From Selaginella moellendorffii (Eukaryota > Plantae > Lycopodiophyta): 64,000 bases of DNA. The stretch lies in NCBI RefSeq assembly GCF_000143415.4, contig NW_003314271.1, positions 186,001-250,000 of the forward strand, written 5' to 3'. The notes under the pieces are model-generated. The model was not told the origin of the DNA and ran no database searches. It worked only from the letters and a program-made list of their open reading frames with translations. The translations under genes and the position numbers were made by a program. Of this stretch, positions 1-64,000 are shown in pieces (the first letter of the stretch is position 1; each line of letters begins with the position of its first letter).

Positions 1-488
1 ACCACTTGAGAGTTCCTTTAAGATTAGTTCCTAGACCTCACTATCCCTACTATACTTTTGGAACCCCTTATAGCCCTCCCCCCCCTGAGGAAGACACACG
101 CTTTGGGCTTTCACCCCATAACCTATATTAGTATTCAGACTTAGTCTCGGACTGGATCTCGGACTTGATCTTGGACACGGTCTCGGATTGGATCTTGGAC
201 TAGATCTTGGACCCGACCTCAAACTCAGTCTTGGACTTGGTCTCAGACTCGGTCTCGGACCCAATCTCAAATCTTAGACTCGATCTCGATCTCGGTCTTG
301 GACTTAGTCTTGAACTCAATCTTGGAGTCGATCTCAGAGTTGACCTCAGACATGATTTTGAACTCAGTCTTAGAGTCACTCTTGGATTCAATCCTGGACT
401 CTGTCCCATTTAATGAACTCTTTATCATTTTGGTCATGTTTTTAGGGATCATTTAGCCTTTGACACCTCGAGAAGTTAGTTCTTTACA
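1..488 (-). repeat. Family B 3' LTR (partial) with degenerate hexamer array
   Basis: Colinear with ~6600-7018; ends TTCTTTACA; abuts PPT. Confidence 0.85.
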
Positions 489-899
489 ACTCCACCACCC
501 ATAGAAGAAGTTCAATGCCTACATTGAACATCTCTTTTTAATCCTAAAACTTGTTGACCATGTCTTTGTGGGCATCCTCCCACTTAGCGGTGTGCCTAAG
601 TTAGCCTTCCTGGCCAAGAGCCCATGACAACAGAGTATAAGTGTCCCTATACCCCTCACTTCACCATACCCTAGTATGGGGTTAGGACTTGAACTTAGCC
701 TTGCTTTACTAGAGGGTTGAGATTCGAACCCAACCTCCGTAAAATACGTTTATAGATTCAACATCCCCATGAGGAGTCGGGTATAGTTCCCCACGCTTGG
801 TCGACCTAGCTAACCCATGCTAAGTAGCTTACCTTTGGCACACCTTCAGGTCCCAACATACAACATTGATAAATTTCTTGAATAGATTCTTTAATGAAT

Positions 900-1456
900 T
901 TTGCATAAGTACATAGAGTTTTATGTTGCAAAAATTCCTCCATTAAATCCCGCGCGTTCGCTAAGTTCTCATTCAGTTCCCCTGTTGCTTTCCAGTGTGG
1001 AAATCCTTTCCACTTCACATGGAACTCCCTCACCTTGCGCCCTTATTGCTTGTTTTTGTGTGCATTGAGGATGGCCTCGACTTCATATTCCTTTTCCCCT
1101 TGGATAACTTAAGATAAAGGTCTTACTTGGTCCTTATGCAACAGATCCTCAAAGTACGGTTTGAGCATGTTCACATGGAACATAGGGTGCATCTTCCCCA
1201 TCTCCTAAGGAAGTTAAAGGGGGTAAGCCATCTTACTAATTCGAGCCTCAATCTCATAAGGCCCCACAAGCCTGTTTAAGGAACTCAAAATCAATTCATT
1301 TCCAGAAATACATGCATTTTTACTTTATGTCAATTTTCAGCTGACCCCACTTGGTAACCTTAGATTCTTGGTATTCAGCCACACCTTATCCCCAGGGTGG
1401 AATTCCACATCTTGGCACTACCTTTGTTGAGCTTATTCCAAGGAATCCCTCACTAG
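900..1456 (-). pseudogene. Integrase C-terminus (GPY/F) and chromodomain remnant
   Basis: Minus-strand translation gives EFHPGDKVWLNTKNL, GPYEI, HPMFHVNMLKPY, EYEVEAILNA...EFHVKWKGFP; stops and frameshifts present. Confidence 0.85.
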
Positions 1457-1651
1457 TGTAAACTTTTGATTTTGGACTTATTGAAAGGTCATCTAGCCCA
1501 ATACTATTCAAACCTAAAGACGCTTAACCCCAAATATCCCAAGACCCTTAACCGATTGGAAAAAGGGGTGCACTCTTGTTTATGGGCTCTTTCCCTTTAT
1601 ATTTGAACCCCATGGATCATCTCTCAAGTCGTTTTTTTTTTGTTGCTTACA
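1457..1651 (-). repeat. 5S rRNA-promoter-containing LTR (Cassandra-like), copy 1
   Basis: TGTA...TTACA termini; homologous to 10056-10249; preceded on the minus strand by the PPT-like GGAAGCATGGTGGAT (1652-1666). Confidence 0.9.
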
Positions 1652-1679
1652 ATCCACCATGCTTCCCTCTCTAGTGAGC

Positions 1680-4600
1680 ATCCCACACCTCTTGGTTCCT
1701 TAGGAACACTTCTTATGCTAGACCATCGTTCTCATATGCTGTCTGCACATCATTCCAAAAAGTTGTTATTGTGCTAAATATTGTCAACTTCAAGTTTGCT
1801 TTTTGACTTATAGCATCTGCTATAATGTTGCTCTTCCCAGATTTATACAGAATCTTGCAATCGAACTCAGCCAAAGCATTAGCCCACCACCCTTGTTTTC
1901 CTCTTAGGTCAGGCTATGACAAGAAGTGTTTTGTTGCCACATTATCCATGTAAACTTTGAAGTGCCTCCCAAGGTAGTGTTGCCAATCTTTGAGCGCTTT
2001 GACCACCACAAATAATTCCTTCTTGTGGGCAGACTACTTTTGCTGAGCTTTGTCCAACTTCTTTGAGAATAATGCAACTAAATGGTTGTCTTACTTCAAA
2101 ACTACACCTAATGCAAAGTCTAAAGTGTCCGTTTCTACCTTGAAGTACTTACCAAAATTTGGTAATGCCAATATGGGAATCTTCTTCAACTTCCCTTTGA
2201 GGTGGATAAATACCACTTTACATTCCACTGTCCATACCATCTTCCCTTTTCCCGTTTGGTCCATTAAGGATAGGACTATTCTCGAATAGTGTTTGATAAA
2301 TTTTCGGTAGTAGTTGCATAGCCCCAACAACGCACTCAACTCGTGTACATTCGATAATCGCTCCTATTCTTGGATCGCTTGGACCTTCTCAGGGTCCACC
2401 TTGAGCCCATCCTTGCCCACCACACACCCAAGAAACTTTACCTTTTGTTGAGTAGAGTCACATTTGCTCTCTTTAGCATACAACTTGTATTCTCTTAGTT
2501 TTTCAAACACCTTCCTCAAGTGTTTAGCGTGCTCTTCTAGTGTTTCGTTATAGATCAAAATGTTGTCAATATAGATAACCACAAAGTGATCCAGATAGGG
2601 TACAAAAATGTGGTTCATTAGTGTCGAAAATGTTGCTGGCGCATTGCATAGCCCAAAGGGCATCATTAGAAACTCAAAGCTCCCATATCTTGTCCAATAG
2701 GATGTCTTCTCAATATCTTCCTCTGTTACTCTAATGTAATAGTATCTTGACATTAGATCGATCCTCAAAAGGTATTTTGCCTTTCCCAACCTATCAAACA
2801 AGTCCTCAATCCTTGGTATAGGGTATTTGTTCTTCTTTATATACTTATTGATCAACTGGTAGTCTATACATATACGTATAGATCCATTTTTCTTTTCCAC
2901 AAATAACACCGGCACCCCATATAGTGACTTGCTCAACCTAACATACCCTTTATCCACCAACTCTTCTAGTTAGCACTTGAGTTCCTCGAGTTCCTTTTGT
3001 TCACATGATAGGGGGGACAAACCACCACTTTAGCACCCTTGACTAACTCGATATTATATTCTATCGGTCATGTCGGGGGTAACCACTCTAGTAGCTTCTT
3101 TGGCATGGTATCTTGAAATTGGTCCAACAATTACTAGATCACTAAAGGTACTTCTTTTGTTCCCATTTTTCTATTACTTCTCACTGAGAGTAAGCACAAA
3201 AATGCTACTTTGGTTCATTTAGTGAGTTGTCCTTTTGTGGACACTAAATTCAAGCAGAAATCTTTAGCCTTACATTGCCCTACCTTTAGATCCTATGCCT
3301 TCACCTTGAATTGTTCTCCCTGTGCATTCGCCAATACCACACGGTTCCTACCTTGTCCATGCAGGGCTACTATAAACCAAGTGAACCAATCCATCCCAAA
3401 AATTACGTCAAATCCCGCCATGTTCAACATGGTGAAATCCATATTTATTTTCCATGTCCTTATTTTGAGTTTTACTTCTCGAAGTACCTCATTGATGCTT
3501 TGGCTACCTTGAACAAACTCTATCGTCCTTGGTTCACCCAACCGCTGCACTGTTAATCCAGCTTGCCGGAATATGTCTACAACCACAAAATTATCCAAAG
3601 CACCCATATCAATAAGGATCTTAACAAAGCTACTTCCGAGCTTCCCTCGGAGGGCTAATAGATGTTGCGAATGACTCTTTACCAAAGTTTTTTGTGTAAT
3701 GAGTAACTTTGAGCTAAAAACTGGATCACGTACCTTAGTTTGGTTTTCACCTGACTTAATGACCATATTGACTCTGGCCTTCTTCGGGTAGGGACATTCT
3801 CTAAAAAAATGTCATGCTTCACCACAGTTGAAGTATACATTGTTCTCACACTACTAGCTAACTTGACTTTTTTATCCATGGTTTGTCCCTTTCCACTTGA
3901 CTTCCCCACATACTTGCTCGTTTGCCACCAGATCTACCTTTTTAAAAGCCTAAGGACTCATTCTTAGAGAAATTCTTCTTGAATTTCCTTTTATCATATG
4001 TCCCTCTTACTTTGGCTCCTTTGCTAAACTTGGACCCCGACCCCATTGTGTTCCCCTTTCGCAGATTATCATTAAAATGCATCTTAATAGCTACATCCAA
4101 TGCTTCTTTGTAGTTGGTTAGGTTCTAATGCATCACTTCGTTTTGAGCCCAAATTTGCAAACCTGATATGAAGGCATGGAATGCATCCATAACACCCATA
4201 TCCATAATAAGTATCCTCTTTGTCATAAATGCATTCACATACTCTTTTATGGTTTTGGTCTACTTTAGCCTACTCAACTCATCCCTTAGGTGCAGAGTAG
4301 CATTCAGAGGAACGTAAGTTGCAAGGATTTTCGCTTTCATCATTTTCCAAGTGGCCACTAGTCCTTTGTTGGCCTCTATTGTTCTCCACCAAGACTTGGC
4401 ATTATCTGCTAAGTATGGTTTTGCACATGGGACATTTTCTGAGCTCGATAACTGCAACATTCAGAAGTAATCCTCCATATCGTAAAACCAATCCTTCGCC
4501 ACCTTATAATCATTCACTCCCTTGAAGACTAGTGAGGGCTTTAGTTTGTACCTGGGAACTGCTTAAGGGACTGATTTCACTTCAGTTTGTTCAATTTTTA

Positions 4601-4931
4601 TTTGTTCCGCCTCAATCCCCGCCGAAGGGTCCATGCCTTCTGTGCTGCCAGCATTTGTAGTCTTTTGCTTTTTCTTTTGCTTTTTATCACGCTTTAGCTT
4701 GCATATAAGAGTCTCCAGAAAGGCATTGATCTATACCAATCATCCTTCTAGAATGTCCAATCAAACCTTGAATGACCGAACCTCACAACTAGTCTCTTAT
4801 TTGGAAGTTTCCTCACTAAAGTCCTCCTTATGCAAGGATTCCTCATCCATATCTTCTTATTCGACCGGAAGCTCTAGCTTTAGAGGAAGTTCTATCTCTG
4901 CCTTGGTTTTTTTACGCCCTGCCTTTACCAT
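1680..4931 (-). pseudogene. gag-protease-RT-RNase H of a chromovirus (Galadriel-like), integrase core missing
   Basis: gag ATG at 4931; AKSWWRT gag motif; protease LIDMGA; RT TRYGSFEFLMMPFGLCNAPATF...VVIYIDNILIY; RNase H VETDTLDFALG; many stops. Confidence 0.9.
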
Positions 4932-4989
4932 CTCCCAACAATTTGCCTCTATCTTTCGCTGGAACTATGGAAAAGGCTTTAATACCAAA

Positions 4990-5183
4990 TATAAGCTTCT
5001 GAATTGGACTTCCCAAGAGGTCACCTAACCCAGTACTATTCAAACTCAAGGATGCTTAACCCCAAGTATCCCAAAACCCTTAACCGATTGGAAAAGGGGG
5101 TGCACTTTTGTTCATGGGCTCTTTCTCTTTATATTCAAACCCTTATGAATCGTCTTTTGAGTCGTTCCCTTTAGTTGCTTACA
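4990..5183 (-). repeat. 5S-containing LTR, copy 2 (PBS on one side, PPT on the other)
   Basis: PBS TGGTATTAAAGCC at 4975-4987 leads into gag; PPT-like motif at 5184-5198 is followed by TRIM internal sequence. Confidence 0.9.
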
Positions 5184-5311
5184 ATCCACCATGCTTCCTT
5201 GCAAGTTTATGCCCTTGTGAATGGAAGTCAAGAGCCGTAGCTCTCCTAAGAGCTCCGCTCTTTTGACACTTTACCCCTCGAGTCGAGCCTAGTTAGAGCA
5301 AATTGGACCTG

Positions 5312-5852
5312 TGTAGCGCACCTTATCTCTCTCCCCTTAAGCCAACTCCCCCTTCAGAGATGTCAATGTCCTCATTGACTATTGACTAACAACCCCTACT
5401 AAGCTTAGGGGAACCAGCACTTCCATTTCCACACTCAATCTACCAATCCTTCCATTGTGTAGACTAGCTATTCCATGTGAGGCAACTAGTCATCCACCCG
5501 TACCGCAGTCCCAAGGTGGATACCTTCGTCCGTGGATACTCCACACAAGGAAGGACGTATGCATGGATGTCCAATACGTACGATTTCAAATTTAGGGGTA
5601 GGAATATCCTTGCTCAAGGGTATATTATATTTTTTTAAGTAGCCACTAATCAATGGGAATCGAACCCGTGCCATTTGCTTCGATACCAATTGTAACGCAC
5701 CTTATCTCTCTCCCCTTAAGCCAACTGGAAAAGGGGCAATTGCTTGATGAGAGAGCCCTTAGTGGCTATTTTATCCCCATTTATCCCCCAAGGTTCCAAG
5801 GATCCATGGTGACAGTATATCCAAATCTTATCCCATGATCACATGCGCTATA
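5312..5852 (-). mobile_element. TRIM with tRNA-type A/B boxes (Helenus-like), nested in the 5S-TRIM internal region
   Basis: TSD ACCTG (5307-5311 / 5853-5857); 5' LTR 5691-5852; PBS TGGTATCGAAGC 5677-5688; 3' LTR reduced to ~35 bp by a deletion at CAACT microhomology. Confidence 0.85.
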
Positions 5853-5936
5853 ACCTGCCAGGTATCAATCAACATGTGGTGTGATTCCACTAAGCCAATC
5901 AATAGAGTTAGACTCAAGACCACTTTAATACCAAAT

Positions 5937-7018
5937 TGTAAGCCACAAATTTTTCCTTTCCAATTTGCTACTTTACCTCATCTATCCAACCACCACAGCC
6001 TTGGCATTAATTAAGTTCCCTCACCAAGATTCCTGCCTATTATACTAGCTTTTACTTGGTCCTACTTGGTTTCAGCAACTCACTACACGAACAACAGAGT
6101 GTTAGTTATCTATCCACGAATTCCCAAATTCTCTTCTAATCTCCCTTCCTAGGTTAGACTAAACTTAAGGTTCGACTACACTCCTTGCAAGCATAAACAA
6201 CCAAGCACACCAAACTTCCAAATTCCTAACATCCCTTGGTATAACAAATCTTGACCATGAGACTTTATAAATCCCAAGCTTTGGGTGCAACACTTGGCTT
6301 CGGGACACTAGGGGGAAAGACCGTGGCTTAACGGCCCAGTATGGGTACCCTTACTCGCCCACTTCCATCTCAAAGGAAAGGCCCAAGCCCCTAGGAAGGG
6401 CAAGGACTAATGAGCCACAAGGTACTCAAGTGGAGCACCACTCCACATGAGCTAGGAGCACCGTAGTCGGATTCCCTTATGGGAGTGGGAACTACTCTTG
6501 GTACTTCCTTGGGTGGCCCTTCCAGTAGCACCCGAGTCCATGCTCACTCCCACCGAAGGCCCCTTAGCCCTAGTTTCAACCTCAAGTTAGTTTGGAAAGA
6601 TCACTAAAGAGTTCCTTCAAGACTGGTTCTTAAACCTCACTATCCCTACTATACTTTGGGAACCCTCTGCAGCCCCCCTAGAGATACATGCTTTGGGCTT
6701 TCACCCCACAACCTGTATTAGCATTCAGACTCGGTCTTAAACTCGATCTCAGACTCAATCTTAGAATCGATCTCGGATTTGATCTTGGACTCGATTGTGG
6801 ACCCAACTTCAGACTCTGTCTCAGACTCGGTCTCGGACCCGATCTCAGACCCAATCTCGGATCTCAGACTCGGTCTCGATCTCAATCTCGAACTCAGTCT
6901 CAGAGTCAATCTCGAACTCGATCCTAGACTCGATCTCATCCGATGAACCCTTTATCATTTTGGTTGTGCTTTCAGGGATCCTTTAGCCTTCGATACCTCA
7001 GGGAGCTGGTTCTTTACA
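5937..7018 (-). repeat. Family B 5' LTR
   Basis: TGTAAGC...TTTACA; hexamer array ~6725-6940; PBS adjacent. Confidence 0.85.
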
Positions 7019-8945
7019 GCAACCTCCACTTAGATAAAGCTATAGTATGGGTACTAACATTTCAACCTCAAACAACTAAGTTAAACATCACCATCCTCAG
7101 CCAAAGCACAAAGCTATCAAAATCAAGTCAAGATCAATGAGATATCACTACTTTCATAAAGTCTAATGAAATGCAACTTGCAACCTAACATAACACTACA
7201 GAAGAAAGGCACAAAGGCTATCGTTCTAGAAAAGTGCAACAACCACTTTTTTATATCAACTCTAAACTCCATCTAGCTCAATTGCAGTTAACCTCAAAAG
7301 TCAGCATCCCTTTCAAGCTATATCATACAAACTACTTACTAAGGTTTAAGCCAACCAAAGTCAACTTGAACCCCTTCATTAATTCATATTGGCTTACAAA
7401 TATGGAATGATTTTCAAACAAAGTGACAAATTTTCAAACCATTAAAAAAGCCTAAAAAAAATTGTAAAAATTTTCTATCCTAAAGAAAGAATGACTCTTA
7501 GTATATGAATACAAACTTTCAAAACTCAACCAACTTCCTCCTATTAACAATTTCACATAAGTTCACCTCAACACTAATTCTTATGACCCAATGGTATGTC
7601 TAAGCATTGAACATCTTGCCTATTTTTTCGACATCTAACATTGACATCCGTAAAATATAAAATGAACATCAAAGATTCGATCACAAAGACAATATTTTCA
7701 AATATTCACATTGCACTAACACTCTTCTTCAATCACTTTCAAAATCTAATATGAAGCGAAAACATTAACAACAAAAACAATATGAAAAATTAAGATCTAA
7801 GGAAAAACTCCTCATCACTCGAAACAACAATGTTAATTCTACTAGTATAAATACTAGTAATGTTAATGCCTCAATTCACACCTTTTCCATCCAATAATTT
7901 ACTCTAAGTGCAATAGATTCACCAACAAGTGAATGTTATAACCCTTTTCAACACCTTATGGGCAAACCCTCAAGAAAATAAGGTACTAATTTAAGCTTAG
8001 CATAATGGATTGTCATCGAGAACTAAGTAAAAGTTACTTCAATACTACTACTTGCAAGTAGCTTCATCATCAACCACTTTGGGGTTGATCATCATTTGAT
8101 CAAGCAACTTCGTAAACACATTGCTCATTATCACATGGATATGATATAAAAATCACAATGACTTGATCATTAATCAAGCAACAACATGAGCAAGTTCACA
8201 TTATTATTTCAAAAGTTTACGTGAGTATTAAATGCCAATTCTATTTGACAAAATGCAATATAAATACCACACTCTACCGATAGAGAGTTATAACACCTAA
8301 CACTACCAACTTTTGTTCACAACACAAACTAGCTCATGTCACTCTCTTTCTAACTAAACTCAAAACTTGATCCAAACACCAAGCTACTCAAGGAGCAATA
8401 GCAAAATTCCCCAGAAAAGAATTTAGCATTGTAACTCAAATCTTCAGTAGCAAAATAGTTTAGTGTTTCACTGTTATCCATCCTATAATTCACCACTTGT
8501 AAGACCACCATAACCAACATGCATCAAAATAAGGATTCTTGATTGCATGATATGAGCAATGAGTTAACATTTCATTGCAAATCATCTTTCCAAAAAAAAA
8601 AATGATTTATATGTTTGATCCTTTATCCCTGAGGATTCTCTTTTCGGTCTCATATTTGACTAAACCTCAAGCTTGCTTTCGCACTACCTTTAGTCCAATA
8701 AATAAAATTTTTATGAGAGAGCGTAGCAATGACTACTTGAACCAATAGACTGATCATGTCTAAGAAGGATCCACTTATGATCATGCCTGGGAAGGATCCA
8801 CTAGTGCCATGCTAAACAGCTATGGACCAGCCTATTTGCCACTCATAACAAACCTAGGGAAGGTTTACTTTTACCCATGGTATATGAAATAACTCATAGA
8901 AACACCAATAGGCTAACATTAATCCTGCCAACTCAAAGTGTAACC

Positions 8946-9850
8946 TATAAACTTCTGAATTTGGACTTTCCGAGAGGTCACCTAGCCCAGTACCATTCAA
9001 ACCCAAGGATGCTTAACCCCAAGTATCCCAAGACCCTTAACAGATTGAAAAAGGGGGTGCACTCTTGTTCATGGGCCTTTTCCCTCTATATTTGAACCCT
9101 AATGGATTGTCTCTCGAGTCGTTCCCTTTGGTTGCTTATAACGAAAGTTGAGAGTCGCAACTTTCCCGAGAGCCCTGCTCTCTTGACACCCTTCCTCTCG
9201 GGTCGAGCCTAGCAGGAGCAAACTAGACTAGTCAGGTTGACCTCTTGACACCCTACCCCTCGGGTTGAGCCCAGCAGGAGCAAACCCTACCTCTCAAGTC
9301 GAGCCCAACAGGAGCAAATTGGACCAGTCAGATTGACCTCTTGACACCCTACCCCTCGGATTGAGCCCAGCAGGAGCAAACTAGACCAGCCAGATTGACC
9401 TCTTGACACCCTACCCCTCAAGTCGAGCCTAGCGGGAGCAAACTGGACCAGTCAGATATCAATTAACATGTGGTGTGATTCTTGACACCCTACCCCTCGG
9501 GTTGAGCCCAGCAAGAGCAAACTAGACTAGCCAGATTGACCTCTTGACACCCTACCCCTCAGGTTGAGCCTAGCGGGAGCAAATTGGACCAGCCAAATAT
9601 CAATTAACATGTGGTGTGATTCCTTAACCAACTAACGAGACCCCTCTGATGCCAAATGTAAGCTCTTAAATTTGGACTTCAAGGGAGGTCACCCAGCCCA
9701 ATACTATTCAAACCCAAGGACGCTTAACCCCAAATATCCCAAGACTTTTAACCGATTGGAAAAGGGGGTGCACTCTTGTTCATGGGCCATTTCCCTCTAT
9801 ATTTGAACCCCAATGGATTGTCTTTATAGTCATTCCCTTGGTTGCTTACA
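8946..9850 (-). mobile_element. Complete Cassandra-like TRIM (5S-promoter LTRs)
   Basis: LTRs 8946-9140 and 9657-9850; TSD TAACC (8941-8945 / 9851-9855); PBS TGGCATCAGAGG 9643-9654; non-coding internal region. Confidence 0.92.
9180..9600. repeat. ~59-bp tandem repeat inside the TRIM (about 7 units, some partial)
   Basis: Unit CTCTTGACACCCTACCCCTCGGGTTGAGCCCAGCAGGAGCAAACTAGACCAGCCAGATTGAC. Confidence 0.9.
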
Positions 9851-10055
9851 TAACCTTGAGTTGCTAATGTGCCTCACTCATAAGCCCAAGTGCAAACTTG
9901 TATAAAATAGAACATTTCCATCCATCTTATAAGCCCAAGAGCAAGCTCACATAATACAGTACAAAAGTTAACCAAAATTCATATCTAAGGAACAAATATG
10001 AAGTCTTAACATCAAACATGTACCCACTCAAATTATCATTTTTATCTTTGCATAT

Positions 10056-10249
10056 TGTAAGCAACCAAAGGGAACGACTCAAGAGACAATCCATAAAGTT
10101 CAAATATAAAGGGAAAGGGTTTATAAACAAGAGTGCACCCCCTTTTCCAATCGGTTAAGGGTCTTGGGATACTTGGGGTTAAGCGTCCTTGGGTTTGAAT
10201 AGTACTGGGTTGGGTGACCTCTTGGGAAGTCCAAACTCAAGAGCTTACA
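10056..10249 (+). mobile_element. Solo 5S-containing LTR
   Basis: TGTAAGC...GCTTACA; TSD CATAT (10051-10055 / 10250-10254). Confidence 0.93.
10178..10232 (+). promoter_or_regulatory. 5S rRNA-derived Pol III internal control region (box A, IE, box C)
   Basis: GTTAAGCGTCCTTGGGTTTGAATAGTACTGGGTTGGGTGACCTCTTGGGAAGTCC aligns ungapped at 47/55 with the plant 5S sequence as I recall it; TATAAA at 10105-10110. Confidence 0.9.
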
Positions 10250-11337
10250 CATATGTAATGAGACTAGTTGCCAAATCTCATTAGACAGTACTCACCAAAT
10301 ACCAAATGTAACGCATATGGTTTTCACTTTTTATCTTATAATGATTTACCATAGGATAACCACGAAGTGAAATTTAAACCCTCTATATGCCATGTGTCCC
10401 AAGGATAGTGGTGCAAAACTTGGGTTTCAGGGCCTTGGGCTATTGAATGAAGGAATAAAAAGTGAAGGAACTGAAGCATAGAGTGACTCTTAAGTGTCCT
10501 AAGTGTTCAGTTTAAAGAGCAAAGGGATAGAAACACGGAATGACATTAGAACAGTCCTAGAGTTTCCAATATGATCAGCATACAAAATGGAGTCTGACAC
10601 TATTTCAGCATACTGGTGGCCTAATGCAAGGATATAAGTATTCCACTAGCTAGCATGGAATGGAACTTGGGCTTAAATAACAAGAATAGGCACACAAATT
10701 GGAGCTAAACTATGCCTTATGTTAATTAGCCATACCCAATCTACCCACTATCTTTATTATACATTTGAATCTCACCCTTCTTGAGGAACACATGCTTTGT
10801 GCTTTCACCCTTAGTACCAAGAGTTAGTCCTTGGGACTAATTTGAAACTTATTAAATATAGAATGTTTCTAAATTATGAATTTGGACACGGGACAAACAC
10901 CATTGTGTTTAGGACAATTTCTACATTCCGTAGGTATGCCAAATAAACAAATCTAGACACTTTCCATAAATAGCATTTGGGACCGCAATGAGATTAACAC
11001 AAAGGGCATGATAGCAAAAGTGTTTGGCAGATATAGTAAATTATCATCTAGCCATATTGAGGGACTAGTCTTAATACGTTCTTGTCAAGAGTTCTTGTCA
11101 AGCTAGTGCAAGATAGAGCAAAAGAGAATTAACAAGCTGGGCCAAGTATATTTGGATAGACATTTAGGAATTTCTTCTTTATACTTGTTCGGCCAAGTAC
11201 AAATGCAAAGTTTAATTTACTAACACTTAAACAAGAGGGACTAATAAAGGGTCTAACAATACTAACCTCCTACTGTCGTGGTAGTAAAGAAAAAATATCC
11301 AAAAAGTCTAGTGGACAAATAACTTTCGATACCCAAA

Positions 11338-12798
11338 TATATGACTAAATTTTTCATTTTACTTTAGTCACTTAATCACATCTCTGCCCACTTGGAGGAG
11401 TCTCACTCACTACCTCCATAAGTCCTATTCTAAACTTAGGGCTTGCTAGCCCCAAAAATGACATTTATACCACTCAACCTTTACAGTTGGTCCAAGTGCT
11501 TTATGTGTCCAATCCCATGACCAACACTCAAAGGTACCACTAACATATTAGCCCGTTATACTAAAGCCATGCCCATTCACCTTTAGCACATAGTGATCCA
11601 ACACTACCTACATCACAATCTTGTCTTTCAAAGATTATGTCATTTGTCCATGAGTGATCATCTTAGATTCATTCCTTAGCATCTTTAAGATACCCATAAA
11701 CATAGGGAATAACCTTCCCTAATATCCTTTTTTCGGTCCCCACCAAATCTCTTTTTGTCTATAACTGTGTTTGCCAACATTGCCACTAAGTCAAGGTTTA
11801 CAGGCTCAACCACTAAATCCCACTATCCTCTGGGATTTCCTCACCATATGACCATATCCTTGGTCACTACACTAAAGGATTGCTCCTCTTTCTTTTCACA
11901 AATTGGGACTTTGGGACAACATTTTAGAACACCGGGGCCCTACGCAAGCCTTTTAAGTACTCTCCCCACCTTCTGCCTTTGGGTGCTCTAGCTATAGAGC
12001 TAGAGAGAGGTTTTATTGAGCCATGCCAGGTATCCAAGTAGATAGTGCCACCCATGCTTGGATTGGGAGCATCGATCATTTGATCTCCCGGGGAAACTAG
12101 AGCCGGCTCTTGAACACTTCACTAAGCTTCCCCGCTTGTCTGTCCGTATTTACTCTAGCTTTGGACTCATCAATGGATATACCATCACCCAGCACATAGG
12201 CATAGCACTTTTAGGTCACACTAGCCTTTTTTGGCCAAACTGGCTCCACTGGGGTCCAACCCCCACACTCTCCCTATTATACATTTGGAACACCCTATAG
12301 CCCCCCCCCCCCCCCCCGGGGAACGATCACTTTCACCCAACAGTCTATATTAGTATTTAGACTCAAACTCAAACTTGGACTCGATCTTGGTTTCAGTTTC
12401 GGACTTGGACTCGGTCTTGGTCTTGGTTCCATTTTGGACTCCATCTTAGGTCCATCTTAGACTTCATCTCGGACTCCATCTCAGGTCCATCTCGGACTTC
12501 ATCTTGAACTCCATCTTAGATTCATCTTGGATTCCATCTCAGACCCCATCTTGGGTCCATCTCAACACTTTCATATGTCATGTGTTAGTCCTCTTGTGTC
12601 TCTTTTCTAGAGACTCACTTATTGCTCGCTTTGTGCTCATTACTTGAGCACTTCATTGAGAGTTCCACTCCTGCTCTCGACTTTTCAAGTTGAAGCTTTT
12701 GGTCCAAATGTATTACTTTTGTTTGGCTTCCGTTTTGGCCACTACCATATGGCACCTTTTCAACTCCACTTTTGGGGTTCTAGGATTTGTATCTCACA
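11338..12798 (-). mobile_element. Family G solo LTR inserted in the F LTR
   Basis: Reverse complement of 57990-59793; degraded TSD CCAAA / CTGAA (both derivable from CCGAA); hexamer array ~12360-12565. Confidence 0.85.
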
Positions 12799-12818
12799 CT
12801 GAAGTCAAATTTGCAACA

Positions 12819-13247
12819 TAAAAACAGCTCAATCTCCAAATAAAGCTCTCTCTATTACACTTCTTGCTATTAGGGAAATCCTTGTTAGTTTCTTTTCCTC
12901 AGTTTAGTAATATGCTTAAACTAAGTGGGTAGTCTTAGTTAACCTAAATTTGTGCATATAAGCATTACCAGGGTGCATGCTATTGATGCCATATAGACAA
13001 TTTAGGGCCACACCATCCATATGCAATTAAGCTGGCTAGAACCTAAATCCACAAATAGCTATATTTGCCCTTTCACAGAGTGTATGTAGGGTAACAAATG
13101 GTTGCAGATACTCAGGCAAACATGCCCTCATAATGCATCCAGCATAAGTTGCATTCAAAACTTCAATGATTTATGGAGTTTTATAATTCACATCACATAT
13201 CACATTTTGTTACATTCTTCATAATTGTAAGAGCCTTGCTAAGAGTA
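12819..13247 (-). pseudogene. Decayed 5.8S-ITS2-26S(5' end) rDNA fragment
   Basis: ATCCTTGTTAGTTTCTTTTCCTC...ATATGCTTAAACT matches the LSU 5' end (rc); 13107-13247 matches 5.8S (rc) with many transitions. Confidence 0.85.
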
Positions 13248-14122
13248 ACATTTTGGTTTTCTTATATGGTCCTAACTTGCCCTTTAGGACCACAAAGTAA
13301 AAACAACTAGCTTGATAACAACCACTTAGCCTCCAAACATGCCATATCCCTAGCCAATGGTTGAGGGATGATAAGATAAGTGGAAGGGGGCACATATGCA
13401 CAAATTCATGTAGCTAAATTAAGTGTCCTGGCTAGCTATGCCTCTAGACGGCCCTTTAGGAGACAATATAATGTTATGGAATTCCTTATGATGGGGATGT
13501 CTTCCAGAAATTTAGGTTATGGGCTAAGAAGAGCAGTCTTCTAGCCAAATTGGAGGTCATCTTAATTGAAGAAGCATTGGCTCCTAGAAGCTTGGTGGGG
13601 CTATTCTTTCTCCTCCCTAGAGGCAATGCTCTCAAATGATATTTTTACTGTTTTTGTTTCTTTAGCTAAATCCTAAAATTTTCTTCTATTATGAGTAAAT
13701 AACATGTTGCATATTGTGTATATATACTGTAAATAAAACTGAAAACTTTAGATAAGTAATATACCATGACAGGAATATCTATTATAAAATTTAAGAAAAT
13801 TGTATTAGCACATAACATAGACCTCCAAATAAATATGAAGAATCATATAAGTCCATCTTTCCAACTAAGCTTCCAATTCACAAAACAATGCTATTTCCAA
13901 TTTATGTGAATGACATATAAAAGAATCCTCAAATAATCACTAGAAACTGTGGTGAGGGGAGGTGAAGACTTCCAAGGAGATGAAAGAGCCTCTTTAGCTA
14001 CAATAAGGAGACCTTCTTGGTGAAGAGTGCTTTTATTTTAATGGTAATGGTAACTCTTATGCACTTTCTGAACTTAAAAAGCTTAAAATCTCCATGATAA
14101 TTACTTCCATTTCAAAATCAAG

Positions 14123-15389
14123 TTAAGTCCTCAGAGTGTCCAAGAGCCACTGGCGATTAAGTCCCCCAGCTTGCAAAGCCATAATATAATCCTTATAAAA
14201 CATAGGCTTAAACACTGGAGAACCCTCCACCAATTTGCTCGCTGGGTGCACCAAACTCTCCCAATTGGGCCCCATTGATATTGGAATGGACATTCGATCT
14301 TCACTGCTATTAACCACAGCCCTGTGCTCAGCGCTCTTATACTTGTCATTGCTCAAAATCTGGAAGAGAATAAAAAGAAAACATTAACTTTGACCAGTCA
14401 GTCAATGCTAGTAAACGAGAAAGAGTAAACGCTGACCTGGATCTGGTCGCCCAGATTGACCACGAACGAGTAAGGTATGGGCTTCACGGAGTACCACTCG
14501 TTACCGTGCATCACCTGGAGACCCTCGACGTGATCTTGGAGCAGCAGCGTGATCGATCCGGGGTCCGAGTGTGGGCCGATTCCCAGCACCAGATCGGGCT
14601 CGGGGCAAGCAGGATAGAAGTTGAGAGCCATGATTTGCGAGCAGCCATTGAATGCCTTGTCAATGTAATCCTTTGGAAGATCCAAGCTCTCGGAGATGAG
14701 CTCCAGGAGGAACTTTGCAAGGTTGCGAACGCGAGTGGAGTAATCGGCAGTAACTTTCCTATAAGATGATCATATACCAGCGATGTTAAGAAAGGATGGC
14801 GAGAAGGTATTTATACCTGTAAGATGCTGGCTTTTCAGGCCAGAGATCTTGCATCTCGGCCAGTGGGAGGCAGCTATGGCGGAGGTAATCTCTCCAGCTA
14901 AAGACCTTGTCTTGTGCAACATTGAAGCTGGTTCCATACCTCATTCGGGATTCGGTGTCTGTGGAGAAGTAACGCATTTTCTCCTCGTTTGGGAGAGCGT
15001 GGAATTCGCGAGCCACCGATTGCATTTCATCCACCAAAGAATGGGGAACACCGTGATTGATCACCTGTATGGCGAAGATCACACAATTCTCGATCAATTC
15101 TAGACCCAGTGATGGAACAAAGAGATTTTGGGACATCCAACACCCAACAAGAACAATAGCACACCTGGAAGAAGCCCCATTTCATGCAAGCTTCACGGAT
15201 TTGCGGGACAAGCGCTGCTCGAGCCTCGCTCGAATTCAAGGCGGCGCCAAGATCCAAGACTGGGAAGCTTTCCTCGCGATGAACGACATTTGGGCGCTCC
15301 TCTTTGGATCGGATGTAAATGCCGGGCACCTTGTGAAGGCCCGAATCCAGCAGATGTTTCACACCTAAGTGGAGCGGAAGAATTTCCAT
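14123..15389 (-). CDS. 2-oxoglutarate/Fe(II)-dependent dioxygenase (DOXC, DMR6/DLO-like), 343 aa, apparently intact
   Basis: Exons 15389-15165, 15064-14817, 14758-14437, 14359-14123 (225+248+322+237 nt); GT-AG introns; motifs WGFFQVINHG, WRDYLR, NFYPACP, HSD...H, RMS. Confidence 0.93.
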
Positions 15390-16289
15390 TGTCTTCCTAT
15401 GGTAGCGTTTCGGCTTTAGGTAGCACTGGTCCTTATTATGAATACACATGTTGCGCAAGAGTGTTTTATAAATTAAAATATGTTACTTTAATGTGAACGT
15501 GGTATCACTGGCTTGTATTATTAATAAAATAGAGCTTAACATCAGAACTAGAATATGGCTAAATAACATGATGAATGCACGGAATTTTAAAGTCTTCTGC
15601 CAACCGCAAGTTTTATCTATAAGCTTAACTATACTTGCTAATATATATACTTTATTATGAAACATGTGAAGTTTATTTTTTTAAAGAAACCGACATAATT
15701 GCTTTCTTAGATGTTTTTGGCATGCAAGCTGGTGACATCCTTTTGAAATGGCCCGAATCCACCAGATTCTTCACACCCGAGTGGAGTGGAAGAACTTCGG
15801 TGGCCATTGTTGAGCTCTTCGTAAAGATAAGAAGGTCAACTACCGCTCAGCGGTCCAGATGGCATCACGAATGGACGGACGTGATTGCTCTATTATATGC
15901 CACAGGCAATGTCGTCTTCCAGGGCGGAGGCGCCACCGTCGGCGCTCCAGCCGGCTGCCCTAGGAGGAAGAACGCGCTGGAGTCTGGCAGCTGCCAGCGG
16001 CGAATTGATCCGCTCGAGCAGCAAAGGGCATTGTGCTGCTGGAACTGGAGAGATCGGGTACCTTGATTCCGGAGAAGAGAATCCGCGCGGGTCGCTTCGG
16101 CAGCGCCATGCCGCGCTCTTCTGCTCAGCATTGCTGGGCGCTGGCGATGATCAGCGCAAGGAGAATTCCATGGCGGTGGCGGTCAGGAAGGGTTCTAGGG
16201 GGAGGAGGAAAGAGTCCTTATCAGCGAGGAAAAATTTTGGCCACTGCTCGACAGGCTCTAAAGTCGTGTAAATCAAATTACGCGCTCAC

Positions 16290-17213
16290 GACCAAAGAGG
16301 TCCAAGAGGACGTTCATCGGATCATCGAGACTGGATTTTTCGCGTCTTGCATGCCTGTTGCCGAAGATACACGAGGCTGCTGGATGAGAGCTTCTCCGAT
16401 GATCATCTCCGCGACGTGATCCTCAACTTCGTCATCGCCAGGAGGGACACCACCGCCAGCACTCTCTCGTATTTCACCTACATGATAGCCTCCCATCCGG
16501 ATTGCGCCACCAAAATCTACCAGGAGCTCCACGAGTTTGAAGAATTCCAGCTCAGCGAGAATTCCCATCGCGCAAGTAGTTTCGAGGACAAGATCCAAGG
16601 ATTTACCCAGCTGCTAACATACGAATTGCTGGCTAAGCTCGTCTATCTCCACGCCGCGCTCATGGAAACTCTCAGGCCCTTCCCTGCCATACCTCTGGTG
16701 AATGAGAGAGAGAATCCCTTTGGATTCTCATTCAAAGCTTCTTGAACTAATGATTTTTCTTTCCAGAACTTCAAACTAGCTGTCACGGATGATGTTCTTC
16801 CATCGGGTGCTGTGGTGAAAAGAGGATCCACGGTTTCATACGTGCCGTATTGCATGGCCCGTGTTGAATCGATCTGGGGCTCCGATGCATCGCAGTTTCG
16901 TCCCGAGAGATGGCACAGAGATGGAGCCTGGGATTTCAGCGTCTCTCCATTCAAGTTCACGGCATTCCAGGTAATCTATCGATCAAACAAAGGACGAGAT
17001 GAGGAGCGAGCGAGCAACATTTCCTTTTTGCAGGCAGGGCCCCGCATTTGTTTTGGCAAAGACAGTGCCTTCTTGCAGATGAAGATCACAGCAGCACTCC
17101 TGTGCCGATTTTTCAAGTTTCAACTTGTTCCTGGGCAGATTCTGATGTACTGAGTCATGGCCACCATCTCCCTTGTGAATGGTGTCAAAGTCACCATCTC
17201 CAACTCCACTTGA
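16290..17213 (+). pseudogene. Cytochrome P450 CYP86-clan (CYP704-like) C-terminal half, pseudogene
   Basis: LRDVILNFVIARRDTT (AGRDTT mutated), ETLR, FRPERW, FQ/AGPRICFGK heme motif split by an intron; premature TGA at 17151-17153; no recognisable N-terminus. Confidence 0.85.
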
Positions 17214-17799
17214 GAATAAGAGAATTGGAATTTTTTTGGTCCTTATATAGAATAAGCAAAAAAATGTCCATCTTCTCTGTACCATGTTTGAGCTCATAAG
17301 ATCAATTGAAAGTTAGTACTTTGTTTGTTAGTTCTTTTCCAGAATGGCTAGAAGGGTAACTCAAAGTCTAGCAAGAATGCAATGGTCAGGTGGTTTCATG
17401 TCAAGTAGAAGTCTACTACTTTTGCTATTTGTGAATATGTGATTGCACATGAGTGGATTTTTTATTTACAAATGTGTAGATATGTTATTTTGTTTTCAAA
17501 TGCACACTGTGAGTGTTTGGAATATGAAAAGGGAATATAGAAAATGTGCATATCAATTAGCCCAAAAACCCTACCTTATATATAGGAGCGAGTGGTCCGG
17601 ATTAAAACTAATTTAACAACTATCAAAATCCTATTATGCTAATATTAGTATACGGCATCATAACTATACACTTGGCCCTCACATCATTCCTTCCTCTTGG
17701 AATAATGGAAGACCATTAGGGTTCTCTTGTAGAGGGGCCGGGATTTAGAGGAACATTAGAAAGAGGCATTGGCAGATCTGTAGGTGGGATTAATCGCTC

Positions 17800-20700
17800 A
17801 TGATCCCTTTGTATAAAGTGTTTCAATTGCTAAACATGCACAATCTATAGAGGATCGGTTTGTTGGACGTCATGTCAAACCTTATAAACCTGTGGTCCAA
17901 CTTACCGCAACACCTGATACAGTCCTTTCTACTGAGCAAGGAGCCCCTTAGATAAACCACATACCGTCAAATGGGGAAAATGGACTAACACCAAGTCATC
18001 CACTTTATACTTCTTAGGTGAATGATGATGGGAGTTGTTGTAGCGCATGTGATCATGGGATGAGATTTGGATATACTGTCACTGTGAATCCTTGGAACTT
18101 TGGGGGATAAATGGGGATAAAATAGCCACTAAGGGCTCTCTCATCAAGCAATTGCCCCTTTTCCAGTTGGCTTAAGAGGAGAGAGATAAAGTGTGCTACA
18201 GTTGTAATGCTGTTATTATCGCACTTGTATGCGACCTAAGTGTTCGGTAGACTCTGCTTGGACAAGTGGAAGAATGATTGTCAAATACTGATCCCACGAC
18301 TTAGCATCAACAACTCATGGCAATTGCGAAAGTAAACCCAGCTTCGTTAGTAATATTGGATCATAACCATATAGAAATTTATATGATGAAGCACCAATAG
18401 AACTTTGCACCCCTGTGATATATGCATACTGAAGAGATAGCAAATAACCATCCCAATCCGAATGCTGAAAGTTCACATACTTCGTGATTATCCTTTTGAA
18501 CATCCGAATGAGCCATTCCATTAGACTATTTGATTGTGGATGATAAACACTCGTGAAAGTGTGGCATATCCCCCAACCAAGACATCAAAACATGAAATGC
18601 CTTAGCCATAAATGCGGGACCATTATCCAAACGAATCCGCTCTGGACAAGAATGCTGGAACACCACTCGATTAAGGAGGAAGTATCCAATAGCAATTGCG
18701 AAGGTGCTAACAAAAACACAAACTTCCACCCAACGAGTTAAATAGTCAGAAGCAATAATAACAAATTCATTGCTAGCAGTCGACCATGGAAAAGATCCCA
18801 TAAGATCAAATGCTGCCAACTCAAACAAACAGAAAATTGCAATTGACTATAACTGTCCTTCCACAGCATGAGAAGGAGTATTATGAGCTTGGCACCAAAC
18901 ACTGATACGCACATACTGGATAATGTCACGTCGCATCTTTAGCCAATAGAAAGACCTGCGCAGCTTCTGGGTCACATGATGATGTCCCATATGCCCACCT
19001 AGAATAGGAGAATCATAGTAGGCATGGAGAAACCGCGGAATAAAGACAGAAGGCACCACCAGCCGTAAATGATTATCAGGATCCATCCCCACAAAATAAA
19101 GAAGACCGTCTTCAAGGCGATATTGAGAATGTAAATGCCGGAAAGGCAAATCATCAATAAGTGATGTAATATTCTCAAACCCATCTCAAAGCCTTTGAAT
19201 CCATGGCTTAATCTTTTGAGCTTTGTAAACCTCATCAAGAGAAGGTAGATCTTGCTTTGCGCCTTGTGGACACTAAACATCAAATACAACAACTACCAAT
19301 GGCATAAAATCTTCATCTAGAAAATCCATAGATGTTAGAACAACAAACTCATCAAAAACATGAGAAGAGAGTGGAGAAGGAAGAGGAGCTTGAAAAAGGG
19401 CATCAACATTAGCCATAAAACTCCTTGGGTAATGAACAACGTCAAAATTATATATTTGAAGCTTCAAAGCCCACTGAGCAGTACAATCAACCAGGTTCTT
19501 TCGCTTCAATAATGAAGTAACAACAACATTGTTACTTTCAAGTAACGTCCAAGAACCATGTAGATATGCATGAAGTTTCTTGAAACCCTAGATTGCTACT
19601 AAACACTCCTTCTTTGTCATGGAGTAGTTCACCTTTGCTGGTTGTAATGTATGGATTATATATGCAATAGGATGGCACTGACTAGACACACTTGGGTTCT
19701 CTTGCATCAACACACCTTCAAGACCAATATCAGAAGCATCCACATGCAAAATAAAAGGTTGAGTGTAATCAGGATATGCCAAACCAGAGGAGTTATCAAT
19801 AGCTCTTTGAGATCCACAAATGCCCACTCACAATCTGGAGACCAGATGAAAGATGATGTTGATAACTTCAGCAATGCTCGCAACGGTGTAGTGCGATCAA
19901 AAAGATGATCCACAAAATGACCAAGATACTACACCTTGTCCAAGAAGTGTTGCACATCATTCACACACTTTGGAATAGAGAACTTTAGAACAGCCATAAG
20001 TTTGTCAAGATCAACCTGCAAACCCTCACAAGAAATACAGTATCTAAGATAAATTCTATCTTTGGACCCAAATACGCACTTCGACTGCTTCAACTTTAAA
20101 CCAACGTCCCATAGTCAATCCAACACTTTACAAATATCATGAATGTGCTCTTCCCACGTCCCCTCTGAGTGGATCAAGACATCATCAATGAAGTCAGTAG
20201 TCACTTCCGACATATCATAAAGAACTTCGTCCATCATCCGCTGGAAAGTTGTTAGAGCATTGTTCAAACCAAACGGCATCACCAAAAACTCATACAAACC
20301 AAATGGTGTATAAAAAAAGGTCTTAGGAATATCTTCTGCAGCCATAGTAACTTGCCGGTAGCCAGAAGCAAAACCTAGCTTGGCGAACTAACGACTTCAC
20401 CCCAGACGATCCAAGAGATCAGTAGTGTGAGGAAAAGGGTACACATCCGGGATTGTCACTTTATTTAATGCATGATAGTCGATGTAGAAATGAATACTCC
20501 CATCAGGCGTCATCACAAGATGAGGTTCACATGCTCAAGGACTCTGCAACTTCAGAATAACACCCTTCTCTAACATCTCCTTGACGTTTGCATGTAAAAT
20601 CTTGATTTCTTTGGGTGACCGATGATGAACAGGAACATTGATTGGATGAGCATCCCTAGTTAGAATCAGATAACATGTGGCAATCTTGGCCCTAGACGAT

Positions 20701-21300
20701 AGGTCAAATTCAAAGAGATCAAAATACTCCTTCATGAGTCAGTTAACCGCTACAACACAAAGATTGTCGAAGGGATCAAAAAAGGGAAGAGCAGAATAAG
20801 ACGGAAACATAAGAGGAAATAGTGGGGGAACAAAAGTAATGAAGGTAGAGGTAGAAATAGAGGGACGAAGGGGTATGGAAGTGAAAGGAATGGATGAAAT
20901 ATATAGAAGTATAAGACAAGGGGGAGAAGCCTCAAAGTCACACTTGGCATGATTGCGTTGCAACCAATCCATACCAAGGATGAAGTCAAAAGCTTGACTT
21001 GGCACCACCCACAATGACTGCAACTCAAGCTTAAGATCGCCCACATGCACAACCAGGTTCGCCTCATCCCATCTACACTTGCATTGTGTGGCAGAACCAA
21101 TTTTCATTCTTTATGGCAACAGTTGTACACATGCATGTGCATGGCAATGGCAACAAGTTGAGTAATAAAAGATAAACTTGAACATATATCAACCAACACG
21201 GAGAGAATAATATTAGACCTCTTGTTATAAAACAAGCTTGGAAAGTAAAAACTGGATGAACCGGTGCCGAGTGAACCCCTTGATGATACTCCCGAAAGAA
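17800..21300 (-). pseudogene. Family H pol (PR-RT-RH-INT) fragments
   Basis: ILGMDWL; TPFGLYEFLVMPFGL..FIDDVLI; LHVDASDIG; GGHMG..CQAH zinc finger; DLMG..DNGPAF integrase core. Confidence 0.9.
18039..18200 (+). mobile_element. Solo LTR of the tRNA-box TRIM family
   Basis: TGTAGC...GCTACA, 162 bp; TSD GTTGT; homologous to 5691-5852. Confidence 0.92.
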
Positions 21301-21379
21301 AGATGGAGGGGTCACTGACTTATTTGTGCAAGATCCCTCCATTACTCACGTGACTCCTCATTTCCCAGATGCATCTAAG

Positions 21380-24300
21380 TGTCGCGAATGTGACTTCGGG
21401 TATCGAAAGTTACCTGTCAACTAGTCCTTACGGACACTCTTACCTTACTGCCACGATGGCAGGAGGTCGGTATTGCTGGACCCGTTATCAGTCTCCGCCT
21501 AAGCTAGTTGAGAAACTGGTCATCACATGTGCACTTAGACCGGAAGGGCACTAAGGAAGGAAATCCTAAGTTGTCATTTAGTCAAGCAGACTTGACACGG
21601 TGATGAGAAACTCATGATGTTGGCTTGCACTTGCTAGTGTTGGGAACCCCCGCGATACTGAGCTTGGTCCCTCAATATCGCTAGATGATAGCTTACCGTG
21701 TCTGCCAAACACCCTCGCTATCATACCCTTTGTGTTGGTCTCATTTCGGTCCCAAATGCTATTTATGGAAAGTGTCTAGATTAGCTCACTTGGCATATCT
21801 ACGGAATGTAGAGATTGGCCTGAACACAATGGTGTTCTTCCCATGTCCAAATTCGCAATCTAAGGACATTCCATGTTTAGTAAGTTTCGGACTTGTCCCA
21901 GAGACTAACTCCTGATACTAAGGGAGGCTTGGGGTGAAAGCCCAAAGCGTGTGTTCCTCAAGGGGGGGGGGCTGTGGGGGGTTCCAAATGTATAGTAGGG
22001 ATAGTGGGTAGGTCGGGCATGGCCGACCAACCTGAGGCATAGTCTAGCTCCCGCTTGCGTGCCTGTCCTTGTTCTGCGTCCGGCTTGGGTCTAAGCCCAA
22101 GTTCCATTCCATGCTAGTTGGTGGAGTACCCATATCCCCACGCTAGGCCACCAGTTGCCGAAATAGCGCCAGACCCTGTTTGGCTCCGTTTTGCGTGCTA
22201 GTCCTAGCATTGGGATGATAGTTGCTTCAGGACTGTTCCAAGTCGCTTCGGGCTCCTATCCCTTCGCTCCTTGGGCTTTATGCTCGGGAGTTGCTCCGTG
22301 GTTCGGTTCCGTCACTCCTTGGCTCCATGCTTGGGAGTTTGGCACCATTCCTTTGTTCAGTGGCCCAAGGCCCTGAACCTCAGGTTCTATGGACACGTGG
22401 CATGGACATGTGGCATGTGACACGTGGCATCTGTCACGTGGCACAAAGAGGGTTTAGGTTCCGCTTCGTGGTGTTATCCTATGGTAAATCACCATAGGAT
22501 AAAGGGTCAAAACCACGTGCGCTACATTTGGTATCAGAGGATGAGTCTCGGCGAGTACTATCCAATGAGATTGGGCAACTAGTCTCGTTGCATACGCAGA
22601 GATGAAAATGATGATCCGAGTGGGTACACGTTTGGTGCAAAGGGTTCACAATTGTTCCTTGGGTATGGTTTTTGTTACCTTTTGTACCGTGATAATGTGA
22701 GCTTGCTCTTGGGCTCATAAGATGGATTGAGTTGTTCCGTTTGCACGAGTTTACGTTTGGGCTCGTGTGTGAGGCACATTAGCAACTCGAGGTTACAATT
22801 GTGAGTTGGCGGGATTAATGTTAGCCTATCAGTGGTTCCATAAGTTGTTCTAGTGGTTCCATGAGTTGTTCCATGTACCATGGGTAAAAGCAAACCTTCC
22901 CTGGGTTTGCTATGAGTGGCAAATAGGCTGGTCCGTAGCTGTTTAGCACGACACTAGTGGATCTTTCCAAGGCATGATTACAAGTGGATCAATCAAGATT
23001 GTAGGGATTAGTCTATTGGTTCAAGTAATCATTGTCATGCTCTCCTATAAACTTTTCTTGGATTGGACTGAAGGCAGTGCGAATGCAAGCTTGAGGTTTA
23101 GTCAAAGATGAGACCGAAAAGAGAGTCATCGGGGACGAAGGATCAAACACGTAAATCATTTTCTTTTCTTGAAGAAATGATTTGCAATGAGGTGTTGACT
23201 CATTGCTCGTATTCACATTATGCAATCAAGAATCCCTATCTTGATGCATGATGATTATGATGGTTTTACAAGTGGTGAGTTATGGGATGGATAGCGGTGA
23301 AGCGCTAAACCATTTTGTCTAGGCTCACTATTGGAAGACTTGGGTTACAATGCTCAATTCTTTTCCGGGGAACCTAGCTATTGCTCCTTGAGTAGCTTGG
23401 TGTTGGGTTAAGTTTTGAGTTTGATCGGATAGCAAGTGGCATGAGCTTGTCTGTGTGGTGAACAAAAGTTAGTGGTGTTGGGTGTTGTAAATCTCTATCG
23501 GTAGAGTGTGGCATTTATGTTGCATTTTGTCGAATCGAGTTTGCACTTGATACTCACATAAACCTTTGAAGTAATGACATAGACATTACTCGTGGTGTTG
23601 CTCAATTGATGATCAAATCATTGTGATTTCCATATCATATCCATGTGATAATGAGCAATGTGTTTACGAAGTTGCTTGGTTAAACGATGATCAACCCCAA
23701 AGTGGTTGATAGTGATGCTAGTCTACTTGCATGAAGTAGCATTGTAGTAGCTTTGACTGAATTCTCGATAGTGGTCCATTATGCTAAGCTTAAGTTGGTA
23801 TGTTGTTCCTTTGAGAGTTTGCCCATAAAATGTTGGAAAAGGGATGTGGCATTCATTTGCTATAACTCATTGGTTTATCCATTAGCACTTGGAGTAGATT
23901 GTTGGATGGAAAAGGTGTGTAGTTAAGGCATTGATATCGTTAACACTTGTGTTAGTGGAAATGGCATTGTTGATTCGAGTGATGAGGAATTTTCCTTAGA
24001 GCTTGATTTTCCATGTCATTTTTCTTGTTAGTGTTTTGGCTTCACATTAGATCTTGAAGGTGATTGAAGAAAAGTGTTAGTGCAATGTGAATATCTGAAG
24101 ATGTGGTCTTCGTGATTAAGCCTTGGATGTTCCATTTGCATTTTACGGATGTCGGTGTTGGATGTCGAAAGAATGGGCAGAAAGATGTTCGAGGCTTAAG
24201 CATATTATAGGTCATGAGAATTTGTGTTGAGGTGAACCTATGTGAAGTTGTTAGTAGGAGGAAGTTGGTTGAGTTTTGAAAATTTGCATTCCTAGATTGA

Positions 24301-27300
24301 GAGTCATTCTTTCTCTAGGATTGGAAGATTTTCCACAAATTTTCTTAGACTTTTCCAATGGCTGATCTGTTGGTCACTTTGCTCGAAAACCATTCCGTTT
24401 TCGTAAGCCAGTACAAACTAGTGAAGGGGTTGGAGTTGACTTCAGTTAGCTTACACCTTAGTAGGTAGTTTGTATGATGCAGCCCAAAAGGGATGCTAAC
24501 TTTTGGGGCTAAGGCAATTGAGTTGGATAGAGTCTGGAGTTAGTGTAGAAAAGTGGCCGTTGCACTTTTCTAAGAAAGGTGACCCTTGTGCCTTTCTTCT
24601 ATAGTGTTATGCTTGGTGGCAGGTTGCACCTTGCATTTTGTTAGACTCTATGAGAGTAGTGAGCTCTCACTAATCTTGACTTGGACTTGGTGGTCCTGCG
24701 CCTTGGCTGAGGATAGTGATGTCCAACTTGGTTATTTGAAGTTGAGATGTTGGTACCCGTACTATAGCTTTGTATAAGTGGAGGTTGTGTACCGACATGA
24801 GTCCATCTCATGGTCTTCGCTTGAGTTTCGACTTAGTTTTGATCATGTATAGCTAGCCTCTTCAAGGCATGCTCAGAGCTAGTAGCTAAATGTATTGGTG
24901 AGTTTATCGCGGTTGAGTTGGATTCGAGTGGTCATTTAGTTTGTGCTTGTCTATGAACCTTTATCTCGTCCTTGAGGTATTACGTTCAGGTTGGACAAGT
25001 GTATGACTCGATGACATGAGTTTAGTGTTTGGGTCTTGTGAAGGCAAGTTGAAAGAGTGATTGTTAGTTGCTTTGCGACTAGTGATTACTTGTAGACTTT
25101 GTCAAAGGCTTTTGATACTTGCTTCACTTGATGATGATTTAGCAGTGATGGGTTTACTTTACCAGATAGTGTTGCGGAGGATCGTGTCATTTGACTTACA
25201 TGGGTTTTCCATGTTGGCATGTCGACTCTACCTCTGTTGATATCATTTGGTTGCGTTTAGTTCATAGTGTTGGATTTCATTGAGTCTTGGACGTGGTGAT
25301 TCACTCCTTGAGGAAGTGTTATCTGTAACTGAGTTTTGCTAAAGGATTGGTCTCGGATACTAACTAAAGTATCTTCGACCTTGGTTAGCTTGGTTGCTAG
25401 AGAGCTTTGAGTGGTGATACATTCGTGCTTACTTCTAGTTTTGTTCTAGTGATGATAGCATTGAAATGATGCTCTGTCGTTGACATTATTGAGGTTGAGA
25501 TTCGAGTGAAATGAGATGTCTCTCCTTAGGATTGATATTGAGTTTCATTAGTCTTAATGAAGATAGTGTTGATGATTTGGCTATGGCTTTGTGTTATTGG
25601 CATTCGTACATTTGCTAGTTAGCAACTATGTTAGCATTCAAACGAGCTGAGTGGCAAGTTTGAGTTAGTTGTGTTCTAGATGAGATTATTTAGTAGGGGT
25701 TGAGCTTTGGCTTTTCCTTGAAAAGTGATTTAGTCGTGGATAACACTAACTTTACAAGAGGAAGAGTTAGTGATTGATATTGGAATGTTTGAATCCTTAT
25801 TGGATTTGAGTTGGAATATATCAATCATTGATGATTCTTCTTGTGCTTGTTATGAAGTGAGTTACGTCTTGCTATAGATGGATTCATGGAGGATCGTTTG
25901 GTGATCACTTGTTGAGCATAGCTTCGTTATGCTTAGCTTTTGGATTGATGCAGATATGCTCTTCATTAGCTTTGGCATTATGAAGTTTAGCTTATGGATG
26001 TGTTAAGGAAGATATTGTGGGTTGCACCATAATTTCTTCTTTAGCATTGAAGTTAGTTCATGTGAGACTTGTGATCATTGTTAGGCAAGACTTAGCTATA
26101 GACTTCTTCGAGCTTTTGGTTCTTTGAGTTTTATGCTCGTTGTTCCATTTGTTAGAAGTTGTTAGGGAAGGCATTTTGGCTGATTAGCTTCAATGTTGAA
26201 GTTGGTTTTTGCATCATTGGTGATGATTGACTATCATCTAGGATAATTGATTATCCTTGTCAAAGGTTTTGCTTGATTATTGTTGGTATAGAATGATTTG
26301 CTATTCTTCGGGATAGTAGATTCTTTCTTCAATGATGATTATGCATTTCTACATTTGATAGGATGATTAATGATCTTTTATGGTGGTTAGTTGTTCTCTT
26401 TGATGGCTTGTGGCTTTTCGCAATATCACATGTTCTTTGTGATTTGCTCTGGATTGGTCTCTTGGGTTTGAGACATCAGTAGGATGTTGCTGACACTTGC
26501 TTAGGCAACTTGAGTTCCTTGGTATTGTTGGCTGGGATCTATTCAGATTGGCTTTTGTGATAGTTGACAGGAATAAGTGTTTGTTGATCTTACCACATTC
26601 ATTCTGTTCTGTTGATTATTGCTCGAGTTAGTTTTGATAGATTGGGATGTTATTTCCTTCGGGTGATACATTTGTGAGCATTGTGCTTGTCAGTCAATGA
26701 TACTTTGTGTTCTTTGAGTTCTCTTTAGTAAGTTGTTTGGCATACTGTCTGCCATCTTCAATAGTGCAATTTCATTATTGAGTTTCCTTGATGATATACT
26801 TGCTATTGAATTTTGTTGGATGGTCAATCCTATGTTTTCCAAACATTATGATCTTGGTGGTTCCTATTTACAATCATATTGGTTTATCGGATGATAACTT
26901 ACTTGGAATACTTTTGTGTTCTAATCTAAGATATCTTCACAGATAATTACATCTCTAAAATATCATTGTCTATGACTTTGATATTGTCCATCTATTGATC
27001 TTTGCACTTGGGCCAGTATAGGCAGATTGGCTTCGGCACTTCGTGTGCATGTTGAAATCTCTAGTCATGGGGTAGCTACTGTCGACTGGTCACATAACCC
27101 GCCTCTCTGTCGATGTTCCTTATTCCGTTGAAAGGGCGTGACCGTGTAAACAACTCTAACTGCCTGTTTACAGTAGTTTATCTAAACCTTACCGACGGGT
27201 TTGGTTTCTTTGCTCAGGAGGGTTGGGGCCTCTAGCTTCTCTCTCTATGTTCCTGCGGGCAGGGCATATCACACTTTTGTAAGCTGGGTGACTCCCAAAG

Positions 27301-28678
27301 CAGCAGGGGTGGCTGACTCCGTTGGTCATTTCCTTGTCGGCGACGGCCAGAAGGTGTCTGAGCTGGTAGCGCATCCGCGTTAGACAAAGAGGTTACCCCG
27401 AACTCATTTAAGTTGGTGCATTTCTCACATAGTGTGAGTACCGTGAACTTTTGCTGGAGTTGTTTCCTTGGCGGTATTCTAGACTCGAGTATGCATCGAC
27501 GAGGACGTCGATCTTCCCTAGGGGGGGAGAGTGTCGCAAATGTGACTTCGGGTATCGAAAGTTACCTGTCAACTAGTCCTTACGGACACTCTTACCTTAC
27601 TGCCACGATGGCAGGAGGTCGGTATTGCTGGACCTGTTATTAGTCTCCGCCTAAGCTAGTTGAGAAACTGGTCATCACATGTGCACTTAGACCGGAAGGG
27701 CACTAAGGAAGGAAATCCTAAGTTGTCATTTAGTCAAGCAGACTTGACACGGTGATGAGAAACTCATGATGTTGGCTTGCACTTGCTAGTGTTGGGAACC
27801 CCCGCGATACTGAGCTTGGTCCCTCAATATCGCTAGATGATAGCTTACCGTGCCTGCCAAACACCCTCGCTATCATACCCTTTGTGTTGGTCTCATTTCG
27901 GTCCCAAATGCTATTTATGGAAAGTGTCTAGATTAGCTCACTTGGCATATCTACGGAATGTAGAGATTGGCCTGAACACAATGGTGTTCTTCCCATGTCC
28001 AAATTCGCAATCTAAGGACATTCCATGTTTAGTAAGTTTCGGACTTGTCCCAGAGACTAACTCCTGATACTAAGGGAGGCTTGGGGTGAAAGCCCAAAGC
28101 GTGTGTTCCTCAAGGGGGGGGGGCTGTGGGGGGTTCCAAATGTATAGTAGGGATAGTGGGTAGGTCGGGCATGGCCGACCAACCTGAGGCATAGTCTAGC
28201 TCCCGCTTGCGTGCCTGTCCTTGTTTTGCGTCCGGCTTGGGTCTAAGCCCAAGTTCCATTCCATGCTAGTTGGTGGAGTACCCATATCCCCACGCTAGGC
28301 CACCAGTTGCCGAAATAGCGCCAGACCCTGTTTGGCTCCGTTTTGCGTGCTAGTCCTAGCATTGGGATGATAGTTGCTTCAGGACTGTTCCAAGTCGCTT
28401 CGGGCTCCTATCCCTTCGCTCCTTGGGCTTTATGCTCGGGAGTTGCTCCGTGGTTCGGTTCCGTCACTCCTTGGCTCCATGCTTGGGAGTTTGGCACCGT
28501 TCCTTCGTTCAGTGGCCCAAGGCCCTGAACCTCAGGTTCTATGGACACGTGGCATGGACATGTGGCATGTGACACGTGGCATCTGTCACGTGGCACAAAG
28601 AGGGTTTAGGTTCCGCTTCGTGGTGTTATCCTATGGTAAATCACCGTAGGATAAAGGATCAAAACCACGTGCGCTACA
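21380..28678 (+). mobile_element. Family F non-autonomous LTR retrotransposon, young copy
   Basis: 1147-bp LTRs 21380-22526 and 27532-28678 with about 9 transitions by eye; PBS TGGTATCAGAG 22529; PPT AGGGGGGGAGAG; 5-kb internal region without long ORFs. Confidence 0.95.
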
Positions 28679-28699
28679 GTGTCCAGACCTTCCATTGCA

Positions 28700-29505
28700 G
28701 CAGCACCAACAAGATGTTGTTGACGCCAAAGTCTCCACCTAGGAAATGGAGGCACTAATCTGGAAAACACTGATAATGTCGATAAGTGTGATCAACTTCA
28801 TCACATGCCCAACAGCAAACATCACGGCCACGACCACATCCTCACCCTTGTCCTTGGACTCGAGCAGCAGTGCATCAACCTCCATTAGAATAGGACTATC
28901 GCCCATAGGAAGTGGAGCGAAAGGACGGGCAGCAAGAAGTGGAAAAGGTGATATCTCATAACATTATGCCAAGTGAAGAGCATCATTCCTAGCTTGATCT
29001 GATTTGACATATTTGGCTCTACACAAAGTAAAAGGCTTCAGAAACAAATGTCAAATTGCATCACCAACTCAAATGACCCTTGATGAAGACGATACAATTG
29101 TTATAAGGCATCATCACAATCGCTAGCATGTTCGAATGCGCGTTTGAAGACATCCAGGAGAACACTTCAATCCCCACGAGTGGCTACACTCAAACCATTG
29201 TAGCATTGCAGCGCCATCCTTTGGAGACACGTGGGAAACTCATGCAAACGTCGGGCATCATCCCAAGAATGATATGTGGCAATCACTGTGAAATGATTGA
29301 ACCAATGGTACACATCATCCCTAGGATTCCCACGAAAGAACTCTAGCCGAATGCAAGGATTGGCACCAAGACCAAGAGGAGCTGTACCATGTGTCGTGAA
29401 TCCTGCCATCAACTGAGTTTGGTTGTTCAATTGCAATTGCATAGCATCAAGCAATTGCACCAACTACTACTCTAGAGTCAGAGGAGGAGATTGTTGCTTT
29501 GCCAT
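28700..29505 (-). pseudogene. Family H gag remnant
   Basis: ATG 29505; FRGNPRDDVYHWFNHF...SWDD...LQRMALQCY gag-like motifs; in-frame stops. Confidence 0.75.
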
Positions 29506-30997
29506 GAAAATGAATGAAAAAGAAAGAGCAAAAAAAGAGAAATGAGAAGAAAACTATAAGGAAAGGGAGATCTAAACAATGGAAAAACTAGATTTAAACC
29601 AAAATCCTGAAAAGAAAGAATAAAAGAAAGGAAATGGAAAAAACTAGATTTAAACAATGCAAAAGCTAGATTTAAACCAAAATCCCAAATCCAAGCACTC
29701 CTTAAGGACAATGAAATGTGCCCCTCATCTTCACTAATGTGAGTGCTTGGAATATGGAAAGGGAATATAATGTGCAATATCAATTAGCCCAAAAACCCTA
29801 ACTTATATACAAGAATGAGTGGTCTGGATTGAAATCAATCCAACGGTCAAAATCCCACTACGCTCATATTAGTATATGGCATCATAGCCGTACACTTAGC
29901 CCTCACAACACAAAATTATAATGTATATAATCATACTATAATGGTAATTAAAACATGATTATAATATTTTTATGGGACATATATAAATCCAACCCACAGG
30001 GCACAATGAGTAAGGCCAATTCTCTTTTAAAGGCCATTTTTTAATCTTCATAGAAGAAGTGCACTTTCCTCAAAATGATTGAGTTCCAAATACCACAGAA
30101 GGACAAGTGTTTTAGCTGCTCAATCAAGTTTAGAGAGATATGGTTTCTCTTTTGGGAGGCCAAGAAGATCACTTTAAATTATATAGATCTGGAGGGGCTG
30201 AAGAAGATGAACAAGAACAAGTGTGCATTATTGAGCATATACACTTTCATCTTGGGCTAGGCAATGTACAATTTGTAATCCATACCCAGAGTGCAAGGTG
30301 CCTATACATCATGTTCCAGAACACCTGTAAGAAATAAATCTATGCAATTTTCACATAATGTGTTCACAAAAGCAAGATGCTCACCTATGCCATAGAAACT
30401 AACATTTTCACAAGCTTTTTCTGGTCACTATGTCAAACTTGCAAGGATGTGTGTTCAAAAAATGAGCTCTTATATTCCCCATACCTTAGAGTGAAGGATT
30501 AAAAACGTTGCGGCAAATATCATTATACTATATCCTCTCTACGGGTTGTAAATCAAAGATACTTAAGGACCATTGGTATGTGGTTAACAATCCATGAAGA
30601 TTTGCATCACATACATACCATTATCATAACACTGTGTTTGAAAGATAAAAACCTAAAATATGTCAGACTGCCAACATTAAGGATTCCACATAGACTGCCA
30701 ACATCTAAGGATTCCACATAGCTTTTAGATAAAGTGTGTGTATGGGACAAGCACTCACCTTTATATTTGGAAGGTGTACAATTTGGGGAACAATGACAAT
30801 AAGAGCAATGCTTTGCAAAAAACCAAGAGCCTCACTTAAACACTCATGAGGACTCATGAGTATATCTTGAGCAATCCACAAAACGGATAGCACCTTCTTG
30901 CAGATGAAGATCACTGCAGCATGTTTCTCTTTTTATCTTTTACCTGAGTGGGGAAGTAGCATTAAGAATGTGTTGCATTTCTCTTTAAGTTTTGCAG

Positions 30998-32147
30998 GAA
31001 AAGTTGTGAACATTTGAAGGCTTAACATGGTTCTCGACTCTTTGAGTGGATGGTACCGAGATAGAGGCTACTTTGCACAGGTAGAGTTTTCCGCATTTCA
31101 TTTTTTGAGGTGGTTCTAGTGACAGTACACAGGTGACAGACCTGGAGATAATGCCAGACAATATTCTCAAAGTACAATTTGCTGAGGCAGTAGTTAACAG
31201 CATCAATATACGATTTTTGGACAGGAAAACATAAGGTTTTCTAGTCTGAAAGAAGTAAGGGTGTGTGAAAAGTTGAACTTGTAGGGGGAAGCCGACTGTC
31301 AGGAAAACAAGGCTGAAACATTGCTTCATCAGCTTACGACGAAAAAAGAACAGATGAATGAATTCCAAAATCTTTTTTGTTTCTAGCTTTAGACCCTGTA
31401 TGATAAATTTACAGGTATACAGCTTGCAACAAGGTAGACAAGATGCCGAAACGGTCTTTACAATGGGAACTATGAAAGATGTCAATATCGTGCCACAAGC
31501 TGCTGGAGGTATCATTTCTATTGTTTTATATGTTATTGAAGAGGTATTATTTTCAGATATTGGATGGTAGAATTGACAATGAATGTAGTGGAATGTGTAC
31601 CTGGAGGATTTTCTGCAGGAGGGTTGTCAGGAAACGGGTATGTCATCACAACTTATAAGACTGAATTGATTTTCTAAATACCACCATCTGCGCAGCATGA
31701 TGAACAGAGCATTGTCAGGTTTAGTTGGGAGGTAAGACAGTGTATGCATGCCATTTATCTTCAAAGCTACTAACTTGAATTTACACAGTGAGCAGGAGCC
31801 CGGGATAAACATGGTCAGGCCAAGACTATTGATGTGTATGGGGGACCACTTACATTCAGGTAGTCAGTGTCTTCACTTGGTTCTTCTTTTATAGAGAGTT
31901 TTATATCTGTAGTGGCAAAGTGCATGACAACATGCTCATTGCGAAGCTTGAGCTGGTATACACAGATTTGAGTAATTATGGCTCTTCTCAGGTACAGTAT
32001 CATTGTTTGCTTGTCTTTTTTCGCCGCCAACCGCTTCTTTTATGTTCCAGCTTGTTTTAAACAAGGAGCAAGGACTGCCAATTGCTTTGGATTGGCTTTT
32101 CTTCAATCGTGTCAACATCAAGGCCCTTGAGGGTGTGAGGATTGGGG
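30998..32147 (+). pseudogene. OEP80: Outer envelope protein OEP80/TOC75-V (Omp85 family) internal gene fragment with introns, pseudogenised
   Basis: Exons translate GKVVNI*RL..GWYRDRGYF, AEAVVNSINIRFLDRK, QLTTKK, VYSLQQG..MGTMKDVNIVPQ, GGFSAGG, AKLELVYT, EQGLPIALDWLFFNRVN; stop, frameshifts, two GT>AT donors. Confidence 0.88.
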
Positions 32148-32299
32148 GGTTGTTAAAGGTGGGATGGACCTTAGTTAAAGAGCCAAGGAATAAACATAAT
32201 TGACATCAAAGAATAATGTAAGGTGTTGTTATTTAAAAAATTCCATCATATGAATATGTTTGAAGTTAGTTGTGGAAAATACTATTGTGTCAACTTTTT

Positions 32300-33600
32300 A
32301 AGGCCATCCCTAATAGAATGGACAAGATTGGGATAAGGACGAAATATAGCTTTTTGTTGATTGCCCAATGAAAATGCTGAGACTAAACATCCTTTTTAGA
32401 AAACGTTTCAAGTTATGGAGAAAATTCAAGTGAAAATTAGACAAAAGAAAACCCATAAATTAGTATGAGTTAGACCGACAACCAATATTCTTTAGCAATA
32501 TATTCAAGTACAAAGACAGATGTCTAGAAAACATAAAAGATAGAGGAATAGACAAGGCATATCAGGATATACACAAGGTAGGGTTATCTATTGTTGCGGA
32601 GGCTATTAAGAGCATTTTAAATGTATTAAATTTTGAAATATCACATAAAAAAGTTTGAATTAGCCTTTGTTGAAGCCTGAAAATACAAAGCCAATATAGT
32701 GGATAGGAAATGGGAAGATAGCTATACAACAGTATAACTACATAATCTTCAATGTAAATCCAATAGGTCAGTTGTTACCATTTATAATACCAGCTAAAAG
32801 CATAAATCTTGATATGACAAAGGCTGAACCAATTCAAGTAGTAAGAATGAATAAAAACACAAAAAAAATTGGACCTCACTATAATAGAAAGGTACATTGC
32901 CAAATTATATTAGTTTAGGTAGTAAAATATTCAAGAATTAACATGGAATCCAACAAAATGGGCTTAGCAAGGAGTAAAGAAAGGAAAATCTTTTGGATAT
33001 GAAACAAAGATAAAAAGAAAATTTATAAGGCTGAACAATGTTTCATTGTTAATAATAAGGATGAAACATTTGAATATTCAAGATATTATTCAAATGGCCA
33101 TGTTAAAAAGCTTATGGAAAGGACAGTGGGTTGTTAAGACAAGATAATCCATGTGGTTTGTCATGCAAGAGCACTTGTTGTCCAAACAAACATATACCTC
33201 TTAGATCAATCCTCTAATAAATATGATGTTAGTGAGACACATAGATACATACTTTGGGAATGCAAGAATATATAAAATATGTGGAGAAGGACATGCTAAC
33301 AGCTGCAATAATACTCCCAAAAATAAATATGTCTAATATACAAAACTGTAATATGGGGAGAAACAATTGCTAAGATGAGAAATGGAATATATTGTTAGTT
33401 CAATATGTTTATTGACTCAAAAGATACCTTTAATATATCCATATGGATTGTGTTGGTTAAACCAAGGGTTACCATTTTTCATTGAAGACCACTTGCTTAA
33501 AACTGGTAGCTGTCTAAATATGGGCTCGAATGGTAGGCCATATGCTCCATTTGGAGAAAAAAGAATGGTGAAATAGGGAAAAAAAAGAAAAAAAAGAAAG
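32300..33600 (+). mobile_element. LINE (L1-type) ORF2 C-terminal remnant
   Basis: ETHRYILWECK..MWR zinc-knuckle-like motif near 33235-33290; A-rich strand bias; boundaries uncertain. Confidence 0.5.
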
Positions 33601-33799
33601 AAGCAAAATCTAACATTTGTTATGGAAATAAGGTGAAACAAGTATTCATGAACAGATATAGACACCACTGAATGGATGGTTTCAAATGACATCATTTAAG
33701 ACAGTCATCAAGATCCAAGTAATTCCCCCCTTGAGAGAGTTTTTGTTTTGTTAAACACAAAACCAACAAATACTCAAGATGTTTTTTTAGTAAATAAAA

Positions 33800-34850
33800 A
33801 GCCCTATTTAATGAAGTTGGACTAGAGTCAAACTCAATAAGGACTTCTTTCCTTGCTAATTCTTCCAAACCTGTTCCCTTGATTAAGGTTGCACTAGATA
33901 GTAGGTAAGGATAGTGGAATCTCATTAATCCATATCAAATTAGAATAAAACTCAATAGAGTTTTCTTTCTTTATTGATTCTTCTAAGCTTGTTCCCTTGG
34001 TTGTGGTTTCGCTAGATAGTAGGTAAGGATAGTGGAATTTTATTAATCCATTCATATACGTCACTAATTAGATGACAAAGCATTTGGCTACCTTAAGAGA
34101 GTTATATTTACTCCTGCCAATTACTTAGGCTTTCACTTTGACATTTAGAGCATTGGGCAAAATCATATTGCGTCCATAGGGACTATTACAATGTTAGATT
34201 CCTTTTATTCATTCAAATTTTGCGTCAATTGTCAAAGAATTATAAGCTCTTGAATTTGGATTTCCTGAGAAGTCATCCAGCCTAGTACTACTCAAACTCA
34301 AATATGCTTAATTCCAAATATCCTAAAACCTTTAACTAATTAGAAAAAAGGGTGCATTTTTATTCATGAGCCCTTTCCCTCTATATTTGAACTCTTATAA
34401 ATTATTTTTTAAATCATTCTCTTTGGTTACTTACAATATGTCCCTTTCTTTTATTAATTGATATTTAACCAACTCAACACAATCAGCATGGACACATTAA
34501 GGGTGTCCTTTGAGTTAATAGACCTATTGAAAGGGAATATATAGTAGATTCCATCTCTTAAGATCAATCAATTTGTTCACATAGAACTTTTTTCTACTTC
34601 AATCTTTAAAGTTCTCATTTAAATACTTGCTAATACCACCAATATCTACATCAAGGGCTATTTCACTTGGGCTTGTGCCCAAAGTTGCACCATGACCCCC
34701 ATGCCCTTCTATTATACACTCTTTACTGGATTTTGACTTCTATGACCACCATCTTGCTATCTTAATCAATAAATTAGGATCTAGGTTATTGCACACTTTG
34801 GCACTATAGCCTAGCTTTTGGTTCATTCCATATTGTCACTTCTACTTGTT
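33800..34850 (-). pseudogene. Decayed 26S rRNA fragment with an internal ~120-bp duplication
   Basis: GTTTCGCTAGATAGTAG...ATTAGATGAC..GCATTTGGCTACCTTAAGAGAG and AAAGTTCTCATTT...ACCACCAA match LSU (rc). Confidence 0.88.
34241..34435 (-). mobile_element. Old solo 5S-containing LTR inside the 26S fragment
   Basis: Homologous to 9657-9850; ends TTACA; TSD not recognisable. Confidence 0.85.
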
Positions 34851-35049
34851 TGAATGCTTGGAATTGATTAGGTTGGACCCTAATCTTTTAAAGTCTATCA
34901 TATTTGGTTGGTGGTATGAATCTCAAGTTAAATATGACTTCTATAAGCTAAAGGAAGTACTTTATAATTAGGATACTTTTAAGCACCAAACTTGCCAATG
35001 CAAATAATGGCTATAAGTGAACTACTTGGATGAATGCATATCACTAGTA

Positions 35050-36035
35050 GCCTAGGTCATTGAGAAAAGTTTTAATCACATCACCCTTAAGCCACTCTAG
35101 ATCATAAAAATCATCACTAAAATATGTGATGCTTGGGATTGCATTACTAGTTAAAAATGTACATCTAGAATTGCTAAGCAATGAAATGGTTGTTAAATAG
35201 CACATTAATCATCCAGTTTGATTAGCATTCCACTTTTGCCAATTAACTCCAATGGTAGATGTGATGACCATCTCCAAGACACAATGCTAGTTTGAATGGA
35301 TATATCAATATCTATTCATCAGTAGCATTGACAAAGTAGTTAATATATCTACATTCTTCTGTAAAATATTAGCTTAGGGAGAAACACTAACATAGATGAA
35401 TAGTGAGGATTTTTCTCTTACAGTATTTGACAACAATATCTTGGAAAGTCCCGAGATAATTATAAAGCAATTGCTTTTCTATAGAAAATCCTACCTCAAC
35501 AGTTAGACCTCCTGTATCTAATAGGAATTTATAAGATGCACAAAAATAATGTGCTAGCTCACAAAGACAGATGGGTGTGTGTTTTAAGAAATCACTATAT
35601 ACCTAATGGCTATCCTTAAAGGGATACAGATGCACTGCAAAACGTGGTAGATGATTTTTATGCAAAAGCCAAGTGTTTTAGAGGAGAAACAAATGCGTAT
35701 TAGATCTGGATCCATGCAAGAATTTGCCATTAACGTCTTTGACAAAATAACAACGATTTATATAAGTGATATAACCAAATGTTATGAGGCAATACCTTTA
35801 GAGGGAGACTAAAGCCTCACTACAACCATGATCCATCTCATCAATTTAGCTTTCACAACCACCTCTAAAAGGATTTATTTTTAATTTAGAGAAGATAATA
35901 ATTTTGAGGTTGAATGGAAACCTTTATGCTATTCATCAATTAAGGCTACCAGAATTGAGCAAAATAACTTCATCATCCAGCATACATATGTCCATTTGGG
36001 TAATAAAATTTAGAGACAAATCTCTATAATTCCAA
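35050..36035 (-). mobile_element. Possible LINE endonuclease-region remnant
   Basis: WNYRDL near 36030 (cf. WNxRGL) and EWLKGDVIKTF near 35080 (cf. WLxxGDxNTxFF); very degraded. Confidence 0.35.
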
Positions 36036-36039
36036 TAGG

Positions 36040-36440
36040 TTTTTGGGGGGGGGGGGTGTTTTGAAATGTATAGTATGGATAGTAGGTTAGGCATGGTTGA
36101 CCAACTTAAGGCATAATTTAGCTCCCATTTGCATGTCTGTCCTTGTTCTACGTCCGCTTGGGTCTAAGCCTAAGTTCTATATCATGCTAGTTGGTGGAGT
36201 ACCTATATCCTAACGTTAAGCCACCAGTATGCTAAAATAGTGCCAAACTTCGTTTGGCTCCATTTTGCATGCTAGTTCTGGCATTGGGAAGTTGAATGCT
36301 CTAGAACTGTTCTAAGCCGCTCCATGCTCCTATCCCTTTGCTCCTGAGGCTAAATGTTTATGAGTTTCTTTATACTCTAATTTTTTTGCTCCTTGGTTAC
36401 AAGTTTGGGAGTTTAACTCCATTCCTTCATTTAGTGGCCC
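36040..36440 (+). repeat. Family F LTR fragment
   Basis: Colinear with ~21960-22365. Confidence 0.8.
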
Positions 36441-36464
36441 ATTTGATCATAGAGTGTATGTGAG

Positions 36465-36590
36465 GTAGTAGACATTCCCTCAAAACACAAGTTGTATTTA
36501 AAATTTTAATGATTTACAAAATTCTATAATTCACATCATGTATCACATTTTATTGCATTCTTTATCATTGTAAAAGCCTTGCTAAGAGTA
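36465..36590 (-). pseudogene. Second 5.8S rRNA pseudo-copy, start of a block duplicated with ~13110-14030
   Basis: AATTCACATC...ATTCTTTATCATTGTAAAAGCCTTGCTAAGAGT, homologous to the 13110-13247 copy. Confidence 0.75.
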
Positions 36591-38245
36591 ATATTTTGTT
36601 TTATTGGCCTAATAAAAAAAATTAACTTAATAACAACAACATAGCCTCTAAGCATGCCATATCTCTAGCCAATGGTTAACACAAATGGAAGGAGGCATAT
36701 ATGCATAAATGCATGTAGCTAAATTGAGTGTTTTAGCTAGTTATGCCTTTAAGCATAGCCTTTTGGGGGACAATATAATGTTTTTTCTTTTGATAGGGAT
36801 GCCTTTTAAGAATTTAGATTATAGGCTGAGAAGAGTAGTCTTCCAATTGCATTAAAGGCAATCTTGATTGAAGAAGTATTGACTCCTAGAAGCTTGGTAG
36901 AGCTGTTCTTTCTCCTCCTCCCTTCCAAAGGCAATGCTTTCAAATAATATTTTGACTGTTTTAGTTTCTTTATTAACTAAATCCTAAAATTTCCCTTTTA
37001 TTATGACTAAATAGCATATTTCATATTATGTATATTAGAACTCTTAATAAATAAGAAGAATTAAATAAGCCCATCCTTTTAATTAAGCTTCCAATTCACA
37101 GAACAATGCTATTTCCAATTTATATGAATGACAGATAAAAGAATCCTTAAATAACCACTAGAAGTTATGGTGAGGGGAAGTGAGGACTTCCAAAGAGATG
37201 AAAGAGCCTCTTTAGCTACAATTAGAAGACCTTCTTGGTGAAGAGTGCCTCCCATTAAACACCATCCTAATTCACTCTCTCTCCCCTTTCTGGGCATATG
37301 CACTGATCAGGAGATACAAAGAGACATTGTTTCTCTGCTGAATCTAATCAAAGGCTCAGGTGACCCATGAGGTCAACAATAGTCAACACCAGTCAAAATG
37401 TGTGGAATGCTCAATCAACTAAAGATTTGGAGATGCCGGGTGCCTCTCACATATGTGGCATAATGCCTTCTTTTTGTTTTTTCTCTAGCACACTCCCTCT
37501 CCTGTCCATTGCCGTTGCACACTCCCGCTCGCAGCTATTGCCCGCCCACCCACTCACCCTCAACTTGCCCACCCTCACATCTACCTGCGCCTAACGTGTG
37601 CCCTAATTATTTCCACGTGGCCACAACCCCAACACTTGGCCAAATTTCAATTAGCACACCCTGTTCCATGTGGTTAGTTGCCCCATAATTGACCTAAAAA
37701 TGTTTCCATTCACGCCTGCACCTTGTTCCATGTGGTTAGTTGCCCCATAATTGATCTAAAAACATTTCTGTTTCTTCTATGATGAAGTATGGTGGTAGCA
37801 TATCAATTTCCAAAGGTAAGCAATCAATTCAACTTCATATTGATTCAAGAAAATCATTTAGGATCCCCTATGGCTTGATGAGGTGTAAGAATTCCATGAA
37901 AAGGATTATTTTTATGTAGATCATTTAAATTGGAATTTATCTAAATCAAATGAAATTAGAGCTCCTATTGTGTATATATTACACAAGGATGTGAATAAGT
38001 TTCTAAATGGTGAGAAAAGAAGGGGTGATAGAGTGGATTTTTTGGCAATTTTCCAAGAAAAATCATGATTCTAAAGATTTAAAATAACCCAAAAACACAA
38101 GCTTTCTATCATTAATTAGTTATATTTTTAACAAAATATAATTACTAACTTCTTGGCACAGGTAGTGGTGTAAATATAGAAAACAAGATGCTCGTGAAAC
38201 ATCCTCTACAATTGCTAAATCTACACCAAAGTCAGGACCTAGAAG

Positions 38246-39258
38246 TGTAAGCAACTAAATTTTTCTATTTTACTTTAGTCACTTAACCACTTTTCCGACC
38301 ACTAGGAGGAGTCTCACTCACAACCTCCATAAATTGTATTATGGACTTGGGCTTGTTAGCCCTAAGAATGGCATCTATGTCATTCAACCTTTGCACTTGG
38401 TCCAAGTGCTCCATGTGTCCGATCCCATGACCGACCCCCAAGGTACCACCGACATATCAGCCCATTACACTAAAGCCATGTCCCTTCACCTTGGTCACAC
38501 CAGTAGTCTAACACCACCTGCATCACAGTCCCGTCTCTCAAAGACTAGGCCATCCATCCATGAGTGATCATCCTAAATTCACTCCTTAGCATCCTTAGGA
38601 TGCCCACAAGCATGGGGAATAGCCTTCCCCAATATCCCTTTTTCGGTCCCCACCAAGTCCCTTTCAATTCATGGCCATGTTCGCCAACATTGCCACTAGA
38701 TTAAGGCCCACAGGCCTGACCACTAAGTCCCACGGTCCTCTGGGACTTCCTCTTCACATAACCATATCCTTGGTCTCCACACTAGAGGACTACTCCTCTT
38801 CCTTTTCACAGTCTAGGACTTCGGGACAAGCTTTCGGAACACCGTGGCTTTATGCGAGCCTCATGGGTACTCTTCCCGCCTTCTGCCTTTGGGTGCTCTA
38901 GCCATGGGCTTAGAGCGAGGTTTCGTTGAGCCACGCCAAATATCCAAGTAGGTAATGCTACCCATACTTGAATTGGGAGCATCAACCATTCGATCTCCCA
39001 GGGGAACTAAAGCTAGCTCTTGAACACTTCACCAAACTACCGCGCTTGTCAGTTTGTATTCATTCTAATCTTGGACTTCCTAGCAATCAACTCATCACCA
39101 ACACCTGGGTATAGCCTCTCTAGGCCAAATTGGCTCCACTGGGCTCTAACCCCCACACACTCTCCCTACTATTCTTTTGGAACCCCCTACAGCACCCCCC
39201 CCCCCCCCCTGGGGATGATCGCTTTGGGCTTTCACCCAACTGTCTGTATTAGTAACTC
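38246..39258 (-). repeat. Family G LTR, truncated by the F insertion
   Basis: Starts TGTAAGCAACTAAAT; homologous to 11338-12355. Confidence 0.85.
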
Positions 39259-42200
39259 TATAGCGAATGTGACTTCAGGTATCAAAAGTTACCAGTCGGC
39301 CAGTCCTTACGGACATTCTTTCCTTACTACAACGATGGCAGGAGGTTAGTATTGCTGGACCCTTTATTAGTCCCTCTTATTCAAGTGTTAGTAAACTGGA
39401 CTTTGCATCTGTACTTGGCTGGACGAGTATAAGGAAGGAATTCCTAAGTGTCTATTTAGCCAAACATACTTGGCCCGGCTTGTTAGTTCTCTTTTGCCCT
39501 GTCTTGCATTGGCTTGACAAGAACCCTCGCATATTGAGATTGGTCCCTCAATATTGCTGGATGATAACTTATCGTGTCTGCCAAACACCTTCACTATCAT
39601 GCCCTTTGTGTTAGTCTCATTCTAGTCCCAAATGCTATTTATGGAAAGTGTCTAGATTTGCTCATTTGGCATATTTACGGAATGTAGAGATTGTCCTGAA
39701 CACAATGGTGTTCATCCCGTGTCCAAATTCGCAATCTAGTGCCATTCCATATTTAGTAAGTTTCGAGCTTGTTCTAAAGACTAACTCCTGATACTAAAGG
39801 AGGCTTGGGGTGAAAGCCTAAAGCGTGTGTTCCTCAAAAGGGGGAGGGGGGGGGGGGTCGAGCAGGCCGAGCATGGATAGGTCGAGCATGGCCGACTAAC
39901 CTGAGGCATAGTTTAACTCTCGCTTGCATGTTTGTCCTTGTTCTGCGTCCGGCTTGGGTCTAAGCCTAAGTTCCACACCATGCTAGCTGGTGGAGTACCC
40001 ATGTCCTTGCATTAGGCCACCGGTATGCCAAAATAGTGCCAGACTCCATTTGGCTCCGTTTTGCATGCTGGTCCTGGCATTAGGATGTTGGTTGCTCCAG
40101 GATTGTTCCAAGTCACTTCGGGCTCTTGTCCCTTTGCTCTTTGGGCTGTATGCTTAGAGTTGCTTCGTGGACCAATTCCGTTACTCCTTGGTTCCATGCT
40201 TGGGAGTTTGGCACCATTCCTTTATTCAGTGGCCCAAGGCCCTGAACCTCGAGTTCCGCACCACTGTCCTATGGACATGTGGCATATGACATGTGGCATA
40301 TGTCACGTGGCATAAAGAGAGTTTAGGTTCTGCTTCGTGGTGTTTGAAACCAAGTAGGACCAAATAGAAATTGGTACAATAGGTGGGAACCTTAGCAAAG
40401 GAACTTATGGTAAACTACCATAGGATAAAGGGTAAAAATCACGTGTGTTATATTTGGTATTAGAGGATACGTCTCAGCGAGTGCTATCTAATGAGATTGG
40501 GCAACTAATTTTGTTGCATACGCAGTGATGAAAATGATGATCTGAATGGGTACACATTTTGGTGTAAAGGCTTCGCAATCGTTCCTTGGGTATGGTTTTT
40601 GTTACCTTTTTGTACTGTGATAATGTGAGCTGGCTCTTGGGCTCATAGGATGGAATGAGCTATACCGTTTGCACGAGTTTGAGCTTGGGCTTGTGAGTGA
40701 GGCACATTAGTAACTCAAGATTACACTTTGAGTTGGCAGAATTAATGTTAGCTTATCGGTGGTTCCATGAGTTGTTCCATGTACCATGGGTGAAAGCAAA
40801 CCTCCCTAGGTTTGCTATGAGTGGCAAATAGGCTAGTCCATAACTGTTTAGCACAGCACTAGTGGATCCTTTCTAAGCATGATTATAAGTGGATCAATCA
40901 AGACTATAAGGATTAGTCTATTGGTTCAAGTAGTCATTGTCGTGCTCTCTCATAAACTTTTTTTGAATTGGACTGAAGGCAGTGTGAAGGCAAGCTTGAG
41001 GTTTAGTCAATGTAAAGACCAGAAAGAGGGTCGTCAGGGACGAAGGATCAAACATGTAAATCATTTTCTCTTCTTGGAGAGATGATTTGCAATGAAGTGT
41101 GACTTATTGCTCATGTTCACATTATGCAATCAAGAGTCCCTATCTTGGTGCATATTGGAAATGATGGTCTTGCAAATGGTGAGTTATGGGATGGATAGCA
41201 GTGAAGCGCTAAACCATTCTGTCTAGGCTTGCTATTGGAAGACTTGAGTTACAATGCTCAATTCTTTTCCGGGGAACCTTGCTATTACTTTTGAATAACT
41301 TAGTGTTAGATTAGTTTTGAGTTTAGTCGAAAAGAGAGTGGCATGAGCTTGTCCGTGTTGTGAAAAAAAGTTAGTGGTGTTGGGTGTTATAAGTCTCTGT
41401 CGGTGGAGTGTGGCATTTATGTTGCATTTTGTCGAATTGAGTTGGCACTTGATGCTCACATAAACCTTTGAAGTAATGACATAGGTGTTGCTCGTAGTGT
41501 TACTCAATTGATGATCAAGTCATTGTGATTTCTATATCATATCTATGTGATAATGAGCAATGTGTTTACGAAGCTGCTTGGTTAAACAATGATCAACCCC
41601 AAAGTGGTTGATGGTGAGGCTAGTCTACTTGCATGAAGTAGCATTATAGTAGCTTTGACTGGATTCTCAATGGTGGTCCATTATGCTAAGTTTAAGTTGG
41701 TACTTTGTTTCCTTAAGGGTTTGTCTATTAGGTGTTAAAAAGGGTTATAGCATTCATTTGCTATAGCTCGTCGGTTGATTCGTTAACACTTGGAGTAGAT
41801 TGTTGGATGGAGAAGGTGTGTAGTTAAGGCATTGACATCACTAGCACTTGTGTTAGTGAAAGTGGCATTGTTGATTTGAGTGATGAGGAATTTTCCTTAG
41901 AGCTTGATTTTCCATGTCATTTTTTCTTGTTAGTGATTTTGGCTTCACATTGGATCTTGAAAGTGATTGAAGAAGAGTGTTAGTGCAATGTGGATATCCG
42001 AAGATGTGGTCTTCGTGATCAAACCTTAGATGTTCATTTTGCATTTGACGGATGTCGATGTTAGATTTGGAAAAATGGGCAAAGATATTCAAGGCTTAAA
42101 GCATACTATGTGTCATGAGAATTGGTGTTGAAGTGAACCTATGTGAAGTTGTAGGTAGGAGAAAGTTGGTTGAGTCTTGAAAGTTTGTATTTCTAAACTA

Positions 42201-45200
42201 AGAGTTATTCTTTCTCTAGGATGGAAAATTTTCCACAAATTTTCTTAAACTTTTCCAATGGCTAACCTATTGATCACTTTGCTCGAAGACCATTCCGTTT
42301 TCATAAGCTAGTACAAACTAGTAAAAGTGTTGAAGTTGGCTTCAGTTAGCTTAGACCTTAGTAGGTAGTTTGTATGATGCAGCCCAAAAGGGATGCTAAC
42401 TTTTTGGGGCTAATGCAATTGAGTTGAATAGAGTCTGAAGTTGGCGTAAAAAAGTGGCTGTTACGCTTTTCTAAGAAAGGTGACCCTTGTGCCTTTCTTC
42501 TATAACGTTGGGTTTGGTGGCAAGTTGCACCTTGCATTTTGTTAAAACTCTATGAGAGTAGTGAGCTCTCACTGATCTTGACTTAGTCTTGGTGGTCCTA
42601 CACCTTGGCTGAGGATGGTGATGTCCAACTTAGTTGTTTGAGGTTGAAATGTTAGTACCCATATTATAGCTTTGTTTATGAGGAGGTTGTGTACCGATGT
42701 GAATCCATCTCATGGTCTTCACTTTAGTTTTGACTAAGTGTTAATCATATGTAGCTAGCCTCTTCAAGGCATGCTCAGAGTTAGTGGCTAAATGCATTAG
42801 TGAGCTTATTGCAGTTGAGTTGGATTCGAGTGGTCATTTAGTTATACTTATCCATAAAACTTTATCTCATACTTGAGGTATTACGTTCATATAGGACAAG
42901 TATATAACTCGATGGCATAAGTTTAGTATTTGGGTCTTGTGAAGGCAAGTTGAAAAGTGATTGTTAGTTGCTTTGCGACTAATGGTTGCTTATAGATTTC
43001 GTTGAAGACCTCTGATACTTACTTCGCTCGATGATGATTTAGCGGTGATGGGCTTACTTTATCGGATGGTGTTGCAGAGGATCATGTCATTAGACTTACA
43101 TGGGTTTTCCATGTTGGCATGTCGACTCTACCTTTGTCAATATTGTTTGGTTGTGTTTAATTCGTAGTGTTGGATTTCATTGAGTCTTGGATGTGGTGAA
43201 TCACTTCTTGATGATGTGTTATCTGTAACTGAATTTTGCTGAAAGATTGGTCTTAGATACCGACTAAGGTATCTTCGACTTTGGTTAGTTTAGTTGCTAG
43301 AGAATTTTAAGTGGTGATTCACTCTTGCTTTCTTCTAGCTTTGTTCTGGTGTTGATGGCATTAAAGTAATGCCCTATCATTGACATTACTGATGTTGAAA
43401 CTCAAGTGTAATGAGATGTCTTTTTGAAAGATTGATATCGAATTTCATTAGTCTCGATGAAGATATTGTTGATGATTTGGCCATGACTTTGTGTTATTGG
43501 CATTCATGCATTTGCTAGTTAATAACTATATTGATGTTCAAATGAACTGAGTGGCAAGTTGAGTTAGTTGTGTTCTAGACAAAATTATTTAGTAAGGGTT
43601 GAGCTTTGAGCTTTTCCTTGAAAAGTGATTTAGTCATGGACTATGCTAACTTTACAAGAGGAAGAGTTAGTGATCGATATTGAAGATGTTGGTTCCTTGT
43701 TGGATTTCAGTTGAGATATATCGATCATTGATGATTTATGTTGTGCTTGTTATGAAGTGAATTACGTCTTGCTATAGATGGATTCATTGAGGATCAGTTT
43801 AATAGTCACTTGTTGAGCATAGCTTTATTGTGCTTAGCTTTTGGATTGATGCAAATATGCTCCTCATTAGCTTTGACATTACGAAGTTTAGCTTATAGAT
43901 GTGTTGAAGAGGATGTTATGGGTTATACCATGATTTCTTCTTTAGTATTGACGTTAGTTCATGCAAGACTTGTGATCATTATAGACAAAGACTTAGCTAT
44001 AAGCTTTTTCAAGCTTTTGGTTCTTTAAGTTTCATACTCATTGTTCCATTTGTTAGAAGTTGTTAGGGGAAGGCATTTTAGCTCATTAACTTCGATGTTG
44101 AAGTTGGCTTTTGCATCTTGCAATCATTGATGATGATTGACTATCATCTCAAATAGTTGATTATCTTTGTCAAAAGGTTTTGCTTGATTGTTATTGATAC
44201 AGAATGATTTACTATTCTTTGGGATGATGGATTTCCTCTTTGACGATGATTCTGCATCTCATTATTAATGGGATGATTGATGATCTTTCATAATGGTTAG
44301 TTATTCTCTTTGATAGCTTATAGCTTTTCGCAATACCACATGTTGTTTGTGGTTTGCTCTGGATTGGTCTTTTGGGTTTAAGACATCAGTAGGATGTTGC
44401 TGACACTTGCTTGAGCAACTCTGATTCCTTGGGATTGTTGACCGGGATTTATTCAAATTAGCTAGTGTGATAGTTGGCATGAATGAGTGTTTGTTGGCCA
44501 TGCAACATTCATTTTATTCTGTTGATTATTGCTCGAGTTAGTTGGGATGTTATTTCCTTCGGGTAATGCATTTGCGAGCATTGTGTTTGTCAGTCAATGA
44601 TACTTTGTGTTCCTTGAGTTCTCTTTTGTAAGTTGTTTGGCATTCTGTCTGCAATCTTTTATAGTTAAGCTTTATCATTGAGTTTCCTTGATGATATACT
44701 TACTATTGAATTTTGTTGGATAGTGATTCCTATGTTTACCAATTATGATGATCTTGGTGGTTCCTATCCTAATATTGGTTTATCAGATGATAACTTACTT
44801 GGAATACTATTGTGTTCTAAATAAGATTTATTCCCTGATAATTAAGTCTCTAAGATATCATTGTCTATGACTTTGATATTGTCCATCTATTGATCTTTGA
44901 GTTTGGGCTAGTATAAGTAGACTGGCTTCTGTCAAGACCCCCAACAAGATCAAGACTAGAAAATGCAAAAGACAAAGAGAAAAACTAGTGGAAAAAAAGA
45001 AGAGGCCTTAGACTGGCGTTGATTCAAATTGTGGAGAAATGGAACAAGGCTAACCTATATATACTATAGGTTGATGAAGCTCCACCACTCTTGGATCGAG
45101 GACAGCTTAAATATAGTTGAGGTCGAGGAGGCGCCACATCAATATCAGGAATGTGGCTTGAGACTCAGGAATTGTACAGGAAATCAGAGAGTCAGGAATA

Positions 45201-45353
45201 GGGAAGTGTCTCGAGAGTTAGGAATAGGGAAGTGTCTCGAGAGTCAGGAATAGGGAAGTGTCTCAAGAATCAGGAATGTGGTCTGCAGGTCAGGAATCCG
45301 GTGAGAGTTAGGAATGTGGCAAGAATTGGGGGATTCCTGACAGCACCCCCTCC

Positions 45354-48300
45354 TCAAGAACGAGTGGAATGAGGATGTGAATAAGAATGATGAGGAGGAT
45401 GAGATGAGCGGCGAGGGATGGGAGATGGAGAAAAAGAATGAGGACTGGGACGAGAAGGATAGCGCCGGTGGAAGTCCTGAACAAGGTCAGGAGAATGAAT
45501 CAGGTTGTCCACAAGTTCCCAAGTGCGTTCTTCAGGTCCGTAACCCTTCCAGTCGGCTAGATAGTAGAGTTTAGACCGTGAAATCTTGGAATCAAGGATG
45601 TCCTGAACCTCGTACTCAGACCCATCCTCGAGCTGCACTGGTGGAGGTGGAGGAATGACCTGATTGGGAATAGGACTAGGAATATAAAGCTCAAGGAGAG
45701 AGGAGTGAAAAACAGGGTGAATTTGATATGAGGAGGGAAGTGCAAGGCGATAAGTGACAGGATTAATGATGGCAGTGATAGGGAAAGGACCGAGGCATTT
45801 GAAATCAAGTTTTGACAGGGCCTGGTGGTGGAGATATTTCGCCTGAGGAGCTAGACTTTATCCCTGATATTGTAAGGGGGACAATCTTGACGATGGACAT
45901 TGGCAAATATTTTGTGAGATTCTTGAGCACGATGGAGGTGGAAGGAGATGGAGTTGTGGATTTCCTGGAGGTTGGAGACAAATGCCTTAGAGTGGGGACT
46001 TGAACGAGAGGATTCGGATGGAGAAGGAAGTGAGAGATTGAATTGAGGATTTTGGCCAGAGTTTGCAAAGAAGGGGGAAATTCGAAGAGAGGAGTGAACA
46101 GAGTTGTTATAGGAGAACTCAGCAAGGGGAAGGATATCGAACCAGTTATCCTGATGATAGTTGATGAAGCATCTCAAGAATTGTTCCAACGTCTGAATCG
46201 TTCGCTCGGATTGCCCATCAGTTTGAGGATGATATGCCGAAAAGAGGTTGGCCTTCACTCCAAGCAGCTGCAAAAACCGTTGCCAGAAATGAGAGATGAA
46301 CTGAGGCCACCGATCCAAAACCACATCTGTAGGAATCCCATGAAGTCGGAAAATTTCCCTAAATACCAGTTTTGCCATGTCCTTGCCCGAAAACTCCTTG
46401 GTACATGGCAAGAAGTGCGCCATCTTTGTGAAGCGATCCACCACGACTAAAATGCTGTTGAAGCCTCCAGAACTCGGAAGATCACTCAAGAAATCCATGG
46501 AGATGGATTCTCAAGGACCTGAAGGGACCGGAAGGGAATGAAGCAAACCTGAAGGAAGGTGGCGAGGTACCTTATTCTGGGCACAAGTGTCACAGGAGGT
46601 AACAAAAGCTTTGATGTAATCGTCCATGTGAGGCCACCAAAAGTCCCTTGCAACTAGCTCATAGGTTTTCGCAATGCCGAAGTGACCAGCAGTCGGGCTA
46701 TCGTGGCACGCCATCAGGACCAACCTTTGAGCATCACCTTCAGGAACATAAAGCTACTCCCCACGGTACAATAAGCCATCTAAGAACTTGGACTCATCAA
46801 ATCGCCGACAGTCGAGAGTCACTGGGTGTCCAGCCTGAAAATGGGGAAAAATGTCACTGGCGAGATCATCAGATTGAAGATCGTTTCTGATTGCATCCAT
46901 CAAGGAGGAGTCCTGAGGGGCCAGGGAAATTGCCATAACTTGAAGCCGATCAGGACCGAGGATAACTTGATCCTATTGATCGAAGGCAGGATTACCAGGC
47001 CTGAGACTGAGATAGGAGCGCCTTGAAAGAGCATCAGGAAGGCCTTGAAGCTTTCCAGGTCTGTACTTGATAACAAAGTCAAACCGACTCAGGAATTGTG
47101 CCCACCTTGCTTGACGACGGCTTAAAACTCGGGAAGTGGCAAAGTACTTGAGATTTTTGTGATCCGTCTAGACTGTTGTTTGATGGCCTGCCCCCTCCAA
47201 GAAACGGCGCCACTCTCCAAAGGAATCCACGATAGCAAGGAGCTCCTTGTCGTGGATTTCATAATTGATCTCCGCAGGTTAGAATTTCCGAGAATGAAAG
47301 CGACCAGATGAAGTTCTTGATCTGCTCTGAGTTGAGACAGCACAGCACTGATGGCAAAGTCAGAGGCGTCAGACTCAATGAAGAAAGGTTGTGAGGAATC
47401 AACATGGATCAAAACGGGAGCAGAACTGAAGGCTGCCTTGAGTGTGTCGAAGGTGTGCTAGGCAGCAGCAGACCAAGAGAAGGGAACATCCTTGCAAGTG
47501 AGATGCGTGAGAAGAAGGACAATGTCAGAATAGTGATCAATGAATTTGCGGTAAAAATTGGCGAAGCCAAGGAAAACCTGAACTTCCGACATTGATTGTG
47601 GAGGCTCCCACTCGAGAATAGTCTTGACTTTGGTAGGATCCATCATGATACCCTCAGGAGTGACAATGTACCTAAGGAACTCCACATACTGCTGATCGAA
47701 GGAACATTTCTCAAGCTTCGCGTATAGGCCGTATTCTCGTAGCTTCGCCAGCACCTTGCGTACATGTTTGTCGTGCTCCTTCTGAGTTTTTGAGTAGATG
47801 AGGATGTCATCGAGGTAGACGATCACCATCTGATCAAGAAACTCCCGAAAGACGTCGTTCACCATGTGTTGGAAAACTGCTAGAGCATTTGTCAAGCCAA
47901 ATGGCATGACAGTGTACTCGAAGTGGCCATAGCGGGTTCGGAATGCAGTCTTCCATTCATCACTAGGCCGAATCCGGATCAGGTTGTATGCACCACAGAG
48001 GTCAATCTTGGTGAAGAAGTGGGCACTGCCGAGGCGTTCCAACAGATCCGAGATCAAGGGCAACAGATAACAGTTCCAAACAGTCACCTTGTTCAAACCT
48101 CGGTAATCGATGACTAGCCACAAACTCCCATCCTTCTTCTTGACAAAGAAGACAAGCGCTCCAGCCGGGGACTACAAATGCTGAATGTACCCCGAGGCAA
48201 GGTTCTCATCCACATACTCTTTGAGGGCCTTAAGCTCGAATGGGGATAACCCGTAGATAGGCCCCCACGGAGGTGATGCTCCTTCCTGTAAATCAATGGG

Positions 48301-49040
48301 ACAGTCATAAGGTCGATGAATAGGCAGTACACTAGCTTTTTTCTTGTCAAACACATCCCCAAAATCATAATACTTCTCAGGAAGACTGACAGGAAAAACA
48401 TGCAAAGCAAAAAGGAAAATAAGTTCTTCATGAAGGAGTTCTTTCATAGTGATTGTGGAGATAAGAGGAGGTGTATGACTAAATGGAATGATGAGACGAG
48501 GATACTATCTAGTGTAAGATGGAAGAGAGGAAAAAGAAGAGGGTGAAAGCTTCATAGAGTTAGGAACAGAACCCCGATTTGAGTTTAGGGAACTTTTTCT
48601 GATTCGGACTCGATGAATAGCAGGGGAAGCCGTGGGAGATGGTGATGTGGGAGAGATGAGCTGTAATTCCTTCCAAAAAATTTGAGGCTGATGTAGTTGG
48701 AACCAAGGAAGACTGAGCACCACAGAGGAGGACTTGCTATTGATGATGTTGAAGGCGATATCGGTGACGGTAGACCTGATGTGTACTCGAATGGGCAACG
48801 TATCCCTAAGTCCATAAGATGGAGACACAAAATGCCCGCCGATGCCTTCAACCCTCAGATCCTATATGGTAGGAGAAAGAGGAACGTGATGTCGGGCAGA
48901 AAAGGCCATGTCCATGAAGCAGGAAGTTGCACCCGAGTCCAGTAGCGCCAGAGCCTTGAGTCCTGATTGTCCGGTGAAAGAAAGGAGACATGGGACGCGG
49001 AAGTTGCGGGAATTGGTGGTGGCTTTGATGAAAGGTGGTC
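45354..49040 (-). pseudogene. Pol of the Tcn1-like element (PR-RT-RH-INT-chromodomain), several stops and frameshifts
   Basis: LLDSGAT; [29 protein letters not shown]; ESDASD; HDSPTAGH; MDF..DRFTK; EYEVQDILDSK..WKGYGPEERTWE. Confidence 0.93.
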
Positions 49041-49169
49041 AGAAGCTTGATAAAGAAGAAAAGTGATTTTTATTCGGGGAGTCCAAATAGACAGCTCCTA
49101 CTCTGTTTGGACAGGGTCGTTTCCCGACTGCAACTGAGGTGGACTTTGAGGCAGAGTGAACTCGAGCAA

Positions 49170-50069
49170 TCAGGGAGGCTTCTTGGGACACACAGCTGCT
49201 TTGTGATTAGGATCAGCATAGTAGAGGCAAAGATTATCAGATATTCGACGTTGCTTCTCAGCAGGACTCAACTTCCCTCTAATGAGTCGGGGAGTACCAG
49301 AAATATCCATCGAGACTGGAGCAGTAGGTTCAGGAGTATGCCCCGAAGACTCAAGTTGGGATTCCTGAGTCTGGGACAGAAAAACAGCGGTGCAGCGACT
49401 TTCCTGACGACGTTCAAAGAGACGATTGTCACATCGAACAGCTTTGTTGATGGCGTCTGACAGGTCCTTGGGATCCTCGATGGTGAGCAACAAATCCTTG
49501 ACACTGTTGTTGAGGCCGAAACAAAATTGGTCAATCAGGGCCCGCTCATCCCACTGAGTGTCCAAGGCAAGGAGTTGGAACTCTGCAGCGTAGACCGAGG
49601 CAAGACGAGACCCCTGAGAGAGACGTCTCATCTTTGTGGTAGCAGCCCGAACCCGATCAGTCTCACCAAAACATGCTTCGAGCTTCTCTTTGAACAATTG
49701 AAGATCCATCAGCTCCGAAACCACGACCCCTTTCATGCTCTTCTCCAGAAGAGGAGAAAACCATGACAAAGCTGCACCTTCGAGCAACATCCCGATCATG
49801 CTGATTTGAGACTTGGGAGTGGGGTACCGTCGATGTTGAAGTGCGAAGATTAGCTCCATCTGGTTCAGGAATCCGTGAAGCTCCAAACATTTGCCTGGGA
49901 ACTTTGCTAGGAAACTCACCTTCGGTTCAAGAACTTTGCTGGATCCTTGGGCCAAAAGTGAAGCAAGCTCCTGCTGCATGCGAAGAAGGGTCGCCTTCAG
50001 CTTGGTATTCTCAGACTGGATTTTTGCAAGGACTTCGGCAAAGAAATTAGGATGGCTTGGAGACTCCAT
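49170..50069 (-). CDS. Gag of the Tcn1-like element (open frame)
   Basis: LLEGAALSWF, LSQGSRLASVYAAEF, MDI, RGKLSPAEKQRRISDNLCLYY..HKAAVCP. Confidence 0.85.
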   Translation of the reverse strand: MESPSHPNFFAEVLAKIQSENTKLKATLLRMQQELASLLAQGSSKVLEPKVSFLAKFPGKCLELHGFLNQMELIFALQHRRYPTPKSQISMIGMLLEGAALSWFSPLLEKSMKGVVVSELMDLQLFKEKLEACFGETDRVRAATTKMRRLSQGSRLASVYAAEFQLLALDTQWDERALIDQFCFGLNNSVKDLLLTIEDPKDLSDAINKAVRCDNRLFERRQESRCTAVFLSQTQESQLESSGHTPEPTAPVSMDISGTPRLIRGKLSPAEKQRRISDNLCLYYADPNHKAAVCPKKPP

Positions 50070-52136
50070 CGGCAAAAAGAAAGAAAAAAAGGGGGAAAAA
50101 GACAAAGGCAATCAAACAATCGAAACGAGCTAAAGCAAAAGTAAAAAGAAAAATCTGAATCAAACTGTCAAGACCCCTAACAAGATCAAGATTGGAAAAT
50201 GCAAAAGACAAAGAGAAAAGCTAGTGGAAGAAAAGAAGAGGCCTTAGACTGGCGTTGATTCAAATTGTGGAGAAATGGAACAAGGCTAACCTATATATAC
50301 TATAGGTTGATGAAGCTCCACCACTCTTGGATCGAGGACGGCCTAAATATAATTGAGGTCGAGGAGGCGCCACATCAATATCAGGAATGTGGCTCGAGAC
50401 TCAGGAATCGTACAAGAAATTAGAGAGTCAGGAATAGGGAAGTGTCTCAAGAGTTAGAAATAGGGAAGTGTCTCGAGAGTCAGGAATAGGGAAGTGTCTC
50501 GAGAATCAAGAATGTGGTCTGCAAGTCAGGAATCCGGCGAGAGTCAAGAATGTGGCAAGAATTGGGGGATTCTTGACAGCTTCGGCACTTCGTGTGCATG
50601 GTGAAATCTTTAGTCATGGGGTAGCTATTGTTGACTGGTTATATCACCCGTCTCTCTGTCGATGTTCCTTATTCCATTAAAAGGGCGTGACCGTGTAAAC
50701 AACTCTAATTGCCTGTTTATAGTAGTTTATCTAAACCTTACCAACAGGTTTGGTTTCTTTGCTCATGAGGGTTGGGGCCTTTAGCTTCTCTCTCTATGTT
50801 CCTGCAGGTAGGGGTGTATCACATTTTTGTAAGTTGGGTGACACCCAGAGCAGCAAGGGTGGCTGACTCTGTTGGTTATTTCCTTGTCGGCGACGGCCGG
50901 AAGGTGTCTGAGCTGGTAGCGCATCCGCGTTAGACAAAGAGGTTACCTCCTAGCTCATTTAAGTTGGTGCAATTCTTACATAGTGTGAATACCGTGAACT
51001 TTTTCTGGAGTTGTTTCCTTGGCAGTATTCTAGACTTGAGTATGCATCGACGAGGACGTCAATCTTCCCTAGGGGGGGAGAGTGTTGCGAATGTGACTTC
51101 GGGTATTGAAAGTTATCTGTTGGCTAGTCCTTATGGACATTCTTTCCTTACTACCATGATGGCAGGAGACCGGTATTGCTGGTTCCCTTTATCAACCCCT
51201 CTTGTTCAAGTGTTAGTAAACTGGGCTTAACACCTATACTTAGCCAGATGGACATAAGGTAGGAACTTCTATGTGTTTCTAGCTGAGCATACTCGGCCTG
51301 ACTCTTAGTTCTCTTTTGCTCTGTTTTGCACTGGCTTGACAAGAACCCTCACATATTGAGATTAGTCCCTCAATATTGCTGGATGATAGTTTACCATGTC
51401 TGCCAAACACCCTCGTTGTCATGCCCTTTGTGTTAGTCTCATTTCGGTCCCAAATGCTATTTATGGAAAGTGTTAGATTTGCTCATTTGGCACATCTACG
51501 GAATGTAGAGATTGTCCTAAACACAATGGTGTTCGTCCCATGTCCAAATTCACAATCTAGTGCCATTCCATATTTAGTAAGTTTTGAGCTTGTCCCAAAG
51601 ACTAACTCCTAATACTGTTCCTCAAGGGGGGGGGGGCCTGTGGGGGGTTCCAAATGTATAGTAGGGATAGTGGGTAGGTCGGTGTTTGTCCTTGTTCTAC
51701 GTTTGGCTTGGGTCTAAGCCCAAGTTGCATTCTATGCTAGCTGGTGGAGTACCCATGTCCTCACGTTAGGCCACCAATATGCCAAAATAGCGCCAGACTC
51801 CATTTAGCTTCATCTTGTGTCCTGGTCCTGGCATTGGGATGCTAGTTGCTCCAGGACTATTCCAAGTCGCTCCAGGCTCCTGTCCCTTTGCTCCTTGGGC
51901 TGTATGCTCGGGAGTTGCTTCGTGGACCGGTTCCATCACTCCTTGGCTCCATGCTTGGGAGTTTGGCACCGTTCTTTCGTTCAATGGCCCAAGGCCTTGA
52001 ACCTCAAGTTCCACACCACTGTCCTATGGACACGTGGCATATGACACGTGGCATAAAGTGGGTTTAGGTTCCGCTTTGTGGTGTTATCCTATAGCAAACC
52101 ACCATAGGATAAATGGTAAAAATCACGTGCACTACA

Positions 52137-52628
52137 TTGAGTCTTGAAAGTTTGCATTCCTCGACTGAGAGTCATTCTTTCTCTAGGATGGAAAATTTTC
52201 CACAAATTTTCTTAGACTTTTCCAATGGTTGATCTGTTGGTCACTTTGCTCAAAAACCATTTCGTTTTCGTAAGCCAGTACAAACTAGTGAAGGGGTTGG
52301 AGTTGACTTTGGTTAGCATAAACCTTAGTAGGTAGTTTGTATAATACGGCCCAAAAGGGATGCTGATTTTTGGGGCTAAGGCAATTGAGTTGGATAGAGT
52401 CTGAAGTTGGTGTAAAAAAGTGTCTGTTGCACTTTTCTAGAAAGGTGACACTTGTGCCTTTCTTCTGTAGTGTTATGTTTGGTGGCAGGTTGCACCTTGC
52501 ATTTCGTTACACTCTATGAGAGTAGTGAGCTCTCACTGATCTTGATTTGGTCTTGGTAGCTTTGCGCCTTTGCTGAGGATGGTGATGTTCAACTTAGTTG
52601 TTTGAGGTTGAGATGTTGGTACCCATAC
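52137..52628 (+). repeat. Family F internal fragment
   Basis: Colinear with ~24270-24760. Confidence 0.85.
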
Positions 52629-52629
52629 T

Positions 52630-52894
52630 GAGGTGGAGTCTGAGACGGAGTCTGAGATGGGCCGAGACGGAGTCCGAGATGGAGTCCGAGATGGACCCGA
52701 GATGGAATCCGAGATGGAATCCGAGATGGAGTCTGAGATGGACCCAAGATGGGGTCCGAGGTCGAGACCGAGACTGGGACCGAGACCGAGACCGGGACCA
52801 AGACCGGGACCGAGACCGAGACCGAGACCGCGATCGAGACCGAGACCGAGACCGCGATCGAGACCGAGACCGAGACCGGGGCCGAGGCCGAGAT

Positions 52895-52934
<40 letters not shown>

Positions 52935-55900
52935 TCCGAGTCCGAGTTCGAGTTCGAGTTCGAGTCTAAGAGGGTGAAAGCCCAAAGCATTCATCTCCCA
53001 GACCCTGGGGGGTTTGGTGAGCTCCAAAAGTATAGTAGAGAGAGGACTACAGTGGAGCCAATTTGGCCAGGAAAGGCCAGTTTGGCCCAGGAAGGCTGTA
53101 CCCAGGTGTTGGGTGGTGAGCTGCCCACTGGGAAGTCCAAGACTAGAGTGAACATGGACTGACAAGTGGGGTAGCTTGGTGAAGTGTTCAAGAGCCGGCT
53201 CTAGTTCCCCCGGGAGATCAACTGGCCGATGCTCCCAGTCCAAGTGTGGGTGGCACTACCTACTTGGATACCTAGTGTGGCTCAACGGAACCTTGCTCTA
53301 AGCCCATGGCTAGAGCACCCAAAGGCAGAAGGCGAGGAGAGTACCCATGAGGCCTACGTATGGCCACGATGTTCCGAAATGTTGTCCCAAAGGCCCAGAC
53401 TGTGGAAAGGAAGAGGAGTAGTCCTCTGGAGTAGAGACCAAGGATACAACCGTGTGGTGAGGAAGTCCCAGAGGACAGTTGGATTTAGTGGTCGGGCTTG
53501 TGGGCCTTGATCTAGTGGCAGTGTTCGCGAACACAGCCATAAAGGGAAAGGGACTTGGTGGGGACCGGAAAAAAGATATTGGGGAAGGCTATTCCCCATA
53601 TCTGAGGGCATCCTAAGGATGCTAAGGGGTGGATCTGGGATGATCCCTCGTGGACGGATGGCCTAGCCTTTGAAAGACGGGATTGTAATGTAGGTGGTAT
53701 TGGACCACCGATGTGACCAAGGTGAATAGGCATGGCCTAGCGTAACGGGTTGGTGTATCAGTGGTACCTTGGGGTGTCAGTCAAGGGATCAGACATGTGG
53801 AGCACTTGGACCAAGTGCAAAGGTTGAGTGGCATGGATGCCATTCTCGGGGATAGCAAGCCCCAAGTCCGGAATAGGATTTATGGACGTTGTGAGTGAGA
53901 CTCCTCTAAGTGGTCGGAGGTGTGGTTAAGTGACTAAAGTAGAATGGAAAAATTAGTCGCTTACAACTTGGTATCGGAGCTGTTCCTTAGTTCGACTCTT
54001 ATTGGTGGCCAAGTATATCACCACTTGTATTGGAATTGGAAAGTCCTAGGTATGGACCTATCCTCGAGGAGTAGCATATCAAGAGGATATAGCTCTCCAC
54101 TCGAGTTCATGCGTGAACTTGTGCGTAATGTGGTGGATGGAAAAGGGCCAGTAAGGGAACTACTTTGGGATCTTGGGAACAGTATAAGGTTTCCTCAGAG
54201 AGTTGAGGATGTGATCCAGATGAGCGTTTGACGCAGCAAACGGGCTAAAGTAGTTGTGATAAACAACTATAGTTGGGATCACGGGAAAAATACAGACTCC
54301 AAAACGATAAAGGAGTCACAAAATTACCCTCATATAGTTGAGGCTGATGCTCATAAATTTGAGACTAGAATTGATGACCGTGGGAGGTCAAATACGGAAG
54401 AGGACACAAGTCCTTGAAATGGTAGCTAGGGCTACCTTTAATAAATGTTGGAACAACCCAAGGAGTGGGGGGTGTACTTAGAAGATGAGTTGGTATTCTC
54501 GTCACGTGGACAAGTGGTCATAAGGGGCAAAAGGTTGCCTCTAGAGAACAAATCAAGTGTCGGAGTAACACTTGCAAAGATGGTCTTTCCGAGTAGGACA
54601 TGAATACAAGGAGTTGTATTCCAGTGAGCTAGCACCTCAAAAGTAGGACCTCATAAGTCCTCGGATTAGCAAAGTCCAAAAAGATGAATGACTCCAATAA
54701 AGTCAAGGAATAATCCTAAGGGATTGATGGAAGCATTTGGACTGAGGTGTGTGGTGCCCCACGAAGGATGGGGAGGATCTTGAGATCCAAGCATGAGAAC
54801 CGTGTGTATCTCATTGATGGCAGAAGGTGCCATGCTAAAGTCGTGGGAAAGAGTTTCTCGGAAGAAAACAACTTTGACACAAAGTTGTGCATAAACTCTA
54901 TGGTGCAGTGCTAATGGATAAGTGGCATAAGAGACAACTATATTGGTCTTGGCAAAAAGACCTAGACACAAGTAAGAAGTGTCATAAAGGTAGGCTCGTG
55001 GAGCCAATGGTGTGGAGACACCGTTGGTGGGTTCATGAAAACCCTATCCAAAGGAATTCCAATGGAAATGGGAATGGCATAGCCTAAGCTAGAAGGCATG
55101 CGGTTAGAGTGTGGTGACCCAGATAATAATGGAGGTGTGGAAGCACCAGCAATGAGTTGTAGGACTTGACAACTATGAGGCAACTAAGCAAAAAGTGCAA
55201 AATAATTCGTTAAACTGGTAGAAGGCAACTACCTAAGACTTCTTATTAGGATAAGGAAGTTAAATATACCCTTATGAGGGATAAATTGCTTATGTTGCAA
55301 TATAATAAGTCAATGTCAAAAGGAGAATATTCATTGTCAAAGAGACCATCATTGAGACACCCAAACACTCTAGAACACTAGAAGGTGGTGTTTGGTGTTA
55401 TGAGGGCAATGAATAAGGCCCAAGGGACTAAGTCCTTAGTGAATGATGGATAGGAAATGCCATCCAAATGTCCAAGGTTGTGGAGACGGGAGGAATCTGT
55501 CTACCCGATTTGGACAAAGCCAAAAATGGGATTTTGGCAAAGCTAGTGATGGGCATATCGAGACCCATAAGTAGCAACGATAATTTCGGTGTGTGGGATT
55601 ATAAGGTGAGCATGCCTAAATTGAGGAACCACTCCCTAAACTATTAGGTAAGTTCATCCCTATAAATACTTGCTAAGGCATGGTAAAATGTGCAAAGCTA
55701 TCCTCCTAGTCTGGAGGAGAATAACCAAAGGAAATATATGGGGCTAAAAGGCAAGTAGTATTGGGATGGAACTGAACCATAGAATCGAAGGGCATAACCA
55801 ACGGTGGTTATGTAAGTTAAGAGTGGAGAATCAAGAGGGTGCTCGAGGATGTTGTTACTAGCAACCGCAATGCCATGGAGAGTCTAGAATATGGAATTAT

Positions 55901-58900
55901 CCATGTTGGACCATATGGTGAGTAGGGAGCTTGCAAAGGAGAAGCCTTAGCAAGCTAAAGGACAGAGTTCTTAGAAGGTTCTCGAAGACAATCCTAGGTA
56001 GATAAGTACCTAGTCAGCCAAGTGTAAATGGTTTATAGAATGCACGAAATCAGAGTGGCGCAGCAGAAGCATGGTCTTGAAGCTTGTCATGAAGCGAGGC
56101 TATCAAGGTTGGGGAAGTAGTTCCCGAGTGTTCAAAGAGAGGGCTTTGAACAAAAATCAATGGTTAAGGACTTTCACACTTATGCATGAACCATGTTACA
56201 GTGGCCGGATGACTTGCTAAGTGAGATTGGCAAGTCGGGGGAACGAATACCCTAGTTAAAGGAGCCAACTTCAAAGGGTGGCCCATGGGGCCGAGCATGG
56301 AGGAGTCCATGCATGATCACAGACATGTCAAGTGAGAGGACTTGGCAGTGTGGAGGAACTAGGTTCCTAAGTTGTGATCTGTAGCACACTTTAAATATAA
56401 GTTGGTGCACCGGCGTGGGGAGTCATACCAGGCATCCTGTGTGATGCCGTCTGTAGATGCATATACGGAGGTTGGGTTCAAGTCCCGACCCTCTAGTGCT
56501 TGGGTTTGAGTCCCAAATCACTAGGGCGTGGTGATGGTTTGGAATATGAGGACACTCATTTTTCAGTGGTCATGGACTCTCAGTGAGGAGATTGGTTTGG
56601 GCACACCGCCAAGCGAGGGATGCCTCGGAGTTGTGATGCACAATTGGATTGCTTAGTGTGGCTCGGTATATTTAACTTGAACACTTGGTGCGAGTGGCAC
56701 CAAGGACGTGGTGAATGAGATAGGGACACCCAGTCTCAGTTGTTATGGACCCTTGGCTGAAAGGGCTAGCTTGGGTGCACCGCCAAGTGTGGGGGATGCC
56801 CCCGAGGTCATGGTGAACAACTTAAAGGTTTGGAAGACTTAATACCTATTGGCAAACCGGTTAAGGTGCCAATGTGTGATCACTAGGTGATCTTATGGCT
56901 AAAAACAAGGACAAAGTCCTTGTGAGGTTAAGGGATAAAGTTCCTAGTTCAAAGTGTTGGTTTGAACTATTGATGATGGTGTGGCTTAGTCAAGGTGACC
57001 AAGTGGGAAGGACACCTTAGGGAAATGATTTGTGACTATGCGATGGCATAGTGAGTCCGAAGAAAGTAGTCTCTATAAGAGACCCATGGGAGGGTCACAA
57101 AGTTGGGCCAGGGATAGAGCCCACAGTAGAAAATCCTAAAGAGACGTACTAGGGGTGAACACCCTCTGGACTTGGCAAAGCAAAAGTCTTTGCTATGGAA
57201 CCGAAGGATACCTCGAGAACAGAGATAGTGATCCGATGTTGCTAGGTGTAGCAATCAAGGATAGGAGCAAAAGACTAGTGGCTAAGTAAAGAGCCATGGG
57301 AATCATGGGAAAGAATCCAAATGACAAAGTTAGGCCAACAACACTAAGGTGTTAGGCGCTGACGAATTGTGGGAAAGACAATGTGTTTCTAAGGATGGAT
57401 TCCCAACTGCTCCGATTTAGCGAAAGTGGAAGCTCCAAGGGAGGGAGCAGTAAGGTAGCCAAATGATGGGGCCATGGACAACTCTAGCACAAAGTATGAT
57501 AACTGGAACTTAGTGCCCAAGATGGCACAAAATAAAAGAAAGGATGATGGTGCTCTCAAGTAGAGAACTTCTTAGGATGGGGAAGTGGAGTTGTACAATA
57601 TGTGCAATACAAGGTGTCGGAGACACCTAGGAAATTGACTCTGAGAAGTCAAAATTAAAAGTTCCAAAGTGCAAAGGTTATGTCGATGGGATTTGAGACT
57701 ACTCAAGAATGAGTAGTGGAATTGAGTTAGAGACGGTGTCTTTAATGGGTTTAGCAAAAATTGAATCAATAAAAGGGAGCAAACCACCCTAGATGGTCGA
57801 ATGAGTCTCTATATTGGAAAGACTATGCTCCTTAGAGGATGGACAAGGCATGGTGAGCCTTCGGTATCAAACCATAGACAAATATTGACTGGGTGCCAAG
57901 GATGGAAATGGTAACACGTGCGGGTGCTACTTTATGAAAGGGTTTACCATTCAATGAAGACATCGAACTTCGTCTATGGGTGGTGGAGTTGTGAGACACA
58001 AAATCCCTATGCCCCAAAGTGGAACTGGAAGGGCGCCACGTGGTAGTGGCTGAAAAGGAAAGCCAGACGAGTGTAACACATTTGGACTAAAAGCTTCAAC
58101 TTGAAAGGCCGAGAGCGGGAGTGAAACTCCCAACAAAGTGCTTGAGGAATGAGCACAAAGCGAGCAATAAGCGAGGCTCTAAAAAGGGACCCAAAAGGAC
58201 CAACGCATGCCACGTGGAAGTGTCTGAGACGGACCCGAGACGGAGTCCGAGATGGAGTCCAAGATGGAGTCCAAGATGGACCAAGATGGAGTCCAAGATG
58301 GAGTCTGAGATGGAGTCCAAGATGGAGTCCGAGATGGACCAAGATGGAGTCCGAGATGGACCAAAATGGAGTCCGAGATGGACCGAGATGGAGTCTGAGA
58401 TGGAGTCCGAGATAGACCGAGTTGGAGTCTGAGATGGAGTCTGAGATAGACTGAGACGGAGTCCGAGATGGATCCGAGATGGATCCGAGATGGATCCGAG
58501 ATGGAGTCCAAGATGGAGTCCGAGATGGACCCGAGATAGAGTCCGAGATGGACCGAGATGGAGTCCGAGATGGACCGAGATGGAGTCCGAGATGGACCCG
58601 AGATGGAATCCGAGATGGAGTCTGAGATGGACCCAAGATGGGGTCTGAGGTCGAGACCGAGACTGGGACCGAGACCGAGACCGCGATCGGGACCGAGACT
58701 GAGACCGGGACCGAGACCGAGACCGGGGCCGAGGCCGAGACCGAGCCCGAGCCTGAGTCCCAGTCCGAGTCCAAGTCCGAGTCCGAGTTTGAGTCTAAGA
58801 GGGTGAAAGCCCAAAGCATTCGTCTCCCAGACCCTGAGGGGTTTGGTGAGCTCCAAAAGTATAGTGGGGGGAAGACTGTAGTGGAGCCAATTTGGCCAGG

Positions 58901-59793
58901 AAAAGCCAGTTTGGCCCAAGAAGGCTGTACCCAGTGTTGGGTGATGAGCTGCCCACTGGGAAGTCCAAGACTAGAGTGAACACGGACCGACAAGCAGAGT
59001 AGCTTGGTGAAGTGTTCAAGAGCCTGCTCTAGTTCCCTTGGGAGATCGATTGGCCGATGCTCCCAGTCCAAGTGTGGGTGGCACTACCTACTTGGATACC
59101 TAGTGTGGCTCAACGGAACCTCGCTCTAAGCCCATGGCTAGAGCACCCAAAGGCAGAAGGTGAGGAGAGTACCCATGAAGCTTGCGTATAGCCACGGTGT
59201 TCCGAAATGTTGTCCCAAAGGCCCAGACTGTGGAAAAGAAGAGGAGTAGTCCTCTGGAGTAGAGACCAAGGATACAGTCGTGTGGTGAGGAAGTCCCAGA
59301 GTACAGTTGGATTTAGTGGTCGGGCTTGTGGGCCTTGATTTAGTGGCAGTGTTGGCGAACACAACCATAAATGGAAAAGGACTTGGTGGGGACCGGAAAA
59401 AAGATATTGGGGAAGGCTATTCCCCATATCTGAGGGCATCCTAAGGATGCTAAGGGGTGGATCTGGGATGATCCCTCATGGACGGATGGCCTAACCTTTG
59501 AAAGACGGGATTGTAATGCAGGTGGTATTGGACCACCGATGTGACTAAGGTGAATGGGCATGGCCTAGCGTAATGGGCTGGTGTATCAGTGGTACCTTGG
59601 AGTGTCGGTCAAGGGATCGGACATGTGGAGCACTTGGACCAAGTGCAAAGGTTGAGTGGCATGGATGCCATTCTCAAGGATAACAAGCCCCAAGTCCGGA
59701 ATAGGACTTATGGAGGTTGTAAGTGAGACTCCTCTAAGTGGTCGGAGGTGTGGTTAAGTGACTAAAGTAGAATGGAAAAATTAGTCGCTTACA
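52630..59793 (+). mobile_element. Family G non-autonomous LTR element (5' LTR truncated)
   Basis: LTRs ~52630-53965 and 57990-59793; PBS TGGTATCGGAGC 53969; PPT GGGTGGTGGAGT; 3' internal region homologous to B 489-810. Confidence 0.9.
58225..58797. repeat. GAG-NNN hexamer array in the G LTR (others at 52630-52967 and 60540-61085)
   Basis: (GAGATG/GAGTCC/GAGACC/GAGCCC)n. Confidence 0.95.
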
Positions 59794-60309
59794 ATTGAGT
59801 GGCAAATTGAGTTAGTTGTGTTCTAGACAAGATTATTTAGTAGGGGTTGAGTTTTGAGCTTTTCTTTGAAAAGTGATTTAGTCATGGACTATGCTAACTT
59901 TACAAGAGGTAGAGTTAGTGATCAATATTGAAGATGTTGGTTCCTTGTTGGATTTCAGTTGAGATATATCAATCATTGATGATTTATCTTGTGCTTATTA
60001 TGAAGTGAGTTACGTCTTGCTATAGATTTATTCATTGAGGATTTATCTTGTGCTTATTATGAAGTGAGTTACGTCTTGCTATAGATTTATTCATTGAGGA
60101 TCGGTTTAATAGTCACTTGTTGAGCATAGTTTCATTGTGCTTAGCTTTTGGATTGATGCAAATATGCTCCTCATTAGCTTTGACATTACGAAGTTTAGCT
60201 TATGGATGTGTTGAGGAGGATATTATGGGTTATACCATGATTTCTTCTTTAGTATTGACATTAGTTCATATAAGACTGTGATCATTATAGACAAAGACTT
60301 AGTTATAGG
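59794..60309 (+). repeat. Family F internal fragment with a ~59-bp tandem duplication
   Basis: Colinear with ~43545-44000; duplication ~59980-60100. Confidence 0.85.
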
Positions 60310-63300
60310 TGTGAGACACAAAATCCCTAGGCCCCAAAGTGGAGCCGGAAGGGCGCCACATGGTAGTGGCCGAAGCGAGAGCCAAACGAGCGTAACACGT
60401 TTGGACCAAAAGCTCCGACTTGAAAAATCAAGAGCGGGAGTGGAACTCCCAAAGAAGTGCTCGAGGAACGAGCACGAAGCAAGCAAAAGGCGAGGCTCCA
60501 AAAAGGGACCCAAAAGGGCCAACACATGACACGTGGGAGTGTCCGAGATGGACCCGAGTTGGAGTCCGAAGTGGAGTCCGAGATGGACCCGAGTTGGAGT
60601 CCGAAGTGGAGTCCGAGATGGACCCGAGATGGAGTCTGAGAAGGAGTCCGAAGTGGAGTCCGAGATGGACCCGAGATGGAGTCCGAGATGGAGTCCGAGA
60701 TGGAGTCCGAGGTGGACCCGAGATGGACCCGAAATGGAGTCCGAGATGGAGTCCGAGATGGACCCGAGATGGAGTCCGAGATGGAGTCCGAGGTGGACCC
60801 GAGAGGGACCCGAAATGGAGTCCGAGATGGAGTCCGAGATGGACCCGAGATGGAGTCCGAGATGGAGTCCGAGATGGACCCGAGATGGACCCGAGATGGA
60901 GTCCGAGATGGAGTCCGAGATGGAGTCCGAAGTCGAGACCGAGACCGGGACCGAGACCGAGACCGAGACCGAGATCGGGACCGAGACCGAGACCGAGGCC
61001 GAGGCCGAGACCGAGCCCGAGCCCGAGTCCGAGTCCGAGTCCGAGTCCGAGTCTGAGTCCGAGTCCAAGTCCGAGTCCGGAGCCTGAGAGGGTGAAAGCC
61101 CAAAGCGTTCGTCTCCCAGACCCTGGGGGGTTTGGTGAGCTCCAAAAGTATAGTAGGGGGAGGACTGCAGTGGAGCCAGTTTGGCCAGGAAAGGCCAGTT
61201 TGGCCCAGGAAGGCCGGACCCAGGGTTGGGTGAGGAGCTGCCCACTGGGAAGTCCAAGACTAGAGTGAACACAGACCGACAAGTGGGGTAACTTGGTGAA
61301 GTGTTCAAGAGCCGGCTCTAGTTCCCCCGGGAGATCGACTGGCCGATGCTCTCAGTCCAAGTGTGGGTGGCACTACCTACTTGGATACCTATCGTGGCTC
61401 AACGGAACCTCGCTCTAAGCCCATGGCTAGAGCACCTAAAGACAAAAGGCGAGGAGAGTACCCAGGTGGCTTGCGTAAGGCCACGGTGTTCCGAAATGTT
61501 GTCCCAAAGGCCCAGACTGTGGAGAGTAAGAGGCGCAGTCCTCTGGGGTAGTGACCAAGGACACAGTCGTGGGGTGAGGAAGTCCCAGAGGACCGTGGGA
61601 CTTAATGGTCGGGCCTGTGGGTCTCGATCCAGTGGCAGTGTTGGCAAACACGGCCAGGGGCAGAAAAGGACTTAGTGGGGACTGACAGAGGGATATTGGG
61701 GAAGGCTATTCCCCTTGTTGGTGGGCATCCTAAGGATGCTAAGGAGTGGATCTGAGATGACCACTCACGGATGGTTTGCCTAGTCTTGGAGAGCCAAGAC
61801 TGTGATGCAAGTGGTAGTGGACTACCAGTGTGGCAAAGGTGATTGGGCATGGCCTTAGCGTAACGGGCTGCTATGTCGGTGGTGCCTTTGAGTGTCGGTC
61901 ATGGGATCGGACACGTGGAGCACTTGGACCAAGTGCAAATGTTGAGTGGCATGGATGCCATTCTCGGGGCTAGCAAGTCCCAAGTCCTGGATTGGACTTA
62001 TGGAGGTTGTGAATGAGACTCCTCCAAGTGGTCGGAGGTGTGGTTAAGTGACTAAAGTAGAATGGAAAATTTAGTCGCTTACAATTTGGTATCGGAGCTG
62101 TTCCTTAGTCCGACTTTTATTGGTGCTCAAGTATATCACCACTAGTGTTGGCATCGGAAGGTCCGAGGAATGGGCCTATCCTTGAGGAGTAGCAAGTCGG
62201 GAAGACATGGCTCTCCATTACAGTTCATGTGTGAACTTGTAGACGAGGTGGTGGATAGAAAAGGGCTAATAATGGAACGACTTTGGGATCTTGGGAACAG
62301 TGCAAGGTTTTCCTCATTAAGTTGAGGATGTGATCCGGATGAGCATTTGTCTCAGCAAATTGGCTAAGGTTGTTGTGGTAAACAACTAAAGTTGGGATCA
62401 CGGGAAAGATAGAGACTCCAAAACAATAAAGGAGTCACAAGATTATCCTCATATAGTTGAGGTTGGTGCTCATGAATGTGAGACCAGAGGTAATGACCGT
62501 GGGAGGTCAAATACGGAAGAGGACTCAAGTCCTTGAAATGGTAGCCGGGGCTACCTTTAATAAATGCTGGAACAACCCAAGGAGTTGGGGGGTGTACTTA
62601 GAGATGAGTGGTATTCTCATCGCATGGACAAGTAGTCCTAAGGGGCAAAAGTTGCCTCCAGAGAACAAAATCAAGTGTCGGAGTAACACTTGTGAAAATA
62701 GTCCTTTTGAGTAGGACAGGAATGCAAGAAGTGTATTCCAGTGAGCTAGTGCCTCACAAGTAGGACCTTACGGGTCTGTGGATTAACCAAGTCCAAAACT
62801 GCTGGATGACTCAAGTAGAGTCAACGGATGGTCCTAAAAGGACTGATGGAAGCATTTGGACTGTGGTGTGTTGTACCCCACAAAGGATGGGGGGGGGATC
62901 ATAGGATCCAAGGATGAGGACAGAGGGTATCTCATCGATGGCAAAATGTGCCATGCTAAAGTTATGGGAAAGGTGTTCCCAGAAGAAAACAACTTTGACA
63001 TAAAGTTGTGTGTGACCTTTATGGTGCAGTGCTAACAGATGGTTGGCATGAGAAAGAGCGGTGTTGGTCTTGGCAAAGACTTAGACACGAAGGGGAAATG
63101 TCATAGAGGTAGGCTCGTGGAGCCGATGGTGTGGAGACACCAAATGTGCCAAGGTGTGATACCTTGAGGCTATGTTGGTGGGTTCATGAGAACCCCTTGC
63201 CAAAGGAATCCCAATGGAAATGGGAACAGCATAGCCTAAGCTGCAGAGCATGCAGTTGGAGTGTGGTGACCCAGATAATGATGGAGGTGTGAAAGCACCA

Positions 63301-64000
63301 AGCAATGAGTTGTAGGACTTGACAACTATGAGGCAACTAAGCAAGAGGTGCAAAATAACTGGCTAAACGGGTAGAGGGTAGCTACCCAAGACTTCTAGCA
63401 TAGGGAAGTCAGATATACCCTTACGGGGGATAAGTTGCTTATGTTGCGATATAGTAAGTCAATGTCATAAAAGGAAATACTCATTGTCAAGAAAGCCATC
63501 ATTGGGACACCCGAACACTCTAGAACACCAGAAGGTGGTGTTTAATGTTGCGAGGGCAATGGATAAAGCCCAAGGGACTAAGTCCTTAGCGAATGATGGA
63601 TAGAAGGTGCTATCCAAATGTCCAAGGTTGCGAAGACAGGAGAGGACTGTCTACCCAAGTTGGACAAAGCCAAAAATGGAATTTTGGCAAGGCTAGTGAT
63701 GGGCATGTAAAGGCCCATAAGCAACAATGTAATCCCAGTGTGTGGGATTATAAGGTGAGCATACCCGGATTGAGGAACCACTCCCTGGGCTATTGGGTAG
63801 GTTCATCCCTAAGAATACTTGCTAAGGCATGATAGAAAGTGCAAAGCTATCCTCCTGGTCTGGAGGAGAATGACCAAAGGAAAGGTGTGAAGCCAAAAAA
63901 GCAAGAAGTAAGGGGATAGAACCGAACCGTAGGAATCAAAGGGCATAACCAAGGTTGGTTATGCCAGCTGGGAGTGGAGAATCAAGTGGGGGCTCGAGGG
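60310..64000 (+). mobile_element. Family G element, 5' LTR 60310-62083 plus internal region running off the window
   Basis: TGTGAGAC...GCTTACA; PBS TGGTATCGGAGC 62087; internal region colinear with 53966-55850. Confidence 0.92.

Follow-up and report, generated by a model that had tools for sequence, protein, structure and literature searches.

Organization of the composite element

A dead B-family chromovirus in Selaginella moellendorffii bears Cassandra-like 5S LTRs on both sides of its gag-pol, and with moderate confidence we interpret this composite as a by-product, in which the chromovirus acquired, at the DNA level, two incomplete copies of a 5S-TRIM. The composite was examined in one copy, that of the window analyzed here, which comprises 64,000 nucleotides (GCF_000143415.4, contig NW_003314271.1, positions 186,001-250,000 of the forward strand). 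On the minus strand, the order is B LTR, PBS, 5S-TRIM internal domain, PPT, 5S-LTR a and a second PBS, followed by gag-PR-RT-RH, the same 15-nt PPT motif and 5S-LTR b, and finally by the integrase C-terminus, the chromodomain and a B LTR. All features listed in a preliminary description of this DNA were present on the minus strand, at positions that were exact or a few bases off. The apparent LTR-PBS-gag/pol-PPT-LTR form arises because two TRIM blocks flank gag-pol. In both blocks the 5' LTR is missing, the end coincides exactly with an LTR terminus and 13-nt direct repeats lie on either side, which suggests that capture or recombination of partial TRIM DNA lies behind both. At least four separate 5S-TRIM events were found within 11 kb around the composite, and five of the six 5S-LTRs in the window fall in 1.4-10.3 kb; three TRIM events sit 0-266 nt downstream of the 5' LTRs of B/Y-type elements.

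The B-family host element

The B copy (7018 to beyond 1, minus strand, as are all features below unless noted) is an old, dead chromovirus nested in a Y-family element. Its 5' LTR (5937..7018; TG...CA) matches the 3' LTR at 3-488 (78%) as well as G-family LTRs, contains a minisatellite and ends in GGCTTACA, after which the PBS follows. Similarity of the LTR pair extends ~15 nt upstream, and the LTR may start as far as ~7035. The 3' LTR (1..488) is cut by the window end and is 78% identical to its 5' partner; the half-distance of the pair is 0.136. An untranslated 3' region (489..922) ends in the B PPT (...GGGTGGTGGAGT).

The gag-PR-RT-RNase H part of the polyprotein gene (1667..4932) was delineated by Pfam, tblastn with relatives and counts of breaks. 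Pfam matches were obtained for gag (~4415-4293), protease (RVP_2, ~3634-3323), RT (RVT_1, ~2900-2421) and RNase H (RT_RNaseH_2, ~2234-2100). The same gene continues at 923..1456 with the integrase C-terminal region and the chromodomain, also interrupted by in-frame stops; the former was aligned by database relatives, and the Chromo match (~1027-923) scored 25.2 against a cut-off of 25.1. The Pfam domains thus follow the chromovirus order PF03732, PF08284, PF00078, PF17919 and PF00385. The B copy has neither the zinc finger nor the catalytic core of integrase, and a single deletion of ~285-340 integrase residues spans the two. The gag-pol is further broken by at least 26 in-frame stops and ~3 frame changes. 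The element is collinear on either side of each block, running from gag to RNase H and then from the integrase C-terminus to the chromodomain, and the best database relatives are common to both halves of the polyprotein (Spearman 0.68, p = 0.006).

The two TRIM blocks

Block 1 (5922-4990) is bracketed by two copies of the 13-nt direct repeat TTTGGTATTAAAG, which consists of a 2-nt spacer and the first 11 nt of a tRNA-iMet-type PBS. The left copy (5923..5935), recognized by its PBS match, and the right copy (4977..4989) agree at 13/13 positions and are the two exact matches in the window, against 0.01 expected. Relative to the canonical Cassandra PBS (PMC7215508), the PBS in TTTGGTATTAAAG carries two transitions, identical in both copies. 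Parallel changes at a single methylated CAG site could account for this identical decay.

The 5' part of the TRIM internal domain (5862..5922) is TRIM-like from the first post-PBS base onward (z = 12.7 when aligned with what follows the PBS in the intact TRIM). The domain is then split by a nested short LTR-like element, X (5313..5861), with CAGG on both flanks. Element X has an LTR-like block (5854-5691) and a PBS-like site of its own (~5689-5678), its 3' end repeats only the last ~34 nt of the LTR-like block, and its 5687-5854 portion shares 93% identity with 18204-18037. The TRIM picks up again at precisely 5312, and this 3' part (5199..5312) matches the last internal part of the intact TRIM (z = 20.4). 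It is followed by the 15-nt PPT motif GGAAGCATGGTGGAT (5184..5198), directly upstream of the Cassandra-like 5S-LTR a (4990..5183; TGTAAGC...GCTTATA), which has a box A/box C pattern and an Rfam 5S_rRNA score of 29.7 bits. LTR a lacks a 5-bp TSD, and its identity as a solo LTR was ruled out.

Past the second PBS, a short leader (4933..4976) extends to the first ATG and has a T4 run 15 nt downstream of 5S-LTR a; the ATG expected shortly past this PBS was found ~43 nt further on. The leader had been described as similar to that of family G. This holds for the 11 nt right after the PBS (10/11 matches), and the similarity of the whole leader is non-significant (z = -0.7 and 1.4). At the block 1 junctions, family identity changes within the 11-12 nt PBS: the spacer is of the same type as the LTR on its left, and the post-PBS bases are of the same type as the domain on their right.

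Block 2 (1666-1457) begins with the second copy of the 15-nt PPT motif (1652..1666), directly upstream of 5S-LTR b (1457..1651). The two motifs ahead of the 5S-LTRs, previously noted as the same, are an identical 15-mer and its sole two exact copies in the window. LTR b extends in full to the 3' terminus (...TTTACA), where it abuts integrase sequence with no PBS in between. The left copy of the bracketing repeat (CACTAGAGAGGGA, 1664..1676) overlaps the PPT motif by its last 3 nt, and the right copy (CACTAGTGAGGGA, 1446..1458) runs from the terminal CA of LTR b into the integrase C-terminal sequence. The copies agree at 12/13 positions and are just two matches in the window. A 3-nt overlap (GGA) is present at the linker/PPT junction.

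The 5S-TRIM family of the window

The family comprises six LTR copies of 192-195 bp in the 64-kb window. Its reference copy, an intact 5S-TRIM of 905 bp (9850-8946), consists of an LTR, a PBS, a 520-nt internal domain with ~62-nt tandem repeats and a second LTR, and is flanked by the 5-bp TSD GGTTA. Its PBS has two mismatches to the TGGTATCAGAGC type. The short LTR pair, PBS, PPT, non-coding interior, 5-bp TSD and size of ~1 kb or less are those of a TRIM. A solo 5S-LTR (10056..10247, plus strand) carries the 5-bp TSD CATAT and has the top 5S_rRNA score of the family.

Searches with the Rfam 5S_rRNA model gave 37.9, 29.7, 22.4 and 20.2 bits for four LTRs (best E 7.8e-6), all below the gathering score of 38; the alignments covered the full model with an internal gap. 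The Pol III promoter pattern of Cassandra (box A, 18 nt, box C; PMC7215508) was found in five of the six LTRs with 2-3 mismatches and exact spacing, against 0.01 expected by chance. Since the Rfam scores are sub-threshold, we count the LTRs as 5S-derived on the combined evidence, not on Rfam alone, and the 5S origin proposed earlier is supported on this footing.

The family resembles Cassandra TRIMs (Kalendar et al. 2008; 2020 PMC7215508) in its 192-195 bp LTRs with a 5S segment and boxes A and C 18 nt apart, its tRNA-iMet-type PBS, non-coding internal domain, 5-bp TSD and size below 1 kb; as in fern Cassandra (PMC7215508), the PBS lies a few bases past the 5S part. It differs in that the 5S part is short of ~32 model positions and falls just under the Rfam gathering threshold, and both boxes have a mismatch to the published pattern. 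Moreover, no tandem array was seen, and partial copies are embedded in a coding element.

Possible routes of acquisition

Nested LTR retrotransposons are trimmed by illegitimate recombination, and retroelement cDNA fragments are captured at repaired breaks. The composite shares with these processes the partial inserts, the deletion in the host element and the short direct repeats at junctions, but it keeps both repeat copies, and one insert is exactly in register at the PBS. From the observed anatomy, repeats, missing integrase, decay, lack of a TSD and TRIM density, we infer DNA-level routes by which the B copy would have gained both TRIM pieces after or around its own insertion. Block 1 would be an "internal domain-PPT-3' LTR" piece set in register at the PBS of the B element, and therefore has a PBS on both sides. 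The shared 20-nt LTR end plus PBS would permit two routes. In one, the B element would have recombined homologously with an ectopic copy or with a TRIM form that has one LTR; in the other, a TRIM would have integrated in the ordinary way into the PBS and then lost its 5' LTR between short repeats. Block 2 would be "15 nt of PPT + 3' LTR", whose right end, an exact LTR terminus, meets the integrase C-terminal region and whose left side stands in place of ~0.9 kb of integrase; it may have arisen by end-joining capture, or by integration and then deletion with a short templated copy. An insert in register at the PBS, as block 1 is, would also be expected from strand-transfer errors on co-packaged RNAs, and no simple route fully accounts for the 13-nt repeat that brackets block 2.

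LINE-type retroposition of a TRIM Pol III transcript, a candidate raised by the 13-nt repeats and the 5' truncation, was rejected because each block includes an entire LTR and stops precisely at its terminus, where a DNA copy ends. The Cassandra transcript as described does not end at the LTR terminus.

Template switching and assembly error

The preliminary description favored template switching between co-packaged RNAs. Such a reverse-transcription chimera would derive from 5S-TRIM and B RNAs that switched at the shared PBS in one cycle to give B LTR-PBS-TRIM domain-PPT-5S LTR-PBS-gag, may include a further switch, at a microhomology, that led from the TRIM PPT region to the RNase H-integrase linker, and would have integrated as a B-LTR-flanked unit. 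The 11-12 nt PBS contains both block 1 switches, where the spacer and post-PBS bases each retain their family type, and the shared PBS, LTR end, PPT/LTR start and leader-like domain would favor co-packaging and homologous switching. The GGA overlap at the linker/PPT junction fits a microhomology switch, and LTR b matches the B LTRs in age. However, at the 3' terminus of the complete internal LTR b, integrase sequence follows directly with no PBS in between; such a junction is that of a DNA end and cannot result from template switching. LTR a also appears younger than the B LTRs. In addition, the PBS is recopied from tRNA in each cycle, yet both PBS copies bear the same two changes, and several rare switches would be required within one cycle. 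Template switching thus fits the first junction, inside the PBS, but cannot alone explain the second, and we regard the chimera as improbable, at roughly one chance in four. The first junction is equally predicted by homologous recombination of DNA and by integration with subsequent deletion.

False joins through the 194-bp 5S-LTR repeats are quite improbable: six LTR copies do lie within 64 kb, but with 18% of sites different LTRs a and b would not collapse, both junction pairs are precise, the B element stays collinear, and the 15-nt PPT junction and 13-nt bracketing repeats would not be created by a false join.

Evidence against a coding 5S-LTR element

The other model put forward earlier, a genuine coding 5S-LTR retrotransposon lacking integrase in which 5183-1457 once transposed as a unit, accords with the formal LTR-PBS-gag/PR/RT/RH-PPT-LTR order and with the 15-nt PPT motif of the TRIM. 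We found no TSD around 5183-1457 (TGGAT upstream versus CTAGT downstream), whereas true insertions of the 5S family carry 5-bp TSDs (GGTTA, CATAT). LTRs a and b are 81.9% identical, compared with 88.5% for a-c and 88.0% for a-e, and no sister signal was detected for the a/b pair (K2P 0.22; two exclusive shared sites, not above other pairs). The star-tree branch lengths, 0.09 for LTR a and 0.12 for LTR b, overlap; age is therefore indecisive as to whether a and b were acquired jointly or separately. LTR a was younger than the B LTRs in 94% of bootstraps, a weak difference, and LTR b equals the B LTRs in age.

The internal region of the composite contains 16 runs of at least four T, the earliest of them 15 nt past the LTR, and Pol III starting at the 5S promoter could therefore not transcribe across it; the 520-nt internal domain of the TRIM contains none. 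The interval 5183-1457 also lacks a complete open gag-pol with integrase, and its flanks are two collinear parts of one B chromovirus. The RT piece had no relative closer than ~63% identity in two protein databases, where its best relatives were 60-63% identical and bore generic names or none, with no named chromovirus clade reference such as Galadriel among the hits, and the contigs of the two best contain ordinary chromoviruses with long TGTCG...CGACA-type LTRs (0.8-1.1 kb among the nearest relatives), full integrase and no 5S sequence. In a metagenome scan for box A, box C and PBS, none of the 8 loci had a Ty3-type pol and one had weak LTR similarity; no second copy of either composite junction occurred among these relatives and loci. 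With no TSD, no sister LTRs, a broken gag-pol, T runs and collinear B flanks, a coding 5S-LTR element is very improbable.

Replication signals shared with the B/G lineage

We compared the 5S-TRIM with the LTR families of the window. The PPT/LTR-start junctions of 5S-LTR a and the B 3' LTR agree at 20/22 nt (z = 4.1; 2/500 shuffles reach the score). The LTR end GCTTACA plus PBS is common to the TRIM, B and G and is not found in families Y, R and Q. The TRIM internal domain, collinear with the G leader from the PBS onward (z = 4.9), is a distant homologue of it. The LTR bodies of the 5S-LTR and B/G showed no similarity. A vestigial 5S part at the B/G LTR ends was ruled out by local alignments to the 5S-LTR, which scored at shuffle level, and a likeness of the 5S-LTR and B LTR heads past the first ~22 nt was inconsistent between copies and was dropped.

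Termini, PBS, PPT and internal sequence, by which a TRIM is linked to its helper (Gao 2016), are thus shared between the 5S-TRIM and B/G, and these signals point to the B/G chromovirus lineage as a candidate helper. In the OsajRetroS10/OsajLTRA10 pairs (Gao et al. 2016, PMC4717578), the partner was inferred from shared LTR and internal sequence; the window TRIM and B/G likewise share the PPT/LTR start, LTR end, PBS and a leader-homologous domain. In contrast to those pairs, the LTR bodies are unrelated (0.19 kb for the 5S LTR versus 1.1-1.3 kb for B/G), the similarity is limited to termini and leader, and the coding copy is dead and lacks the integrase core. The composite also resembles tandem TRIMs and three-LTR concatemers (Gao 2016; Kalendar 2020; PMC13570524) in its LTR-internal-LTR-internal-LTR order with a shared middle LTR and in pointing to recombination between related elements, but in the composite a TRIM domain is joined to a heterologous chromovirus body; the outer LTRs are of the B family, and the middle one is a 5S-LTR.

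A link between the chromovirus and 5S-TRIM replication, drawn earlier from the composite, gains independent support from the shared cis-signals; it rests on one dead copy. The composite or its PBS junction might be a fossil of co-replication, in which 5S-TRIM and chromovirus RNAs were co-packaged, B/G served as helper of a Cassandra-type TRIM and the TRIM descended from B/G, although we consider this unlikely. It is similarly doubtful that the TRIM is an "LTR-PBS-leader | LTR" form whose gag-pol was looped out between two similar junction sequences.

The statement in the preliminary description that the mobilizing partner of Cassandra is not established agrees with a recent account in which no partner or helper retrotransposon is indicated (Kojima 2024, PMC10886601). 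Cassandra elements are found across vascular plants. The window holds no coding 5S-LTR element, yet it holds physical recombinants between 5S-TRIM and chromovirus, and, as judged from sequence similarity, a Cassandra-like family that shares its PPT/LTR start, LTR end, PBS and internal domain with a neighboring chromovirus-linked LTR lineage. The open helper question now becomes one for a genome-wide census: is there a gag-pol lineage with these termini and this leader, and do bursts of that lineage coincide with bursts of the TRIM?

Organization of the composite

The minus-strand reading, self-comparison and alignments bore out the layout given in the preliminary description. B, an old chromovirus copy, begins with a B LTR (7018-5937, minus strand; termini TGTAAAGAAC...GCTTACA) that ends in the terminal sequence GGCTTACA and is followed by the PBS. 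Its partner LTR (minus strand) starts at 488 and leaves the window, the pair being 78% identical (K2P 0.27). After the first PBS lies a true internal domain of a 5S-TRIM, a Cassandra-like short retrotransposon, which aligned with the intact 5S-TRIM at 9850-8946 (z=12.7 for the 5' part and z=20.4 for the 3' part), and in the alignment its TRIM-like character begins at the first post-PBS base. Nested in this domain, and splitting it, is a short LTR-like element (about 5861-5313, minus strand) with its own PBS-like site and CAGG flanks. Next in order are a 15-nt PPT motif, 5S-LTR a (5183-4990, minus strand), a second PBS, a 44-nt leader and a polyprotein gene with gag, protease, RT and RNase H domains; RNase H is followed by the identical 15-mer, 5S-LTR b (1651-1457, minus strand), the integrase C-terminal region and the chromodomain. 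These are the only two exact copies of the PPT motif in the window.

The nested element belongs to a short LTR-like family, X, with copies at 5313-5861 (minus strand) and 18037-18204 (plus strand), which share a 164-bp block ending in GCGTTACA and followed by a PBS-like site. The family X motif CCCCTTTTCCAGTTGGCTTAAGGGG is reminiscent of the matching part of the 5S-LTR, and the second copy adjoins another Ty3-type pol (18219-21050), at the 3' end of the latter.

The 5S-LTR family is Cassandra-like

The window contains six copies of the 5S-LTR, and the family is Cassandra-like. The Rfam 5S_rRNA model scored 37.9, 29.7, 22.4 and 20.2 bits on 5S-LTRs, against a gathering score of 38, and the box A-18 nt-box C pattern of Kalendar et al. 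2020 (PMC7215508) matched five of the LTRs with 2-3 mismatches each (chance expectation 0.01). As in fern Cassandra (PMC7215508), the PBS lies a few bases beyond the 5S part. The intact 5S-TRIM copy is 905 bp long with the TSD GGTTA, and a solo 5S-LTR has the TSD CATAT.

The internal domain of the intact TRIM (9139-9658, minus strand) consists mostly of ~62-nt tandem repeats, of which the copy within B has one unit. Twelve nucleotides after the PBS are missing from the intact TRIM and are present in both the copy within B and the leader of G, an LTR family related to B. In metagenome contig Ga0068630_1001449 (L008:6027-6419), two stretches ~325 bp apart weakly resemble the 5S portion of the LTR, and a PBS-like site follows one of them; this region could be a Cassandra-type element, or else a 5S array, of a different plant. 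Fragments derived from rDNA (two 5.8S matches and one LSU piece) and the oldest 5S-LTR copy, f, lie on the minus strand at 33983-34338, 34241-34435, 36437-36590 and 13106-13247. Copy f, which is without a clear TSD, overlaps the LSU match at the upstream end of that match. Segments containing 5.8S sequence recur (13143-14030 versus 36486-37248), as if they were parts of a repeat.

Both TRIM pieces were most likely acquired at the DNA level

We examined the junctions of the two TRIM pieces in B, one at the B PBS (block 1, 5922-4990) and the other beside the integrase C-terminus (block 2, 1666-1457). The bases that separate LTR from PBS at block 1 keep the type of the LTR to their left: the B LTR has a G-like spacer of three bases and the 5S-LTR a TRIM-like spacer of two. 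The post-PBS bases, in turn, match the domain on the right, which places the exchange inside the PBS. Block 1 has the 13-mer TTTGGTATTAAAG on each side, and the window contains no further exact copy; both copies differ from the canonical PBS by the identical two transitions. At block 2, the exact 3' terminus of the LTR meets integrase sequence, with the PBS absent. This block is bracketed by CACTAGAGAGGGA and CACTAGTGAGGGA, which have no other match in the window; the left repeat overlaps the PPT motif by GGA, and the right repeat starts with the LTR terminal CA. These junction sequences show that both blocks are 5'-truncated TRIM pieces with the exact LTR terminus, a DNA-copy end, and with 13-nt direct repeats around each. 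No second copy of the junctions was found; a metagenome was scanned too, uninformatively.

Both blocks were most likely acquired at the DNA level. By the routes we infer, block 1 could have arisen by recombination through the ~20-nt identity of LTR end and PBS, or by integration into the PBS, after which the 5' LTR of the TRIM was lost between short repeats. For block 2, TRIM DNA may have been integrated or end-captured, at the cost of ~0.9 kb of integrase and with a brief templated duplication. In the star tree, LTR a has a branch of 0.09, versus a half-distance of 0.136 for the B LTRs, and is younger in 94% of bootstraps; the branch of LTR b is 0.12, making it as old as B. This dating is weakly consistent with a DNA-level route for block 1. 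The preliminary description had favored template switching, in which strand-transfer errors between co-packaged 5S-TRIM and chromovirus RNAs made the composite; this less probable rival predicts the same sequence at block 1 but leaves the DNA-end junction of block 2 unexplained.

The other proposal, that 5183-1457 is a single coding 5S-LTR element without integrase, was rejected by tests on TSD, LTR kinship, flanks and T runs. No TSD surrounds 5183-1457 (TGGAT versus CTAGT). LTRs a and b are 81.9% identical, versus 88% between LTR a and two other copies, and they share two sites exclusively, not above other LTR pairs. To the left of LTR a lies the TRIM internal domain, and to the right of LTR b the same polyprotein goes on in the correct order; the best database relatives of RT/RNase H and of the integrase C-terminus plus chromodomain agree (Spearman 0.68, p=0.006). 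The internal region contains 16 T runs (>=4), the first of them 15 nt past LTR a, versus none in the 520-nt internal domain of the intact TRIM. Judged from sequence, Pol III transcription started at the 5S promoter would fail to span gag-pol; the same general argument on Pol III transcription was made by Kojima 2024 (PMC10886601).

Two TRIM pieces in one element

B is nested within a Y-family LTR element (5' LTR 11337-10252). This element also holds the intact TRIM and the solo 5S-LTR, which accounts for the clustering of five of the six 5S-LTRs, from at least four events, within 1.4-10.3 kb. Measured downstream from the end of a B/Y-type 5' LTR, three TRIM events lie at distances of 0, ~61 and ~266 nt. 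Given this clustering, two TRIM pieces in one 7-kb element, one of them beside the PBS, are unsurprising.

In the Y4 leader (10309-9851, minus strand), the solo 5S-LTR and the intact 5S-TRIM lie ~61 and ~266 nt, respectively, downstream of the Y4 5' LTR end; together with block 1, these cases suggest a preference of the 5S-TRIM family for sites immediately downstream of 5' LTRs. The segments 7015-7498, 52137-52629 and 24269-24791 are homologous copies of one ~490-bp Y-type internal segment, into which B and the G-family element G1 inserted ~26 bp apart in homologous coordinates, and B and G1 may have a common target preference.

The chromovirus copy is dead

The coding part contains at least 26 in-frame stops, counted within spans alignable to relatives (7 in gag, 5 in the protease region, 1 in RT, 5 in RNase H and the linker, and 8 in the integrase C-terminus and chromodomain), and about three frame changes in gag-pol. 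A single deletion of about 285-340 residues removed the integrase zinc finger and catalytic core; in related elements this exact position, from RNase H to the SH3/chromo part, is occupied by Integrase_H2C2 and rve. Because of these lesions, the copy is dead and cannot itself be the autonomous partner of 5S-TRIMs, the role for which it had been put forward. No second copy of the gag-pol family was found, and the best database RT identity was ~63%.

TRIM and the B and G families have signals in common

Across PPT and LTR start, TRIM and the B 3' LTR agree at 20 of 22 nt (z=4.1; score reached by 2 of 500 shuffles). The LTR end GCTTACA plus PBS is common to TRIM, B and G and is not found in families Y, R and Q of the window. 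From the PBS on, the TRIM internal domain aligns collinearly with the leader of family G, as a distant homologue (z=4.9). By sequence comparison, TRIM and the B/G families have these cis-signals in common. G1 (52630-59794, plus strand; LTR pair 91% identical) and a second G copy (60735-63999, plus strand) have long LTRs with a GAGACC/GAGTCY minisatellite, a PBS and the leader homologous to the TRIM internal domain. Among the coding bodies of the window, this chromovirus alone is linked to B/G-type LTRs, and no Ty3-type pol was found in the G and Y elements.

Y1 (21378-28678, plus strand) is a 7.3-kb LTR element with 1149-bp LTRs, a canonical tRNA-iMet-type PBS and no ORF of at least 100 residues. 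It resembles a large non-autonomous (LARD-like) element that was mobilised recently. Its LTRs are 99.2% identical despite the lack of such an ORF and of a Ty3-type pol, so a helper has recently been active; Y1 thus implies an active helper in this genome.

Gao et al. 2016 (PMC4717578) judged TRIM partners by shared termini and internal sequence. The proposed tie of the chromovirus to 5S-TRIM replication retains the PPT/LTR start, LTR end, PBS and leader in common with B/G, and loses this dead copy as the partner. No partner is indicated for Cassandra (PMC10886601), and the cis-signals that TRIM has in common with the B and G families are worth keeping in view.
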